From assembly GCA_000437915.1 (NCBI GenBank), contig FR901000.1:119244-183243 (forward strand): a DNA stretch of 64,000 bases, read 5' to 3'. Origin of the DNA: Subdoligranulum sp. CAG:314. Its GTDB lineage: Bacteria > Bacillota > Clostridia > Christensenellales > CAG-314. Within the stretch, counting starts at the first letter, position 1, and every line of letters begins with the position of its first letter. The notes beneath the pieces were generated by a model that was given only the letters and a program-made list of their open reading frames with translations, was not told where the DNA came from and searched no databases. This document shows, in pieces, positions 1-64,000 of this stretch. The position numbers were made by a program, and so were the translations under genes.

Positions 1-157
1 CTTTTCAAGTAAAATTGTGTATTTATTATACATTCAAACAAAAGATACGCGGCAGACTGACCAATTTTCGCAATGTACAATCAATAAATTTAATTATTTG
101 TGCAAATTCAACAATTTTCGTCAATCCTTTCTTGCCGTTTGCGCGTTTCCCGAAAAA

Positions 158-670
158 CTAACCGAGTCTGTCTTTGAGCTTTTCCACTATCTTTTTCACC
201 CTGCGTTTTAGCACGCTGTCCGGCACGCCGTAAACCGCCGACAGGGTTTTAAACGTCAGGTCGGCTTCGTATTTCAAGGCAAAAAGCTCTCTTTCTTTTT
301 CGTCGAGGCAGGACAGGGCGCGACGCATATCGAGTTCTTCCTCCGAAAGCAGGCTGCGTCCTCCCGTTCTGACCAGGCGGGTGTCGGTTGCCACCTCGAA
401 CCTGCTTTTGTTAAGCTCATTCAGCGCAAGATTGCGGGCGACGGTAAAAATCCAGCCGAAGCAATTGGAAAAATTTTTTATCGGGCGGCTGTAAAGACAG
501 AGAAAAACATTGTGCACGATGTCGTCCGATGCGTCGGCGTTTCCCGTGTAACCGTTGACGAATTTGAGGAGCGGGAGTTTGAGCAGAGAATAAAGTCTGT
601 CGAAGGCGGTTTCGTCCCCTTCTTTGAGGCGCATGACAAGGCGGTTGACTTCTTTTTTGTCGATATTCAT
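158..670 (-). CDS. ECF-type sigma-70 family RNA polymerase sigma factor
   Basis: 170 aa ORF. Region 2-like segment (DDIVHNVFLCLY...GWIFTVARNLALNELNK) and C-terminal region 4 HTH (LTFKTLSAVYGVPDSVLKRRVKK). Confidence 0.8.
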   Translation of the reverse strand: MNIDKKEVNRLVMRLKEGDETAFDRLYSLLKLPLLKFVNGYTGNADASDDIVHNVFLCLYSRPIKNFSNCFGWIFTVARNLALNELNKSRFEVATDTRLVRTGGRSLLSEEELDMRRALSCLDEKERELFALKYEADLTFKTLSAVYGVPDSVLKRRVKKIVEKLKDRLG

Positions 671-873
671 AAAAAATAATCGGGTTCTCCCCTGAAAAAG
701 TTAAAAAATATAAAATAAAAAGAAAAAAAGTTGCTTTAATACAAATCAGCTTTGATATGATAGCAAATTTTTCCGTCCAATGCAAGCATATTTGTAAAAT
801 ATGTCATATTTGAACAAAAACCGATTTCCCAAATGTCCTAAAACACAAATTTCCCCCGATTCACACCCTTTTA

Positions 874-902
874 TTGACAATCGCCGTAAAAAACTATACA
901 AT
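874..902 (+). promoter_or_regulatory. Sigma-A-type promoter for the sigma/anti-sigma pair
   Basis: TTGACA (874-879), 17-nt spacer, TACAAT (897-902), about 50 nt upstream of the ATG at 953. Confidence 0.55.
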
Positions 903-952
903 ATAAACGCTGACAAGAATTTGACAATAAAACGGCAGGCAAAGGGGCAGGA

Positions 953-1537
953 ATGGAAAGCGAGACATTGAACGCGGAAATAGACAGATTGCTTTTCAGG
1001 ATAAAAGCAGGCGACGCCGACGCTTTTTGCAGCTTTGTGGACGCAACCAAAAGACCGTTGGCATTGAGCGCGTTGGCTTATCTCAAAAATGCAGACGACA
1101 TCGAGGACGCACTGCAAGAAACCTATATTTCGATACTTGTCCACATAGACGGATACTGCTCGGCTCAAAATCCTATGGGTTGGGTTTACAAAATTTTCAA
1201 AAACAAATGTCTGTCCATTTTGCGAAACAGGCGCAGCGACCTGCCGTTGGACTTTGCCGCGGACATAGGAGCCGCTTTCTGCTTTGAACACACGGACAAT
1301 ATGCTGCTTGTTCAAACGCTGATGAACAATCTCACTCAAAAAGAAATCAAGGTTGTTTCCATGAAACTTTGGTTGGATATGACCTTTGAGGAAATCGCGT
1401 CCGCCGCGCGCATATCCAAAGCGGCGGCGCACAGAACATACGCGCGGGCGCTGAAAAAGTTGGAGGGCAGCCGTTCTTTCAAAGAAAGTCTCTGCGCCGC
1501 GTCAAAAACGCTTAGCTACGGAGGGGAACAAACATGA
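953..1537 (+). CDS. ECF-type sigma-70 family RNA polymerase sigma factor
   Basis: 194 aa. Region 2-like (DDIEDALQETYISILVH...GWVYKIFKNKCLSILRNRR) and region 4 HTH (MTFEEIASAARISKAAAHRTYARALKKL). AGGGG Shine-Dalgarno before the ATG. Confidence 0.8.
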   Translation: MESETLNAEIDRLLFRIKAGDADAFCSFVDATKRPLALSALAYLKNADDIEDALQETYISILVHIDGYCSAQNPMGWVYKIFKNKCLSILRNRRSDLPLDFAADIGAAFCFEHTDNMLLVQTLMNNLTQKEIKVVSMKLWLDMTFEEIASAARISKAAAHRTYARALKKLEGSRSFKESLCAASKTLSYGGEQT

Positions 1538-2205
1538 AAAATATTTTTGAAACGCGCACGAAAACGGAAAAAGCGCTGTCCGAACTGCCGCAAGACGTAC
1601 AGCCCTTCAAGGACACGGACTTTGCAAAAAACGCGCTCTCGCGGCGGCAGTCCGCCGAAAGAGCCTGTTCGCTGCGTCGCAAACGCCGTCTGTGCGCGGC
1701 GCTTTCCCTTGCGGTGTGCCTGATTGTCGCAGCCGCCGCAATGGTTTCGGTTCTGTTGCTGAAAGACAGCGCGGGCTACAACGGCAACGGCGATTACGAA
1801 TCTAAAACAGTTTTCGATTTCGGATTTCAAGACTACAACGGGCTGTACGGGACGGATTTCCCCGTTTTGCCCCCGGATGTCGGCGGCTCCCGCACGTTTC
1901 AGACAATAACACGAACAAAAAACCGAAAGGTTGTCCTGCTTTGCGAAACGGCAACCGAACAAAGCCTGACGGTTCAGCTTTACGTAGCGACGGAAGAAAG
2001 CTCGCACTCCGACGCTCTTGACGCGCTTTTCCCCGACGGCTGCCTTGAAGAAACGTTCGACGGAGTGTCGGTGGAATATTTCGGGGAAACGGCTTTGCCT
2101 CTGACCGCCGCCCGATTCCGCATCAACCGAGACGACGTTTTCCTCGTCGTGCGGCAAAGCGACAGCTTGGAGCTGCTTTTCAATATTTTAAAAGAAATAA
2201 TATAA
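1534..2205 (+). CDS. Putative anti-sigma factor, single-pass membrane protein
   Basis: ATGA overlap with the sigma factor stop and a GGAGGGG SD. One hydrophobic helix (LCAALSLAVCLIVAAAAMVSVLLL) separates a short cytoplasmic N-terminus from an extracytoplasmic domain. No zinc-finger anti-sigma motif, so the function is inferred from context only. Confidence 0.5.
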   Translation: MKNIFETRTKTEKALSELPQDVQPFKDTDFAKNALSRRQSAERACSLRRKRRLCAALSLAVCLIVAAAAMVSVLLLKDSAGYNGNGDYESKTVFDFGFQDYNGLYGTDFPVLPPDVGGSRTFQTITRTKNRKVVLLCETATEQSLTVQLYVATEESSHSDALDALFPDGCLEETFDGVSVEYFGETALPLTAARFRINRDDVFLVVRQSDSLELLFNILKEII

Positions 2206-2234
2206 AAAAGGAGTCTAAAAGACTCCTTTTTTTT
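2204..2234. terminator. Bidirectional intrinsic terminator (copy 1 of an identical 30-nt hairpin)
   Basis: AAAAAA-GGAGTC-TAAAA-GACTCC-TTTTTTTT between convergent genes. The same 30-mer recurs at 6428-6457. Confidence 0.8.
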
Positions 2235-2239
2235 GTCAA

Positions 2240-2755
2240 TCAAAGTCTTTTGAGGTAAGACGCGGCTTTTTTCAGCGTTTCGAGCAAATCCAACCGCTCC
2301 GCGTCGTCAAGCTTGTCTCTAACCTTGTCGCGCATATTCTTGACGAACACGCCCTCCTCCTCGTCTATCAACGCATATCCTTTTGCGGTAAGCTCCACGT
2401 AAACCTGCTTGCGGTTGTTCTCCTGCTGAAAACGTCTTGCAAGCCCCTGTTTTACGAGATAATCCACAAGCCTTGTCATATTGCCCCTGTCGTAGTTTAC
2501 GTTGTCGGCAAGCTCCGACATGCTTTTGGGACCGCTGCGCGCAAGCAAAAAAACCGTGTTGCGCTGCGAAGAACCGCCCAGATTGTAGCGGTCGAGAGGC
2601 TTGACGCGGACGTTTTCCTTGTCAAAAACCAATCTTTTGTTGTAAACGGCGATAAACTCCGAAAAAGCGCTGCCCAAGCTTTCAAAAAATTCGTCGCTGT
2701 CCGTGTCCTTTGCCGTCTTGACCTCGGCATACTCTTTGCCTGCTTCTTCAACCAT
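2240..2755 (-). CDS. MarR family transcriptional regulator
   Basis: 171 aa. Winged-helix core (LLARSGPKSMSELADNVNYDRGNMTRLVDYLVKQGLARR...DNRKQVYVELTAKG). GGTGGA SD. Confidence 0.8.
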   Translation of the reverse strand: MVEEAGKEYAEVKTAKDTDSDEFFESLGSAFSEFIAVYNKRLVFDKENVRVKPLDRYNLGGSSQRNTVFLLARSGPKSMSELADNVNYDRGNMTRLVDYLVKQGLARRFQQENNRKQVYVELTAKGYALIDEEEGVFVKNMRDKVRDKLDDAERLDLLETLKKAASYLKRL

Positions 2756-2846
2756 ATATTTCCACCCCGAAAAATTTCCTTTTATGTTAAAATATCAATA
2801 CTTTCACATGATACAAAAAAATTGTGAAAAAATCAACTGTTTTTTA

Positions 2847-2875
2847 TTGACATAATCCGACAAAGATGTTAAAAT
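2847..2875 (+). promoter_or_regulatory. Sigma-A-type promoter of the LRR lipoprotein gene
   Basis: TTGACA (2847-2852), 17-nt spacer, TAAAAT (2870-2875). Confidence 0.55.
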
Positions 2876-2878
2876 CGG

Positions 2879-2900
2879 TACAATGATTGTATTTTACAAT
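2879..2900. promoter_or_regulatory. Candidate operator with three TACAAT/ATTGTA half-sites
   Basis: TACAAT-G-ATTGTA-TTT-TACAAT lies immediately downstream of the -10 box, in the intergenic region shared with the divergent MarR gene. Confidence 0.4.
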
Positions 2901-2935
2901 CAAAAATTTTAATCCATAGGAGGTAACAACGGATT

Positions 2936-5900
2936 ATGAAACAAAGAACACTCAAACTTGCGGCGCTTGTTTTCGCGCTGCTCGCGCTCGTCTGCCTTGC
3001 CGCGGCTTGCGGAAAGGTCACGCACGAGGTGGTTTTCGACGCGGACGGCGGCTCCGCCGTGGTCGGGATAACCGTCGCGGACGGTCAAGCCATAGGCAAC
3101 GCTCCGCACTCGGAAAAAGAGGGCTGCAAGCTCAAAGGCTGGTCCGCCGACGGCGGAGAAACGCTCTTCGACTTCTCCACGCCCGTAACACGTCCGATGA
3201 CTCTCAAAGCGGTGTGGGAAAACGTCGCCTCCCAAACGCCGCAACAGCCCGTGACCGTCACCTTCGAGGACGACGGCAAGGTCATAGCACAAGTGACAAT
3301 CGAAAAAGGCGGCAAGGTTTTTGCCCCCGACTACTCCAAGGAGGGCTTTGAGCTTGTGTGGAAAAACGGCGGCGAGACGTTTGCTTTCGACACGGCAATC
3401 GACTCCGACTTGAATCTCGTTGCCGAGTTTTCCCCCGTCATGCTCAGCGTCACCGTGCAGGACGCGGACGGACTGCGCCTTGACGAGGTCGAGGTCGCCT
3501 ACGGACAGGCGGCGGACATTCAGCTCGAACCCACTCACTGGGCTTATCCCGAAATTTTCACCTTTTCGGGTTGGGACAAGCCCGTTGACTGCGTAAAGGA
3601 AAACATGACGGTAACGGCGGTTTACGACTACAAATCGCTTCCCGAAAGCCTGTTTTACTTCAATCTCCTCGACGACGGCACCTACGAAATAGCCGTCAAA
3701 CGCACGCTTGACTTCCGCTACATGAACCTTGACGGCGATTGGGGCGTGCCCGCGACCTTCAACAACAAACCCGTGTCGAAAATCGCCTCCTACGGCTTGT
3801 CGTCGCTTTACAAGGGCTTTAAGGACATAGACCTCCTCTACATACCCGAATCGGTAAAAATCGTGGACGCTTACGCCTTTGACGGTTTGGACATCCCCCG
3901 CGTGGACTTTGCGGGCTTGGAGCAAATTTGGGCTATGGCTTTTTTCAACTGCGCGTTTGAGCTGAACCTCCCCGCTTCTCTCTGCGAAATAGAGCCTTAC
4001 GCCTTTTTCCAGTTCGGTCTCATCAATCGGCTGAACAGCCAAAACGACCGCTCCGTCAATCTTTCCTCCGATTGCGAAAGCTTTTTCATGAGCGGGCTTG
4101 CCCTTTACTCCTCCGACGGCAGCGAGCTTGTGTATATAGATTACTTGAACCGCACTTCCGAAAACGCGGAGCTTGTAGTGCCCGACACGGTAAAAACCGT
4201 CTATCCCGCGCTGCTTTGGCAGGCATGGGGAATAGACTCCATCGTCTTTGAGGGGGACGTAGAAACCATCGGTTCGGGTTTTTTGTACAGTAACTCTATT
4301 CAATCCGTCACGTTCAACGGCAATGTAGAACGCATAGAGGGCGCGGAGGCGACCTACGAGCTGAAAGGAGCAATAACCCGCGACCACGCCTCCCAACTCA
4401 AAGCGGGCGCTTTTCAGCAATGCAGTCGGCTCGGTTACTCCGCCGATTTTACGCTGCCCCGCGGACTGAAATATATAGGCGACTTCGCATTTTTTGAAAC
4501 AGAGCTGAAAGAAGTCAGGCTTGACGGAGTCCAATACGTCGGAGAAGGCGCTTTCTATTGCCAATATTATGACAAATTCGATACCGTCGTCGTGACGAAC
4601 AGCGACAAATATTACAGCTACTTAGACCGCGCTTTGATAGAAAAAGGCACGGGCCCCCTTTTCAACGGCAAAGCGGGAGACACGTTTGTCCTTTACGCTC
4701 CCATTGTCGCAGAATACAACTTCAATAACGACGACTTTGACCCGGAAAACGCAGAGCAGTTTTTGACCGAAACATACACGGTGCCTCAGGGTGTGACGGC
4801 GTTCCGCCCGTTCGCATTCAATGACGTTTACGACATCAAGACTCTTGTAATCCCCGAGGGAGTGGTTTCCCTGCCGGCGGGCGTTGTCTTATCCGATTCC
4901 GTTTTTCAGGTATATGACCACGGTACATTCACCGAATATTATTTTGGAATAAGTCAAATAAGTTTGCCCTCCACTCTCAAAGAAATCAACTCCGAGTTGA
5001 ATTGGGAAAACGCTCTTGCAAACGAATCTTACCCCGCGTTGACTCTCGGCGAAAACTTCACGGGCTTTGTCTGGCCCAACGGCTGCAATCTCAAAAAAAT
5101 CGAGTATTACTCCATCCACACTAGACAAACGGAGGTGGAGCTGCCCGCAACCGTCACGGATTACTCCGCGTCGGGCTACGGCAACATGTATCTTGAAAAC
5201 ATAACGGTAGAAGAGGGCAACGGACGCTATCTTTCCTTCGGAGGTTGGCTGTACGAAAAAATCGGCGGCAACGAGCTGAGGCTCGTGCACATCCCCCGCG
5301 CTTCCGCAAACGCCGACGGAAAGCTGATTTTCCCCGACACGGGAGAATATATTCTTACTGAAATAGCCTCCCAAGCAGCATATGGCATTATTCCAAATTA
5401 TTCCGAAGAAGGCGAAGTTATTTTTGACGGAATAACGGAAATCGAGTTTCCCGACACGGTGCGCGTGATTTGTGACCTCGCGTTTAACGGCTGCTCGACT
5501 ATCAAGAGCGTGACGTTCCCCGCGGGAATAGAATATATCGGCACAAGGGCGTTTGCTCCGGCTCTCAATATCCAATCGATAACCTTCAACGGCATTTTGC
5601 CTCCGAAAATGGGCGAAAACGTCTTTTCAAATCCTTTCGGAGAGCCTCTTGCCAACGCAACAATACACATACCCAACGGCACTTACGCCTGTTGGTCGGC
5701 GTTTTTGGCAGAGTACGGAAAGCTGTACGGCATAAACTACTTCAAAGCGTTGGAAACGCCGCAAAGCTTCACCTACAATTTTGAAAGCAACGGCGGCACG
5801 GAGGTTGAAAGCGTGCAAAGCTACGACCTTTGGAGCCTCCCCTACACAGAGTGGGCGGGCGAAGGCGAAAGGTTTTTCCAAGGCTGGTTCACAAAGGACG

Positions 5901-6406
5901 GCAGCGTGGACGGAGATTGGGGCGAAAGAGTTTTCGGCGCGCCGTATGTAGGAAAAGCGGACAGTCTCGGCGTTGTCACGCTGTATGCAAGATTCGGCGA
6001 GGACAGATACGAGGACGGTTCGGACGTGCCTTTCGCTTTCGTCGTATCCGAAACGACGAGAAAGCTGACCTTGAACGCTTGGACGACGACGTTCTTTGAG
6101 TTTACGCCCGAAAGGGACGGACTTTATCTCATGAAGATGAATTTCGACCACGTGGCTTACTCCGACTCCGGCTTCGGGACGTTCGACAAGGCTACAAACA
6201 CGGTAAACGGATTTTGGTACACGACGGTTTACGACGAAAATTGGAACGTTTTGTATCTCGGATTCGAGTGCAAGGCGGGACAAACGTATTACATCTTTTA
6301 CGAATTTTCGGAGCAGAACGTTTACACGGGCGAAATTGAAGTGCCTCTTGCGGAATATGAATTTACCGTCGAGTGGCAGGGAGAAATACCCGCACAGCAG
6401 GCGTGA
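2936..6406 (+). CDS. Large surface lipoprotein with Listeria-Bacteroides (Flg_new) repeats and BspA-type leucine-rich repeats
   Basis: 1156 aa. Signal peptide with lipobox (LAAAC-GK). GWS/GW..DGG...F.F...V......L.A.W repeats at the N-terminus and near the C-terminus. Long central I.IP..V..IG..AF LRR region. The C-terminal module is shared with the 6619 and 48652 paralogs. Confidence 0.8.
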   Translation: MKQRTLKLAALVFALLALVCLAAACGKVTHEVVFDADGGSAVVGITVADGQAIGNAPHSEKEGCKLKGWSADGGETLFDFSTPVTRPMTLKAVWENVASQTPQQPVTVTFEDDGKVIAQVTIEKGGKVFAPDYSKEGFELVWKNGGETFAFDTAIDSDLNLVAEFSPVMLSVTVQDADGLRLDEVEVAYGQAADIQLEPTHWAYPEIFTFSGWDKPVDCVKENMTVTAVYDYKSLPESLFYFNLLDDGTYEIAVKRTLDFRYMNLDGDWGVPATFNNKPVSKIASYGLSSLYKGFKDIDLLYIPESVKIVDAYAFDGLDIPRVDFAGLEQIWAMAFFNCAFELNLPASLCEIEPYAFFQFGLINRLNSQNDRSVNLSSDCESFFMSGLALYSSDGSELVYIDYLNRTSENAELVVPDTVKTVYPALLWQAWGIDSIVFEGDVETIGSGFLYSNSIQSVTFNGNVERIEGAEATYELKGAITRDHASQLKAGAFQQCSRLGYSADFTLPRGLKYIGDFAFFETELKEVRLDGVQYVGEGAFYCQYYDKFDTVVVTNSDKYYSYLDRALIEKGTGPLFNGKAGDTFVLYAPIVAEYNFNNDDFDPENAEQFLTETYTVPQGVTAFRPFAFNDVYDIKTLVIPEGVVSLPAGVVLSDSVFQVYDHGTFTEYYFGISQISLPSTLKEINSELNWENALANESYPALTLGENFTGFVWPNGCNLKKIEYYSIHTRQTEVELPATVTDYSASGYGNMYLENITVEEGNGRYLSFGGWLYEKIGGNELRLVHIPRASANADGKLIFPDTGEYILTEIASQAAYGIIPNYSEEGEVIFDGITEIEFPDTVRVICDLAFNGCSTIKSVTFPAGIEYIGTRAFAPALNIQSITFNGILPPKMGENVFSNPFGEPLANATIHIPNGTYACWSAFLAEYGKLYGINYFKALETPQSFTYNFESNGGTEVESVQSYDLWSLPYTEWAGEGERFFQGWFTKDGSVDGDWGERVFGAPYVGKADSLGVVTLYARFGEDRYEDGSDVPFAFVVSETTRKLTLNAWTTTFFEFTPERDGLYLMKMNFDHVAYSDSGFGTFDKATNTVNGFWYTTVYDENWNVLYLGFECKAGQTYYIFYEFSEQNVYTGEIEVPLAEYEFTVEWQGEIPAQQA

Positions 6407-6427
6407 CGGCAAAATTCTAATTGATTT

Positions 6428-6457
6428 AAAAAAGGAGTCTAAAAGACTCCTTTTTTT
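6428..6457 (+). terminator. Intrinsic terminator (copy 2 of the identical 30-nt hairpin)
   Basis: AAAAAAGGAGTCTAAAAGACTCCTTTTTTT, 22 nt after the stop codon. Confidence 0.8.
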
Positions 6458-6577
6458 ATGCAAAGCAAGCAGCGCACTCAATTTGTTTTTGCTGCCCGAA
6501 CATGCCGACGACGAGTAAAGCCAAACACCGACTAAAACCCGCAGTCCCTGACGGACAATTTTTTTTTAAACTTTAAT

Positions 6578-6609
6578 GCAAAAGGGGACGCAAATGCGTC
6601 CCCTTTTGC
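6578..6609 (-). terminator. Intrinsic terminator of the 6619-9888 gene
   Basis: GGGGACGC-AAAT-GCGTCCCC stem flanked by A and T runs, 10 nt after the minus-strand stop. Confidence 0.7.
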
Positions 6610-6618
6610 CTAGACAAA

Positions 6619-9600
6619 TCAACTTTCGTTTATCACTACGTTTGCCGTAAAGGTGAAAGGAAACATCTCGGCGGGCAAATCGATTTCAAGCCAACCGAAA
6701 TAGGTGTGCCCCTCTTTGACCGTTCTGTTGCTCCTGCTCACCAGATTTTCCATGCTTTCGTCGGAGAACAGCATAACCCATACTCTGTACTCCGCGCCCG
6801 CGGCTTCCAGCTCGGCGGAGATAAGCGGCACGTCGTTTGCGTCGGATGCAAGCTTACCCGACGCGGAGGCGGTAAAGCGGAAGTAGTAAATCCCCGACTG
6901 CGAAACGGTAACGGTCTTTTGCTCGGAGAAATCCCAACCCGTTTCGACGCTCAGACCGTCCTGCTTGCGCTCGGTCTCCCAGCGGGCATACAGCGTGACG
7001 CCCGTCCCCTCGCCTTCGTACCAAAACGGGAAAGACGCTTCCTCGCCCCAGACGCCGCCGGACACCGTTCCGTCCGTCAGATACCAGCCCCAGAAGAAGT
7101 AACCGTCGCGGGCGGGCACGGGTCTTGTGAGCGCCGCAAAGCCGTTGACGGAAGCAATCTGACTGCCACCCTTGGAGTCGAACACAAAGTCGTACTTCGG
7201 TTGCTTGCTGTCGTCAAGCGCGGCGGCTATTTCCGGAGCGATGGCGTAAAGCGCGTCGAAATAGTTTCTGAATCTGCCTTCGGGGCAAACGATGGTCACG
7301 TCGGAATAGAACCGCGCGGGCACCCATTCGTCGGGGTTTTCGCTCTCGGGCTGATATTTGAACCAATTGTTCTCTCCGTAGTCATCGGCGACGGCGGGCA
7401 TTTCCCCGCTCAAAAATACGAGCTTTTCAAGCGCGGTATTGCCGAAAAACGCCGACACCCCTATGTTTGTCAAAGTCGCGGGCAAAGTGATTGTCTTCAA
7501 CGTCGCAATACTCGCAAAGCAGCTTGCCCCGACCGAAACGCAGGCGCTGTCGTCGGCAAAGGCAATGCTTGTGAGTTCCGCGTTGCGCAAAAACGCCACG
7601 TCCGCCACATATACCACGCTTGCCGGCACCGTGTAGGTCAAGCCCTGCTTTGCCGCAGGATACATCAAAAGAACCTGCTTGTTTTTGTCGAAGAGCACGC
7701 CGTCCTCGGAGGAAAGCGTAGGATGCCCTTCCGCCACGTTGAACTCTTGGAGACTCCAACAGTAGAAAAAGCAATTGTTTCCGAGTCTCATGTTTTCCCC
7801 TATGTCGAAGCTCGTAAGTTTGGTGCCTGAAAACATACTGTCGCCCACCTCCGTCAGGCCTTGGTAGTTTTCAAGAACGGTGAGCTTTTCGCAGGCGTAG
7901 ACGGCAGGGGAAGCGGACCATATTTCACCTCTCGCCCAAACGGGTATTCCGTCAAACTCGGGCAGACCGTCGGACAAAAGCCGTGTTATTTTTGAAGAAA
8001 GCGTTATTTTTTCGACATAAGAGCCATAAAAACAGCCTGCGGGCAGCTCGGTCACGTTGCTTGACGAAAAGTCAACCCACTTTACGTTTGCAAAGGCAAA
8101 GGCAAAGGGCACAACCTCCGAAACAGAGGCGGGCACGGCGTATTTTTCCTCGCCAACCCTCGCAAATTTTATCAGCCTGTCTCCGCCGTCGGCGGCGGCG
8201 CCTTTGGCAATCAACGCCTGTCCCACGTCAAAATAAGCGTTGCTTCCGCCGTCCCGCATAGTAATCACGGGCGTTTTTCCGGAGCCTATAAAATCGTCCG
8301 CAATTTTTTCCAGAGTGGAGGGAAGGCTAAGCGATTCAGGCTCACAAAAACCGCCGAACACCGCGGGACCGATGTATTTCACACCGTCGGGCAGAACGTA
8401 ATTCTCGGCTCCGCAGCTTTCAAACGCGCCGTAATACATGATTTGCTCTTTTTCAAGGGGTGTGAGCCAGGTGTAAAAGTCGTCATTAAATACGTCGGTA
8501 AAACCGAATATGTACTCTATGCTGCCGTTTAACGCGACTGAGTTAAGCTCGGGCGTGTTGTAAAAGGTTCCCACACCCAAAAACTCCAAATCGCAGTTGA
8601 TTGTTATGCTTTCAAGCAAGTTGTCGTCGCAGAAAAGCCCCGAGTGGAGATAGGTGATTTCCTCCCCTATCACGACGCTTGCTCCCAGCTTGGAGAAATT
8701 CGCCCAATAAAGTCTGTCGCCGCCAAGATTGCTTAGCCACTTGCCGTTGTCCTTCATCATGAAATGCCCGTTGCCCTCGGCGACTTGAAGGTTGCCAACG
8801 CCCAATTCGTAACAGCGGTAAAAGGTGTTTTCTCCGAAATAATTGAGAGAAGCGGGCAGGGTTACGTTTTTCAAAACGTATGCGCTTGCGATTGAAACGG
8901 CTTCCAGTCTTTCAAGCCCTTCCTCGATTTCCAGCGTCTCCATCTGACGGCACTGATATATGCCTATCGGGTTGACGGTGCGGTAGGTCGAGGGTATGTG
9001 CAGCTTTGTGAAGCTTTCGTACATTATTGCTTCGCACCCGATCGTCGTCACAGGCAGATTGTTGAAATAAGCAGGCAAAGCGACCTCGTCGGGAAGCTCG
9101 CCGACCACTCCCGTAAGGGTGTAGCCCTTTTTGTCCTCGTTCAGCTCAAAATCGAAAAGAGAAGGCTCCGTTTCGAGATAAGTGTAAACGGCGTTTAGCG
9201 TCATGTCCTCGGTCACGCACTCCAACTCGTCCTCGTAAACGTCCCAGCCGCTAAGCTCGTAGCACCAGCTGTAAGTGTGCGGAGCAACTGCGGGGCAGAT
9301 TACGTCGCTTCCGTAAGGCAAAACCTTTGTGTCAAAAGCATAGCCCGTGTCGTCCAAAAACTCCACCGAAACGGTCGCCGTCTCCCAGCGCGCCGAAAAG
9401 ACCACGTCCTTCAAGGGGCTCTCCGACACGTCGTAGACCGAGCCTGCGGCGTAAATTTCGCTGCCGTCGCTCCAACCGAGAAATCTGTAACCCACTCTCA
9501 GCGGCGCGGACGCGAGAGTTACGTCCCCGTCCTTGGTAAAATCCACCGTCGAGGGATTTTGACAGTCGGGATAATTGAGGTCGTAGCTCGCTTTGAAAAC

Positions 9601-9888
9601 CGTGCTTGCAAACTTTGCCCACAACGTCACGTCCTCCGTGATTTCCTTGTCGAAATCGAATTTTTCGCCCGTTCTTTGCTCGTTGTCGTACCAGCCTTCG
9701 ACATAAACGCCGTCGGCGCACTCGACGGCGGGAGGTATCGCCTTGCTCCCCTTTTTCACCGTCACGACATAACCGTCGCTTTCGCCTGCGTTGAAGGTGA
9801 CGCCGTACGTTTTGCCGCACGCGGCAAGGCAAGTCAAAACCAACGCGACGCAAAGCGCACAAAGCAACAACTTAAAAAGCTTTTTCAT
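6619..9888 (-). CDS. Large surface lipoprotein with Flg_new repeats and BspA-type LRRs (paralog)
   Basis: Start moved to the ATG at 9888 (MKKLFKLLLCALCVALVLTCLAAC-GK lipobox), preceded by a GGAGGA SD. Repeat and LRR architecture as in 2936-6406. Confidence 0.8.
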   Translation of the reverse strand: MKKLFKLLLCALCVALVLTCLAACGKTYGVTFNAGESDGYVVTVKKGSKAIPPAVECADGVYVEGWYDNEQRTGEKFDFDKEITEDVTLWAKFASTVFKASYDLNYPDCQNPSTVDFTKDGDVTLASAPLRVGYRFLGWSDGSEIYAAGSVYDVSESPLKDVVFSARWETATVSVEFLDDTGYAFDTKVLPYGSDVICPAVAPHTYSWCYELSGWDVYEDELECVTEDMTLNAVYTYLETEPSLFDFELNEDKKGYTLTGVVGELPDEVALPAYFNNLPVTTIGCEAIMYESFTKLHIPSTYRTVNPIGIYQCRQMETLEIEEGLERLEAVSIASAYVLKNVTLPASLNYFGENTFYRCYELGVGNLQVAEGNGHFMMKDNGKWLSNLGGDRLYWANFSKLGASVVIGEEITYLHSGLFCDDNLLESITINCDLEFLGVGTFYNTPELNSVALNGSIEYIFGFTDVFNDDFYTWLTPLEKEQIMYYGAFESCGAENYVLPDGVKYIGPAVFGGFCEPESLSLPSTLEKIADDFIGSGKTPVITMRDGGSNAYFDVGQALIAKGAAADGGDRLIKFARVGEEKYAVPASVSEVVPFAFAFANVKWVDFSSSNVTELPAGCFYGSYVEKITLSSKITRLLSDGLPEFDGIPVWARGEIWSASPAVYACEKLTVLENYQGLTEVGDSMFSGTKLTSFDIGENMRLGNNCFFYCWSLQEFNVAEGHPTLSSEDGVLFDKNKQVLLMYPAAKQGLTYTVPASVVYVADVAFLRNAELTSIAFADDSACVSVGASCFASIATLKTITLPATLTNIGVSAFFGNTALEKLVFLSGEMPAVADDYGENNWFKYQPESENPDEWVPARFYSDVTIVCPEGRFRNYFDALYAIAPEIAAALDDSKQPKYDFVFDSKGGSQIASVNGFAALTRPVPARDGYFFWGWYLTDGTVSGGVWGEEASFPFWYEGEGTGVTLYARWETERKQDGLSVETGWDFSEQKTVTVSQSGIYYFRFTASASGKLASDANDVPLISAELEAAGAEYRVWVMLFSDESMENLVSRSNRTVKEGHTYFGWLEIDLPAEMFPFTFTANVVINES

Positions 9889-10095
9889 ATTCTGTCCTCC
9901 GATAAAAATATTTTTTGCAAACAATTAGATTTTTCAGCCAACACGATTGGTCGAAATTATATTTGCAATTTAAAATTATCATACGGACAAATCTTTGTCA
10001 AGCGTTTTTACGCCGTTTTGTCGTAAAAATTTCTTTTTCTTGTTCAGTTGTTTTGGAAATCCGTTCTTTTTTAACTCCGATTCTTCTTGTCGCTG

Positions 10096-10365
10096 TCAAA
10101 AAACCTGTTTTCCTTTGGACGAGTCAAAACGCGCTTCGCTCTTCTTTTTGGCGCGCTCCTCCCCTTTGTCATAGCCCAGCAGATAATCCGTGCTTTCGTC
10201 AAACAGCGCGGCAATCCTGCACAGGTCGGTCAGAGACGGCTCCGCGCGGTTGGTCTCCCAGCTTGCGACCGACGCCCGCGTAATTTGCAAACGGTCGGCA
10301 AGTTCCTTTTGTGTCCACTCGTTTTCCTTTCTCAGCTCTTTGAGCTTGTCCGCAAATTTTCTCAT
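10096..10365 (-). CDS. XRE family helix-turn-helix transcriptional regulator
   Basis: MRKFADKLKELRKENEWTQKELADRLQITRASVASWETNRAEPSLTDLCRIAALF is a classic Cro/C1 HTH. The internal ATG at 10365 is preferred over the ORF-track start. No SD; CATAAT lies 6 nt upstream, so the mRNA may be leaderless. Confidence 0.7.
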   Translation of the reverse strand: MRKFADKLKELRKENEWTQKELADRLQITRASVASWETNRAEPSLTDLCRIAALFDESTDYLLGYDKGEERAKKKSEARFDSSKGKQVF

Positions 10366-10628
10366 ACGAGTATTATGTGTAGTTAATACACGAAAAAAAT
10401 GCGGTGTGCATAAATTACACAACTCAATTTTGCGCGGCGCTGCCTGCGGAGGGCATCGGAAAGCAATTTTTTACACGGAAAATTTACAAAAAGTCAAATT
10501 CCGCCATATTTCACGGCGCTGCCCGACGCATCTGCGACAATTTGATTTCAAACAAAAAAATACCGCCCGAAAACACGGTTTTATGTCGGCAATCCGTTTT
10601 TAAACGGCTCCCAAAAGGACAAAAGACG

Positions 10629-10661
10629 AAAAAAAAGGCGTGACCGAGTCACGCCTTTTTT
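10629..10661 (-). terminator. Intrinsic terminator after icd (bidirectional hairpin)
   Basis: A8-GGCGTGAC-CGA-GTCACGCC-T6. Confidence 0.75.
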
Positions 10662-10710
10662 GAGTTTAAATTTAATTGTTTTTCGCGCCGCCATGCTGCG
10701 CCCTTTTTCG

Positions 10711-11925
10711 TCAGGCAAGCAGCTTTTCCAGACGCGAGCGGATTTCTTTGAGGAAGGTTTCGCTGTTGACGGATTTTACCTTTACGCCCTCGTCCACAAG
10801 GTTGACGAGGTCCTTTGTCATAATGCCTTCCTCCAGAGTCTGTATGCAAGCCTTTTCCAGCTTTTCGCCGAACTCGACAAGCTTGGGCAGATTGTCCAGC
10901 TCGCCGCGCTTTTTGAATGCGCCCGTCCAAGCGAAAATGGTCGCCATGGGATTTGTGGAGGTTTCCTCCCCTTTGAGATACTTGTAGTAGTGACGCGTCA
11001 CGGTGCCGTGAGCCGCCTCATACTCGTATTTTCCGTCGGGGCTGACCAGAACGCTTGTCATCATGGCAAGAGAACCGAATGCCGTGCTTACCATATCGCT
11101 CATAACGTCGCCGTCGTAGTTTTTGCACGCCCAGATGTAGCCGCCCTCAGACCTGATAACGCGCGCCACCGCGTCGTCGATGAGAGTGTAAAAATACTCC
11201 AAGCCCATTTTTTCAAAGGTTTCTTTGTAATCGGCTTCGTAAATCTCCTCAAAAATCTGCTTGAACGCGCCGTCGTATTTTTTGCTTATGGTGTCCTTGG
11301 TGGAGAACCAGAGGTCCTGCTTTGTGTCTATCGCGTATCTGAAACAGCTGTGGGCAAAGGATTTGATTGACGTATCCTTGTTGTGCATTGCCTGAAATAC
11401 GCCGCCGCAATCCAGCTTCTGCACCTCTACCGACTCGGTTTTGCCCGACTGTCCCACAAAAGTAAGCGTCGCCGTGCCCGGCTCCGTCGTGCGCAGCTCC
11501 ACTCCCTTGTACACGTCGCCGTAAGCGTGACGCGCAATGGTAATGGGCTTTTTCCAATTTTTGACCACGGGCTTGATTGTGCTTATGGTTATGGGAGCGC
11601 GGAAAACCGTGCCGTCCAGCACCGAACGAATGGTTCCGTTGGGGCTTTTCCACATTTCTTTGAGGTTGTACTCGCTCATCCTCTGTTTGTTGGGGGTGAT
11701 TGTCGCGCATTTGACTGCCACGCCGTATTTTTTGTTGGCGTTGGCGGCGTCCCAGGTAATTTGGTCGTTGGTGCGGTCGCGCTCCACAAGCCCCAAATCG
11801 TAATATTCCGTTTTGAGGTCTACGAAAGGAAGAATAAGCTCGTCCTTTATCATTTTCCAGAGTATTCTTGTCATTTCGTCGCCGTCCATTTCCACCAACG
11901 GCGTAGTCATCTTGATTTTTTCCAT
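10711..11925 (-). CDS. icd: NADP-dependent isocitrate dehydrogenase, eukaryotic-like (type II) form
   Basis: MEKIKMTTPLVEMDGDEMTRILW...KCATITPN...ARHAYGD motifs. The ATG at 11925 has an AGGAGA SD and removes the overlap with the upstream gene. Confidence 0.9.
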   Translation of the reverse strand: MEKIKMTTPLVEMDGDEMTRILWKMIKDELILPFVDLKTEYYDLGLVERDRTNDQITWDAANANKKYGVAVKCATITPNKQRMSEYNLKEMWKSPNGTIRSVLDGTVFRAPITISTIKPVVKNWKKPITIARHAYGDVYKGVELRTTEPGTATLTFVGQSGKTESVEVQKLDCGGVFQAMHNKDTSIKSFAHSCFRYAIDTKQDLWFSTKDTISKKYDGAFKQIFEEIYEADYKETFEKMGLEYFYTLIDDAVARVIRSEGGYIWACKNYDGDVMSDMVSTAFGSLAMMTSVLVSPDGKYEYEAAHGTVTRHYYKYLKGEETSTNPMATIFAWTGAFKKRGELDNLPKLVEFGEKLEKACIQTLEEGIMTKDLVNLVDEGVKVKSVNSETFLKEIRSRLEKLLA

Positions 11926-11951
11926 TTTCGGTTTCTCCTGAATTTTTATTC

Positions 11952-14207
11952 TTATTTGTTTTTTCTGTTGAGCGCCGCGTAATAATTCATCAGACAGCCC
12001 TCGCAAATAATTGTCTTTTCGTCCGCCGTCAAGCCCTTGACGTAAAGCGTGATGTCCTCGACTCCCTTTTGGGTAATCACCTTGGCGGGGATAGTCTCCC
12101 TGCCGTTGACGATAGCGTCGCGTATGCCCTTGACAAACACGAAATCACCCGGCTGATAGTCGAATTTTGTGTCCTTGTCCAGCGTAAAAGGCACTATGCC
12201 CCAGTTTATGCAGTTGGAGCGATAACGCTTGGTGGCGTACTCGTAGCAGATGTTGGCGTCGCCGCCCAGCACCTTCTGACAGCTTGCCGCCTGCTCGCGC
12301 GCGCTGCCGTCGCCGGGACGGTTTGCAAACACGCAGCTGCCGAAGCTTGTCTTTTTGATTGTTTCGGAAGGATTGTCGTCAACCTTTGCAAGTGCGTCAA
12401 GCAGCTTCTTTTCGTAATTTCCCTCGCGGCGGGCGCGCTCCGTGTTCTGTATCGCCTTGCTTCTGCCGACGTACTCGGGCACTCTGCGCGACAGCGCAAA
12501 CTCCGAAAGCTTGAGAGGATTGGAACGATAGCTGCTTGTCTCTCCGCTGGGGATAAGCTCGTCGGTCGTCGTCACGGGGTCGTGTATGACGGCGGCAAGC
12601 TCCACAAGCATATTTTCCTGCAAAGGATTCATCTTGGGCCAGTCGGTTATGTTGGGACCGAGTCTCAACTGCTCGTCGGACTGCGGTTTGCCGAAGCCGT
12701 TGTAAACCCGCTTTTCGTAAACCGTTCTGTCAAAGTCGTAAGCATATTCTTTTTTGCGATAATCTATTTCGCTTGCGGCGGTAAGGACTCCGCCGTTGCG
12801 GGCTGTCGCCGCTATGCTGCGCGCGTCCATAAGCGCAACCGAGCTGATTTGGTTTTGGTTGGGCTTGCTGCCCTCTCTGTTGGGGAAGTTTCTCGTCGTG
12901 TGCCTTATTGACAGACCGTTGTTGCCCGGCACGTCTCCCGCTCCGAAGCATGGACCGCAAAAGGCGGTTTTCATGATGGCTCCGCATTCCAACAGCTTGC
13001 TCGCAACTCCGTTGCGGGTAGCCGCCAAATTGATCGGCATACTCGCGGGATAAACGCTCAAAGCAAAGTATCCGTCGCCCGTGCTCTGTCCGTCCAGTAT
13101 ATCCGCCGCTTCGCACAGGTTGTCGAACAAGCCGCCCGCGCAGCCGGCGATTATGCCTTGGTCCACCATGACCTTGCCGTCGTGGATTTTTTCGGTAAGG
13201 TTAAACGCAACCTTAGAGCCTATCTGCTTTTTCGCGTCCTCCTCCACGGCTCTAAACAGCTCTTTTGCGTTTTTCTGCACTTCTTTGATTGTAAACGCGT
13301 TGGAGGGGTGGAAGGGCAGCGCAATCATGCACTCCTGAGTGGAGAGGTCGATTTTTATCATGCTGTCGTAATACGCCGTGTCGGCAGGTTTAAGCTCCTT
13401 GAAATCAGCCGCCTTGCCGTGCTTGGCGTAATATTCCTTCACCTTGTCGTCCGTTACCCATATTGAGGAAAGACAGGTTGTTTCCGTCGTCATCACGTCG
13501 ATTCCGTTTCTGAAATCCACAGACAGATTTTTTATGCCGGGGCCGACAAATTCCAGCACCTTGTTGTTGACAAAGCCGTTGGCGAAAACCGCCTTGCACA
13601 GCGAAATGGCGACGTCGTGAGGACCTACGCCGTGAGGAACCTCGCCCTCAACCCACACCAGCACGACCTCAGGCATATTCACGTCGTATGTATTGTTGAG
13701 CAGCTGCTTGACCAGCTCGGGACCGCCTTCTCCCACGCCCATTGTTCCCAGCGCGCCGTAACGCGTGTGGCTGTCGCTGCCGAGAATCATCGAACCGCAT
13801 TTGACCATTGCCTCGCGCGCGTACTGATGAATGACAGCCTGATTTACGGGAACGTAAATTCCGCCGTACTTCTTTGCCGCCGAAAGACCGAAAATGTGGT
13901 CGTCCTCGTTGATTGTGCCGCCAACCGCGCACAGACTGTTGTGGCAGTTGGTCATGGCGTAGGGCAAAGGAAACTCGGTAAGCCCGCTTGCGCGCGCCGT
14001 CTGTATGATGCCGACATAGGTTATGTCGTGCGACATCAGCGCGTCGAATTTTATGCGCAGCTTTTTGTCGTCTCCCTTGTTGTGAGCGGAGAGTATGGAA
14101 TACGCCATGGTTCCCTTGCGGGCTTCCTCGGGCGCAGGCAAGCCTCTGCCGCTTTCGACGATTTGTCCGTTTTTCAGATAAACGCCGTTTTTCTCCAAAG
14201 TTATCAT
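11952..14207 (-). CDS. acn: Aconitate hydratase
   Basis: 751 aa. Aconitase-family motifs GSDSHT and CGPCFG, and a swivel-domain C-terminus. Confidence 0.85.
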   Translation of the reverse strand: MITLEKNGVYLKNGQIVESGRGLPAPEEARKGTMAYSILSAHNKGDDKKLRIKFDALMSHDITYVGIIQTARASGLTEFPLPYAMTNCHNSLCAVGGTINEDDHIFGLSAAKKYGGIYVPVNQAVIHQYAREAMVKCGSMILGSDSHTRYGALGTMGVGEGGPELVKQLLNNTYDVNMPEVVLVWVEGEVPHGVGPHDVAISLCKAVFANGFVNNKVLEFVGPGIKNLSVDFRNGIDVMTTETTCLSSIWVTDDKVKEYYAKHGKAADFKELKPADTAYYDSMIKIDLSTQECMIALPFHPSNAFTIKEVQKNAKELFRAVEEDAKKQIGSKVAFNLTEKIHDGKVMVDQGIIAGCAGGLFDNLCEAADILDGQSTGDGYFALSVYPASMPINLAATRNGVASKLLECGAIMKTAFCGPCFGAGDVPGNNGLSIRHTTRNFPNREGSKPNQNQISSVALMDARSIAATARNGGVLTAASEIDYRKKEYAYDFDRTVYEKRVYNGFGKPQSDEQLRLGPNITDWPKMNPLQENMLVELAAVIHDPVTTTDELIPSGETSSYRSNPLKLSEFALSRRVPEYVGRSKAIQNTERARREGNYEKKLLDALAKVDDNPSETIKKTSFGSCVFANRPGDGSAREQAASCQKVLGGDANICYEYATKRYRSNCINWGIVPFTLDKDTKFDYQPGDFVFVKGIRDAIVNGRETIPAKVITQKGVEDITLYVKGLTADEKTIICEGCLMNYYAALNRKNK

Positions 14208-14250
14208 TTTTTCTATCTCCCTTGTGTTTTTGTTTATATTTCCACGCTGT

Positions 14251-15093
14251 TCAAAGCAAGCGATTGCAAGTGATTTTTTCGAGGAACAACGTCAGCGCAA
14301 GCGTGTCGGCTGCTCCTCCGGGGCTTAAATTGCGCCGTATAAATTCGGCGTTAAGGCTCTCCGCCTTTTCCTCCGAAAAATCCTCGAACAAGGATTTTCC
14401 GCTTTGACGCACAAACAGCACGCCCTCCGTACCGCCCCGTTTGTAGGCGTTGCTGTCCCAAATGCTCGACATGATATATCCGAGAGTTTTTAATTCCGCG
14501 TTTTTTTCCTTTGCCGCAAGCATACGTTTCAAAAGCGGCAGACACTCAAACAGCACAAAGGCATACCCCTCCGCCACCTGTCCGCGCGCTCCGAGCTTGC
14601 CCGAATGCAGAAAAAATTTTTCGCCCGCAGTCAGCGCACGGCTTGTTTTGCCCGCCGCGTCTAAAAGCTCGACTTCGATTCCCGCCGCAAGCGTTTTGAC
14701 CGCGCCGCAGATTTCATTCGGTTCAAACTCTTTGCCCTCGCTGCTTAAAAGTCCGAGCGCTCCCGAAACGAAGCCGAAAGAGAAGATTGCGCCCTTGTGG
14801 GTATTTATTCCGCCCGTCGCGCCGTACATGGCTTTTTCCGCCGCAAGCCCCTGTTGCCTGAGCGCGCGCGTCAAGTCCGACGCGCTCTTTCCTTCAAGAC
14901 TCAGACCGAACGTCCCGTCAAACATTTCGCCGAAAAACGGACAGACCGCGTCTATCCCTCTCGACATAAGAGCAAAATCCATGTCCGTATGCGAGCCGTT
15001 GTCCTTCAAATCCACAAGTCCGGGCTTGGGCGTGGTTTCAAGCTCGGCAATCAACGCGCGCTTTGCCAAAGCGGTTAAAAGCGTCGCGTTCAT
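14251..15093 (-). CDS. citG: Triphosphoribosyl-dephospho-CoA synthase
   Basis: 280 aa. N-terminal ELETTPKPGLVD..DNGSHTDMD motif. Sits within the cit cluster. Confidence 0.85.
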   Translation of the reverse strand: MNATLLTALAKRALIAELETTPKPGLVDLKDNGSHTDMDFALMSRGIDAVCPFFGEMFDGTFGLSLEGKSASDLTRALRQQGLAAEKAMYGATGGINTHKGAIFSFGFVSGALGLLSSEGKEFEPNEICGAVKTLAAGIEVELLDAAGKTSRALTAGEKFFLHSGKLGARGQVAEGYAFVLFECLPLLKRMLAAKEKNAELKTLGYIMSSIWDSNAYKRGGTEGVLFVRQSGKSLFEDFSEEKAESLNAEFIRRNLSPGGAADTLALTLFLEKITCNRLL

Positions 15094-16079
15094 TCAAGCA
15101 TACCGTTTGCGGAAAGAATCTTTGCCGTAGTGTCGGGCACAAGCCGCGACGCTTCCGCAAATTTTTTTTCTTTAAGCAATGCGCGCACCCGCTTGGCGCT
15201 TACCGGCGCGCCGTCCTTTTCCATGCGGGCAAGCTCCGTTACCTTTATTCCGCGCGGCGGCAGAATCTGCCTGAGTGCAAAGTTATATTCATTTGTAACC
15301 GCGTCAAGCGGTTCGCTGCCCACAAATCTTTCGCAAACTTTGAGCGCGGGCGCGATATGTCGGGAAAACAAATCCGCGTCAAGCTGCGCCTGATTTTTGC
15401 TTACCATGCCGCTGTCTTTAAGAAAATAAGCGGGAAAGGTGGCTTTGCTTATTACGTAGTCTCCACCCTCGTGCACAACCGCATCGGGCAGATGCTTCAA
15501 GCCCGCCTTTATCATTTCGAGTCTCAACGCGAAAGGAAACTCCGACGCGTCCTCTCTGACCGCAATGACGTGCAGCCTGTCGCAGCTTTTCGCGGCGGCT
15601 TCGGCAAGATAACGGTGCCCCAGAGTGAAAGGATTGGCGTTCATGACAATACAGCCGTTTTTGCCGTCGCAGGCAAAGACGGAAAGCTTTTCGCAAAAAG
15701 AACTCACCCCGCGCGCGCTGCTTTCCAAAAGCACCGCGTCGTCGCTTTGCGCTATCGGGTGAAAGGCAAGGCTTTCGAAAATCTCCCTGTTGGAGCGTTT
15801 TGTAAACACAAAAATGTCGCTCGCTCCGCGGCTTTTCAATTCGCTGCGCAAATGGGACACTATCTTGTTGGACAGCTGCATATCCCTCGCCTCGGGACTT
15901 GTGGCAACGCATTTTATGACGTTTTTTTCAAACCCGCCGCAGGCGAGTATTTTGTCTCCGTCCGTCAAAACGGCGAAATAATCCAGCGGCTCGGGCGCCA
16001 GTCCGTTTGCGGCAAGAAACTCCTCCGCTCTTTTTTCAATTCCGCCGACTCCGAGCGGAATTTGCTCTATCTGTATCAT
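15090..16079 (-). CDS. citC: [Citrate (pro-3S)-lyase] ligase
   Basis: 329 aa. Nucleotidyltransferase motif NANPFTLGHRYL. 4-nt overlap with citG. Confidence 0.85.
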   Translation of the reverse strand: MIQIEQIPLGVGGIEKRAEEFLAANGLAPEPLDYFAVLTDGDKILACGGFEKNVIKCVATSPEARDMQLSNKIVSHLRSELKSRGASDIFVFTKRSNREIFESLAFHPIAQSDDAVLLESSARGVSSFCEKLSVFACDGKNGCIVMNANPFTLGHRYLAEAAAKSCDRLHVIAVREDASEFPFALRLEMIKAGLKHLPDAVVHEGGDYVISKATFPAYFLKDSGMVSKNQAQLDADLFSRHIAPALKVCERFVGSEPLDAVTNEYNFALRQILPPRGIKVTELARMEKDGAPVSAKRVRALLKEKKFAEASRLVPDTTAKILSANGMLE

Positions 16080-16591
16080 CAGTCGTATAAAAGCTCGTAC
16101 TCTTCCTTCATTGTGGCAATTTTTTCATTAAGCTCGTCTGCCGAGTGAACTCTGCTACGCGCGCAGATACGCGCGTCGTTTCCGCAAAGAAGGCATTTTC
16201 TTTCCGCAAGATTCAGCGAGCTGCGGGACACCTGTCCGCCCTCCCCGTCGTAAACGTCTATGTCGAAAATGCGTCCGAGAAAATGGCTCTCCTCTATTCG
16301 GCACATCCTCTTTTTCAGCTGCGCCGCGTCAGCCGCTCGGGCAACGAAAAAGGCTTCGTTGCCGGTAGGTGCGTCCACAACGGAAAACTCCGCAGTTTCT
16401 TCGAGCAACTCTCTGCTGATTGCTTCCACTCCCGCCTCGAAAATATAGTCGGGTATTTCCCCTCTCTTTGTCTCGCCGGGAATATTCAAGGTAAGCACGA
16501 CAACGGGCAGACGGTATTTCAAAGCAAGCTCCCGACGTTTTTCCTGCCGTCTGTCTCTCGCTTCAAGAACTTCCTCCAAAGAGACCTTCAT
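16079..16591 (-). CDS. citX: Holo-ACP synthase CitX (apo-citrate lyase phosphoribosyl-dephospho-CoA transferase)
   Basis: The internal ATG (MKVSLEEVLEARD...) makes an ATGA overlap with the citF stop. FDIDV and CLLCG...C.RS..HS motifs. Confidence 0.8.
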   Translation of the reverse strand: MKVSLEEVLEARDRRQEKRRELALKYRLPVVVLTLNIPGETKRGEIPDYIFEAGVEAISRELLEETAEFSVVDAPTGNEAFFVARAADAAQLKKRMCRIEESHFLGRIFDIDVYDGEGGQVSRSSLNLAERKCLLCGNDARICARSRVHSADELNEKIATMKEEYELLYD

Positions 16592-18147
16592 TGCCCGTCG
16601 CTGTCGGCTATGTTTCTGATAACGTCGAGGAGCGCGCCGTCGCGGCTTGTGACTATACCCACGATTTTGTCGCCCCAAGGCAGCTCCTGCGGCTTGCCTA
16701 CGATTTTTTCGGCTTTTTCTTTAAGCTCCTCGATTGTGGTCACATTGAGATTTGCCGCTTTCAGTCTTTCTGCGATTTCGGGACGTCTCGGATTGACAGC
16801 TATACCCTGGTCGGTTACTATGACGTCAACCGAATCGCCCGGCGTTACCACGGTGTTTACCTTGTCGACCACGCAGGGTATGCGCCCTCTCAACAAGGGC
16901 ACTACTATGATTGAAAGCGCCGCTCCCGCAGCAGTGTCGGGATGACCGCCTATTGCGCCGCGTATAACGCCGTCGCTGCCCGTCAGGACGTTTACGTTGA
17001 AATTGACGTCCACTTCGAGAGCGGAAAGCACCACTATGTCCAAAAGATTCATCGCCGAACCGTTTTCAAAAGGATTGGCGTAGTAATCCGCGGAAATCTG
17101 CTGATGGAATCTGTTGTTTTTGAGCGACTGCGCCGCAATTATGTCAAAGCTCTGAACGTCCAAAAGCTTTTTTATCAGCCCTTCCTCGTGCAGAGCGACC
17201 ATCTGCCCCGTTATACCGCCGAGAGCATAGCTCGCGTGCACGTTGTTGGCTATCATGTAGTCGCGTATGTATCTGGTAACCGCAAGGCTTGCTCCGCCGC
17301 TGCCCGTCTGCAAGGAAAAGCCCTCCTTGAAGTAACCGCTGTTGACGACAACGCGCGCCGCCGTCTCGGCAAGCAGCAGGTCGTGCGGGTTGGTCGTAAA
17401 GCGAGTTGCCCCGCTGCTGATTTTCGTCGCGTCGCCTACCGCGTCCACCTTTACTATATAATCCACGTAATGCTCGGCTATGGCAAAGGGCGCGTTGGGA
17501 TAACCGACAATATTGTCCGTCAGTATTATTACCTTTTTTGCGTAGCGCGCGTCAACCATGGCGTAGCCCAAGGAGCCGCACACCGATTTTTCGTCCCCGT
17601 CGCGGCTGTAACCGTTGGCGTTTCCCATCGTGTCGCAGCTGCTCGCGCCGAGAAAGGCAACGTCTATTTTAAGGTCGCCGTCCTTTATCGCCGCCGCCCT
17701 GCCGCCGTGCGAGCGGAACAGCACCGGCTCCTCCATGAGTCCGTGGCTCACCGCGTCCGCAAGCTTTCCGCGCAGACCGCTCGTGTTGATTTTTGTAATC
17801 ACGCCGTTTTTGATGTGCTCGATAAGCGGCGCGTGAACATCGGAAAGACTGCTCGGCGCAATGGTGAGATTTTTGAAGCCCATTTCTGCAAGCTTGTCGA
17901 TGACAAGATTCACTACGTGGTCGCCCTCGCGGAAATGGTGATGGAAGGATATGGTCATGCCGTCTTTCAATCCGCTTGCCCTGATTGCCTGTTCAAGCGT
18001 AACCACCTTTTCGCTGGACCTTTGAAGCTCGTTTCTCGAATCGAAGCAGCGCGGTCTGACGCGTTTGTTCCAATTTTCGCTGTAAATGGGCATATTGTAT
18101 TTTTTAAGCAATTCCTTGGGAATTTTGTTGTTCTCTTTTTCTTTCAT
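16588..18147 (-). CDS. citF: Citrate lyase alpha subunit (citrate CoA-transferase)
   Basis: Start taken at MKEKENNKIPKELLKKY, 13 nt after the citE stop and preceded by GGGAGCGG. Size and sequence fit the CitF family. Confidence 0.9.
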   Translation of the reverse strand: MKEKENNKIPKELLKKYNMPIYSENWNKRVRPRCFDSRNELQRSSEKVVTLEQAIRASGLKDGMTISFHHHFREGDHVVNLVIDKLAEMGFKNLTIAPSSLSDVHAPLIEHIKNGVITKINTSGLRGKLADAVSHGLMEEPVLFRSHGGRAAAIKDGDLKIDVAFLGASSCDTMGNANGYSRDGDEKSVCGSLGYAMVDARYAKKVIILTDNIVGYPNAPFAIAEHYVDYIVKVDAVGDATKISSGATRFTTNPHDLLLAETAARVVVNSGYFKEGFSLQTGSGGASLAVTRYIRDYMIANNVHASYALGGITGQMVALHEEGLIKKLLDVQSFDIIAAQSLKNNRFHQQISADYYANPFENGSAMNLLDIVVLSALEVDVNFNVNVLTGSDGVIRGAIGGHPDTAAGAALSIIVVPLLRGRIPCVVDKVNTVVTPGDSVDVIVTDQGIAVNPRRPEIAERLKAANLNVTTIEELKEKAEKIVGKPQELPWGDKIVGIVTSRDGALLDVIRNIADSDGQ

Positions 18148-18160
18148 TTTTCCGCTCCCG

Positions 18161-19045
18161 TCAATCCACAACGATATGCACCGCGCGCGCAAGCTCGAGC
18201 GTGCGCTCCGCTCTCAAAACTACCGGCTTGTCAATCATTTTTCCGTTGAGACTCACCACGCCGCTGCCCTTGGCCTCCGCCTCCTTCAAGGCGGCGATGA
18301 TTCTTTTCGCCTTGTCTATTTCCGCCGTCGTGGGTGTAAAAATTTCGTTCACGGGGTTGATTTGTCTGGGATTGATGACGGATTTGCCGTCAAAGCCCAA
18401 CTGTTTGATAAACCTTACCTCCTCCTTGAACGTGTCCATATCGTTCAGGTTGGAAAACACCGTGTCCACGGCGTCTATACCCGCCGCACGGGCGGCGACC
18501 ACAATGGTCTGACGCGCGAGCAGCAGCTCGCTGCCCTCCTTGCTGCGCGTGGTTTTGAGGTTTGCGCAATAGTCCTCCGCGCCAAGCGCGATACCCATCA
18601 TACGCTTGCTAGCCGTTGCGATTTTGTAAGCGTTGACCACTCCGAGCGCCGACTCTATCGCCGCCATGATGAGAGTTCTTCCCACAGGTATGCCGGCAAG
18701 CTTTTCCACGCGCTCGATTTCCTCCTCAAGCTCCGTGATTTCCTCCGCCGTCTCCGTCTTAGGCATACGTATGACGTCGGCGCCCGCCCTTACCATGGCT
18801 TCGACGTCGGCGCGCCCGAACTCGGTGGACAGCGGATTGACTCTGACAACCTTTTCAACCCCGCCGTAGTCAATGGTTTTCAAGGCATTGTAAACAAGCA
18901 GTCTCGCCGCGTCCTTTTCGGCAAGGCTGACGGAATCCTCCAAATCGAACATTATCGAGTCAGCGCCGTAAATATGCGCGTCTCTCATCATGCTGGGATT
19001 GTTGCCCGGCACGAACATCATGGTTCTTCTCAATCTTTTCTGCAT
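18161..19045 (-). CDS. citE: Citrate lyase beta subunit (citryl-CoA lyase)
   Basis: Start at MQKRLRRTMMFVPGNNP, the HpcH/CitE N-terminus. DLEDSV motif. Confidence 0.9.
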   Translation of the reverse strand: MQKRLRRTMMFVPGNNPSMMRDAHIYGADSIMFDLEDSVSLAEKDAARLLVYNALKTIDYGGVEKVVRVNPLSTEFGRADVEAMVRAGADVIRMPKTETAEEITELEEEIERVEKLAGIPVGRTLIMAAIESALGVVNAYKIATASKRMMGIALGAEDYCANLKTTRSKEGSELLLARQTIVVAARAAGIDAVDTVFSNLNDMDTFKEEVRFIKQLGFDGKSVINPRQINPVNEIFTPTTAEIDKAKRIIAALKEAEAKGSGVVSLNGKMIDKPVVLRAERTLELARAVHIVVD

Positions 19046-19106
19046 ATTCTCTGCTCCGTTTTTTCTCAAAAAAATAAATGGCGAAAAAATTTCTTCGACG
19101 AGAAAC

Positions 19107-19394
19107 TTATTCCCATTTATTTCTGTCCTTGCCAAGAGCGCGTATCAACGCCGCCTTGACTCTCGCCCTTATTGTGCAATCCAACGCGCCCTTGTCCGTC
19201 GCGTCTACAAAGCCGTCCTTGACGCCCATTTCGGCAAAGGTCTCCGAAATGACTTCCTTGATTCTTTTTCCGAATTGGTTGGCAACCGTACTGTCAAGTC
19301 TGATTGTCAGCCCCTTGCCCTCGTTAGGCTCCAGCTCGATAAGTATGTCTCCGGACTCCAACGTACCTGCCGCGGCAGGCTGCTTAAGCTCCAT
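19107..19394 (-). CDS. citD: Citrate lyase acyl carrier protein (gamma subunit)
   Basis: 95 aa. AGTLESGD prosthetic-group serine motif near the N-terminus. Confidence 0.9.
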   Translation of the reverse strand: MELKQPAAAGTLESGDILIELEPNEGKGLTIRLDSTVANQFGKRIKEVISETFAEMGVKDGFVDATDKGALDCTIRARVKAALIRALGKDRNKWE

Positions 19395-19445
19395 TTGACC
19401 TTAACCTCCAAAAATATTTATTTTCGGCTTATGCCAATCGAATTG

Positions 19446-19474
19446 ATTATAAGTGAGCGCGGACAAAAAAGCAA
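19446..19474 (-). promoter_or_regulatory. Sigma-A-type promoter of the cit operon
   Basis: Minus strand reads TTGCTT, 17-nt spacer, TATAAT, about 50 nt upstream of citD. Confidence 0.5.
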
Positions 19475-19499
19475 CTATTTGCAAAAATATTGACTTTAT

Positions 19500-19528
19500 T
19501 TGACATGCGCTTAAAAAAAAGTTATACT
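19500..19528 (+). promoter_or_regulatory. Sigma-A-type promoter of argS
   Basis: TTGACA (19500-19505), 17-nt spacer, TATACT (19523-19528). The -10 box ends only 9 nt before the ATG at 19538. Confidence 0.5.
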
Positions 19529-19537
19529 ACTTTCATT

Positions 19538-21223
19538 ATGGAATTTAAAAGTTATATCTCATCCGTGCTCGACCTTGACGGACTGAGTTCCGACGAAGTC
19601 GCCTCCCTGCTTCAGGACGTCGCCGACCCGCGTATGGGCGACGTCGCCCTGCCCTGCTTCAAGCTTGCCGCACGCCTTAAAAAGCCGCCGCAGGCAATCG
19701 CCTCGCAGATAGCGGAAAAGTTCACGTCGGACGGGCTTGTGGAACGCGCGCAGGCGGTAAACGGCTACGTCAATTTCTTTTTCGACAGAAAAGCCGCCTC
19801 GCGGAGAATTCTCGCAGAGCTTCCGGACATGAACGGCGAGCTTTTGAAAGACGTCGGACAGGGACGCACGATTTGCATAGATTACAGCTCGATAAACATC
19901 GCCAAACCCTTTCACATCGGACATCTCGGCACCACCGCGATAGGCGGCAGCCTCTGCAAAATCTTCAAGGCGCTCGGATACTCTGCCGTCGGCATAAACC
20001 ATCTGGGCGATTGGGGCACGCAGTTCGGCAAGCTGATTGTCGCCTTCAAAAAATGGAGCGACAGAGAAACCATAGAAAAGGGCGGCGTGCGCGCCTTGCA
20101 GGAAATTTACGTTCGGTTCCACCGCGAGGAGGAAACCGACCCCTCCTTGACAGACAAGGCGAGGGAGTGGTTTGCAAAGCTCGAAAAAGGCGACGAAGAA
20201 GCAACCGAGCTGTTCTCCTTTTTCAAAAAAATCACTCTCGACGAGGTGGAAAAGGTTTACAAGCGCTTGAACGTATCTTTCGACAGCTACAACGGCGAAA
20301 GTTTTTACAACGACAAGATGCAGCCGATTTTGGACGTGCTCAAACAAAAGGGACTTGCGAAAATGTCCGAGGGCGCGCTTGTCGTGGAGCTTGAAGAATA
20401 CGGCATGCCCCCCTGCCTGTTGGTAAAGGCGGACGGCGCGACGCTTTACGCCACGCGCGACCTTGCCGCCGCGCTGTATCGCAAGAATACCTACGGTTTT
20501 GACAAATGTCTCTACGTGGTCGCTTATCAGCAGAATCTCCATTTCCGACAGATTTTCAAGGTTTTGGAGCTTGCCGGCTTTGATTGGGCGAAGGATATGG
20601 TGCACGTGGCTTACGGCATGGTGTCTCTCGAAGAAGGCAGCATGAGCACGCGCAAGGGCAATGCCGTGTGGCTTGAAGACGTATTGGACAAGGCGGTGGA
20701 AAAGGCTCTCGATATTATCACCGAAAAAACGCCCGACCTTGAAAACAAACGGGAAACCGCCGAGCAAATCGGCGTGGGAGCCGTCATGTTTTCCGCGCTG
20801 TGCAACGCAAGAATTAAGGACATAACTTTCAGTCTCGACCGCGTACTCAATTTCGACGGAGAGACCGCGCCCTATCTGCAATATACTTATGCCAGATGCC
20901 GCTCCATAGAACAAAAAATAAAACAGACGCGCATAGCTCCCGACCCGAACGGAATAGACAACGACGAGGCGTGGGAAGTAATAAGGCACATTGAAAAATT
21001 CGTCCGCACGGTGGAAACCGCGGCGGAAAGATACGAGCCGAGTTTGATAAGCAACTATCTTATAGATTTGGCGCAGGTATTCAATCGTTTTTATCTCGCG
21101 CACAGAGTCATCAACGAGGACAAGGGCGTGGAAAACGCCCGCCTTGCTCTCGTCAAAACAGTGGCGAATATCCTCAAAAGAGGTCTTGCCCTTTTGGGTA
21201 TTGCCGCACCGGAAAAAATGTAA
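19538..21223 (+). CDS. argS: Arginine--tRNA ligase
   Basis: The N-terminus MEFKSYISSVL...PRMGDVALPCF fits the ArgS add-1 domain. Class I HIGH-type motif (PFHIGHLG). DALR anticodon-binding C-terminus. Confidence 0.9.
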   Translation: MEFKSYISSVLDLDGLSSDEVASLLQDVADPRMGDVALPCFKLAARLKKPPQAIASQIAEKFTSDGLVERAQAVNGYVNFFFDRKAASRRILAELPDMNGELLKDVGQGRTICIDYSSINIAKPFHIGHLGTTAIGGSLCKIFKALGYSAVGINHLGDWGTQFGKLIVAFKKWSDRETIEKGGVRALQEIYVRFHREEETDPSLTDKAREWFAKLEKGDEEATELFSFFKKITLDEVEKVYKRLNVSFDSYNGESFYNDKMQPILDVLKQKGLAKMSEGALVVELEEYGMPPCLLVKADGATLYATRDLAAALYRKNTYGFDKCLYVVAYQQNLHFRQIFKVLELAGFDWAKDMVHVAYGMVSLEEGSMSTRKGNAVWLEDVLDKAVEKALDIITEKTPDLENKRETAEQIGVGAVMFSALCNARIKDITFSLDRVLNFDGETAPYLQYTYARCRSIEQKIKQTRIAPDPNGIDNDEAWEVIRHIEKFVRTVETAAERYEPSLISNYLIDLAQVFNRFYLAHRVINEDKGVENARLALVKTVANILKRGLALLGIAAPEKM

Positions 21224-21235
21224 AAGCAATTCAAA

Positions 21236-21267
21236 GGGGCGACGCCCATTCGGACGTCGCCCCTTTT
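21236..21267 (+). terminator. Intrinsic terminator after argS
   Basis: GGGGCGACG-loop-CGTCGCCCC followed by TTTTCTTTT. Confidence 0.75.
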
Positions 21268-21315
21268 CTTTTAAGGGAGATTCCACCTTCCTTCAAAAAA
21301 GCGTTTATGCCGTCA

Positions 21316-21504
21316 TCAAGCCGTAGTCCGAGCAACCGTAATTTCTACGGGATATTCCGCTTCTATGCTCGAAGGAGCGACAATTGACGCGGAAGCGGGT
21401 TCTTTCAGAAATCTCACTATGGTAACGACCGCGCTCGTGCAAATTGCCGCCAGCAAAACCGCCATAAGCGCAAAGATGATTTTTCTTTTTGTCGATTTGG
21501 TCAT
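21316..21504 (-). CDS. Small single-pass membrane protein (hypothetical)
   Basis: 62 aa from the ATG at 21504, with a perfect AAGGAGG SD 6 nt upstream. KRK followed by a hydrophobic helix (IIFALMAVLLAAICTSAVVTIV). Has its own promoter. Confidence 0.5.
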   Translation of the reverse strand: MTKSTKRKIIFALMAVLLAAICTSAVVTIVRFLKEPASASIVAPSSIEAEYPVEITVARTTA

Positions 21505-21535
21505 ATGCGCACCTCCTTTACATATTTGCAACTAT

Positions 21536-21563
21536 ATTATACCATAGTTTTCAAATATTGCAA
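21536..21563 (-). promoter_or_regulatory. Promoter of the small membrane protein gene
   Basis: Minus strand reads TTGCAA, 16-nt spacer ending in TG, then TATAAT (extended -10). Confidence 0.5.
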
Positions 21564-21660
21564 CTGTTTTGCGCATATTTTATGAAAATATTTTTATTGT
21601 TTTTTCTTAATTTTCAAATCCTGCAAACAACGCCCATATTCAAAGTCAAGCAAAGCGGAT

Positions 21661-22962
21661 TCATTCGATTTTTTCGATGATTATCGGAGAAGACTCGGGT
21701 TTTTCGTCGCCCAGCGCAAAAGCGTCCGCCGCAAGCCCGACGGCTTTTTCAAAAAGCTTTTCGTCCGAACAGTACAGCGTGGCGCACGTTTCCCCCTCCG
21801 CCGCGAAATCGCCCTTCTTTTTGCGGAGAACTATACCCGCCGACAAATCTATCCCGTCCTCCTTTTTGTTTCTTCCCGCGCCCAACGCAAGGCACGTCTC
21901 TCCGATTTTTTCGGCGTTTATTCCGACAACGAAGCCGCCGCCCTTCAATTTTACATCCATTGAAAAGGGCGCGTTGCAAATCCTTTCGGGAGCGTTTAAA
22001 AAAGCCGTGTCGCCGCCCTGCGCCGCCACCCATTCCTTGAATTTTTTTAGCGCGCCGCCCGTTTCGAGCGCCTCGCGAACTCTTTCCTCCGCTTCTTTTG
22101 CGGAAATTTCGAGCGCAAGCCGCGTCATCTCTGAAGCAAGCGCAAGGCACAGCTCTGTCAGACGCGGTTCCCCCCTGCCCCGCAAAACCTCCGCCGCTTC
22201 GACAACCTCCAATGCGTTTCCCACGCAATAGCCCAGCGGCTCGTCCATATCCGTCACAAACGCCGTTGCCCTGCGTCCTGCAAGGCGGGCGACAAGCGTC
22301 ATTTCGCGGGCGAGAGCTTCGGCAAACCTCCGCGTTTTGGCAAAAGCGCCGCTGCCCGTTTTGACGTCAAGCACTATGTTGGGCGCGCCGGCAGCCAGCT
22401 TTTTGCTCATTATGCTCGAAACAATGAGCGGAACGCTGTCCACCGTGGCGGTAAGGTCGCGCGCGGCGTAAAGCTTTTTGTCGCAGGGCACGAGGTTTTT
22501 TGTCTGCGCAACGACGGCAATACCCGTTTTTTTGACAATACGGGCAAATTCCTCCTCGTCAAGCTCGGTTTTAAAACCCGGTATGGCTTCCAGCTTGTCT
22601 ACGGTGCCGCCGGTAAAGCCAAGACCGCGCCCGCTCATCTTCGCCACGGTTACGCCGCAGCAGGCGGCAAGAGGAGCCACCGCAAGCGTGGTTTTGTCTC
22701 CGACTCCGCCTGAGGAGTGCTTGTCGGCGCAAGCGCTCCCCCAACCGCTCAAATCAAGACTGTCTCCGCTTTTTGCCATAGCGTTTGTCAGGGCAAGCGT
22801 TTCCGCTCTCGTCATGCCGTTGAAATAAACCGCCATGAGAAACGCGCCTGTCTGCTCGTCCGAGGCAAAGCCGTTTGTCACGCTTTGCGTGAAAAAGGAA
22901 ATTTCCTCTTCCGTAAGCTCTGCCCCGTCGCGTTTGCGTTTTATTATGTCGTAGATGCGCAT
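21661..22962 (-). CDS. pdp: Pyrimidine-nucleoside (thymidine) phosphorylase
   Basis: MRIYDIIKRKRDG..L..EEI.FF N-terminus, DKHSSGGVGDK motif, about 433 aa. Confidence 0.9.
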   Translation of the reverse strand: MRIYDIIKRKRDGAELTEEEISFFTQSVTNGFASDEQTGAFLMAVYFNGMTRAETLALTNAMAKSGDSLDLSGWGSACADKHSSGGVGDKTTLAVAPLAACCGVTVAKMSGRGLGFTGGTVDKLEAIPGFKTELDEEEFARIVKKTGIAVVAQTKNLVPCDKKLYAARDLTATVDSVPLIVSSIMSKKLAAGAPNIVLDVKTGSGAFAKTRRFAEALAREMTLVARLAGRRATAFVTDMDEPLGYCVGNALEVVEAAEVLRGRGEPRLTELCLALASEMTRLALEISAKEAEERVREALETGGALKKFKEWVAAQGGDTAFLNAPERICNAPFSMDVKLKGGGFVVGINAEKIGETCLALGAGRNKKEDGIDLSAGIVLRKKKGDFAAEGETCATLYCSDEKLFEKAVGLAADAFALGDEKPESSPIIIEKIE

Positions 22963-22964
22963 TT

Positions 22965-23129
22965 TTACCAATCCTCTTTTATGTCCAGCTTGACGTCGCT
23001 GTAAAACTCCTTGTATTTACGCCTGAATTTTTCGGCGTCCTTTTCAGGAGCCTCCCGCAAAAAATCGTCGTAGTCCGGTCCGTCGTCGTCCATAAACTCG
23101 GACAGGCGCATAAGCTCGTATTTGTCCAT
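22965..23129 (-). CDS. Small acidic hypothetical protein (ORF below the track length cutoff)
   Basis: My translation of the minus strand gives MDKYELMRLSEFMDDDGPDYDDFLREAPEKDAEKFRRKYKEFYSDVKLDIKEDW (54 aa). It exactly fills the gap between cdd and pdp: 3 nt after the cdd stop, and its stop lies 2 nt before the pdp ATG. Confidence 0.45.
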   Translation of the reverse strand: MDKYELMRLSEFMDDDGPDYDDFLREAPEKDAEKFRRKYKEFYSDVKLDIKEDW

Positions 23130-23132
23130 AGC

Positions 23133-23543
23133 CTAATTCCCCTTTTTCAGCGTAAAAGAACGGGGCAGAAGCCCGCCCAGCGAAAACTCCGCCGTTTCGC
23201 CGCCGCTTTCGGATAAAATCAAAAAATCCTCCGCGCAAAATTCACTCATAACCTGACGGCATTCGCCGCAGGGCAGGCACAAGCCGTCTGAGTCGGGCGA
23301 AACCACGGCTATTGCCTTAAACTCTCTTTTGCCTGCCGCAACAGCCTGAACAAAAGCCGTCCGCTCGGCGCATACGGTTGACGAAAACGCCGAATTTTCC
23401 ACGTTGCAGCCGACAAACATACTGCCGTCCGCGCACAGCAGGCAAGCGCCCACGCGGAACAAAGAATAAGGCGAATAACTGTTTCGCGCCGCCTCGCGCG
23501 CTTTTGAAAGCAGCTTTCCCTTCACAACGTCGTCGATGCTCAC
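23133..23543 (-). CDS. cdd: Cytidine deaminase
   Basis: CAER...PCGECRQ zinc-binding motifs. A GTG start at 23543 makes a GTGA overlap with the deoB stop. The long N-terminal extension in the ORF track is arginine-rich nonsense overlapping deoB. Confidence 0.85.
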   Translation of the reverse strand: MSIDDVVKGKLLSKAREAARNSYSPYSLFRVGACLLCADGSMFVGCNVENSAFSSTVCAERTAFVQAVAAGKREFKAIAVVSPDSDGLCLPCGECRQVMSEFCAEDFLILSESGGETAEFSLGGLLPRSFTLKKGN

Positions 23544-24712
23544 AAAACAATTTCCTCCGCAAAGCTTTTTCCCGTTTTGAGACCGAGTCCCAGCAGCTGC
23601 GCGACGGTGGCGCCTATGTCGCAGAAGCTTTCTCTGACGCCCAGATTCACGCCGCTTTTCAACCTCCTGCCGAATGCCACTATCGGCACGTATTCTCTTG
23701 TGTGGTCGGTGCTCACGTCCGACGGGTCGCAGCCGTGGTCGGCAGTGACAATCGCCGCGTCTCCCTCTCCAAGCAGCAAATCGAGCTTTTTCAGGTCGGA
23801 GTCGAAAGAGCTCAACGCCTTCGCATAGCCGTCCGCGTCGTTTCTGTGTCCGTATTTGCTGTCGAAATCCACCAGATTGACAAAAATCAGCCCTTTTATA
23901 TCCCGCCTTGCAAGGTCGCAAGTCTTTTCCATACCGTCCCCGTTTGAGACGGTGTGTATACTTTCGGTAAGGCCGCGTCCGCAGAAAATGTCGCCTATTT
24001 TTCCCACGCCGACGCATTGCAGCCCCGCCGCCTTTACGACGTCAGTGAGCACCTCACCGTGCGGTTGAAGGGAAAAATCCTTTCTGTCCGATGTTCGTAT
24101 ATAGTCGGGTTCGTCGCCCTTAAAGGGACGTGCTATGACTCTGCCGACGGAGTATTTCCCCGTCATGATTTTTCTTGCTTTTTCGCAGACGGAATACAGC
24201 TCGTCAAGAGGCACCGAATCAATGTGCGCGGCAATCTGCATCACGCTGTCGGCGGAAGTATACACGATAAGCGCGCCCGTCTCCGACTGCTCCCTGCCGA
24301 AAACCTTCAAAACCTCCGTACCCGAATAGGGCTTGTTGCAAAGCACCCTCCTGCCCGTTTTTCTTTCAAGCGCGGCGACAATTTCGGGCGGAAAACCGTT
24401 CGGAAACACGGGCATTTTTTGACGGGAAACAAGCCCTGCAATTTCCCAATGTCCGCTCGTGGTGTCTTTTCCCGCCGAAAGCTCGCGCGCTTTGCCGAAG
24501 CACCCCTCGGGATGAGACGCGGGACAGCCGCAATCCACGCCGTCGATGTTGAACAATCCCTTGGATTTGAGAAAAGGGACGTTCAGAAACGGGCTTTTGC
24601 AAACCGCTCCCAGAGTATTCGCCCCCTCGTCGCCGAACAAAGCGGCGTCGGGCGCCGCTCCCACTCCGAAGCTGTCCGCCACAATCAAAAAAACACGTTT
24701 GAATTTTTCCAT
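23540..24712 (-). CDS. deoB: Phosphopentomutase
   Basis: 390 aa. N-terminus RVFLIVADSFGVG and the TADHGCDP motif. Confidence 0.9.
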   Translation of the reverse strand: MEKFKRVFLIVADSFGVGAAPDAALFGDEGANTLGAVCKSPFLNVPFLKSKGLFNIDGVDCGCPASHPEGCFGKARELSAGKDTTSGHWEIAGLVSRQKMPVFPNGFPPEIVAALERKTGRRVLCNKPYSGTEVLKVFGREQSETGALIVYTSADSVMQIAAHIDSVPLDELYSVCEKARKIMTGKYSVGRVIARPFKGDEPDYIRTSDRKDFSLQPHGEVLTDVVKAAGLQCVGVGKIGDIFCGRGLTESIHTVSNGDGMEKTCDLARRDIKGLIFVNLVDFDSKYGHRNDADGYAKALSSFDSDLKKLDLLLGEGDAAIVTADHGCDPSDVSTDHTREYVPIVAFGRRLKSGVNLGVRESFCDIGATVAQLLGLGLKTGKSFAEEIVL

Positions 24713-24716
24713 AATT

Positions 24717-25418
24717 TTATTCCGCAGTTTCCAGCGCGATTTCTATCATCTGAGTAAACGACGTCTGCCTTTGCTCTGCGGGCAGAGACTCTCCGCGCAA
24801 AGGACAGTCGCTGACGGTGAGCACCGCAAGCGCCCTTTTGCCGAATTGCGCCGCCTTCATGTAAAGCGCCGCAGTCTCCATTTCTACCGCAAGCACTCCC
24901 ATACCTTTCCACTTTTCGAGCGAGTCGTCGTAAAAAACGTCGCTGCTCAATACGTTTCCCGTCCTAGCGTTGACGTTTCGTGCCAAAGCCGCGCTCTCCG
25001 CTTTTTTCAGCAGCCCGAAATCGCCTATCGGCGCAAAGTCGCCGGGCAGACGGTAGGATGCGGCAAACGCGCTGTTGGTGCATGCCGCCTGAGCCAGAAC
25101 TATGTCGCGCAGGTTCACGTCGTCGGCAACCGCGCCCGCGCTTCCCACGCGGATAATGCACTCAACGCCGTAGCAATCGAAAAGCTCGTGGGCGTATATG
25201 GCAATGGACGGCATGCCCATACCCGACGCCATGACCGAAACCCTCTTGCCTGCGTAAAAGCCCGTCCAGCCGTTTATACCGCGCACGTTGTTTACAAGCC
25301 GCGCGTTTTCCAGATAATTTTCGGCTATAAAGCGCGCCCGCAGCGGGTCTCCGGGCATAAGCACCGTTTTGGCAAAGTCTCCGTATTTCGCCGTGTTGTG
25401 CGGAGTAGGCGTTTTCAT
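24717..25418 (-). CDS. deoD: Purine nucleoside phosphorylase, DeoD type
   Basis: 233 aa. TPHN...VLMPGDPLRA...SGMGMPS...VEME motifs. Confidence 0.9.
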   Translation of the reverse strand: MKTPTPHNTAKYGDFAKTVLMPGDPLRARFIAENYLENARLVNNVRGINGWTGFYAGKRVSVMASGMGMPSIAIYAHELFDCYGVECIIRVGSAGAVADDVNLRDIVLAQAACTNSAFAASYRLPGDFAPIGDFGLLKKAESAALARNVNARTGNVLSSDVFYDDSLEKWKGMGVLAVEMETAALYMKAAQFGKRALAVLTVSDCPLRGESLPAEQRQTSFTQMIEIALETAE

Positions 25419-26086
25419 ATCTTTATCTCCTCCTCTATGAAATCGTTTCCGAGCAGTCCGCTGGCTCCTATTCTGTCGCAGCCGAGCAGGAGAAATTTCG
25501 CTGCCTGCTCAAAGGTTTTTATTCCTCCCGAAGCCTTTATTTTAAGCCCGTCGGGCAAATGCCGTTTAAAAAGACTTACGTCCTCCTCCGTCGCCCCGCC
25601 TCCGCCGAAGCCCGTCGAGGTCTTGATGAAATCCGCTCCGCAGTCCCCGATCAGCTTCAAGGCAAGAAGCTTTTCTTCGCGCGTCAGAAAACAGGTTTCG
25701 GCAATCACTTTAAGTATATATCCCTCGGTGAGAGCGCGCAGCGCTTCAAGCTCGGTTTTCACGTATTCCGTTTCGCCCGCTTTGAGCGCGCCAATGTTGA
25801 GCACGACGTCTATTTCTTCCGCGCCGTCCTCCAGCATTCCCGCAATCTCGAAAATTTTTGCGTCGGTGGAAACGTAACCGTTGGGAAAACCCGCAACCCC
25901 GCACACCCTGATTTGTCCGTCGGCGGCGCGCACCGCGTCCTCCACATAGCAGGGCGGCACGCAGACGCTTGCGGCTTTGAACCTTGCCGCAATCAAGGTT
26001 GCCTGCTCCACGTCGGCGCGGCTTGCCGTCTGCTTCAAAACCGTATGGTCCGTCCTTGAAATCACGAAACTCTTTTTCATATCCAT
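25415..26086 (-). CDS. deoC: Deoxyribose-phosphate aldolase
   Basis: 223 aa. IDHT-like RTDHTVLK, and the FIKTSTGF Schiff-base lysine motif. The ATG at 26080 is an alternative start. Confidence 0.9.
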   Translation of the reverse strand: MDMKKSFVISRTDHTVLKQTASRADVEQATLIAARFKAASVCVPPCYVEDAVRAADGQIRVCGVAGFPNGYVSTDAKIFEIAGMLEDGAEEIDVVLNIGALKAGETEYVKTELEALRALTEGYILKVIAETCFLTREEKLLALKLIGDCGADFIKTSTGFGGGGATEEDVSLFKRHLPDGLKIKASGGIKTFEQAAKFLLLGCDRIGASGLLGNDFIEEEIKI

Positions 26087-26106
26087 TTTTCCCTTCGTTT
26101 CGGTTT

Positions 26107-26135
26107 ATTATATTCTTAAACTTACTTTTTGTCAA
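26107..26135 (-). promoter_or_regulatory. Consensus sigma-A promoter of the deo operon
   Basis: Minus strand reads TTGACA, 17-nt spacer, TATAAT, about 20 nt upstream of deoC. Confidence 0.65.
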
Positions 26136-26192
26136 ATCGAGACGAGCGTGCGCCTTGTGCGGGCTTTGGCATATTCGGTCGGCAAAGGCGAA

Positions 26193-26219
26193 GCGCCGCG
26201 TGCATTTTGCACGCGGCGC
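26193..26219 (-). terminator. GC-rich hairpin after the ECF S-component gene (probable end of the operon)
   Basis: 11-12 bp stem GCGCCGCGTGC / GCACGCGGCGC, 30 nt after the stop. The trailing T-run is weak. Confidence 0.4.
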
Positions 26220-26248
26220 GATACGGCATTGTTTTACATGAAAATTGC

Positions 26249-27049
26249 TCAATCGGCTCTTTGTTCGATACGCTCGAACAATCCGTATTTATTTTTTATT
26301 CTGTTGAGTTTTTCTAAAAAAGGATTTGTCAAAAGCAGCAGAAAAACGACGTTTGACGCCGCGTACACCGCCATAAAGGGCAGACTCGACGCTATAAGCG
26401 CCGCATATCTCGACCAGCTCCAGCTGCCGTCGAAATTCAGGACAGACCATACGTCCATCATGACGGAAAACAACACTCCGCCCAATATTCCCGCCAAAAC
26501 AAGCAAAAAGCGGTTGGGCTTTTTGCCCCGCTTGAAAATCAGTCCCGACAAAAGTCCAAGGAATCCCCATACAAACATCTGAAACGGAGTCCAGGGTCCC
26601 TGTCCGTAAAATATGTTGGACACCACGGCGGACAAGGCGCCGGTCACGAAGCCCGCCTGCATTCCGTAGGCTATCCCCGTGATGATCACCATGGCGGTAA
26701 CGGGCTTGAAGCCGGGAAGCGGCGCGAAAATCAGTCGTCCCACAACGGACAGCGCCGTAAGCACGGCAATAACCACAAGCTCGCGCGCGCCCGTTTTTCC
26801 CCTTTCAAAGCCGATAAAAAACGGGACGCACGCCAAAAAAGCGATAATCAAAGAAATTATGTTGTATTTTCTGTCGTCAAACAGCTTTACTCCGATAAAA
26901 ATCGCCGCGGGGATGGCAATCAGATAAACGCATAAAGATATCACGCTGCGCCAACGCGGCGCAACCCTTTTGCGCTTTTTGGGCGATGCGGAGCTTTCCT
27001 CGACGACGTCTTCAAGCGGCATGGCAAAGCAAATCAGTTTTTTATCCAT
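26249..27049 (-). CDS. ECF transporter substrate-specific (S) component, candidate corrinoid-specific (CbrT-like)
   Basis: 266 aa with about 6 hydrophobic helices. Last gene of the riboswitch operon and overlaps the EcfA stop by 8 nt. Substrate assignment is inferred from context only. Confidence 0.6.
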   Translation of the reverse strand: MDKKLICFAMPLEDVVEESSASPKKRKRVAPRWRSVISLCVYLIAIPAAIFIGVKLFDDRKYNIISLIIAFLACVPFFIGFERGKTGARELVVIAVLTALSVVGRLIFAPLPGFKPVTAMVIITGIAYGMQAGFVTGALSAVVSNIFYGQGPWTPFQMFVWGFLGLLSGLIFKRGKKPNRFLLVLAGILGGVLFSVMMDVWSVLNFDGSWSWSRYAALIASSLPFMAVYAASNVVFLLLLTNPFLEKLNRIKNKYGLFERIEQRAD

Positions 27050-28724
27050 CTTTCAATCCGTTTTTCAAACAAATTTCCGTTACCATATCCACGGTTACGG
27101 CGTTTTTGTACAGCACCCGCGAAATTCTGCTTGCGGCGGTTGTGTAAAAGGCGTTGGCGGAAAAGAACTTTACCGGATTGGCAAGCGAAACGATTTTGCC
27201 ATCGAAAAACATACCGCATCTGTCAGAGTGCTCGGCGGCAAACTCCACGTCATGCGTGACCATGACGATTGTTTTCCCGCGAGCTTTCAGCCCGTAAAGA
27301 ATGTCGGCAAGCTCCTGCTTGGAGCAGGCGTCCAATCCCTTGGTAGGCTCGTCCAACAGAATTATTTCAGGCTCCATGAGCAGAATTTTTGCAAACGCCG
27401 CCTTTTGCTGTTCGCCGCCCGACAGGTCGTAGGGATGAGAGTCCAACAGCTTCTCTATTTTAAGCTCCCGCGCAACCTCGTTCACCCTTTCCTCCGCCTC
27501 GTCTCCCGAATAACCCATGATTAGGGCGGCTTCCTTCAAGTCCTCCTTGAGAACGCTCTTGACAAACAGCGTCTGCGGATTCTGCGGCAAGGAGGAAAGA
27601 TTTTTTCTGTACAGCGAATTTCCCGCGTATTCCTTTATTTTCTTTCCCCAGAACCGCAGTTTTCCGCTGTAAAGACGGCTTATGCCGCTCATGACCCTGA
27701 GCATGGTGGTTTTTCCCGCTCCGTTGCCGCCGAGTATGCACAAAATCTCGTTTTTGTAAACCGTAAGCGACAGACCGTTAAGCACATCGGGCAGATTTCT
27801 TTCGTACCTGAAACAGCCCTCTGAAATTTCCACAGCCTTTTCCCTTTCGGAATAATCCTCGTCGGACACATCGTAACCGGGATAACGGTTGCCGTAATTT
27901 TTTTCCAGAAACTGCCTGCTTTCTCCGACGGTAAGCGGACAATCCCCCTTTGCGTCAAGCCGTCCGAATATCCTTATCCCCGACGGAAGCCCCGCAAGCA
28001 TTTTGTGCGGCTTGTCGGACGCTTTGAGAATGTTTCCTACGTTTCTCGGCGTATCCGTCAAAAAAATGCGGGCTTTGTCCATAAGCACCGCTTTGTGCGC
28101 CAGCGGAAACACCTCCTCCAATCTGTGCTCCGCCAACAGCACGGTAGTGCCTAGCTCCGTGTTGATTTTTTTCAGCGCTCCGATAAAATCCGACGCGGCA
28201 ATCGGGTCGAGCTGCGCCGTCGGTTCGTCCAGAACAAGTATTTCGGGCTGCATAGCCATGACTGACGCAAGATTCAACAGCTGCTTCTGACCGCCCGACA
28301 ATTCGCAGGTACGCTTTCTGTACCAGTCGCCGATTCCGAAAAAGCCGCAGATTTCCGCAACGCGGCGGCGAATTTCGTCCGACTCCGTACCGAGGCTTTC
28401 AAGCCCAAACGCCAGCTCGTGCCAAACCTTGTCGGTGACAATCTGATTGTCGGGATTTTGCATGACGAAGCCGATGTCCGTGACGGCCGTCCTGTCGTCA
28501 AGGTCGTCTATTTCCACGCCCTTGTAAAATATGCCGCCGCTTTTTGTGCCTTTGGGACGCAGCTGCTTTTTAAGCAGCCTCAATAGGGTGCTTTTGCCGC
28601 AGCCCGACTCACCGCACAGCACGACAAATTCTCCGCGCCCGATAGTCAAGCATATATTTTCCAAAGCCTTTTCATCTCTGTCGGGATAAGAAAAGCTCAG
28701 ATTTTCGAGCGTAAGGATTGCCAC
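27042..28724 (-). CDS. ecfA: ECF transporter fused double ATPase (EcfA-EcfA')
   Basis: 560 aa. Two Walker A motifs (GESGCGKST, GGNGAGKTT), two LSGG signatures and two Walker B motifs (LVLDEPT, ILLDEPT). Confidence 0.9.
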   Translation of the reverse strand: MAILTLENLSFSYPDRDEKALENICLTIGRGEFVVLCGESGCGKSTLLRLLKKQLRPKGTKSGGIFYKGVEIDDLDDRTAVTDIGFVMQNPDNQIVTDKVWHELAFGLESLGTESDEIRRRVAEICGFFGIGDWYRKRTCELSGGQKQLLNLASVMAMQPEILVLDEPTAQLDPIAASDFIGALKKINTELGTTVLLAEHRLEEVFPLAHKAVLMDKARIFLTDTPRNVGNILKASDKPHKMLAGLPSGIRIFGRLDAKGDCPLTVGESRQFLEKNYGNRYPGYDVSDEDYSEREKAVEISEGCFRYERNLPDVLNGLSLTVYKNEILCILGGNGAGKTTMLRVMSGISRLYSGKLRFWGKKIKEYAGNSLYRKNLSSLPQNPQTLFVKSVLKEDLKEAALIMGYSGDEAEERVNEVARELKIEKLLDSHPYDLSGGEQQKAAFAKILLMEPEIILLDEPTKGLDACSKQELADILYGLKARGKTIVMVTHDVEFAAEHSDRCGMFFDGKIVSLANPVKFFSANAFYTTAASRISRVLYKNAVTVDMVTEICLKNGLKDG

Positions 28725-29578
28725 AGAATATTCTCCTTTATTTCAATAACGGTGGAAAGCCACGCCAGCGCAGTCAACGCGGCGTACAGTGCGACGGCAT
28801 ACGGGCTTAGGTCGAGAGGCGAAAACGCGGGATAATAACTAAACTCCCCGTATCCGCAGGACATCGCAAAGCATACCGCCGCGACAAAAACCAAAATAAC
28901 CGCCAGCACAACGCTGTCCCGCGCGCTCCACGCAAACACGGAATAGCTGCTCCTTCCCTTTAATCCGTAGCCGCGCGCGCGCATGGAATCGCCCGTTTCC
29001 ACCGAACTTTCGAGACTCCACGTGACCAGAATGCTCATCACGCGCATTTTGCTTCTCAGTCTGTCCACAAAGCTCTTGGAGGTGTAAGTTCCCAACGCCT
29101 TCTGCGCGCTGTCGATTTCCTTGTAACGCCTTTTCAGCTTGGGAATAAAGCCGAGCGTCATGGACAAAAGGAGCGCAAGCTTGGGGATAACCCTTCCGAA
29201 CAGATAAATAAATTTGTCGGAACTCATGACCGCGTTGAAGCATTTGAACCAGTAAAACACCGACATAATCATGACTCCCACGGCAAAGCCGTAGCAGACG
29301 GCTTCGAGAGTTACGGGATTGTCGTTCATGAAAAACAAAATCGTTTCTCCGTTGTGGGAAAAAATCGGATTAGTCAAAGAAATGAGCAGCAGCACGGGAA
29401 CGGAATATGCAAGACTTGACGCAAGCTTTCTTGCGCCGACCAGCATACCGCAGAACGAAACCGCCCCGAAAAACGAAACGGCAAGCAAAACGGGGTTGAC
29501 GGTAAACATGGTTATGAATATCATCGCCGAAAAATAAATCATCGGAATGACGGGATGCATTTTTTCAAACGCCTTCAT
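28697..29578 (-). CDS. ecfT: ECF transporter transmembrane (T) component
   Basis: 293 aa polytopic membrane protein with the EcfT-type ARG coupling motif (SMRARGY). Confidence 0.85.
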   Translation of the reverse strand: MKAFEKMHPVIPMIYFSAMIFITMFTVNPVLLAVSFFGAVSFCGMLVGARKLASSLAYSVPVLLLISLTNPIFSHNGETILFFMNDNPVTLEAVCYGFAVGVMIMSVFYWFKCFNAVMSSDKFIYLFGRVIPKLALLLSMTLGFIPKLKRRYKEIDSAQKALGTYTSKSFVDRLRSKMRVMSILVTWSLESSVETGDSMRARGYGLKGRSSYSVFAWSARDSVVLAVILVFVAAVCFAMSCGYGEFSYYPAFSPLDLSPYAVALYAALTALAWLSTVIEIKENILWQSLRSKI

Positions 29579-30119
29579 CGTAGAACCATCCGCCTCCCAC
29601 GTCTCGCCCCAAATCGCAGGTGTAAACCCACTCTATCACGTCGCCGTCTTTGAGCACATACTTGCTGCACCCGTAATTGGGAAATTGTCCGTTCACCTTG
29701 TACATCCACCCCGAAAGCGGTCCGCAGGAAAATTCGTAAAGAAAATTTATGCCTCTTATGTACACGCTTCCGAATGCGTTTTCGTTGGCGCCCTGATATT
29801 CCATCTGAATTTTGTTGTGTCTGACCGCTCTGTTCAAAATATCGTAAACCGTGTCGTCTTTCCGCAAAACATATTCGGTTTGTTCAAGGATAATCCCGTC
29901 GGACGGAACGTATTTTTCAAAACGCAGGCTTTCGTCCAGGTCGTCCCAGTTGTCGAGTATTGTCCCGCATTCTATGCTTAAAAACACGGTTTCGCTTTCC
30001 GGCGTTATATCGTCAAGATGCGTAAGATAGTAGTCCTCGACAGACTGAAATTTAGTGCCTGCGCAAAGAATCGCAATGAGAAACGCCACTATTGCGACAG
30101 CCAGAAAATCCTTTTTCAT
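29565..30119 (-). CDS. DUF4430 (transcobalamin C-terminal-like) domain protein, membrane-anchored
   Basis: 184 aa. N-terminal hydrophobic anchor, then LSGWMYKVNGQFPNYGCSKYVLKDGDVIEWVYTCDLGRDVGG, the characteristic DUF4430 signature. Confidence 0.75.
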   Translation of the reverse strand: MKKDFLAVAIVAFLIAILCAGTKFQSVEDYYLTHLDDITPESETVFLSIECGTILDNWDDLDESLRFEKYVPSDGIILEQTEYVLRKDDTVYDILNRAVRHNKIQMEYQGANENAFGSVYIRGINFLYEFSCGPLSGWMYKVNGQFPNYGCSKYVLKDGDVIEWVYTCDLGRDVGGGWFYDEGV

Positions 30120-32032
30120 TCGTCACTCTCCGGCATGGCGTTAAGCGCCTTTAATTTTTTTCTTTTGCGTATGTTAAAGAAAAGCCATACGGCGACCGAC
30201 ACGGCGACAGCACCGACGCAAATACCCGTCACAAGCGCCGCAAAAAGATTGTCCGCCTGAGTTTTGCTTTTGACAAGTCCCTCTATGTCCGACGCTTCGA
30301 GCTGCGCTCTGTCGTATTCGGACAAGGCAAGGTATCTGTCGTAAAGCTCGTGCACGGTCTTTCTCTTGCTCAGAGTTATCGAATCGAAGGGATAAAGCTC
30401 CTCTTTTATCGCTTTTCTCAACGCCTCTATCTCGGCGTAAATGGCGTCAATCTCGTTTTTGGCTTTTTCCAGCTTTATTGTATATTCCTGTTTTCCGTCA
30501 AAGTCAACGCTGTTGTTTATTTTGCTCCACAGCCTGAGCACCTCCGACCTATAAGCGGTGGTCAAGGTTTCGGGCAAACCTACGAGCGCCTCTATATCGG
30601 ACGGGGAGAAATACTCGGTGGGCACGGTTACTCCCGCGTCGCCGCTGTTGTATTGCAGCTCTTCCTTTTCAAAAGGTATGTCAGCCGCGACAAGCAACAC
30701 GGACAGGTCTTTGTAGTTTGAAACATAGCTGCGCTCCTCGACGGGTATTTCAAGGTAGGCGTCGTAAACCTCTTTAAGTTCGACGACAGAAGCGTCGGGA
30801 GTAAGCCCGCTTATTTTAAGCTCGACGTCCTTTATCAAAAGGCGCAGCTTTTCGCTCTGCTCCTCGCGGAAGTCGTAAAGTCTCCTTTTCCCCTCGAGAA
30901 ACCTCACAAGCGCGGTCAAACCGTAAAGCGTCTGTTCGCTCGCCATTGTGTTGGGCATACCCGCAACCGCCGTCGGATTGTCCTCGTCGTTTACGTAAGA
31001 ATGCGTAAACCCTCCCGACGACGTCCGATATTTCATTATTCCGTCCAAAAGCGTGTTGGGCAATCCGTCGTCCCCCGTTTTGACGAATCTTTCGTCCGTC
31101 AAAGGGTTTATTCCGAGAGAAGTAAGAGCGACGAGCACCTGAACGGTGCTTTCGCAATTGGGCATCCCCCAGCTGAAATAATCGCCGTCCTGCCTCTGCG
31201 TGCGGGACAGAAGCGCAACCGCTTTGTCGCACGCCTCCCTCACCTTCATGACGACGGGAAGCTCGGAAATATTCTCGTTTAAGTAGGTATATTCTTTTTC
31301 GCTGTTGTAATAAGGCGCAAAACATTGAAGCGTCATCGCCGTAATATCGGGGTCGGAAACGCTGCCGGTCAGCGCCCAGCCGCCGTCCGCAAGCTGCAAT
31401 CCGAGTATCTGAACGATAATGTCGTCGCGCGAATAATAAGCTCCCTCCGGTATTTCGTAATACATGCTGTCCAGCGTTATCAGTCCCCAGATAAGACCGT
31501 TTATGCCCTGTCTTCCAAGGCTCCCCTTTCCGTTTTCGTCCACACGAGCGTAAGTCCCGTCGGCAATCAGGTCTATATCGCCTCTGCCGTCGCCGTCGCG
31601 GTCCTCTCCGAAAGCGCGCGGATTGCCTCCCGAAGCAAGCACGGCGAGAGAAATTCTGTGCCATTCGGTAGCTTTCGCCCTGTCCAGCTTGTCTGGACCG
31701 TCATACCTTTTTTGCACGTTGTCGCTGAGAACGGCAAGATATCCCGCCTGATTGTCCTCCACTCCCAGTCTTCCCAGCCCTATCGGAAACCAGTCGCCGG
31801 GAGTCGTGCCCGCCTGTTCCAGAAACGCGTCGTTGAAAAGAAATCCGTCTTTTTCCGCGCCGACGTCGTTTTTTTTCCACTCTATGATGCCGTAAGCCGT
31901 CTCACGTATACTGTCCGCCGAAATTTTCTCCGTCTCAACCGACGCAAGACAAAGGGCAGGGACGCCCAAAGGCGTTCCTGCCGAAACAAAAATCGATAAA
32001 ATCACCAACAATGCGAAAACAAATTTTTTCAT
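30116..32032 (-). CDS. Alpha/alpha-toroid (prenyltransferase / terpene-cyclase-like repeat) protein with C-terminal membrane anchor
   Basis: 638 aa with a signal peptide. QW-type repeats (LQLADGGWAL, RTQRQDGDYFSWG, YRTSSGGFTH). A coiled C-terminal part, a TM helix (LFAALVTGICVGAVAVSVAVWLFF) and RKRKK. Confidence 0.65.
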   Translation of the reverse strand: MKKFVFALLVILSIFVSAGTPLGVPALCLASVETEKISADSIRETAYGIIEWKKNDVGAEKDGFLFNDAFLEQAGTTPGDWFPIGLGRLGVEDNQAGYLAVLSDNVQKRYDGPDKLDRAKATEWHRISLAVLASGGNPRAFGEDRDGDGRGDIDLIADGTYARVDENGKGSLGRQGINGLIWGLITLDSMYYEIPEGAYYSRDDIIVQILGLQLADGGWALTGSVSDPDITAMTLQCFAPYYNSEKEYTYLNENISELPVVMKVREACDKAVALLSRTQRQDGDYFSWGMPNCESTVQVLVALTSLGINPLTDERFVKTGDDGLPNTLLDGIMKYRTSSGGFTHSYVNDEDNPTAVAGMPNTMASEQTLYGLTALVRFLEGKRRLYDFREEQSEKLRLLIKDVELKISGLTPDASVVELKEVYDAYLEIPVEERSYVSNYKDLSVLLVAADIPFEKEELQYNSGDAGVTVPTEYFSPSDIEALVGLPETLTTAYRSEVLRLWSKINNSVDFDGKQEYTIKLEKAKNEIDAIYAEIEALRKAIKEELYPFDSITLSKRKTVHELYDRYLALSEYDRAQLEASDIEGLVKSKTQADNLFAALVTGICVGAVAVSVAVWLFFNIRKRKKLKALNAMPESDE

Positions 32033-33867
32033 GACAAATTCAAACCGTAAGCGGCAATCAGCTCATTGTATACTCTGTCCACAAGCTCCTGCGAAGCGTC
32101 CCAGACGGAAATTTCCTCAACCGCTTTTGCGTACGCTTCTTCGCCCGAACCGTAAAATTCATTTTCTCTTATCAGAGCGAGCAGCTTGTTCACCCGTGCG
32201 TAATCCGCAAACTCGGCAAAGTCCGAGCCGGAGCCGCCCGTAGAGTCTCCGCCGCCCACGTCGCGCCCCAGCGCAAGCGTAAAGCATACGCGCACCACGT
32301 CGCCGTCCTGCGGAAAATAATCGGCAAAGCCGTAGTTGGGAAAGGAGCCGTTGACGCTGTACATCCAACCCGAGCCGCTTGTGTAATCGAATTCTCCGAG
32401 ACTGTACCTGCCGTCGTCGTCTTTTTGCAGAGTATAAGAAAAAACTTCCAGACGCTCCGCAAGTCCGTCGGCGATTCTGTTTCCGTCCAGGTCAAGTCCC
32501 TTTATCGACGCCAGATAAAAGCCCGAATCAAGCTCGCCCGTATATCGGTATTCAAGCCCGTAAGCGCTCAGCAGACGCGTCAGCGTCACGGAAAAGGGTT
32601 CGCCGTCGAAAACCGTGAGCAGCATGGGTTCGATAAAATATCCGCAGCCTACGGTAAAGCCTTCGAGCGAAAAGACGACCTCTCCTATTTCGCCGTCGGC
32701 GCCCGCGCCGACATAGGTCATTCTGAACGTCTGCACGGTCTGCCTGCCGAAAGCCTCCGCAACGACGCGGAACAAAAACGCTTTTCCCTTGCAGCCCTCA
32801 AAAACGCCAGCCTCGAAATTTATACGATAGCTTGTCTTTTCGGAATCCGACCACACCTTCTTCAAATCGGATTGTCCCAACGCTACGAAGTCGTCCCGCC
32901 CGTCGTCGGCGTCCATATCCGCGAAAAACGACAGAGAGTTGTCGGGCAGCTTTGCTCCCAAAGCGTCCTCCGCCGTCACCTCGAAGGTAAAAACGCTGCC
33001 CTTGTATTCCTTGCCTTCCTCCAACGAAAGCCTTTCAAAGCGCGGAGGCGCGTCGGAATACCGCACCGAAAACAGCTCGGTTTTTTGCATGGAGCCGCTG
33101 CGCGCGGTTACGCGCACCTCGTACTCCCCCGCCTGCGGCATAACGAGAAGATAATTCCCGTCATTTGGAGAAAGAACATCTCCGTTGACCGTCACCTCCG
33201 TTTCGCAGGCAACCTTGCCGTAAGTCGTTCTCACCGCAAAGCTCAATGTGTCCGACGCCGTGTCCTGAGAGACAAGCGTCGTATTCACCTTGAATCCCTC
33301 GTAAAAAACCGTCTCCGTCAAGGTTGACGCGGCGTCGCCGCTCCTTGCGCTCAGAACAAACTCGTGCTGCTTGTTTTCGGTAAGCTTAAACTCGTATTTT
33401 CCGTCTGAAACGGGACTGATAAGCTTTCCGTCGGCCGTCACCGTCAGCGCACAGCTCTCGTCGTTGCAATAGGCGGCGGCGGAAAAATAAAGCACGTCGT
33501 CACGTATCACGCGCTCGGACAAATCCGTACGCACAACAAAATCCGCCCTGTAAACAATGTTGTAGCTGCGCGTCTCCTTTTTGGAGCCCTTTTTCGCGGT
33601 GAGCAGCACGGCATTGTCACCCTCGTTCAGATATACGGTAAATCTTGTCCCGTCGCTCTTTGCCGTTATTCCGTTGCAGCGCACTTCTATCTCGCATCCG
33701 ACTCCGCCGCAGGTGGCAGTGGCTCCGAAGGAGTACTGCGGAGCGCTTACAACCAGTCCGTCGACAATATCGGTTGCAAAGACAAAGGCGCTCCCGCATG
33801 CGGCGGCAATACACAGCACGGCGGCAAGAACAACGGCAATGGACAGGATTTTAATTGCTTTTTTCAT
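32029..33867 (-). CDS. Surface lipoprotein with tandem Ig-like/cadherin-like beta-sandwich repeats and a C-terminal DUF4430 domain
   Basis: 612 aa. Lipobox IAAAC-GS. About four repeats of the pattern T..VNG..L.......Y.......GE...V.A.SG......T..V.Y. C-terminal GSGWMYSVNGSFPNYGFADYFPQDGDVVRVCFTLALGRDVGG. Confidence 0.7.
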   Translation of the reverse strand: MKKAIKILSIAVVLAAVLCIAAACGSAFVFATDIVDGLVVSAPQYSFGATATCGGVGCEIEVRCNGITAKSDGTRFTVYLNEGDNAVLLTAKKGSKKETRSYNIVYRADFVVRTDLSERVIRDDVLYFSAAAYCNDESCALTVTADGKLISPVSDGKYEFKLTENKQHEFVLSARSGDAASTLTETVFYEGFKVNTTLVSQDTASDTLSFAVRTTYGKVACETEVTVNGDVLSPNDGNYLLVMPQAGEYEVRVTARSGSMQKTELFSVRYSDAPPRFERLSLEEGKEYKGSVFTFEVTAEDALGAKLPDNSLSFFADMDADDGRDDFVALGQSDLKKVWSDSEKTSYRINFEAGVFEGCKGKAFLFRVVAEAFGRQTVQTFRMTYVGAGADGEIGEVVFSLEGFTVGCGYFIEPMLLTVFDGEPFSVTLTRLLSAYGLEYRYTGELDSGFYLASIKGLDLDGNRIADGLAERLEVFSYTLQKDDDGRYSLGEFDYTSGSGWMYSVNGSFPNYGFADYFPQDGDVVRVCFTLALGRDVGGGDSTGGSGSDFAEFADYARVNKLLALIRENEFYGSGEEAYAKAVEEISVWDASQELVDRVYNELIAAYGLNLS

Positions 33868-33869
33868 GC

Positions 33870-36293
33870 TCAGGCAACGTCGACGTTTTTGAACTCGACT
33901 CTTGCTATTTCGTTCCCGTTTTCGTCCGAAAGCGTCGCGACAAAGGTAAACGCGTCGAAAATCATCATGTACTTGCTGCTTATATCGCTATAAGACACCT
34001 TGACCGTTATCACTCCGTTTTCTTCGGAAACAACGGTAAAAGGAACGGTGTACTCAGTTCCCCAGGACGCAACCATTTTCAAGGTCAGCCTGTCGGAAGA
34101 AATAGGCGCTCCAGACGAATCCTTCGCCGTAATCGTAAGAGTAATATCGCCGCTTATTTTGTCCCCGTCGGCAATACCGGCGACGGAAAACTGCGGCGGC
34201 GCGATATAAATCATTTCATACTCCTCGCGCAGAGTTTCGTCCTGAGACACGCTGAACGAAACAGCCAGCTTGAAATTGTCCTCCACCTCGTACCACATCG
34301 TCAAAAGATTGTCAAAGTCAAGCGCTATTTCCGCAACGGTGTCATTTGCGGAATAAGTAACGGTATAATTGAAGCCCTCGCTGAGAGTAGTAAAGTTAGG
34401 CGCAGACATTCCGCAGTCAACCGCTATTGAAAGCCTGTCCTTGACCGAAACCGCGTTGCCGTCCGCATCCTTTACCGTGACGGTAAAGGTCGAGCCGTCC
34501 GTTTCTCTGTTAAGCCCGTCTTTTTTGAGAGAGCTTTCTATTTGCAGCTGCTCGGTTTTTTCCACCGCAAAGCTCCACGATTTTTCGGCGTTGTTCTTTT
34601 CGACGCAAACCGCCGTTACAACTATTTCGTTTTCGCCGAGCGCTAGGCTTACCGAACAGTTTTTGCCGTCAACCGTGCCGTTTGTCTGCGCGGTATTGTT
34701 GTAAACGGAAATCTGACAGTCATATTCGCCGTAATTTACGCTCGCCGTAAATTCCAGCGTCGTCTTTGCGGTTGTCATTTCGTCGGCAATGCCGACGAAA
34801 GTTTCCTCGAAGAAGTAATACTTTTCGCCGTAAGAAACGGTCGCCGAGCCGTTCCAGCCGCGCCCTAGCTCGCAGAGAGTTCCGTCCTGATAATAACCCC
34901 GTTCGTCGAAAGAAACGGCAACGGTCGCCTGCTCGGCTATGCCGGCGAAAGCGTTGAAGCCGATAAAGGACAAACTGCAAGCTTCGAGATTGACCGATTC
35001 AAGAAGAACGGCGTTTTCAAAAGCTCTGCCCCAGATTCTTTGGAGCGAAGCAGGGGCGGTGTATTCCTTAACGCCGCACGCCGCGGGAAAATTGATTAGC
35101 TGCGTTTTGTCCGCAGTATACATAATGCCGCCGTCCGAGGTAAAATAAGGGTTTAGCCCGTCGATTTCGATGCTCTCCAAAGCGTCGCAGTCGCCGAACA
35201 TATCGGCATTTTCGCTTTCAAGATAGGTGCTGTAACCGCCTATGTATCTTAGCGAATAGGGCAAGGACACTTTTTTTAGCGACGAACACAGCTTGAACGC
35301 GTCCCTCTCGATGCTTTGAAGCGACTCGCACTCGGAAAGGTCGATTTCCGTCAGTTGAGTTTGATACTCGAAGCATTTCTGCCCGATAAATTCCAAAGAT
35401 ACGCAGCCCGAAAAGTCAACCGTTTTGAGTTTTGTATCCATTGCGGGATACCTGCCGACAAAAGCAGAGCTTGAAACGGTGGTGAGCTTGCTCAGACCTT
35501 TTAAAGAAACAAATTCAAGCTCGCCGCAGTTTGAAAAGGCAGAGCTGCCTATTGTTTCCAATTCGACGGCGCCGTCAAGATAAACCTTTTTTACGTCGGA
35601 ATAAGAAAAAGCATAGGCGCCTATTTCCGTGATTTTGTTGCCCTCCGCGTCCGTCGCGGGCAATACGACTATGTCGCCGTCAAAGCCGTCGGCAAGACCG
35701 CTCAACTTCACCTTTCCCTCTTCCTCCGTCTGCGAAAATTCAAACATTTCCGCAGGAGTGAAATTCATCTCGTACCGAGCGGTAAAGGTAAGCGGCTGCG
35801 TAACTGCCACGTTTGCGTCCGCCGCATAATCCGTCGAGCCGCTTTTCCACCCGACAAAGCTATACAGGTCCGAATCCGACGGCTCCGCGACGTAATCCGA
35901 AAGCGCCAGCGTATAACCGTGCTCCGCCTTCAAACTGTCCGCGCCCGTCATTTTGCCTTCTCCCGCGTCGAAAACGACGTCGTAGCTTTTTAAGGTATAA
36001 TGCGCGACAAGCGTGATGTCCCCTTTGATTATTATCGAGTCGGAGGCGGAGTATTCGACGGAGCCGGCGCTCCACCCCTTGAAATCATACCCCTCCTTTT
36101 GCGGAGCATAATTTTCGAGTTGCAGCACGCTGTCCTCCTCGACTTCAAGCCCCGCGCTCAAATCGCGCCCCTCCACAACGCCGCCGTCAAGCTCGAACGT
36201 GACGCTGTAAACCTTAGGCTCGCCGTCGCAGGCGGCAAAAACCATAAGCGCCGCGACAAGGCACAAAACAATCAGCAAAATTTTTTTCTTCAT
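33870..36293 (-). CDS. Surface lipoprotein with Flg_new repeats, BspA-type LRRs and Ig-like domains; first gene of the cobalamin-riboswitch operon
   Basis: Start moved to the ATG at 36293 (MKKKILLIVLCLVAALMVFAAC-DG lipobox, AAGGAGA SD). The ORF-track extension to 36632 runs through the riboswitch. Confidence 0.8.
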   Translation of the reverse strand: MKKKILLIVLCLVAALMVFAACDGEPKVYSVTFELDGGVVEGRDLSAGLEVEEDSVLQLENYAPQKEGYDFKGWSAGSVEYSASDSIIIKGDITLVAHYTLKSYDVVFDAGEGKMTGADSLKAEHGYTLALSDYVAEPSDSDLYSFVGWKSGSTDYAADANVAVTQPLTFTARYEMNFTPAEMFEFSQTEEEGKVKLSGLADGFDGDIVVLPATDAEGNKITEIGAYAFSYSDVKKVYLDGAVELETIGSSAFSNCGELEFVSLKGLSKLTTVSSSAFVGRYPAMDTKLKTVDFSGCVSLEFIGQKCFEYQTQLTEIDLSECESLQSIERDAFKLCSSLKKVSLPYSLRYIGGYSTYLESENADMFGDCDALESIEIDGLNPYFTSDGGIMYTADKTQLINFPAACGVKEYTAPASLQRIWGRAFENAVLLESVNLEACSLSFIGFNAFAGIAEQATVAVSFDERGYYQDGTLCELGRGWNGSATVSYGEKYYFFEETFVGIADEMTTAKTTLEFTASVNYGEYDCQISVYNNTAQTNGTVDGKNCSVSLALGENEIVVTAVCVEKNNAEKSWSFAVEKTEQLQIESSLKKDGLNRETDGSTFTVTVKDADGNAVSVKDRLSIAVDCGMSAPNFTTLSEGFNYTVTYSANDTVAEIALDFDNLLTMWYEVEDNFKLAVSFSVSQDETLREEYEMIYIAPPQFSVAGIADGDKISGDITLTITAKDSSGAPISSDRLTLKMVASWGTEYTVPFTVVSEENGVITVKVSYSDISSKYMMIFDAFTFVATLSDENGNEIARVEFKNVDVA

Positions 36294-36384
36294 GAGTTCA
36301 TCTCCTTTTATCATTTTTTCCGCCTGTCGGCGGACGTTTGCGGAACGCAGGCAATACGAACGGGGACGGTATTTAAACCGCTGC

Positions 36385-36413
36385 AAAAAAAATCTCCCGA
36401 TTGTCCCGGGAGA
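36385..36413 (-). terminator. Riboswitch expression-platform terminator
   Basis: Minus strand reads TCTCCCG-GGACAAT-CGGGAGA followed by T8, 92 nt upstream of the first start codon. Confidence 0.75.
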
Positions 36414-36479
36414 GTCTGCATACACGACAAAAGGAAACATGAAAAATGCTCCTTGATGCTGTGGCTGACATCCTTCTTT

Positions 36480-36633
36480 CGCCCAAGAATGTATTACCTT
36501 TTGGCAATAAGGCAGGTCTCCCGACTTATGGCGACTGTGCGCCAAATACGGTAATGGCTGTTGCGACGGATTCTCACCGCTCTTCCCGCTGTTGACCGCT
36601 TGACAAGCGTCGTTGCTTGACTTCGGAACCAAA
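36480..36633 (-). promoter_or_regulatory. Cobalamin (B12) riboswitch aptamer
   Basis: Minus strand reads GGTTCC...AACAGCGGGAAGAGCGGTGAGAATCCGTCGCAACAGCC...GCCATAAGTCGGGAGACCTGCC. This matches the conserved GGGAA/GGTGnnAATCC core and the B12 box (AGTCGGGAGACCTGCC). Confidence 0.8.
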
Positions 36634-36650
36634 TTGCTTATTCAATTGAG

Positions 36651-36662
36651 AGTATTGTAGCA
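36651..36662 (-). promoter_or_regulatory. Extended -10 promoter element upstream of the riboswitch
   Basis: Minus strand reads TGCTACAAT (TGn + TACAAT), about 20 nt before the aptamer. No good -35 at canonical spacing. Confidence 0.4.
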
Positions 36663-36787
36663 CAGTTTTTCAAAACAGTACAGCGTTTTGAATAAAAATT
36701 TTTCCGAACATACGCGCGCGTCGAGAAAGCGTCCGCGTCTTTTTCAAGTACGCTCCGACGTAGAATCGAAAGGACGTTAACGCGTTT

Positions 36788-36816
36788 ACAAAACAAAAGC
36801 GCCGCAAAAGCAGCGC
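36788..36816 (-). terminator. Intrinsic terminator after the coiled-coil protein gene
   Basis: Minus strand reads GCGCTGC-TTTT-GCGGCGC followed by TTTTGTTTTG. It separates this gene from the riboswitch operon. Confidence 0.65.
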
Positions 36817-36848
36817 TTTGACACTCTGTAAAAAATTTTGCGGTGCGC

Positions 36849-39800
36849 TTACACTGCCGCGTACTCCACTTCAAGCAGGGAAAGCGCTTTGTTCAGTTTC
36901 AATCGGTTGCACACTATTCTTTCGTCCACAATCAGCCAATTGCCCCTTTCTCCGTTGTGTGCGGGCTGAGCCAAAAGCAGACTCAGATATATCAGCAGTC
37001 TGTCCGTATTTTCTATGCCGGCAAGCTCTATCGCATTCTGTTCGGAATCGGAAAAAACAAGCTCGTTTTCAAAGCTTACGCCAAGACGCCCCTCCGACAT
37101 GATTTTCAACAGCGAATCCGCATACGCAACCACGCTTTTGACCTTGTCGTAAATGATTGCCGAAGCAACCTTAGTTTCGTTGAACGCCTCCGTCAGACCG
37201 CCGAGTATTTCCGCCTCGTTGGCAGCCTGCGCCAGACTGACTTTCAGCGCGCCCGTATTGACGAACACATTTAGCTCGTAGTCCAGCTTTTCTTCAAGCT
37301 CCGCCGCTTTGGCGTCGAGATTGGCAAGCCGTCTTTCGAGATGCGCCGCCCTTTCCGCCGCGCGGGGAATCTCTTTTTCTCGGGGCAGAAGCTCAAGCGC
37401 GCGCTTTTCAGTATCCGTCCTTTCGGTGAGTTTTTCAAACAGATAATCGAAATTTTTTACGCCTCTGCGCGTCGCCTCTATATCCTCGTCGGAAAGGTCG
37501 GCTATCGCGCGTATCCACTCCTCGTTTCTGTCGGAGCTTTTGAGCATTTCCGACAGAGAACGCCTGCTTTCTTCCAGAGCCTTTTCCTTCACGTCGCAAT
37601 CTATTTCGAGACAGCGCAGCTCTACGCGCTTGTCGAACACCTGACGGCTGAGATTTTCCTTGCTGTCGAAAAGCATATTGCGCTCGCTCTCCACCTCCTC
37701 CAGCTCTCCCTCAAGCTCGGCAAGCCTTTCCTCTGTTTCGCCGCCGGCAAATTCCTCCGCCTTTTCGCCCGCAGCCACGATTTCTCTTTCGTTGGCGCGT
37801 ATTTTTTGCAGCGTCTCTATGATAAGCTCCTGAATCCTCAGACGCTTGTTGTCAAGCTGGTCTATGGTGTCGAGAATTGTTTTGTGCTGTTTGTAGGACA
37901 GCGACAGCCTGTCTCCTATGTCCGCAAGCTCGTGCTTGATTTGCTCGTTGGTCTGCATAATCACTTCCAGCCCGCCCTCGTCGGAAACGCTCCTGCGGTT
38001 GTCCGAAAGATAATTTAGGCGGGTCGTAAGCTCGGTCAGTCTGCCTTTCTTCTGTTCCAAATCGCGCTTCAAGGCTCTCAGCTCGGTCTCGTTTTTTACC
38101 ACGTCCTCCTGAATACCCAGCAGATATCTCGTCGCGCCGTTTGTTTCCAGAGATTTCAGATATTGCTGTGTGGACTCCGCCTGATTCTGCGCCACAAGCT
38201 CCAAATATTTTCTGTTTATATTGCTTTTTTCCTGCCGCAGGGACTCTATTTCGGCGTTGTTTACGGCTATATGCCGCGAAATTTCCCCCATCGCGCCTTT
38301 GAGCATAGCCGACGCGCGCATTGCCTCCTGCCTGTCCATAGTCCTGTTTGCCAGGTCGCTTTTGAGCCGCTCTATTTCAGGGTCGTCAAGCTGCGCGGGC
38401 AGCGCGGACATGACGGAAATATTGTCCGGCTCCTCTCGTCCCGCCAGCAACACCTGCCGCTTGAACTCCTCCTCCTTGGCAAACTGCTTTCTCACAAGAA
38501 CGGTGGAAATGGACTCGCTCGATTGTTCAAGCCGCATTTCCTGAAAGCCGTTGTCCTCCAAGGCACGGCGGAAATTGTTGAGTTTTTCTTTAAGAGAGTC
38601 GTTTATAAGCGTCAGCTTGTCTATTTTCGCGTCGATAACGCTTACTATCGCGTCCTTTGCCTTCAACGGCGCTACCGTGCTGTCAAGCGCCATAAGGCTG
38701 TTCAGCTGCTTGGTCTGTCCCGAAATGGTCAGCTCCTTGTCCGCTATGTCGCTTTCCCTCGCCGCAATTTCGGTTTGAAGTCTGTCCGTCTGCGCGCGGA
38801 TTTCGGTAATCTTGACCTCGGCGCGCACGTTTTCCATCAGTTCCCCTATGCTCTGCTCGGGAATATTGAAAGACTCCATACTCTGTCTTATTTCGGCTAT
38901 CGACTGCTCCACGTCGGCAAGATTGTTTTTGAGGTTTACCTTTTTGGTTTCCAGCCTGTCAAGCTGCACGTTGAGCTTGCCCATGCTTTCGGTAAGCTCG
39001 TTGTTGCGCCTTTTCAGCTCCTCCGCCTTTTTCTGTTCGTCAATGGCGATTTCCATACGGGACTTTTTGGCGATAAGGGAATCCGCCTGCGCCTGCTTGG
39101 ACACAAGCTGCTCCGTTATCGAAGCAAATTCGCCGTCCTGCCAATCTATTTCGCCTTTTAACGCTTGCCTTTTTTCTTTGAGAGCTTCAAGCGCCTGCTT
39201 CTCCGCGTCCAGACGGCGCATTCTTGCGACAAGCTCACAAGCCTCGTCGTATGCCGCAAGCTGTCCCCTTTTCAAATCTATGTAGTCCTTGTTTTCAAGC
39301 AGCTTTTCAAGCTTGGCGCTGTCGGAGGCGTATTCGGCGGCAAGAGCTCCCGCCGCTTTTTGACCGAACATATTGCGTTTAAGCTTTTCAAGCTCGGACG
39401 CCCTTTCCTCCCGCTCGGCAAGGTTTGCCTTGACGGCGGCGAACAGCTTTTCTATATTTTCCTTTGCGGAAAAGGGAATGTCCGCGTCAGCCATGCGCCT
39501 TGCGCGTTCCAAAGCCTGCCCGTGGCGTTCCTTCAAACCCGCAAAAACCTTTTCCCCCTCGTCGGCCGCCCTCAAAAGCCCGTCAAGGTCGGCAAAGCTC
39601 CTTGCGGAACCCTTTTTTACAAATTCCTTAAATCCGTCGGCGGAGGCAAAGCAATTTTGCGCAAGCTCCCGCAAGTCGCAGCCTGCAAGCCTGAAAAGCT
39701 CCTCGTTGACGCGCTTTTCGCGCGCTACGACCTCCGTCTTGCCGTCGCAGTCTTTTTCTTTCAGCGCGCGGCGGGTGACGCCCTCGGCGTTTGTAGTCGC

Positions 39801-40010
39801 GCTCAAAACGTACCGTTTGCCTTTAAGCTCAAACTCCACCCACACGTCCTTAGCCGTTTCGTTCTCATCGCCCAACGCTCTGAGCAAACCGTCGTAAAGC
39901 TCGTTGGAGCCTTTTTTGAGTATATCGCGCGACGAAGCCGCGCGTTGAAAATCGAACACGCTTTTTTCCTTTTGACCTCTTGGCGCAAGGGCGATACCGT
40001 ATATTTTCAT
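36849..40010 (-). CDS. Rad50/SbcC/SMC-like long coiled-coil protein with a degenerate ATPase head
   Basis: 1053 aa from MKIYGIAL (GGAGGA SD). About 850 aa of heptad-rich E/K/L/R sequence. C-terminal Walker-B-like WLIVDE. No G....GK[ST] P-loop anywhere and no LSGG signature. Confidence 0.6.
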   Translation of the reverse strand: MKIYGIALAPRGQKEKSVFDFQRAASSRDILKKGSNELYDGLLRALGDENETAKDVWVEFELKGKRYVLSATTNAEGVTRRALKEKDCDGKTEVVAREKRVNEELFRLAGCDLRELAQNCFASADGFKEFVKKGSARSFADLDGLLRAADEGEKVFAGLKERHGQALERARRMADADIPFSAKENIEKLFAAVKANLAEREERASELEKLKRNMFGQKAAGALAAEYASDSAKLEKLLENKDYIDLKRGQLAAYDEACELVARMRRLDAEKQALEALKEKRQALKGEIDWQDGEFASITEQLVSKQAQADSLIAKKSRMEIAIDEQKKAEELKRRNNELTESMGKLNVQLDRLETKKVNLKNNLADVEQSIAEIRQSMESFNIPEQSIGELMENVRAEVKITEIRAQTDRLQTEIAARESDIADKELTISGQTKQLNSLMALDSTVAPLKAKDAIVSVIDAKIDKLTLINDSLKEKLNNFRRALEDNGFQEMRLEQSSESISTVLVRKQFAKEEEFKRQVLLAGREEPDNISVMSALPAQLDDPEIERLKSDLANRTMDRQEAMRASAMLKGAMGEISRHIAVNNAEIESLRQEKSNINRKYLELVAQNQAESTQQYLKSLETNGATRYLLGIQEDVVKNETELRALKRDLEQKKGRLTELTTRLNYLSDNRRSVSDEGGLEVIMQTNEQIKHELADIGDRLSLSYKQHKTILDTIDQLDNKRLRIQELIIETLQKIRANEREIVAAGEKAEEFAGGETEERLAELEGELEEVESERNMLFDSKENLSRQVFDKRVELRCLEIDCDVKEKALEESRRSLSEMLKSSDRNEEWIRAIADLSDEDIEATRRGVKNFDYLFEKLTERTDTEKRALELLPREKEIPRAAERAAHLERRLANLDAKAAELEEKLDYELNVFVNTGALKVSLAQAANEAEILGGLTEAFNETKVASAIIYDKVKSVVAYADSLLKIMSEGRLGVSFENELVFSDSEQNAIELAGIENTDRLLIYLSLLLAQPAHNGERGNWLIVDERIVCNRLKLNKALSLLEVEYAAV

Positions 40011-40217
40011 GCTTTCCTCCGAGGGGAACACAAACTGCGTTCTGAATTTATTATAATTTTATTGCTGAACTGTTTGAATTTTTACAAATGTGTGCTAAAA
40101 TCTTCTTTACGGAAAAAAAGCTCCGCTTAAAGCAACGTTTTTCTTTTGTTTATTATACCACAGCTGAAAAATAAATCAAGCGGAATTTTCCATTTGACTA
40201 TTAAGAGGTAATTGCTT

Positions 40218-41663
40218 ATGCCCTTGTGCAGCGCTTCCGCCGAGCTTGTCAACTCCGGCTACACCGTTGTGGACAACGCCTTCATCGCCGAATATATGCC
40301 GCAAAGTCCTTCGGGCTGCGCGGAAATTTATCTTTTCGGACTTTATCTGTGTTCGCAGCCCAACAAGCAACACAACACTATGGAGGTCATGTGCCGCGCG
40401 TTGGGGCTAAAGGAGGAGGACGTCATAAACGGCTTCGCCTATTGGGAAGAAATGGGACTTGTGCACGTCGTGCAAAAGGAACCGATAGAGGTCGTTTACC
40501 TTTCGCAGAAAACCTCCCACGCGCTGCTGAAAAAAATCAAGGCGGGAAAATACTCCTCCTTCAACAAGCAGATTCAGGACGTAATTTCCGGTCGCATGAT
40601 AACGGTGCAGGAATACAACGAGTATTATATGTTTCTCGAAACCGCCTTTTTCCAACCCGAAGCGTTGGTGGCGGTGGCAAAGCACTGCGCCGAGCTTAAA
40701 GGAAACGACATAGGCTACAATTATATTCTTACGGTTGCGCGCAATCTTGCGACGGCGGGCTACACCTCCGCAGCCGCCGTCGAGGAAAAGCTCGCCAACC
40801 ACCCCAAATTCAACGAGGAACTGTCCCTTGTTTTCAAGGCGATGGGTTTAAGGCGCAAAATCGAATTCGAGGACAGACGCGCCTATGAAAAATGGACAAG
40901 CGATTTCGGCTTTTCTCCCGACATAGTTCTCAAAATTGCAAAACGCTTCAAAAAAGGCGAAATACGCAAGCTGGACGCCGCCCTGTCGCAATATTTCAAG
41001 CTCAATCTTCTGTCCGAGAGAGAAATAGAAAGCTTTGAAAGCTCCAAGCAGGAGCTTTTGGAGCTTACGCGGGAAATAAACCGCATAATAGGATACTACC
41101 ATCCCTCTTTGGAGCTTGTCGCGGAGGAATACGTGACGCCCTGGACGCAAAAGGGCTACGACGGCGAGACCTTGAAGCTCATCGCAAGATATTGCTTCCG
41201 TCGGCGCATACAGACTTTGGAGGGCATGAACTACACGGTAGACAAGTTTTTCAAACTCGGGCTTTTGGACGCCGACGCGATAAATCAATACATAGAACGT
41301 CTATTGCGCTACGACGAAAACATAAGAAAGCTTCTCGACAACATGGGAGTGCTGCGCACGGTTACGGCTGCGGACAGAAAGAATTACGCGCTGTGGATTG
41401 AGGATTGGCAGATGTCTCCGGAAACTGTCGAATATGCCTCCACCCTCTGCTCGGGCGCGCTGAATCCCATGTCTTATCTAAACAAAATTCTTTCCGATTT
41501 CAAGCAGAGGGGCGCCACCACGCCTGAAAAGGCCAAAGCCTTATCCCTTTCCCCAAAAACGCAAATGCAGGAAAAAAAGGCGCGCCCGACGGGCACCGAA
41601 AGGAATTATACGGCGGAGCAGCTCGCAGCGCTGTTCGACAATCTCGACGAAATAAAAATTTGA
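40218..41663 (+). CDS. DnaD-domain replication initiation / membrane attachment protein (B. subtilis DnaB-like)
   Basis: About 481 aa. The N-terminus (VVDNAFIAEYMP.....EIYLFGLY) and repeated DnaB_2/DnaD-like C-terminal modules are typical of this family. Immediately followed by a DnaI-like loader. Confidence 0.7.
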   Translation: MPLCSASAELVNSGYTVVDNAFIAEYMPQSPSGCAEIYLFGLYLCSQPNKQHNTMEVMCRALGLKEEDVINGFAYWEEMGLVHVVQKEPIEVVYLSQKTSHALLKKIKAGKYSSFNKQIQDVISGRMITVQEYNEYYMFLETAFFQPEALVAVAKHCAELKGNDIGYNYILTVARNLATAGYTSAAAVEEKLANHPKFNEELSLVFKAMGLRRKIEFEDRRAYEKWTSDFGFSPDIVLKIAKRFKKGEIRKLDAALSQYFKLNLLSEREIESFESSKQELLELTREINRIIGYYHPSLELVAEEYVTPWTQKGYDGETLKLIARYCFRRRIQTLEGMNYTVDKFFKLGLLDADAINQYIERLLRYDENIRKLLDNMGVLRTVTAADRKNYALWIEDWQMSPETVEYASTLCSGALNPMSYLNKILSDFKQRGATTPEKAKALSLSPKTQMQEKKARPTGTERNYTAEQLAALFDNLDEIKI

Positions 41664-41667
41664 AAAT

Positions 41668-42606
41668 ATGGACAAAATTCGGCTTGACAAAACAATAAAA
41701 GATATGCTTGCGCAAAGACGGCAGAAAGCGGAGCTTGACGCATTGAGCTACCGCGATTTTGTCATGAGCAACGCCGACTACGCCGCGCTGGACAGGCTTT
41801 TGAGGGAAAAAGAACTCGAAGAAATGAAGCTGAGCTTTTCGGGCAAAAGCGCCCCTCCCTCTTTAAAAGCCGAGCTAAAACGACTGCGCGGGCAAAAAAG
41901 CGCGCTTGAAAAAGAGCTTGGAATAAACGCGGAGAGACTTCTTCCCCGATATTTCTGCTCCAAATGCTCGGATACGGGAAGATACGAAGGAAAAATCTGC
42001 GAATGCGCAATCAGGCTCAGGGAGGAGCTGCTTTACTCGGACAGTTCCTTTGTGTGCAAAGGGCAGCAATTTTCCCTTTCGACCGAGACCGATGAGGAAA
42101 ACAACAAAGCCATCGAAATCTGCCGCAGGTTTGCCGATGCTTACCCCTCGACGCAAATCTTGAACATAATTATTTTCGGCGCGGTGGCAACGGGAAAGAC
42201 CTTTCTTGCGGGCAGTATCTGCAACCGCCTCGCAGAGCGCGGCTTGTCCTTTTGTGCGCTCACCGCATTCGGGCTTGCGAGAGAATTTCTGAACGAACAC
42301 ACATCCCCCGCCGCGCAGAGAACGGGTTTGTCGGAGCTGACGGACGCGCCTCTGCTTGTCATAGACGATTTGGGCAGCGAGCCCTTTTACAACAACGTTT
42401 CGCGAGAATATCTTTTTGCGCTGCTCGACGAGCGCGCGGTCGGGAAAAGAGGTACCATCGTCACCACCAATCTTTCGCTTGCCGAGCTGTGCGAAAGATA
42501 CGGCGAAAGAGTCTTTTCGAGGCTGGCGGACAAATCCAAAGGAATCTTTATCAATCTGAAAGGCTCGGACAAAAGACTCAACAACAAACAAGGCGGTCGG
42601 CAATGA
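41668..42606 (+). CDS. DnaC/DnaI-like helicase loader ATPase
   Basis: 312 aa. Cys cluster CSKCSDTG...CEC. Walker A GAVATGKT. Walker B LLVIDDLGSE. Confidence 0.8.
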   Translation: MDKIRLDKTIKDMLAQRRQKAELDALSYRDFVMSNADYAALDRLLREKELEEMKLSFSGKSAPPSLKAELKRLRGQKSALEKELGINAERLLPRYFCSKCSDTGRYEGKICECAIRLREELLYSDSSFVCKGQQFSLSTETDEENNKAIEICRRFADAYPSTQILNIIIFGAVATGKTFLAGSICNRLAERGLSFCALTAFGLAREFLNEHTSPAAQRTGLSELTDAPLLVIDDLGSEPFYNNVSREYLFALLDERAVGKRGTIVTTNLSLAELCERYGERVFSRLADKSKGIFINLKGSDKRLNNKQGGRQ

Positions 42607-43352
42607 AAAATTTTATCGATATCACCCACAAAAACCTTGCAGTAAAGCTTGCGGAAACGCGCGAGGAAATAGAAAAAGCGCGCGTTCTGCGATTCGACGA
42701 GCTGATAAACAAAAGCAATCCGGACATACCTTATTCCCAATGCTTTGACGACAGCGACTTTATTTACGACCACCTTATCGTAACCGACAGGGACAACGGT
42801 TCGGTAGTGGGCACCTACCGTTTGGGCAGGCGCGAGCAGCTTGAAAAAATAGGAGATTTTTACACCAACGTCAAATTCAACGTGGACAGCCTTATGGCTG
42901 CCGAGGGCGAGGTGCTCGAGCTGAGCCGCATGGCGATTAGGGAAAGCTACCGCGACGGCTCGGTCATCAAACTGCTGTGGAAGGGACTGTTCGCCTACTG
43001 TGCGAGGTTTGACGTGAAATGGCTTTTCGGCATCATATCCCTGCCGACAACGGAGCCTGACGACGCGCTTAATTTTTTGTCGTACATAAACAACGGCTTG
43101 CTGACGGAAGAATTCGATTTGTTCGCAAGAGAGCCGGTAGTAAGGACAAAGCTGCTGTCTGCCGACGAAATCGACGTATTCAAGGCAAAAAAAGAAATGC
43201 ACCCCATACTCAAAGCGTACCTGTCGATGGGCTGCAAATTTGCGCGCGGCGCGCACTACGACCTGGGCTTTTTGAAGAGCATAGACGTAATGATTGTCAT
43301 AGACTTCAAAAAAGTCAATCCGAAATATATAGAACTTGTCACCCGAATGTGA
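42603..43352 (+). CDS. GNAT-fold N-acyl amino acid synthase (OlsB / hemolysin-like N-acyltransferase family)
   Basis: 249 aa from the ATG at 42603 (ATGA overlap with the dnaI-like stop). Family hallmarks are RF.....K.......D.FD..hDHLhV.D....VVGTYRL, ELSRMAI...YR and LKAYLSMG. Confidence 0.7.
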   Translation: MKNFIDITHKNLAVKLAETREEIEKARVLRFDELINKSNPDIPYSQCFDDSDFIYDHLIVTDRDNGSVVGTYRLGRREQLEKIGDFYTNVKFNVDSLMAAEGEVLELSRMAIRESYRDGSVIKLLWKGLFAYCARFDVKWLFGIISLPTTEPDDALNFLSYINNGLLTEEFDLFAREPVVRTKLLSADEIDVFKAKKEMHPILKAYLSMGCKFARGAHYDLGFLKSIDVMIVIDFKKVNPKYIELVTRM

Positions 43353-43365
43353 CCGAAGGCAGAAT

Positions 43366-44598
43366 ATGAAACAGCGCACACCTCCCGACAGACAACCGGC
43401 AATTTTGCCGCGCCCCTTTGCGTTGAACTTTTTCAGAAACGCAATCAGATTTTTTTATATCAACCCTCGCGTAAAAAGAAAGCTTGACTGCGACAGGAAA
43501 AAACTTCCGCCGCAGTTCGTTCTTTTGTGCAACCACCCTTCAGGGCTGGACAACCTCTACGCGGTGGATTGGCTGCTGCCCGAGCACAAGCTGAATTTTA
43601 TTTCCAACCGCTATTATTTTTTCAAAACGGCGCTCGGCAGAATGCTCAGAAAGGTGGGCTGCATACCCAAGAGCCTTTTTACGGGCGATATAGAATCGGT
43701 CAAAAACTGTCTGCGCATAGCAAAAGCGGGCGGGAACATAGGTATCATGGCGGACGTAAGGCTGTCGATGTACGGACAGACGGAGGATGTGCCCGACACC
43801 ACCGCAAGATTTTTAAAAAAGCTTGGACTGCCCGTTGTGGTCATGCACTTTGACGGCAGCTATATGACCAAACCCAAATGGGCAAAGGACATACGCAAGG
43901 GTATGATTCTTGCAAAATGCTACGAGCTTTTCGACAGCGCTTCACTTGCCGCCGCCACCGACGAAGAAGTGACCTCGAAGATGAGAGAAGCCCTTTACTA
44001 CGACGACTTCGAGTGGATAAAAAAGCACCCCGAAATCACCTTCAAATCCAAAAAAATTGCGGAGGGGTTGGAAAACATACTTTACAAATGTCCGCACTGC
44101 GGCAAAGAATTTTGTTTAAAGAGCAAAAAGGACAGATTTTTCTGCACCTCGTGCGGATACGAGGTAAGGCTTAATCCGCGCTACGCTTTCCTGCCGCAGA
44201 GAGGCTTTCCTCTTTATTTTGAAAACCTCAGAGATTGGTTCAAGGCGCAGAAAGCGGAAATCGCCCTTGCAATAACCGATTCCGATTTTTGCCTATCCTC
44301 TCCCGTTCTGCTAAAAAAGCGCAGCAAGGACGGCAAAACATTTTTGCGCGAGGCGGGACGCGGCACGTGCACGCTTTCTCACGGAGGGCTTGTCTACGAG
44401 GGAAGCGCGGACGGCGAAAACCTTCGGTTGGAATTCAAGCCGTCGGAGCTTTACGCGCTCAGCTACTTGACGGGCAAGGGCTTTCAGCATTTTTCGGGTA
44501 CGGATTATTTTTGTTTCATGCCCGACGAGCCGCTGCTTTCAATCAAATTTTACATAGCCGCCGAGCTGTTGGGCAAAATGCACGGCGCAAAGGGCTGA
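43366..44598 (+). CDS. Lysophospholipid (PlsC/OlsA-like) acyltransferase with a C-terminal zinc-ribbon-containing extension
   Basis: HX4D motif (NHPSGLD). Zinc ribbon CPHCG....CTSCG. 13 nt downstream of the N-acyl synthase gene. Confidence 0.65.
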   Translation: MKQRTPPDRQPAILPRPFALNFFRNAIRFFYINPRVKRKLDCDRKKLPPQFVLLCNHPSGLDNLYAVDWLLPEHKLNFISNRYYFFKTALGRMLRKVGCIPKSLFTGDIESVKNCLRIAKAGGNIGIMADVRLSMYGQTEDVPDTTARFLKKLGLPVVVMHFDGSYMTKPKWAKDIRKGMILAKCYELFDSASLAAATDEEVTSKMREALYYDDFEWIKKHPEITFKSKKIAEGLENILYKCPHCGKEFCLKSKKDRFFCTSCGYEVRLNPRYAFLPQRGFPLYFENLRDWFKAQKAEIALAITDSDFCLSSPVLLKKRSKDGKTFLREAGRGTCTLSHGGLVYEGSADGENLRLEFKPSELYALSYLTGKGFQHFSGTDYFCFMPDEPLLSIKFYIAAELLGKMHGAKG

Positions 44599-44670
44599 CG
44601 GGAAACTCCCCGACGTTCCGCCAAACCCGTCGCGGGCGCAATTTAATTCCTCAAAAAGACAAAACAAAAA

Positions 44671-44693
44671 GACGGCTTTTAGCCGTCTTTTTT
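44671..44693. terminator. Bidirectional terminator between convergent genes
   Basis: A-run, GACGGCT-TTT-AGCCGTC, then T6. Confidence 0.7.
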
Positions 44694-45595
44694 CAGCTGT
44701 TGAACTCCTGCTCCGGCACGGAAAGCTTTATCGGTCTTTCCTTCGCCACGAAAATCACGCCCAAGGTACCCGGACCGCAGTGTGAAGCGATGACGGGTCC
44801 CACAATCTGCCGCTTGACCTCGGCTTCGGGACGCCCCTCTTTGATAAGTCGGGCAAGCAAATCGCCGTCCTCCCCGCAATCGGCGTCAACCACATAGACC
44901 TCGTATTTGTCAAGCTCCACTCCGTCCTCCACGACGCGGCGGGCAAGGTTTCTGATTGTTCTTTTGCGGCCGCGCACCTTGTAGACGACGGAAAGTCCTC
45001 CCTCCTCGTTGAAGGTCAAAACGGGCTTTATGCCGAGAATAGTCCCGAAAATACCGCTTGTCAGACTGAGTCTGCCACCCTTGTGCAGATACATCAGGTC
45101 GTCGCAGGCAAAATATGTGGCAACCCGATTGGTAAACTCGTTGAGAAACTTAAACAGCTCCCCGTCGCTAGCGCCCGTGCGCCACAGCTCGGCGGCGTAT
45201 TTGACTTGAAGTCCCGCGCCGAGAGAAATTTCCTTGGTGTTGAAAACGGTAAATTTTCTGTCGGGAAACTCCTCTTTGAGCTTTTTTACCGCCGCGTCGA
45301 GACTCTGAAAGGTTCCCGACAGGGCGTGCGAAAAGGTAATGTAAAAAATATCCTCGCCCTTTTCAAAATAAGGGCGGAAAATCTCGTCGTACATTTCGGG
45401 ATTGAGGGCGGAAGTGATACATTTCGCGCCGTTTCTGACGGATTTGTACCATAAATCAAAATCGGTATTTTTCCCCAAATCGTAAAAATACTCCGTGTCC
45501 TCGAGAGTATACGGCATACTGATAAATTTCAGTCCCAGCCTTTCCACCTCGTCGAACCACAGCTCGCAGTTGGAATCGCAAAACAACACACTCAT
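44693..45595 (-). CDS. DegV family fatty-acid-binding protein
   Basis: 300 aa. DegV-type pattern (..DS...L.......G.....P......Y.D; TS.LNP..Y; ISLGAG). GGAGGT SD. Confidence 0.85.
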   Translation of the reverse strand: MSVLFCDSNCELWFDEVERLGLKFISMPYTLEDTEYFYDLGKNTDFDLWYKSVRNGAKCITSALNPEMYDEIFRPYFEKGEDIFYITFSHALSGTFQSLDAAVKKLKEEFPDRKFTVFNTKEISLGAGLQVKYAAELWRTGASDGELFKFLNEFTNRVATYFACDDLMYLHKGGRLSLTSGIFGTILGIKPVLTFNEEGGLSVVYKVRGRKRTIRNLARRVVEDGVELDKYEVYVVDADCGEDGDLLARLIKEGRPEAEVKRQIVGPVIASHCGPGTLGVIFVAKERPIKLSVPEQEFNS

Positions 45596-45840
45596 GTTTA
45601 TGACCTCCGAATATATTCCCCTGATTTTATATTATAAGTTGAAACGGCTTAAATGTCCAATAAATTGAAGAAAAATTTATGCCGATTTTGTCCGAAACAA
45701 CCGAATCGGACGAAAACCGTCCGCGCGTGCGGCCGCCTCTCCGCCGCATAAACCAAAAAACGAACTGAACTTTCAATCCCGAAAGACGGCGGCGCACCGA
45801 AAAATTTCGCACCGCTTGGGCTACACACGGCAAAAGAACG

Positions 45841-45868
45841 CAAAAAGGCGGAGTCCGTGCTCCGCCCC
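45841..45868 (-). terminator. Intrinsic terminator after the MarR gene
   Basis: Minus strand reads GGCGGAG-CACGGA-CTCCGCC followed by TTTTTG. Confidence 0.65.
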
Positions 45869-45872
45869 TCAA

Positions 45873-46400
45873 TTAAACGTCGATTTTTCTTTTTTTAAGC
45901 AGATTGTGACAGAACTCCGCCGCCGTCTTGGGATGACCGCAATATTCGGCGTAAATGTCCAGCACCTTGTCGTAGCACTCTATGAGGGTTTCCAGCTTTT
46001 CCTCGGGCACGTTTCCCACAAGCTTGAAAAAGTTGCGCCTGATAGCGTCGTTGTTGTCCTCTGTCAGACGTATGCCCTTTTCGGTAGGCTTAACGCGGAC
46101 AATTCGGCGGTTGACCTGATCGTTCCACCGCGTGGCGAAGCCAAACTTGACAAGCGTGTCCACCGCCCTCGTGGCGCGGCTTGCGGTAAAGCCGCAGGCA
46201 TAAGCAAGCTCGCTCATTGCGCTTTCGCCTATGTCGTGCAGCACTGACATAGTGCTCCATTCGGTGGAATTGAGCTTTGCCTTGACGTAAGGCAGCTCCT
46301 CTCCCGTCTGATTGGTGTTGAAAATCTGCATTTTGTTGAATCGGGTAAGGCTTGAATTGAGCGCCAAAACCTGCTCCGCAAGTTGATTTCTGTCTGCCAT
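45873..46400 (-). CDS. MarR family transcriptional regulator
   Basis: 175 aa. Winged HTH (MSELAYACGFTASRATRAVDTLVKFGFATR...DQVNRRIVRVKPTEKG). Confidence 0.8.
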   Translation of the reverse strand: MADRNQLAEQVLALNSSLTRFNKMQIFNTNQTGEELPYVKAKLNSTEWSTMSVLHDIGESAMSELAYACGFTASRATRAVDTLVKFGFATRWNDQVNRRIVRVKPTEKGIRLTEDNNDAIRRNFFKLVGNVPEEKLETLIECYDKVLDIYAEYCGHPKTAAEFCHNLLKKRKIDV

Positions 46401-46549
46401 AATCTCTCCTTTGTATAAGGAAAATTATACCACTCAACATTTTTGATGTCAACCGCTCCGCCGCAAAAACCTGTTAAACATTAAAATTTTCGCAACAAAA
46501 ATAACCGAGAGCCGTCCCCTGCGGACAGCCCGCGCGCCCAAAAACCCGC

Positions 46550-47137
46550 TTACTTAAAAACGGCAGCTATCACGTCCGCGCATTTGTTAAGTCCCAGCTC
46601 GCCGCTGTCAAGGCACAGGTGATAGTGCTGCGACCTGCCCCACTCCATATCGGTGTAAAAGCGATAATACGCCTTGCGCCGCTTGTCCTTGTCGGCAAGC
46701 CGCTTTTCGGGAGACTCGTCGGTTTCGCCGTACACCTTGACAATGCGCTCGGCGCGCTTTTGCATATCCGCGTGAATAAAGACTCTCAGACAGTCGTTTC
46801 TGTCTTGAAGTATGTAGTCGGCGCATCTGCCCACAATAACGCAGCTTTCCTTTTCCGCAAGGTCAAGGATGATTTTCCGCTGCACCGTCCACAGATAGTC
46901 CTGCGTAGACATACCCGAGTAGGAACGGCTTGCGGCAAACGCGTTGGCAAACCAATTGGAATGCGCGGCGTACTCGCCCTTGTCGGCGATGTAATCGCGG
47001 GCAAGCCCGCTTTCCTCGGCTATTTTTTCAATCAGCTCGGAGTCGTAACACTTGATTCCGAGCTGCCGCGCGACCTCGCGCCCGATTGTCCTGCCGCCGC
47101 TGCCGAACTCGCGGCTGATTGTGATAACTCTGTACAT
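46550..47137 (-). CDS. Cytidylate kinase-like family protein
   Basis: 195 aa. N-terminal ITISREFGSGGRTIGREVA..LGI..YD motif typical of this family. Confidence 0.75.
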   Translation of the reverse strand: MYRVITISREFGSGGRTIGREVARQLGIKCYDSELIEKIAEESGLARDYIADKGEYAAHSNWFANAFAASRSYSGMSTQDYLWTVQRKIILDLAEKESCVIVGRCADYILQDRNDCLRVFIHADMQKRAERIVKVYGETDESPEKRLADKDKRRKAYYRFYTDMEWGRSQHYHLCLDSGELGLNKCADVIAAVFK

Positions 47138-47303
47138 AAACCGTAACCTCTTTGAAATATTTTAAACTTTTCCGCACGGTTTGTCAAGAAAAAGCGTATT
47201 TTAACGCCCGCAGCGCCGCTTACGGAATTTTTCGGCAAAATAAAACAATGCTTGACTTCGCGTCATAGACAAATTATAATTATATTCGACAAGGAGGAAT
47301 ATA

Positions 47304-48290
47304 ATGAATACCACCGTAAAAAAATTAAAAGTCTTGAAGCTGATTATCTTAACGCTCGTTGCGGCAGGCATTTTGCTTGCGCTTACCGCTTGCGGCTCCG
47401 CCGACTCTCTCGAATTCAAGTTAATCATGGACGAATATTACGTCGTAACGGATGTAAAAGAAGATTATCCCCAAAAAATCGTCGTGCCGTCCAAATACGA
47501 AGGACTGCCCGTAAGGGAAATAGGCTCATCTGCGTTTGCGAATTGCAAAAATTTAAAAAGCGTCGTACTCCCGAACAGCATCCGATTTATAAACATAAGA
47601 GCTTTCTACAATTGCGTATTGCTTGAAGAAGTCCGATTGGGCAGCAACGTGAAAAGCATAGGTCACAGCGCATTTTCGGGCTGCGAAAAGCTTAAAAAAA
47701 TAACCATTCCCGCAAAAACGGAAAAAATCGGGGATTACGTTTTTTCGGGCTGCGACAACCTCGAAACAATCACGGTAAAGAGCGGAAACAAAATTTACAG
47801 CGGGACGGGTAAATGCCTGACAGAGAAAAAAACCAAAACGCTTTTGGCGGGCGGAACAAAAAGCAAAATTCCAGACGACGGCTCCGTTGCCACAATCGGC
47901 GAAAACGCGTTTGCGGGGCGGAACATAAAAAATATCGTTGTTCCAGACGGAGTTACTTTGATAAAACAAACGGCTTTCGGCGAGTGCCGCGAACTCGAAA
48001 CCTGCATTTTGCCTGACGGATGCGAGATAGAGCAAGCTCTGTTCTGTTTTTGCGACAATCTGAAATGGGTGGTTTTGCCCCAAAGCATAACGTACATCGA
48101 CCTTTATTGCTTCGGCTATTGCAGCTCGCTTCAAAGTATTTTTTACAAAGGCACCGAGCAGCAATGGGAAAATGTGGAAGTCGTTGAAACGCGCGGCGAA
48201 AAAGTATATTTTTACAGCGAGGAAAAGCCCGCGCAAAACGACGGCAGCTATTGGCATTTCGACAGCGCCGGCAACCCCGTCGTTTGGTAA
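47304..48290 (+). CDS. BspA-type leucine-rich-repeat lipoprotein (short paralog)
   Basis: 328 aa. Lipobox LALTAC-GS. Repeated I.IP..V..IG..AF.GC..L LRRs. AAGGAGG SD. Confidence 0.8.
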   Translation: MNTTVKKLKVLKLIILTLVAAGILLALTACGSADSLEFKLIMDEYYVVTDVKEDYPQKIVVPSKYEGLPVREIGSSAFANCKNLKSVVLPNSIRFINIRAFYNCVLLEEVRLGSNVKSIGHSAFSGCEKLKKITIPAKTEKIGDYVFSGCDNLETITVKSGNKIYSGTGKCLTEKKTKTLLAGGTKSKIPDDGSVATIGENAFAGRNIKNIVVPDGVTLIKQTAFGECRELETCILPDGCEIEQALFCFCDNLKWVVLPQSITYIDLYCFGYCSSLQSIFYKGTEQQWENVEVVETRGEKVYFYSEEKPAQNDGSYWHFDSAGNPVVW

Positions 48291-48361
48291 ACAAAACATG
48301 CGGCAGTCTCAGCGTCGCTTTATCCAATCAGCCGCACTTTTTCCTTATTCCCGAAAAAACA

Positions 48362-48389
48362 AAGCCGTCTGTACAGACGGCTTTTTTTC
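48362..48389 (+). terminator. Intrinsic terminator after the short LRR gene
   Basis: Perfect palindrome AAGCCGTCTGTACAGACGGCTT followed by a T-run. Confidence 0.75.
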
Positions 48390-48651
48390 CGCTGCCGAAC
48401 CCGACTGCAAGACTGAGACTTTCTGTCGGCAGGCAAACAAACAACGCAAAAAAGCGTCGGCAGAAGCTGTTTAAAAATTTTTGTCGGTCAAGGCAAAGGC
48501 TCGGAAAAACCGAGCCTTTGCCTTTCAAACGGAAGCGGACAAATTCTGTCTTGAAAAATCGTCCTGCATTTTTTGCCAATCAATCCGACGCGCGGGCAAA
48601 GTCCGTCACTGACGTATTGCCCCTGCCGACAAACCGCCTGCTGAAAAATCA

Positions 48652-51600
48652 TCAGGATATGCCGCTAACAACACCGCCGTACTCCCCTGTTTTCTCCATA
48701 AAAACGCTCAGCTCTATCGTTTCGCGCTTGTTGTTCATATACTCATACATTTCGTCTCCGAAAACCGTGACAAAGTAATAAGTCGTACCTGCTTTCATAT
48801 TTGAGTAGCTCAGACCGTTGGCGGGATTGATGCTCAAAAATCTAGTCGTCGAGGGATGATAAGAAGGACCGTTGGCATTCTGCCAATAAGGTCTGTCGTT
48901 GCCGGGCACGTAAATGTAAGTCAGTCCGTTGAGCATTGCCCTTCCCCTGTCCACCGTGAACAAGGGGCAGTTAACCGTACCATCCCTTTGCTCAAGCTCC
49001 AACGAATTGAAATATCCCCAATAGGAAAAATGAGGCATATACATCCCGTCCTCGGCGGGCGTGAACTGAAAGAAAACCCTTTCATAGGTTCTAACGTCCA
49101 AAGTCCTTGTCTCGGCGGTGACGATGTAAGCGTTGTTCCAATTTCTGCCGTCCTCCAAAACCTCGTCCCCCCACCTGGCGTAGAGATTGACCACGCCGTT
49201 AGCGTCGGGGGCGCCGAAGTAAGGATAGCTTTCCACCCTTGAGCCCCAGTCGCCGTCAACGCTTCCGTCCTTGGTGTAATAGCCCTGAAGATGCTTGTTT
49301 CCCTCGCCTTTCCAAACGGTAACTGGCATATCCCACAGCACGGCGACGTTTTCAACGTCGAAAATGCTGTTGCCGCCGTCGGTGTGGAAGCTGTACGTAA
49401 CCTTTTCCTGATTGTCGGTAGCTATCCTTCCCGCATAGGTGTCTCCGCAGTAATCGTAAAATACCTCGAAATACGCCTTGTAGCTGCCCGCGGGCACAAT
49501 AAATTTACTCTCCAATCCGGGACCGAAATAATTCATCGTCAAGTCTATAGTCGAGATTTTGTAACCCGTCATAAATATTTGGTATATGCTGTAAATACCC
49601 TCCAGCTGATTGACGTATCGGTTTATATATTCCATTTTCGGAGGCTCGACGGAGTTGAACGTCACGGTTTTGAGGTAAAGAGCATAGTAGAACGCTCCGT
49701 TGGCAATCTCCACGAGTGTGGAGGGCAGCACAAGCTCCTCCAAGCTGCTCTGAAAAGCAAAAGCCTCGTCTCCTATGTACTGCACGCCCTCGGGTATGAC
49801 AAGTTTTTTCAAGCTTGAAAACAGCTTCACCAAATTTGCGGGGTCTGCGTTTTCCGTCATTGCCTTGGGCGCTATCTGAGTCGTCACATAGTCGCCCGTA
49901 TCGGGGAAAACAAGCTCCTCGTCGCCCATGCAGAAAGGTAGATTGATTAGCCTCAGCTCCCTGTCGTTCAACTTTTCGTAAATAAAGCCGTCAAAGGTGA
50001 TATACTTGCCCGTATTGCCCTCGATTTTAGGGTTGTAAAGCCCGGAAAAAGGACGCTTTTCGATTGTTTCGATTGTGTCGGGGAAAAGTATTTCGTTGTA
50101 ATTCATGAAGGATACTATACAACTTGTTTCCAGCGCTTTGAGATTGCTGCCGTTGGGCCACTCCAACCCTTTGAGCGACGGGGTTCTGATTGAGCCCCCG
50201 CACAGTCTTTCCAGCGTGGAGGGCAGGCTGATGTACTCCGTGCCGTCCGTCACTTCATATCCCCACACAACATTGCCGTCACCCTTTTCGCCTGTTTCGG
50301 TAAAAGCTACCTCGCCCGTGTTCAAAAAGCCGCTTGGCAGCTCCCTCACTCCCTCGGGGACGACAACGCGCTTTAATGCGTCGGAGGTGAAGCACGCCCC
50401 GAGAATCGGTTTGAAAGCCGTCACTCCGTCCGGCACGACATACTCGCTCGCGGATGACGCGGGCGTGTGAAGAATAAACGAGTCTCCCCCGTCGGGGCCC
50501 GTGCCGAGTTCTATAATCGCGTCGTTTCGCCTCTCTATGAGAGTAAGCTCGTCCCACATCAGCTCGTAGCCCCCTTTCATCTTGGCTCCGCCGAGACCGC
50601 AGGTAGACATCAGACGCCAAATGTCGTCGTCGACATACAGTCTTGCAAGATTGACGTCGGCTAGGGCTTCCGGCGCAATGTACTCCAAGCCCTCAGGCAG
50701 GGTGAAAGCAGTTACCTGCCTGAAATAGGAAAACGCTCCGCTTTCAAAACGCTTGACCTTTCCCTTGAATATAACCTGCTTTGCGCTTTCTCCGCCGATA
50801 TTAGTAAGACTCTCCCTGTCTCCTTCGATTGTGAGGATTTCCACACCGCCGGGGACAATATTTGCGACAAGATTTGTCACGTGTTCGGGCAAAGTAAACT
50901 TGGCGCTATTGAGATTTATATAATGAATTGTGTCCCGAGCGGCGTTGTACATCAAGTCATTGCCGAATGTGTCCTTTTCAAAGTGAAAATACGGATTGCT
51001 TTCGTCCAAATAAATCTGCCGAAATCCTATTTGAGGATGAGTCGTGTACAAGTGTCCCCCCTCGATGTTTTTAAGGCTTGCGGGCAGATAAAATTCTACA
51101 TTGTCGCTGTAAGCGTAGCCGTTTGTTTCTTTTCTTGTACATGAAGCGCCTCCAAAACCTTTCTCTTCTATCGTTTCCAGACCGAGAAAATAAATTCTGT
51201 CAAAAAGACCGCCTGAAAAGGCATAATCCCCTACTGTCTTGTAGCACTCGGGCACAAGCAGCTCGTCAAGTCTGAATTTTGTGTAGAAACTGTCAAACGC
51301 GTAACCCAAAATTTTTGTTATCGGTTTGCCGTTGTACTCGACGGGCAGCGACTTGGAGCCGGTCAAGAGAGGCTGCGACAGTGACTCGACAGTATTTTCG
51401 TACACGTAATTTTCCGCCAGTCCGTAAGTACCGTCTTCGAGCAGGGTGTATTTGAAGTAATGCTCGGGTATGACAGTGCTTTCGTCAAACACGTACTTTG
51501 CAGTAAAGGTGACGTCCTCCGTCAGAGGCGTCTCCAAGTCCGAATCCCAACCGTCGTAAAGATAAAAGTTTTCGTATTTGTGGAAAAACACGGGCACCTT

Positions 51601-52188
51601 GCTCTCGGGCACCGCCTCCCCTCTTTTGACCTGCACGACCTCCTGCTCGTTTTTGGACGGGTTGACAAAGGTTGCCAGCACGACGTCCTCGGCGGGCAGC
51701 TCCTTTTCGGCAAACTTGGGCCACAGCTCCAAATTTTTGGTGATTTTCGTGTCTTTAAGAAACGCCTGCGTTTTTCCCGCGTTGGTGTACCAGCCGACAA
51801 ACACCTGCCCCTCGGGCGGAGTGGGGTCGGCGGTTTTGAGCGTGCCGTTGTACTCGACCTTTTCCGCAGGCAGATTCGTTTCCCTGAACGTCACGGTATA
51901 GGTCTTGATGTTGAATTTGGCGTAAACCGTCGTGTCCTTTTGTATGGGCTTGGAAAAGTCGAATTCCTTTGTCAGGGCCTCGTCCTCGTACCACCCTACA
52001 AAGTCGTAGCCGACCTTGTTGGGAGCTACGGCGGGACGGACGGCGCACTCGTCTTTAAGCACCGTCTGAGTCGCGACTTCCGCACCCGAAAAGCTCACGG
52101 TAAACTCCTTTGTCTTTCCGCACGCCATGAGCGCCAGACTCATTGCCAAAGCCAGCAGCATCGCCAAAAGCAGCTTTGTTCTTTTCAT
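48652..52188 (-). CDS. Large surface lipoprotein with Flg_new repeats and BspA-type LRRs (paralog)
   Basis: 1178 aa. Lipobox LMAC-GK. The C-terminal module (..GYYTKDGSVDGDWGSRV....VNLYARWG....FFQFTPAEDGMYM) closely parallels that of 2936-6406. Confidence 0.8.
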   Translation of the reverse strand: MKRTKLLLAMLLALAMSLALMACGKTKEFTVSFSGAEVATQTVLKDECAVRPAVAPNKVGYDFVGWYEDEALTKEFDFSKPIQKDTTVYAKFNIKTYTVTFRETNLPAEKVEYNGTLKTADPTPPEGQVFVGWYTNAGKTQAFLKDTKITKNLELWPKFAEKELPAEDVVLATFVNPSKNEQEVVQVKRGEAVPESKVPVFFHKYENFYLYDGWDSDLETPLTEDVTFTAKYVFDESTVIPEHYFKYTLLEDGTYGLAENYVYENTVESLSQPLLTGSKSLPVEYNGKPITKILGYAFDSFYTKFRLDELLVPECYKTVGDYAFSGGLFDRIYFLGLETIEEKGFGGASCTRKETNGYAYSDNVEFYLPASLKNIEGGHLYTTHPQIGFRQIYLDESNPYFHFEKDTFGNDLMYNAARDTIHYINLNSAKFTLPEHVTNLVANIVPGGVEILTIEGDRESLTNIGGESAKQVIFKGKVKRFESGAFSYFRQVTAFTLPEGLEYIAPEALADVNLARLYVDDDIWRLMSTCGLGGAKMKGGYELMWDELTLIERRNDAIIELGTGPDGGDSFILHTPASSASEYVVPDGVTAFKPILGACFTSDALKRVVVPEGVRELPSGFLNTGEVAFTETGEKGDGNVVWGYEVTDGTEYISLPSTLERLCGGSIRTPSLKGLEWPNGSNLKALETSCIVSFMNYNEILFPDTIETIEKRPFSGLYNPKIEGNTGKYITFDGFIYEKLNDRELRLINLPFCMGDEELVFPDTGDYVTTQIAPKAMTENADPANLVKLFSSLKKLVIPEGVQYIGDEAFAFQSSLEELVLPSTLVEIANGAFYYALYLKTVTFNSVEPPKMEYINRYVNQLEGIYSIYQIFMTGYKISTIDLTMNYFGPGLESKFIVPAGSYKAYFEVFYDYCGDTYAGRIATDNQEKVTYSFHTDGGNSIFDVENVAVLWDMPVTVWKGEGNKHLQGYYTKDGSVDGDWGSRVESYPYFGAPDANGVVNLYARWGDEVLEDGRNWNNAYIVTAETRTLDVRTYERVFFQFTPAEDGMYMPHFSYWGYFNSLELEQRDGTVNCPLFTVDRGRAMLNGLTYIYVPGNDRPYWQNANGPSYHPSTTRFLSINPANGLSYSNMKAGTTYYFVTVFGDEMYEYMNNKRETIELSVFMEKTGEYGGVVSGIS

Positions 52189-52486
52189 TTTTCTTTTTCC
52201 TCCGTTTTCTGTTTTTTAGCCTATTTTCAAATACTTTATCTTTGAGTAAAAACTCAACGATATTTGTATTTAATTTCAGCCTATACCAAATATACTTAAA
52301 TTATTTTGTCATGTCAAGCGTTTTTGTCGAGATATGTAAAATTTCTTTCGGATTTTTTTAAACAGAGAGCTTTCTTCAAATCCAACCGAAGGCGCCTTTG
52401 ACGGGCGGCGGCTGTTTTTGCGCAAGCCGTTGAAGTCCGAAATAAAAATTTTCACACGGAGCAAAGGATTTTTTGTTTTTCCGCAG

Positions 52487-52515
52487 TTGACAAAGTCGGC
52501 AAAAAAGCGTATTAT
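52487..52515 (+). promoter_or_regulatory. Near-consensus sigma-A promoter of the lysine fermentation operon
   Basis: TTGACA (52487-52492), 17-nt spacer, TATTAT (52510-52515). Confidence 0.65.
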
Positions 52516-52540
52516 ATCAATGGAAAAGTACAGTTTAATA

Positions 52541-52694
52541 CTTGTTAGAGGAGCGGTTCGGCAAGGTAAGCGGGCGCGCGTTTGAGACGCGGTGGCGTCG
52601 ATGCGTCCCGAACAATGTGCCGCCGCCGAAAGCGCGTTTGTCCACCGCAACGCGGCTTGGAGGTCGGGGTCAGTCGTCGGCTTCTGTCATAAGT
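52541..52694 (+). promoter_or_regulatory. Probable lysine riboswitch (L-box)
   Basis: Conserved L-box landmarks appear in order: TAGAGGAGCG (consensus AGAGGCGC), GCCGCCGAAAG (CGCCGAAG), CTTGGAGG (CUGG) and TTCTGTCATAAG (ACUGUCA). A closing P1 helix forms between ACTTGT and ATAAGT. Internal GC-rich helices are plausible but were not fully folded by eye. Confidence 0.6.
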
Positions 52695-52704
52695 TTTTTA
52701 TGAT

Positions 52705-52738
52705 GCGCTAAGGTTTTTTTGCCTTAACGCGTTTTTTT
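52705..52738 (+). terminator. Leader terminator between the L-box and kal
   Basis: GCGCTAAGG-T7-(G)CCTTAACGC (one mismatch) followed by T7, 27 nt before the kal start. Confidence 0.65.
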
Positions 52739-52764
52739 ATTTTATCCGACGGAGGAAAACGTAT

Positions 52765-53163
52765 ATGAGCAAAATTAAAGCGACAATTCGTTTGAGAATG
52801 AGCGCGCACGACGCGCATTACGGCGGCAATCTGGTGGACGGGGCGCGTATGCTGGGACTTTTCGGCGACGTTGCAACGGAGCTTCTTATCCGTCACGACG
52901 GCGACGAGGGGCTTTTCAGAGCTTACGACAGCGTGGAGTTTTTGGCGCCCGTCTTTGCGGGAGACTACATAGAAGCCGAGGGCGAAATCACGGAAACAGG
53001 AAAAACCTCCCGCAAAATGAAGTTCGAGGCGCGCAAGGTCATTGCTCCCCGCCCCGATTTAAACGACTCCGCCTGCGACGTGCTTGACAAGCCCGTCGTC
53101 GTTTGCCGGGCTTCGGGCACCTGCGTGGTGCCGCTCGACAAGCAGAGAAATGCAAACCGTTAA
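52765..53163 (+). CDS. kal: 3-aminobutyryl-CoA ammonia-lyase (hot-dog fold)
   Basis: 132 aa. [40 protein letters not shown] is the typical Kal N-terminus. First gene of the lysine fermentation cluster. Confidence 0.8.
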
Positions 53164-53178
53164 AGGAGGCAGAAAAAA

Positions 53179-54006
53179 TTGGAAAAGCTGATTATCACCG
53201 CGGCAATCTGCGGCGCAGAGGTAACAAAGGAGCACAATCCCGCAGTCCCCTACACCGTCAGGGAAATCGCGCGGGAAGCCAAGTCCGCCTACGACGCGGG
53301 GGCGGCAATCATCCACCTGCACGTGAGAGAGGACGACGGCACGCCCACTCAGAGCGCGGAGCGGTTCAAGCTATGCATGGACGCAATCAGAGAGGCGTGC
53401 CCCGACGTAATAATTCAGCCGTCCACGGGCGGCGCGGTGGGCATGAGCGACGAGGAGCGCTTGCAGCCCCTCGCCCTAAACCCCGAAACGGCTACGCTGG
53501 ACTGCGGCACCTGCAATTTCGGCGGGGACGACATCTTTGTCAATACGGAAAACACCATAATAAATTTCGCACGGCAGATGACGGAAAAAAACGTCAAGCC
53601 GGAGTGCGAGGTGTTTGACAAGGGCATGGTGGACATGACGTTGAGGCTTGCGGCAAAGGGCGTCATTCCACAGCCGCTGCACTTCAACTTCGTCATGGGC
53701 GTCAACGGCGGAATTGCCGCAACCCACACCAACCTGCTGTTTCTTGTCAACAGCCTGCCGCAAAACGCCACCTTCACCGTTTCGGGCACGGGACGGGCGC
53801 AGCTGCCCATGGCGGTCATGTCAATGCTGCTCGGCGGACACGTCCGAGTGGGCTTTGAGGACAACGTATATCTGTCAAAGGGCAGGCTGTTGAAAAGCAA
53901 CGGCGAAATGGTGGAAAAAATCGTGCGCATTGCCAAAGAGCTGGGGCGGGATATCGCCGCGCCCGACGAGGCGCGCGAATTACTCGGCATACCTAAAAAA
54001 TTTTAA
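53179..54006 (+). CDS. kce: 3-keto-5-aminohexanoate cleavage enzyme (BKACE/DUF849)
   Basis: 275 aa with a TTG start. IITAAICGAE....NPAVPYT..EIA.EA..AY.AGAAIIHLHVR motif. Confidence 0.85.
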   Translation: MEKLIITAAICGAEVTKEHNPAVPYTVREIAREAKSAYDAGAAIIHLHVREDDGTPTQSAERFKLCMDAIREACPDVIIQPSTGGAVGMSDEERLQPLALNPETATLDCGTCNFGGDDIFVNTENTIINFARQMTEKNVKPECEVFDKGMVDMTLRLAAKGVIPQPLHFNFVMGVNGGIAATHTNLLFLVNSLPQNATFTVSGTGRAQLPMAVMSMLLGGHVRVGFEDNVYLSKGRLLKSNGEMVEKIVRIAKELGRDIAAPDEARELLGIPKKF

Positions 54007-54028
54007 TCCAAACAAGGAGACGACATAT

Positions 54029-55069
54029 ATGGAAATCAAGGGAAACAAATACGGAACTCACCGCGTTATACAGCCCAAGGGCGTGCTCACGCAGGCGGCG
54101 CTGAAAATCGACAACGGCTTCGACACGGTTTACTCCAACGAAATAGTCTGCGACGTGACAAGCCTAAACATAGACTCCGCCTCTTTTACTCAGATAGAAA
54201 ACGAGTGCGGCGGCGACGCGGAAAAAATCGCAAGACGCATAGAACAGATTGTCGCCGAGCGCGGCAAAATGCAAAACCCCGTCACGGGCAGCGGCGGTAT
54301 GTTTATCGGCAGAGTCGCGCACATAGGCAAGGATTTGACCGACACGGGACTCAAAGTCGGAGACAAAATCGCGTCTCTCGTGTCCCTCTCCCTCACGCCG
54401 CTCAAAATCGAAAAAATACTTGCCGTTCACCCCGAAATCGACCGCGTGGACGTGGTTGCCAAAGCCGCGCTGTTTGAAAGCGGAATTTACGCAAAGCTGC
54501 CCGACGACATGCCCGAAAACCTCGCGCTTGCGGCGCTGGACGTTGCGGGCGCGCCCGCGCAGACGGCAAGGCTGGTCAAGGAGGGCGACTCGGTGCTGGT
54601 GCTCGGCGCGGCGGGCAAATCGGGCGTTCTTGTTTGCTACGAAGCCAAAAAACGCGCAGGCGCAAAGGGCAACGTGGTTGGCGTCGTCATCTGCGAGGAG
54701 GACAAAAAGAAGGTCGAAAAGCTGGGGATAGTTGACAAGGCAATTGTCGCGTCGGCTACCGAGCCCGTCGAAATCCTCGAAAAAGCCGTCGCCGCAAACG
54801 GCGGAAAAGAGTTCGACCTGTCAATAAACTGCGTCAACGTCCCCAACACGGAAATGGCGGCTATTCTGCCAGTAAAGGAAAACGGCACCGTTTACTTCTT
54901 TTCCATGGCGACAAGCTTCACAAAGTCCGCTCTCGGCGCGGAGGGCGTGGGCAAGGACGTCAATATGATTATCGGCAACGGCTACTGCAAGGGACACGCC
55001 GAGCTGACGCTCAACGAGCTGCGCGAAAGCAAAGCGCTGCGCGAGCTTTTTGAAAAAACCTACGCTTGA
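54029..55069 (+). CDS. kdd: L-erythro-3,5-diaminohexanoate dehydrogenase
   Basis: 346 aa from MEIKGNKYGTHRVIQPKGVL. Rossmann motif LGAAGKSG. Confidence 0.8.
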   Translation: MEIKGNKYGTHRVIQPKGVLTQAALKIDNGFDTVYSNEIVCDVTSLNIDSASFTQIENECGGDAEKIARRIEQIVAERGKMQNPVTGSGGMFIGRVAHIGKDLTDTGLKVGDKIASLVSLSLTPLKIEKILAVHPEIDRVDVVAKAALFESGIYAKLPDDMPENLALAALDVAGAPAQTARLVKEGDSVLVLGAAGKSGVLVCYEAKKRAGAKGNVVGVVICEEDKKKVEKLGIVDKAIVASATEPVEILEKAVAANGGKEFDLSINCVNVPNTEMAAILPVKENGTVYFFSMATSFTKSALGAEGVGKDVNMIIGNGYCKGHAELTLNELRESKALRELFEKTYA

Positions 55070-55085
55070 CAAGGACGGTAAAATT

Positions 55086-56336
55086 ATGGAAACAAAAAAC
55101 AAGCTTTTCGCCGACGTTTCCGCAAAGGACTGGAACGATTGGCGCTGGCAGGTTCGCAACCGCATAGAAACGCTTGACGACCTGAAAAAATACATAAAGC
55201 TCACCCCCGAGGAGGAGGAAGGCGTCGCGCGCTGTCTCGAAAGCCTGCGCATGGCAATCACCCCCTACTACCTCTCGCTGATAGATTTGGAAAATCCGTT
55301 CGACCCCGTGCGCCTGCAAGCAGTGCCCACCGCCAAAGAGCTGCACCGCTCCGACGCCGACTTGCTCGACCCTCTGCACGAGGATACCGACAGCCCCGTG
55401 CCGGGACTTACGCACCGCTATCCCGACCGCGTGCTCATACTCGTCACCGACCAATGCTCCATGTACTGCCGCCACTGCACGCGCAGACGCTTTGCGGGAC
55501 AAAAGGACTGCGAGGTGCAGACAAACAGAATAGACAAATATATCGAGTACGTTGCGGCGCACCCCGAAGTGCGCGACGTGCTGCTCTCGGGCGGCGACGC
55601 GCTGCTGCTTTCCGACGAAAAGCTCGAAAGCATAATCAGCCGCCTGCGCGCCATTCCGCACGTGGAAATTATCCGCATAGGCAGCCGCACTCCCGTCGTC
55701 ATGCCCCAACGCATAACGCCCGAACTGTGCGCCATGCTGAAAAAATATCATCCCGTGTGGCTGAACACCCACTTCAACCATCCAAACGAAATCACTCCCG
55801 ATTCACGTCGCGCCTGCGAAATGCTTGCTGACGCGGGTATACCTCTCGGAAACCAAAGCGTGCTGCTTGCAGGCGTCAACGACTGCGTTCACGTCATGAA
55901 ACGGCTGGTTCACGAGCTGGTCAAAATAAGAGTGAGACCTTATTACATTTATCAGTGCGACCTGAGCATGGGCTTGGAGCACTTCCGCACGCCCGTTTCC
56001 AAGGGAATCGAAATCATAGAAGCTCTGCGCGGACACACAAGCGGCTTTGCGGTGCCCACCTTCGTCGTGGACGCGCCCGGCGGCGGCGGCAAAATCCCCG
56101 TCATGCCGGAGTATCTCATATCCATGTCCCCCGACAAGGTAATCCTGCGCAATTTCGAGGGCGTCATCACTACGTACAGTCAGCCCGTTCATTACGAAAA
56201 CGTGTGCCGCTGCCCCGACTGCACCGCAAAAGAAAAGAAAAAACTCATAGGAGTTGCGGGGCTGGAACAAGGTCAGGCTCTCTCCCTCGAACCGACGGGA
56301 CTTTTGAGAAACGACAGACACGTAAAGGAGGGCTGA
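55086..56336 (+). CDS. kamA: L-lysine 2,3-aminomutase (radical SAM)
   Basis: 416 aa from METKNKLF. W.DWRWQ..NRI N-terminus. CSMYCRHCTRRR radical-SAM cluster motif. Confidence 0.9.
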   Translation: METKNKLFADVSAKDWNDWRWQVRNRIETLDDLKKYIKLTPEEEEGVARCLESLRMAITPYYLSLIDLENPFDPVRLQAVPTAKELHRSDADLLDPLHEDTDSPVPGLTHRYPDRVLILVTDQCSMYCRHCTRRRFAGQKDCEVQTNRIDKYIEYVAAHPEVRDVLLSGGDALLLSDEKLESIISRLRAIPHVEIIRIGSRTPVVMPQRITPELCAMLKKYHPVWLNTHFNHPNEITPDSRRACEMLADAGIPLGNQSVLLAGVNDCVHVMKRLVHELVKIRVRPYYIYQCDLSMGLEHFRTPVSKGIEIIEALRGHTSGFAVPTFVVDAPGGGGKIPVMPEYLISMSPDKVILRNFEGVITTYSQPVHYENVCRCPDCTAKEKKKLIGVAGLEQGQALSLEPTGLLRNDRHVKEG

Positions 56337-57914
56337 ATGAGAAACAAGCTCGGACTCGACAAAGACGTAATTGCAAGGGCGCGGCATTTTGCCCGCAATA
56401 TTGCCGCGGACACGCAAAGCTATATCGACCTTCACACCACAGTCGCCGTTGAGCGCACCGTTTTGAGGCTGCTCGGCGTAAACGGTGTGGACGCAAACGA
56501 CGTGCCGATGCCCAACGTGGTTGTGGAGCACATGACAAACAGAGGGCTGCTCGCGCACGGCGCGGCAATCGCCGTCGGCAGCGCGGTTTACGATACGGGA
56601 AAAGCTCCGCAAAAAATCGCCGAGGAAATTTCGGCGGGGACAATCGACCTGGCCAAAATCCCCCTGCTCGACGCGGAAAAAGCGCGCGTCGCGCTTGCGC
56701 CCCATGTCGTAAAATCCGTCAGAAAAATCAACGGCAACGTAAGAAAACGCAAAAAATTTCTTAAAGAATACGGAGACAAAACAGGTCCCTATCTTTACAT
56801 AATAGTCGCGACGGGCAACATATACGAGGACATCGTTCAGGCGAAAGCCGCCGCCAAGCAGGGCGCGGACATCATCGCGGTGATAAGAACCACAGGGCAG
56901 AGTCTGTTGGACTACGTCCCCTACGGCGCGACGACGGAAGGCTTCGGCGGAACCTACGCCACACAGGAAAATTTCCGTCTCATGCGCGCCGCTCTGGACG
57001 AGGTGGGAGCGGAGCAAAAGCGCTACATCCGTCTGTGCAACTACTGTTCGGGGCTGTGTATGCCTGAAATAGCCGCAATGGGCGCTCTGGAAAGACTGGA
57101 CGTAATGCTAAACGACGCGCTTTACGGAATTTTATTCCGCGACATAAACATGAAGCGCACCATAGTAGACCAATTCTTTTCGCGCGTCATCAACGGATAT
57201 GCGGGAGTCATTATCAACACGGGCGAGGACAACTATCTGACCACCGCCGACGCCGTAAAGGAAGCGCACACCGTGCTCGCCTCGCAGTTTCTCAACGAGC
57301 AGTTTGCCGCCTTTGCAGGCATCCCCGAGGAGCAGATGGGTTTGGGGCACGCCTTTGAAATCGACCCCTCCGTCAAAAACGGCTTTTTGATGGAGCTTGC
57401 TCAGGCGCAGATGGCGCGTGAGATTTTTCCCAAAGCGCCCCTCAAATATATGCCTCCGACAAAGTACATGACGGGAAACATCTTCCGCGGGCACATACAG
57501 GACGCGCTGTTCAACATCGTTACGATAACGACAAACCAAAAGCTGCATTTGCTCGGTATGATGACGGAAGCGTTGCACACGCCTTTTATGTCAGACCGCG
57601 CGCTTGCAATAGAAAACGCTCAGTACGTTTTCAACACCATGGCGGATTTGGGAAAAGAAATCGAGTTCAAAAAAGGCGGATTTATGCAGCAACGCGCGCA
57701 AAGCGTGCTTGCCAAAACCGTTTCGCTGTTGGAAGAAATCGAGCGCAACACGCTGTTTGTCTCCCTCTCGCGCGGAGTGTTTGCGGACATAAAACGTCCG
57801 CCCGACGGCGGCAAGGGGCTTGACGGAGTCGTCGCAAAGGAAGACGACTATTTCAACCCCTTCATCGAAATTTTCCTCAAAAACAAAACGGCGGACAAGG
57901 AGGAAGCGAAATGA
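56337..57914 (+). CDS. kamD: Lysine 5,6-aminomutase alpha subunit
   Basis: 525 aa, directly abutting the kamA stop. Family-typical N-terminus (LGLD...I..AR..A..IA.D). Confidence 0.85.
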   Translation: MRNKLGLDKDVIARARHFARNIAADTQSYIDLHTTVAVERTVLRLLGVNGVDANDVPMPNVVVEHMTNRGLLAHGAAIAVGSAVYDTGKAPQKIAEEISAGTIDLAKIPLLDAEKARVALAPHVVKSVRKINGNVRKRKKFLKEYGDKTGPYLYIIVATGNIYEDIVQAKAAAKQGADIIAVIRTTGQSLLDYVPYGATTEGFGGTYATQENFRLMRAALDEVGAEQKRYIRLCNYCSGLCMPEIAAMGALERLDVMLNDALYGILFRDINMKRTIVDQFFSRVINGYAGVIINTGEDNYLTTADAVKEAHTVLASQFLNEQFAAFAGIPEEQMGLGHAFEIDPSVKNGFLMELAQAQMAREIFPKAPLKYMPPTKYMTGNIFRGHIQDALFNIVTITTNQKLHLLGMMTEALHTPFMSDRALAIENAQYVFNTMADLGKEIEFKKGGFMQQRAQSVLAKTVSLLEEIERNTLFVSLSRGVFADIKRPPDGGKGLDGVVAKEDDYFNPFIEIFLKNKTADKEEAK

Positions 57915-58699
57915 GCGGCGGACTTTACAATACCTCCAACAAAAAATTCGACACCACTCTCAACCTCAAAGAGCTGCGCCCCTACGGCGACACAATGAAC
58001 GACGGAAAGGTTCAGATGAGCTTCACTCTGCCCGTAAAAAACGACGACAAGGGGCAGGAGGCGGCGATTCAGCTTGCCAAAAAAATGGGACTCAACGAGC
58101 CTTCGGTGGCGTGCGCCAAGACGTTGGACGAGGAATTTACCTTTTACATCGTTTACGGCGAATGCGCGTATTCCGTCGACTACACCTCCATTTCCGTGCA
58201 GACGGTGGACAACGACGTCATGAGCATGGAGGAAACGGACGAATTTATCAGAGAAAATTTCGGCCGCAAGCTTGTGGTTGTAGGCGCTTCCACGGGGACC
58301 GACGCGCACACCGTCGGTATAGACGCCATTATGAACCGCAAGGGCTTTGCAGGACACTACGGACTCGAACGCTACGATATGATAGAGGCATACAATATGG
58401 GCAGTCAGGTGCCCAACGAGGAATTTATCGCCAAAGCCAAAGAACTCAAAGCCGACATACTGCTTGTAAGTCAGACTGTCACGCAAAAGGGAATACATAT
58501 CGAAAATCTAACCAATCTCGTGGAGCTTATGGAGGCGGAGCACCTGCGCGACAAGGTGGTGCTTTGCTGCGGCGGCGCAAGAATCACGCACGAGCTTGCA
58601 AAGGAGTTGGGCTACGACGCGGGCTTCGGTCCGGGCAAATATGCCGACGACGTAATTTCTTTCGCCGTGAACGAAATGCTTAAACGCGGCATGAAATAA
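57911..58699 (+). CDS. kamE: Lysine 5,6-aminomutase beta subunit (cobalamin-binding)
   Basis: 262 aa. ATGA overlap with kamD. B12-binding DxHxxG motif (TDAHTVGID). Confidence 0.85.
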   Translation: MSGGLYNTSNKKFDTTLNLKELRPYGDTMNDGKVQMSFTLPVKNDDKGQEAAIQLAKKMGLNEPSVACAKTLDEEFTFYIVYGECAYSVDYTSISVQTVDNDVMSMEETDEFIRENFGRKLVVVGASTGTDAHTVGIDAIMNRKGFAGHYGLERYDMIEAYNMGSQVPNEEFIAKAKELKADILLVSQTVTQKGIHIENLTNLVELMEAEHLRDKVVLCCGGARITHELAKELGYDAGFGPGKYADDVISFAVNEMLKRGMK

Positions 58700-58716
58700 T
58701 TCAAAGGAGACAAAAA

Positions 58717-59379
58717 ATGAAAAACAAACTCACAACGCCCGACGAATTTGCCGCCCTGATAAACGATGGCGACGAAATCATGTACGGCGGCTTTCTCGGA
58801 GTGGGCACCCCCGACTCCATTGTGGACGCAATTATCAGAAAGGGAGTCAAGGACCTGACGGTCATAGGCAACGACACCTCAGTTCCCAACCGCGGCATAG
58901 CCAAGCTGATTGAGCGCAAAATGGTCAAAAAGGTCATAACCTCGCACGTGGGCACCAACCCGCAGACAGGCGCCCAAATGACGGCAGGCACCCTCGAGGT
59001 GTGTCTCGTGCCGCAGGGCACGCTGATAGAACGAATCAGAGCGGGCGGCTACGGATTGGGCGGCATACTTACGCCTACCGGAGTCGGCACCGAGGTGGCA
59101 AACGGCAAACAGGTGCTCAACGTAAACGGCAAGGATTATCTTCTCGAACTCCCCCTGCGCGCGAGGATAGGCATCATACGCGGCTCCGTGGTGGACGAAC
59201 ACGGAAACGTGTATTACAAGGGCACGACCCGCAACTTCAATCCGTTGGTCGCAATGGCTTGCGACATTGTCGTTGTGGAAGCCGAAAAGCTGCTTAAAAC
59301 GGGAGAAATCGAGCCCGAACACATTATGACTCCGGGTATTCTCGTGGACTACATAGTTGTCGAAGGAGAACAAAAATGA
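58717..59379 (+). CDS. atoD: Acetoacetate/3-oxoacid CoA-transferase subunit A
   Basis: 220 aa. DGD.IM.GGF.G.G.P N-terminus. Confidence 0.85.
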   Translation: MKNKLTTPDEFAALINDGDEIMYGGFLGVGTPDSIVDAIIRKGVKDLTVIGNDTSVPNRGIAKLIERKMVKKVITSHVGTNPQTGAQMTAGTLEVCLVPQGTLIERIRAGGYGLGGILTPTGVGTEVANGKQVLNVNGKDYLLELPLRARIGIIRGSVVDEHGNVYYKGTTRNFNPLVAMACDIVVVEAEKLLKTGEIEPEHIMTPGILVDYIVVEGEQK

Positions 59380-60026
59380 GCGACGTCAAGGAAATCATCG
59401 CAAGACGCGCCGCGCGCGAGCTGCACGACGGCGACATAGTAAATCTCGGTATCGGACTGCCCACATTGGTTACCGATTACCTCGACTCCGACATAGAGGT
59501 CATTCTGCAATCGGAAAACGGCATCTTGGGCATGAAGGGCGCGGCGGAGCCGCACGAAATCAATCCCGACGTAACAAACGCGGGAGGCTCGCACGTGAGC
59601 GTTCATAAATTCGCAAGCTTTTTCGACTCCGCGACCTCTTTCGGTTTCATCAGGGGCGGGCACGTGGACGTGACAATCCTCGGAGCCTTGCAGGTGGACA
59701 GGGACGGCTCTTTGGCAAGCCACATAGTGCCGGGCAAAATGGTGCCGGGCATGGGCGGAGCAATGGACCTTGTGGCAGGCGCGAAAAACGTGATTGTCGT
59801 CATGACACACACCGCCAAGGGCGACGCTCCCAAAATACTTGAAAAATGCACTCTGCCTCTCACGGCTTACAAAAAGGTGAACCGCATTATAACCGAGCTT
59901 GCCGTCATCGACGTAACGGCGGACGGACTTGTTTTGAGGGAAATAAACAAAAACACCACTGTGGAAGACGTTGTACGTCTGACCGAGGCAAAGCTCGTTA
60001 TCCCCGAAAATATCGGAACCTTTTGA
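59376..60026 (+). CDS. atoA: Acetoacetate/3-oxoacid CoA-transferase subunit B
   Basis: 216 aa. Catalytic SENG motif (LQSENGILG). ATGA overlap with subunit A. Confidence 0.85.
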   Translation: MSDVKEIIARRAARELHDGDIVNLGIGLPTLVTDYLDSDIEVILQSENGILGMKGAAEPHEINPDVTNAGGSHVSVHKFASFFDSATSFGFIRGGHVDVTILGALQVDRDGSLASHIVPGKMVPGMGGAMDLVAGAKNVIVVMTHTAKGDAPKILEKCTLPLTAYKKVNRIITELAVIDVTADGLVLREINKNTTVEDVVRLTEAKLVIPENIGTF

Positions 60027-60056
60027 GTAAAAGGAAATCTTTTGAGTAAACAAAAA

Positions 60057-60087
60057 CAGCAGACGCTTATGCGTCTGCTGTTTTTTT
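60057..60087. terminator. Bidirectional terminator between convergent operons
   Basis: CAGCAGACGC-TTAT-GCGTCTGCTG followed by T7. Confidence 0.8.
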
Positions 60088-60103
60088 ATTTTTATTTCTC
60101 GAC

Positions 60104-63100
60104 CTAACTTTGAGCTATGTACCAATCGCCGCCCTGTCCGTAAGTCACAAACAACGACACGAGACTTTGATTGTTGCCGCCGAGGAGGGCTCCCGCTCTC
60201 GTCACAATTTCCATCAGCTGCTGTCCGTCGGCAAGTTTGAATCCCTCTTGGAATGCCTTTAAAGTCACCGCGTTGCTGTTTCCGCCGTTTGCCAAAACCG
60301 CCGCCGCAAAGTCACTCCAAATGCTGTAAGCGCCGACGGGGAAACCGAACATTCCGTCGCTTATTCTTTGGTCCGTTCCGTCGGTATACCAGCCGTTCTC
60401 TCTCATGAAAGACACGCTGTTGTCGCCGTCCACAAAAGTAAGTTTAACTCTCGAAGTATTCACCGTCCCGTTGTCCCAATTTTGGTCGGCAGGTTTGAAC
60501 GCTATGGCAAAGTTGAATATCTCCTCGTTGTTATTCTTTTTGAGCATGCTGTAACCCAATTGGCTGACGCTTGCCTGCGCCGCGGATTTAAGCTGCGCCG
60601 CAAGCTGAGACGCGCCGTAAGCGGCGAACCAGGCTTCGTTGCCCGTTTTCCAGTTGTTGATTTTTGTGTTTTTTATGACAAGCTCGGGGTTTCTTTCGTT
60701 GCTGTTGTCGCAGTCTTCAATATGAATCGCCCCGCCGAAGCTATTGCCGAAATCGCAGCCGTCCAAAGTTATTTTCGCATTGCTCCATCCGTACAGACTG
60801 CTCTGCCAGTTGTTGTCGGCAAAACAATCGACAATAGATATTTCCCTCGTCACTTCGTTGGTGTCGAAATAATAAGCTATGCTGAAATTGTTGGCGTACA
60901 CGTTGTTCAGATTGGCGTCGGCGTCTCTCGTCAAAATACCGGCATGACCGCCGCTGTGCTCCGTTATATCCTCGTTGTTGCCCTTCATTTCGCTGTTGCC
61001 TATTATATGGAGGTTGTTGTAATTGGTGACTATCTCGGCGTTTTCAAACGCTCCTCCCCTCGCTCCGAAGTTGTAGACGACAAACAAACCGATTTGTATG
61101 GTCTGTACGTCCATATCGCCCATAGGTTTGCCCTGTCCCGGAGTTGTGTTTTCGGATTCCTGACTCCATTTGATTCTCGGAACAAGCAGATTGCCGCTTT
61201 CGTCCTTTTTGCTCGCGTCCACGGTGAAGAAGTTGCCGTTGAGCGTGAACGTGTCGTCGGCGGTGACAACTCTGTGGTAAACGCTGCCCTCGGGCTTGTC
61301 GGCGTCACTGTAAGGATGGTAGTTTATCGCCGTGCCGTCGGGATTTTTCTGGTCGGCGGCAAGTTCTGCCGTTATGTCGCCGTGCAGGTTGATAATGTGC
61401 ACGGAAGAGTCGTTAAAATTCTTTTTGAGTCCGTCGTGGTCATAGACGTTGACTCCGTCGTTGAGCTTGAACTCAATCCTGACGGTATAGTCGGCTGCAT
61501 TTTCGTTCTGTTCTCTTGTCAGATATTTGGGTCTGATTGACAGTATCAGAGCGGAATCGATGCTCGTGTCCGCGCTTTGCTTCCACACAAGACGATATTT
61601 GCCGTCCTCGCCTGCAACCACAGTGAAGTAATCCGACGCCTTTATCGGCGCGCCGTCTTTTCTTTCAAGGTCGATTGTCACTTCTATGGAAGCGGAGTCC
61701 TTGCTCAACCTGTCGTGATAGGTAATAAGCTCCGTATCCAAAATGAAATCGTTTCCGACACCCACGTTGTAGTCTCCTTCCTTTTTGAGGAAAATACTGT
61801 TTTCGCCCGTGTTGTCTCTGAACGCTTCGATGGTGTCGCCCGCAATAAAGGACGCCGCCTGCTCGACGAATTTGGCTTTTATCTCTACGCCGTTGGCAGT
61901 GGGTATTGTGATTGAGCCGACAGCCTTGTTTATCGTCAACGTATTGTCGTTGTCGCCGCTCACCGAATAATGCTCGTTGCCTTTTTCGGTAAAGGTGTAG
62001 GAATCGAAACGATAAGTAGTGCCGACAAAGAAAACGAATACCGTCGTCTGACTGTCGCCGCTGCCTATGCTCTCGCGTATGAGTTTTCCGTCGCCGTCCA
62101 CATAGGATATGTCGGAGTCAAACACGATTTCCGTCTCAAACTCTCCAAGCTCCGTCTTTCTTCCGTTTCCCTCCACAGCGGTAATAATAAGTTTGTGAGC
62201 GCCCGGCGTGAGCACGATCTGAGTGGTGTTGAGCGAATACGTCGCGACGCCTGCCGCTATTGTCGCTCGGGAAACTCTCGCGCTTTCGGAATCGAATCTC
62301 ACCTCGTAATAATTCACGTTGGAGTCGGCGTTCCACGTCCACACGAAATTGTCTCCGTTGATTTCATAGTCTCCTATTTCGGGCAGCGCCACGAACTGCG
62401 CGTAAACGCTGACATAGGAGCTTATCCCTTCGTTGACGAACGTATCGCTCAAAAACTCTGCCGCCACCGTCCAGAAAGAGAAAACGTACCCTGTTTTTGA
62501 AGGATTGGCGGGAAGAGTTACCTTTCCGTCCTCAACCTTGACGGCGGCAATCAACGTTCCGTCGACGTTTCTGAACCAGACGTAAGGCGCGTCGGCGTCA
62601 AACTCCAATTCAACCTCCTCAGACTTTATTCCGCCTGCAACGGTGTAAACCGTTACCGTATGCTTGCCTGCGGAAAGCGAACGCACAACGAAGCCCGTGC
62701 CGTCTGCCTGTGCAAAGTTGAGCATATTGTCCAGCTTGTACCAATATTCCTCTATGCCGTCTATTGCGTCCCAGCTTATCGTAGCGCTCGTTGCGTCGAA
62801 GGAAACGGATTGGGGAGCAGCGGGTCTTTCCGTCCACTGCGCGTAAACGACAATATACTCGGTTATATTGCTTGGGTTAAAAACATGTTCACCCGCCTCG
62901 TCCGTCGTCCATTTGTCAAACACGTAGCCTGTCTTTGTCGGCTCCTGCGGCAGAAGGATAGTTCCGGAGGAATTGACCACCTTGACGTCATACTCCTTGC
63001 CGTCCACCATAAAGGTCACGGTGACGGAGCTTTCGCCTATAACCGAATAAGTAAAGTTATATACGGCTTTTTCCGACCTGAGAGCCTCGCCGTCCACCTC

Positions 63101-64000
63101 GTTGACCGACATTGTCACAATTTCAACGGTATATTCCGTTCCGTCCGTCAAGCCTTGGGGCAGAGCAAAGGAATACGCGCTTTGTCCCTCGACAAAGTCG
63201 ATTGTCGTTTCCTTTCCGTCAAAACTCACGACAAAGCTTGCCGCGTCGCCGCCCGTATAATTCCACTCGATTGTCTGAGTATTGGCTACGTACCTCGGGG
63301 ACACGGTTTGGGGCAGCTTTTTGAACTGCGCGTATACGCTCAGACTCTCGACAAGGTCGCGGTTTTCAAAGGGAATGTTTCCCTCTTTGTCCGTCGTCCA
63401 GCCTGCAAAGGCATAGCCTTTTTCCGTCGGCTGGGCAGGCAATTTTACCTCGCCTTCGACAATTTCCACTATTCTCCACATTTCGTCGCCCACAAAGAAG
63501 CTGACGTACTGCTTGGGCTGCTCGCGGTTGACGTAAAAGGACAGGTTTGCCGTCTGTGAGGAATATTTGTTTTCCTTGGCGGTGACCTTAAAGGTGTGCG
63601 TGCCGTTGAGCATGTTTGCAGGCAGGTCGTAAGTCGTGTTTACGACAAGCTGCTCGGAGTTGTCGTCAAGCTGAATCATATAACCCGTTGCGCCGGAAAC
63701 CGCCGTCCAGGACACCGTATGTGTGTCGGGGTCGTAGGCAAGGTTGGCGGGCATGGCGGGCAGCCTGTGCCACTTTGCGTAAACGACTACGTTCTGCGTG
63801 TAGGTCTTGGTGGGGTCGAAAACATTTTGACCCTCTTTGTCCGTCGTCCAGGCTTCAAGAGCAAAGCCGTCCTTTGACAGTTCGAGCAGAGTCATGTCGG
63901 GTTTTATTTCCGCCTCGCCCACGGTTATGTATTCTTCAACGCTGTCGTCCGTTTCGTACTTGGGATTGATATCCTTGTAGATGACCTTTACAGCGGGGTC
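60104..64000 (-). CDS. Giant surface protein (5' end outside the window) with alternating Flg_new and FN3-like modules followed by a right-handed beta-helix-like domain
   Basis: The frame stays open to the window edge: I translated 63923-64000 as DPAVKVIYKDINPKYETDDSVEEYIT with no stop. The GTG at 63922 in the ORF track is therefore internal. The C-terminal part carries NN..I/..GG.I repeats (NLHIIGNS..., GGAIHIEDCD). Confidence 0.75.
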   Translation of the reverse strand, partial: DPAVKVIYKDINPKYETDDSVEEYITVGEAEIKPDMTLLELSKDGFALEAWTTDKEGQNVFDPTKTYTQNVVVYAKWHRLPAMPANLAYDPDTHTVSWTAVSGATGYMIQLDDNSEQLVVNTTYDLPANMLNGTHTFKVTAKENKYSSQTANLSFYVNREQPKQYVSFFVGDEMWRIVEIVEGEVKLPAQPTEKGYAFAGWTTDKEGNIPFENRDLVESLSVYAQFKKLPQTVSPRYVANTQTIEWNYTGGDAASFVVSFDGKETTIDFVEGQSAYSFALPQGLTDGTEYTVEIVTMSVNEVDGEALRSEKAVYNFTYSVIGESSVTVTFMVDGKEYDVKVVNSSGTILLPQEPTKTGYVFDKWTTDEAGEHVFNPSNITEYIVVYAQWTERPAAPQSVSFDATSATISWDAIDGIEEYWYKLDNMLNFAQADGTGFVVRSLSAGKHTVTVYTVAGGIKSEEVELEFDADAPYVWFRNVDGTLIAAVKVEDGKVTLPANPSKTGYVFSFWTVAAEFLSDTFVNEGISSYVSVYAQFVALPEIGDYEINGDNFVWTWNADSNVNYYEVRFDSESARVSRATIAAGVATYSLNTTQIVLTPGAHKLIITAVEGNGRKTELGEFETEIVFDSDISYVDGDGKLIRESIGSGDSQTTVFVFFVGTTYRFDSYTFTEKGNEHYSVSGDNDNTLTINKAVGSITIPTANGVEIKAKFVEQAASFIAGDTIEAFRDNTGENSIFLKKEGDYNVGVGNDFILDTELITYHDRLSKDSASIEVTIDLERKDGAPIKASDYFTVVAGEDGKYRLVWKQSADTSIDSALILSIRPKYLTREQNENAADYTVRIEFKLNDGVNVYDHDGLKKNFNDSSVHIINLHGDITAELAADQKNPDGTAINYHPYSDADKPEGSVYHRVVTADDTFTLNGNFFTVDASKKDESGNLLVPRIKWSQESENTTPGQGKPMGDMDVQTIQIGLFVVYNFGARGGAFENAEIVTNYNNLHIIGNSEMKGNNEDITEHSGGHAGILTRDADANLNNVYANNFSIAYYFDTNEVTREISIVDCFADNNWQSSLYGWSNAKITLDGCDFGNSFGGAIHIEDCDNSNERNPELVIKNTKINNWKTGNEAWFAAYGASQLAAQLKSAAQASVSQLGYSMLKKNNNEEIFNFAIAFKPADQNWDNGTVNTSRVKLTFVDGDNSVSFMRENGWYTDGTDQRISDGMFGFPVGAYSIWSDFAAAVLANGGNSNAVTLKAFQEGFKLADGQQLMEIVTRAGALLGGNNQSLVSLFVTYGQGGDWYIAQS

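Follow-up and report, generated by a model that had tools for sequence, protein, structure and literature searches.

The lysine riboswitch (L box, Rfam family RF00168), as known from B. subtilis lysC and T. maritima asd, is built of five helices (P1–P5) around a five-way junction with characteristic junction nucleotides, a kissing interaction between loops L2 and L3, and K-turn-like and loop-E-like motifs in P2; some members of the family lack the K-turn, according to Barrick & Breaker 2007 (PMC2258182). The characterised members are OFF switches that control biosynthesis and transport genes by means of an antiterminator. In reviews and in a 2024 paper, natural lysine riboswitches are described as repressors, and synthetic lysine-ON devices have been evolved from OFF switches (PMC5651080, PMC10974012). 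According to PMC2258182, parts of the terminator stem are buried in certain ON-type riboswitches for glycine, adenine and lysine, the lysine case being credited to a prediction by Rodionov et al. 2003. Lysine riboswitches before kal/kce were listed by Mukherjee et al. 2017 (PMC5584792) for C. sticklandii, F. nucleatum and two species of Thermoanaerobacter, and were called positively regulated. The original prediction for the present locus, made from the sequence, referred to activating L boxes proposed by comparative genomics, and these two papers bear this out. In the literature searched, we came across no natural lysine ON switch that had been put to an experimental test. The proteins of a kal-led lysine-utilisation cluster in Intestinimonas AF211 were induced about 10-fold by lysine, with Kal itself undetected, in a study that makes no mention of a riboswitch (PMC4697335).

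Two ON switches from other families are close in design. The pbuE (ydhL) adenine riboswitch (Mandal & Breaker 2004, via PMC2258182) shares its platform with the element described here: the terminator stem takes its 5' part from the 3' strand of P1, and no antiterminator is involved; its purine three-way-junction aptamer and its ligand are unrelated, and it has been experimentally validated, whereas ours is predicted. The gcvT glycine riboswitch is likewise an amino-acid-sensing ON switch for the catabolism of its own ligand in excess, but belongs to a different aptamer family and is usually tandem.

Here, we describe a leader found in a 64,000-nucleotide stretch of DNA (the window), which, judging from its sequence and predicted folds, is very probably a lysine riboswitch acting as a transcriptional ON switch for a lysine-to-butyrate/acetate fermentation operon. 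It is a fresh instance of a design predicted since 2003, not a new type of element: it shares the aptamer, the kal-first pathway and the buried-terminator logic with the lysine ON riboswitches of Rodionov 2003 (as cited in PMC2258182) and PMC5584792, but occurs in a different organism, a gut member of the Christensenellales, where one switch would govern the whole eight-gene pathway. Compared to the characterised members of RF00168, it has a shared P1 3' strand, a catabolic target and no antiterminator, as well as a much weaker P1 and a P2 with a 3-nt insertion. Among the loci sampled, the kal leaders of the Fusobacterium and Clostridium type have other, more complex platforms.

The lysine-fermentation operon and its leader

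The genes downstream of the leader were identified with NCBIfam models, as follows:

52765–53163, + strand: kal, 3-aminobutyryl-CoA ammonia lyase (NF052388, 202.5 bits against a cut-off of 160)
53179–54006, + strand: kce, 3-keto-5-aminohexanoate cleavage enzyme (NF052387, 445 bits against a cut-off of 382)
54029–55069, + strand: kdd, L-erythro-3,5-diaminohexanoate dehydrogenase (NF052381, 262.9 bits)
55086–56336, + strand: kamA, lysine 2,3-aminomutase (TIGR03820, 628 bits; ATG start chosen)
56337–57914, + strand: kamD, lysine 5,6-aminomutase alpha subunit (NF052384, 902.6 bits)
57911–58699, + strand: kamE, lysine 5,6-aminomutase beta subunit, B12-binding (NF052385, 404.6 bits)
58717–60026, + strand: atoD-atoA-type CoA-transferase subunits A and B (58717–59379 and 59376–60026; TIGR02429, TIGR02428)

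The start of kdd was taken from a 346-aa gene call in identical contigs. Seven of the eight genes pass the equivalog or subfamily cut-offs for lysine fermentation; the exception is atoD, which reaches the subfamily model, its equivalog match of 297.1 bits falling below the cut-off of 315. By these family assignments, kal-kce-kdd-kamA-kamD-kamE-atoD-atoA is a complete lysine-fermentation operon, leading from lysine to butyrate and acetate, in agreement with the lysine-degrading operon that had been proposed. The exact Kal sequence was indexed in 9130 blocks of public assemblies, many of them from gut-derived samples, indicating that the host organism is very common. Database entries for the exact Kal and Kce proteins carry the name 'Subdoligranulum sp. 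CAG:314', and elsewhere the organism is labelled a Christensenellales or Clostridiales MAG.

The leader runs in the order promoter, lysine riboswitch aptamer, intrinsic terminator and kal, with the terminator 27 nt 5' of kal. Its elements are:

52487–52492, + strand: −35 hexamer TTGACA (promoter scan; conserved in the sister species)
52510–52515, + strand: −10 hexamer TATTAT (promoter scan)
52538–52718, + strand: lysine riboswitch aptamer (L box, RF00168) with a five-helix junction (Rfam covariance model)
52543–52548, + strand: P1 5' strand UGUUAG (Rfam alignment, pair list)
52553–52626, + strand: P2 arm, with a loop-E-like loop, a K-turn-like motif and P2b with L2 CGGUGG (52590–52595)
52630–52658, + strand: P3 hairpin with loop L3 CCACCG (52642–52647)
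52659–52685, + strand: P4 hairpin
52686–52704, + strand: P5 hairpin GUCAUAA / UUAUGAU (arms 52686–52692 and 52698–52704; Rfam alignment, fold)
52705–52713, + strand: shared switching sequence GCGCUAAGG, made up of J5/1 (GCG) and the P1 3' strand (CUAAGG)
52705–52730, + strand: predicted intrinsic terminator hairpin of 9 bp with one C.A mismatch and a 6-nt loop (−10.2 kcal/mol, RNAfold)
52732–52738, + strand: U7 tract of the terminator (sequence, folding)
52751–52755, + strand: Shine-Dalgarno sequence GGAGG of kal, 9 nt 5' of the ATG (read from the sequence)

The promoter scan confirmed the consensus promoter noticed earlier as a sigma-70-type TTGACA-17-TATTAT sequence at 52487–52515, with 11 of 12 consensus matches and a 17-nt spacer. 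Transcription would start at approximately 52522–52524, about 15 nt 5' of the aptamer.

For comparison, kal loci of other species were sampled by means of the Kal protein, which is extremely conserved (82–92% identity among ten diverse homologues), giving 80 loci from as many species. Of the 80, 29 have an RF00168 aptamer immediately 5' of kal and on its strand; 28 of these were detected in gathering mode and one (L001) under permissive filters only, and all 29 were confirmed with a custom model. The remaining 51 loci lack an aptamer, and none was found in the kal loci of Myxococcota, Bacteroidales, Thermotogota or Asgard. A sister species (L087–L096), whose Kal is 93–95% identical to that of the window, served for the close comparison, contigs from the same species being nearly identical.

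The aptamer and its conservation

The covariance model of RF00168 matched 52538–52718 over its full length (model positions 1–182) with 40.0 bits against a gathering score of 30, in support of the proposed identity as a lysine riboswitch. The E-value was 4e-9 for a 601-nt region and 4.3e-7 for the whole window, searched on both strands with all 4227 Rfam families, and the score with the custom covariance model R1 was 80.9 bits. A whole-window Rfam scan with the default speed filters missed the lysine aptamer, which is a miss by the filter and does not reflect absence. As the aptamer of L001 was also missed by default filters, surveys that depend on them may undercount lysine riboswitches in G+C-rich Clostridia.

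All four L-box landmarks that had been pointed out were recovered (AGAGGAGCG at 52547–52555, GCCGAAAG at 52625–52632, CTTGGAGG at 52656–52663 and CTGTCA at 52684–52689). An alignment of the 29 aptamers linked to kal or kce has 25 invariant columns, every one of which is retained in the window, and shows compensatory changes at 36 of the 46 consensus pairs of the P1–P5 structure. The aptamer stretch folded by itself has P1–P5 as its minimum free energy structure. P1 pairs UGUUAG with CUAAGG (52708–52713) and is weak, consisting of four Watson–Crick pairs, a G.G mismatch and one G.U pair. In the original prediction, the P1 3' strand had instead been placed at TCATAA (52687–52692), which was wrong, and its pairing with the downstream TTATGA (52698–52703) had been considered as a switching platform. 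We rejected that platform: in the Rfam alignment, the fold and the 29-aptamer consensus, these two segments are the arms of P5.

The P2 arm has the sequence GCGCG-UUU-GA opposite GA, which by eye fits the published consensus for the K-turn-like motif (PMC2258182). In the loop-E-like region, likewise read by eye, the 5' strand AGGUA is present and the 3' strand is GAA-CAA-UGUG against a consensus of GAAUGUG, corresponding to a 3-nt CAA insertion that is kept in the sister species. L2 and L3 have a 6-bp kissing-loop complementarity of −9.3 kcal/mol. This complementarity covaries among the 28 aptamers with callable loops, with a mean of −5.3 kcal/mol for loops of the same locus against −2.0 kcal/mol for permuted loops and no equal in 5000 permutations, a test that is uncorrected for the relatedness of the loci.

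The junction nucleotides characteristic of the family (UAGAGG, GCCGAAAG, CUUGG, CUGUCA and GNGCUA) are all unchanged in the window, and the deviations of the aptamer are confined to the peripheral P2 and to P1, leaving the junction unaffected. This speaks against a ligand other than L-lysine. The catabolic gene context and the unusual P2 variant would be compatible with recognition of a compound related to lysine (for instance beta-lysine, 3,5-diaminohexanoate or an Amadori derivative of lysine), but with the junction intact we give such a ligand very little credence.

The window aptamer is the lowest-scoring of the kal-linked set (40 bits, compared to 52.8–94.9 elsewhere), which we attribute to the 3-nt insertion in P2, the weak P1 and the long, G+C-rich P2. 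We considered the possibility that it is a decaying relic, with the hairpin either serving as a constitutive attenuator or terminating an upstream unit, and with the operon controlled by other means. The low score, the weak P1 and the insertion could all be read in this way, and the 51 kal loci without an aptamer demonstrate that the operon can run without one. However, the comparison with the sister species argues otherwise. The aptamer core (52545–52713) is identical at 164 of 169 positions (97%), whereas kal and kce differ at 40–46% of their 4-fold degenerate sites, and the 286 nt upstream of the −35 hexamer are only about 39% identical. The five differences in the aptamer consist of one bulge base, one deletion in P2b and three changes that turn G.U into G-C or A-U and so keep the pair; in P4, two of the substitutions preserve pairs (G.U to A-U and U.G to C-G). 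The helices are thus maintained, and the complementarity between L2 and L3 is intact. Moreover, the 5' neighbour across the intergenic region is a divergent gene for a surface protein (48652–52188, minus strand), so that no upstream unit needs a terminator at 52705–52730. A relic is therefore very unlikely.

The P1 5' strand, the terminator loop and the terminator 3' arm do differ from the sister species, in which P1 has 8 bp and the terminator stem is a perfect 9 bp (−14.4 kcal/mol), compared to the weak P1 and mismatched stem of the window. Such a joint shift in the strength of P1 and terminator is expected if selection sees the balance between them.

The shared strand and the direction of switching

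The sequence GCGCUAAGG that completes the aptamer also constitutes the whole 5' arm of the terminator hairpin, an overlap of 9 out of 9 nt. Written out, the terminator stem is GCG-C-UAAGGU / GCCUUA-A-CGC, followed by G and U7; the hairpin and T7 run (52732–52738) had been recognised earlier as lying just before kal, which begins with its ATG at 52765. With an energy of −10.2 kcal/mol and one mismatch, the terminator is moderate in strength. A pattern-based terminator scan of 52100–53000 called no terminator, due to the C.A mismatch in the stem.

Since J5/1 and the P1 3' strand together account for the entire terminator 5' arm, the RNA can form either the closed aptamer or the terminator, but not both at once. 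There is no antiterminator between the aptamer and kal, and neither room nor sequence for one. Together, the shared arm with its mutual exclusion and the lack of an antiterminator point to ON logic, as the original prediction had suspected from the function of the operon.

Alternative folds were computed, as had been proposed, and the aptamer-P1 and terminator folds excluded each other. Folded alone, the aptamer formed P1, but in the full leader the terminator formed instead. When J5/1 and the P1 3' strand were masked to mimic the bound aptamer, the terminator was lost, and the masked fold contained no other terminator before kal. In a series of increasing transcript lengths without ligand, the probability of P1 was 0.41 with the 3' end at 52713, while that of the terminator was 0.86 at 52724, with four nucleotides of its 3' arm emerged, and 0.98 at 52730. 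The terminator state was more stable than the P1-closed state by about 14 kcal/mol, counting secondary-structure energies only. In these folding models, the default state of the switch is OFF, and the size of the terminator advantage means that read-through must rely on ligand and tertiary energy and on timing.

The following sequence of events would account for this anatomy. P2–P5 would fold first, and GCGCUAAGG would be the last segment of the aptamer to emerge. With lysine bound in the five-way junction, GCGCUAAGG would be held in the closed aptamer, leaving CCUUAACGC (52722–52730) unpaired and the terminator absent, and RNA polymerase would continue past U7 into kal. When lysine is lacking, the weak P1 would fail, GCGCUAAGG would pair with CCUUAACGC, and the resulting hairpin, together with U7, would terminate transcription. 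The ligand-stabilised junction would have to keep the shared strand during the synthesis of about 25 nt, from 52713 to 52738. From the sequence we infer lysine as the ligand, a kinetic decision taken while transcription proceeds, and this direction of regulation in vivo.

The opposite direction, an ordinary OFF switch in which lysine increases termination or blocks the translation of kal, would agree with the experimentally characterised lysine riboswitches found in the literature, all of which are OFF switches (e.g., PMC5651080, PMC10974012). In the masked fold, the U tract could also pair weakly with GGAAAACG beside the Shine-Dalgarno sequence (−6.6 kcal/mol). However, an OFF switch of the terminator type needs an antiterminator that is destroyed by P1, whereas here the P1 3' strand itself serves as the terminator 5' arm, and kal is preceded by no second terminator. 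Identical wiring is conserved before a catabolic gene in 17 other loci (see below), repression of lysine fermentation in the midst of lysine would be physiologically senseless, and the kal-led operon of Intestinimonas is induced by lysine (PMC4697335). An OFF switch is thus extremely improbable.

The wiring in other kal loci and the repeated closing strand

The first terminator's 5' arm holds at least four of the six P1 3' nucleotides in 16 loci, in addition to the window and the sister species. L001 shows the same overlap between P1 3' strand and terminator, so that 17 of the 29 aptamer loci share the wiring. In L008, a second aptamer, located before kce, is wired in the same way. The P1 sequences vary between loci (among them CUAUUGAUAC, CUACGAAGAU, CUAUCCGGAA, CUGUUUUUGA, CUGGUCUUUA and CUAAGG), and the terminator 3' arms change to match. 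The pairing of the P1 3' strand with the terminator 3' arm of its own locus averages −8.7 kcal/mol, compared to −3.2 kcal/mol across loci, and was equalled in none of 10,000 permutations, uncorrected for the relatedness of the loci. This covarying recurrence before kal, together with the anatomy of the leader, supports the ON reading.

The same data bear on the mechanism. Read-through might be mainly due to a steric tug-of-war, in which the lysine-compacted aptamer hinders folding of the terminator in the RNA exit channel and the sharing of the strand is secondary. P1 adds little pairing energy, having only four pairs, and a 2026 preprint reports that ligand-stabilised structures just upstream suppress termination without any overlap of sequence (10.64898/2026.06.17.733018). 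However, the overlap in the window is complete (9/9 nt of the 5' arm) and covaries across loci, which is the signature of strand competition. We therefore regard a mainly steric mechanism as unlikely, although both effects can coexist.

In the leaders of the Clostridium/Peptostreptococcaceae type, we considered a cascade (P1 3' strand, A, B, terminator, each pairing with the next) as a source of ON logic. The folds did not bear this out, as the downstream terminator formed whether the closing strand was free or masked. The loci in which the cascade was tested (L017, L020, L025, L036, L047, L048, L054 and L056) were excluded from the support for ON switching.

In at least nine leaders (L001, L002, L003, L006, L008, L030, L033, L042 and L077), a motif RUG-RWG-NRCUR, which covers the P5 3' strand and J5/1 and runs into the P1 3' strand, recurs 33–93 nt past the aptamer. 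L077 has two extra copies of this closing strand. The additional copies of L001 and L042 were recognised independently of the motif scan, that of L042 (about 62 nt past the aptamer) by reading the sequence. Eight repeat motifs were seen in the tails of the scanned loci, against about 0.15 expected by chance. Each extra copy is the 5' arm of a further strong terminator in L001, L002, L003, L006, L030, L033 and L077; in L042 only a U-rich stretch follows the second copy, and no terminator was called for the extra copy of L008. In seven of the eight tabulated loci, the extra copies can pair with the P5 5' strand (4–6 pairs) and the P1 5' strand (4–7 pairs) of their own locus; in the eighth, L001, the P5 5' strand was mislocated. 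The copies in L033 still pair, despite a different P5 sequence. The L042 aptamer is closed by the second copy in the Rfam model and by the first copy in the custom model.

We also considered a simple relay: once released, the 3' arm of the first terminator would pair with the second copy. When the first copy was masked, however, the minimum free energy structure kept the second terminator, so that a relay alone is insufficient. As a tentative alternative, which we consider possible but rather doubtful, the closing strand might be a duplicable module, such that one aptamer core is re-closed by successive copies and passes through two or three serial lysine-dependent termination decisions. Serial re-closure would explain the conservation of J5/1 in the copies and, if true, would make the response sharper and less leaky while needing only one aptamer. 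We found no description of a repeated closing strand with a second terminator in the literature searched.

The window contains the minimal version, with a single module. Judging from its sequence, this leader would be a clean, minimal natural lysine-activated riboswitch, having one aptamer, one terminator and complete sharing of the strand between them. It suggests that the production of butyrate from lysine in gut Clostridia is gated directly by intracellular lysine with no protein regulator, and such gating would matter for modelling how protein is fermented in the colon.

Repeated closing strands in related kal leaders

Nine related kal leaders, from loci of other species fetched with Kal as the query (L numbers), contain one lysine aptamer followed by the closing strand (P5 3' strand, J5/1 and P1 3' strand) in two copies, or three in L077.

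Repeated closing strands in kal leaders
L001:2858-2966, two copies
L002:261-362, two copies
L003:2746-2870, two copies
L006:2781-2925, two copies
L008:2775-2900, two copies
L030:2816-2955, two copies
L033:2817-2926, two copies
L042:2830-2945, two copies
L077:2743-2905, three copies

In most of the nine leaders each copy has its own terminator, of which it forms the 5' arm, and the extra copies retained the potential to pair with the P5 and P1 5' strands of the aptamer in seven of the eight tabulated loci. No description of this arrangement was found in the published literature. The repeated closing strands may allow a single aptamer core to make serial lysine-dependent decisions. The window leader itself has no repeated closing strand.

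L008, a Eubacterium MAG, has another complete lysine aptamer between kal and kce (L008:3475-3690, 64.1 bits). Its P1 3' strand is again used to build a terminator, which points to separate predicted ON switches for kal and kce.

Variation in leader platforms and in Kal distribution

P1 and terminator strength shift together between the window (52542-52548 and 52705-52730) and its sister species (L087:1271-1470), while the aptamer core is 97% identical. The window has a P1 of 4 bp plus a mismatch and a terminator stem of -10.2 kcal/mol, whereas the sister species has a P1 of 8 bp and a perfect stem of -14.4 kcal/mol. Within the species of the window, the majority of contigs have A rather than T at position 52542, giving one more P1 pair.

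Other platforms were seen in the following kal leaders:

L017, L020, L025, L036, L047, L048, L054 and L056, about 2620-3000, Clostridium and Peptostreptococcaceae
L063:2914-3000, Fusobacterium
L072:2899-3000, Fusobacterium

In the Clostridium and Peptostreptococcaceae leaders, the P1 3' strand is held in a long hairpin with no consistent U tract, and a separate canonical terminator, present in both the free and masked folds, lies 70-95 nt further downstream. The two Fusobacterium leaders carry ACCUCUAUUUUUUAU about 50 nt past the aptamer, complementary to the P1 5' strand and AGAGG core of the same aptamer. Judged by this complementarity, it would be a long-range anti-aptamer pairing with a U run at its end, and the arrangement would constitute a third platform type.

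Kal sequences from Bacillota, Myxococcota, Bacteroidota, Thermotogota, Spirochaetota and an Asgard archaeon share 75-90% identity (for example, L076 from Promethearchaeum syntrophicum and L005 and L010 from Archangium, among others). For an enzyme of 130 aa this is exceptionally strong conservation, or else the gene has spread widely by horizontal transfer. The riboswitch was found in none of the kal loci outside Bacillota and Fusobacteriota.

Genomic neighborhood and aptamer detection

The window also contains:

36494-36648, minus strand, cobalamin riboswitch (RF00174, 38.8 bits)
29565-36470, minus strand, gene cluster downstream of the cobalamin riboswitch
48652-52188, minus strand, 1178-aa surface protein flanking the operon, with Listeria-Bacteroides and BspA-type LRR repeats
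60104-63922, minus strand, 1272-aa surface protein flanking the operon, with Listeria-Bacteroides repeats

The operon's upstream neighbor differs among same-species contigs, being a plus-strand 328-aa LRR gene in some. The products of the cluster behind the cobalamin riboswitch are a large surface protein with LRR and Listeria-Bacteroides repeats, two DUF4430-containing proteins and one further protein without a Pfam match. The cluster has the appearance of a locus for capturing B12 at the cell surface under B12 control. KamDE of the lysine operon requires adenosylcobalamin.

The default (gathering-mode) speed filters of Rfam missed two aptamers, at window 52538-52718 (40 bits) and L001:2698-2876 (58.7 bits), although each exceeds the gathering score of 30. 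Both were recovered with permissive filters. Lysine riboswitches in G+C-rich Clostridia are probably undercounted by routine annotation.
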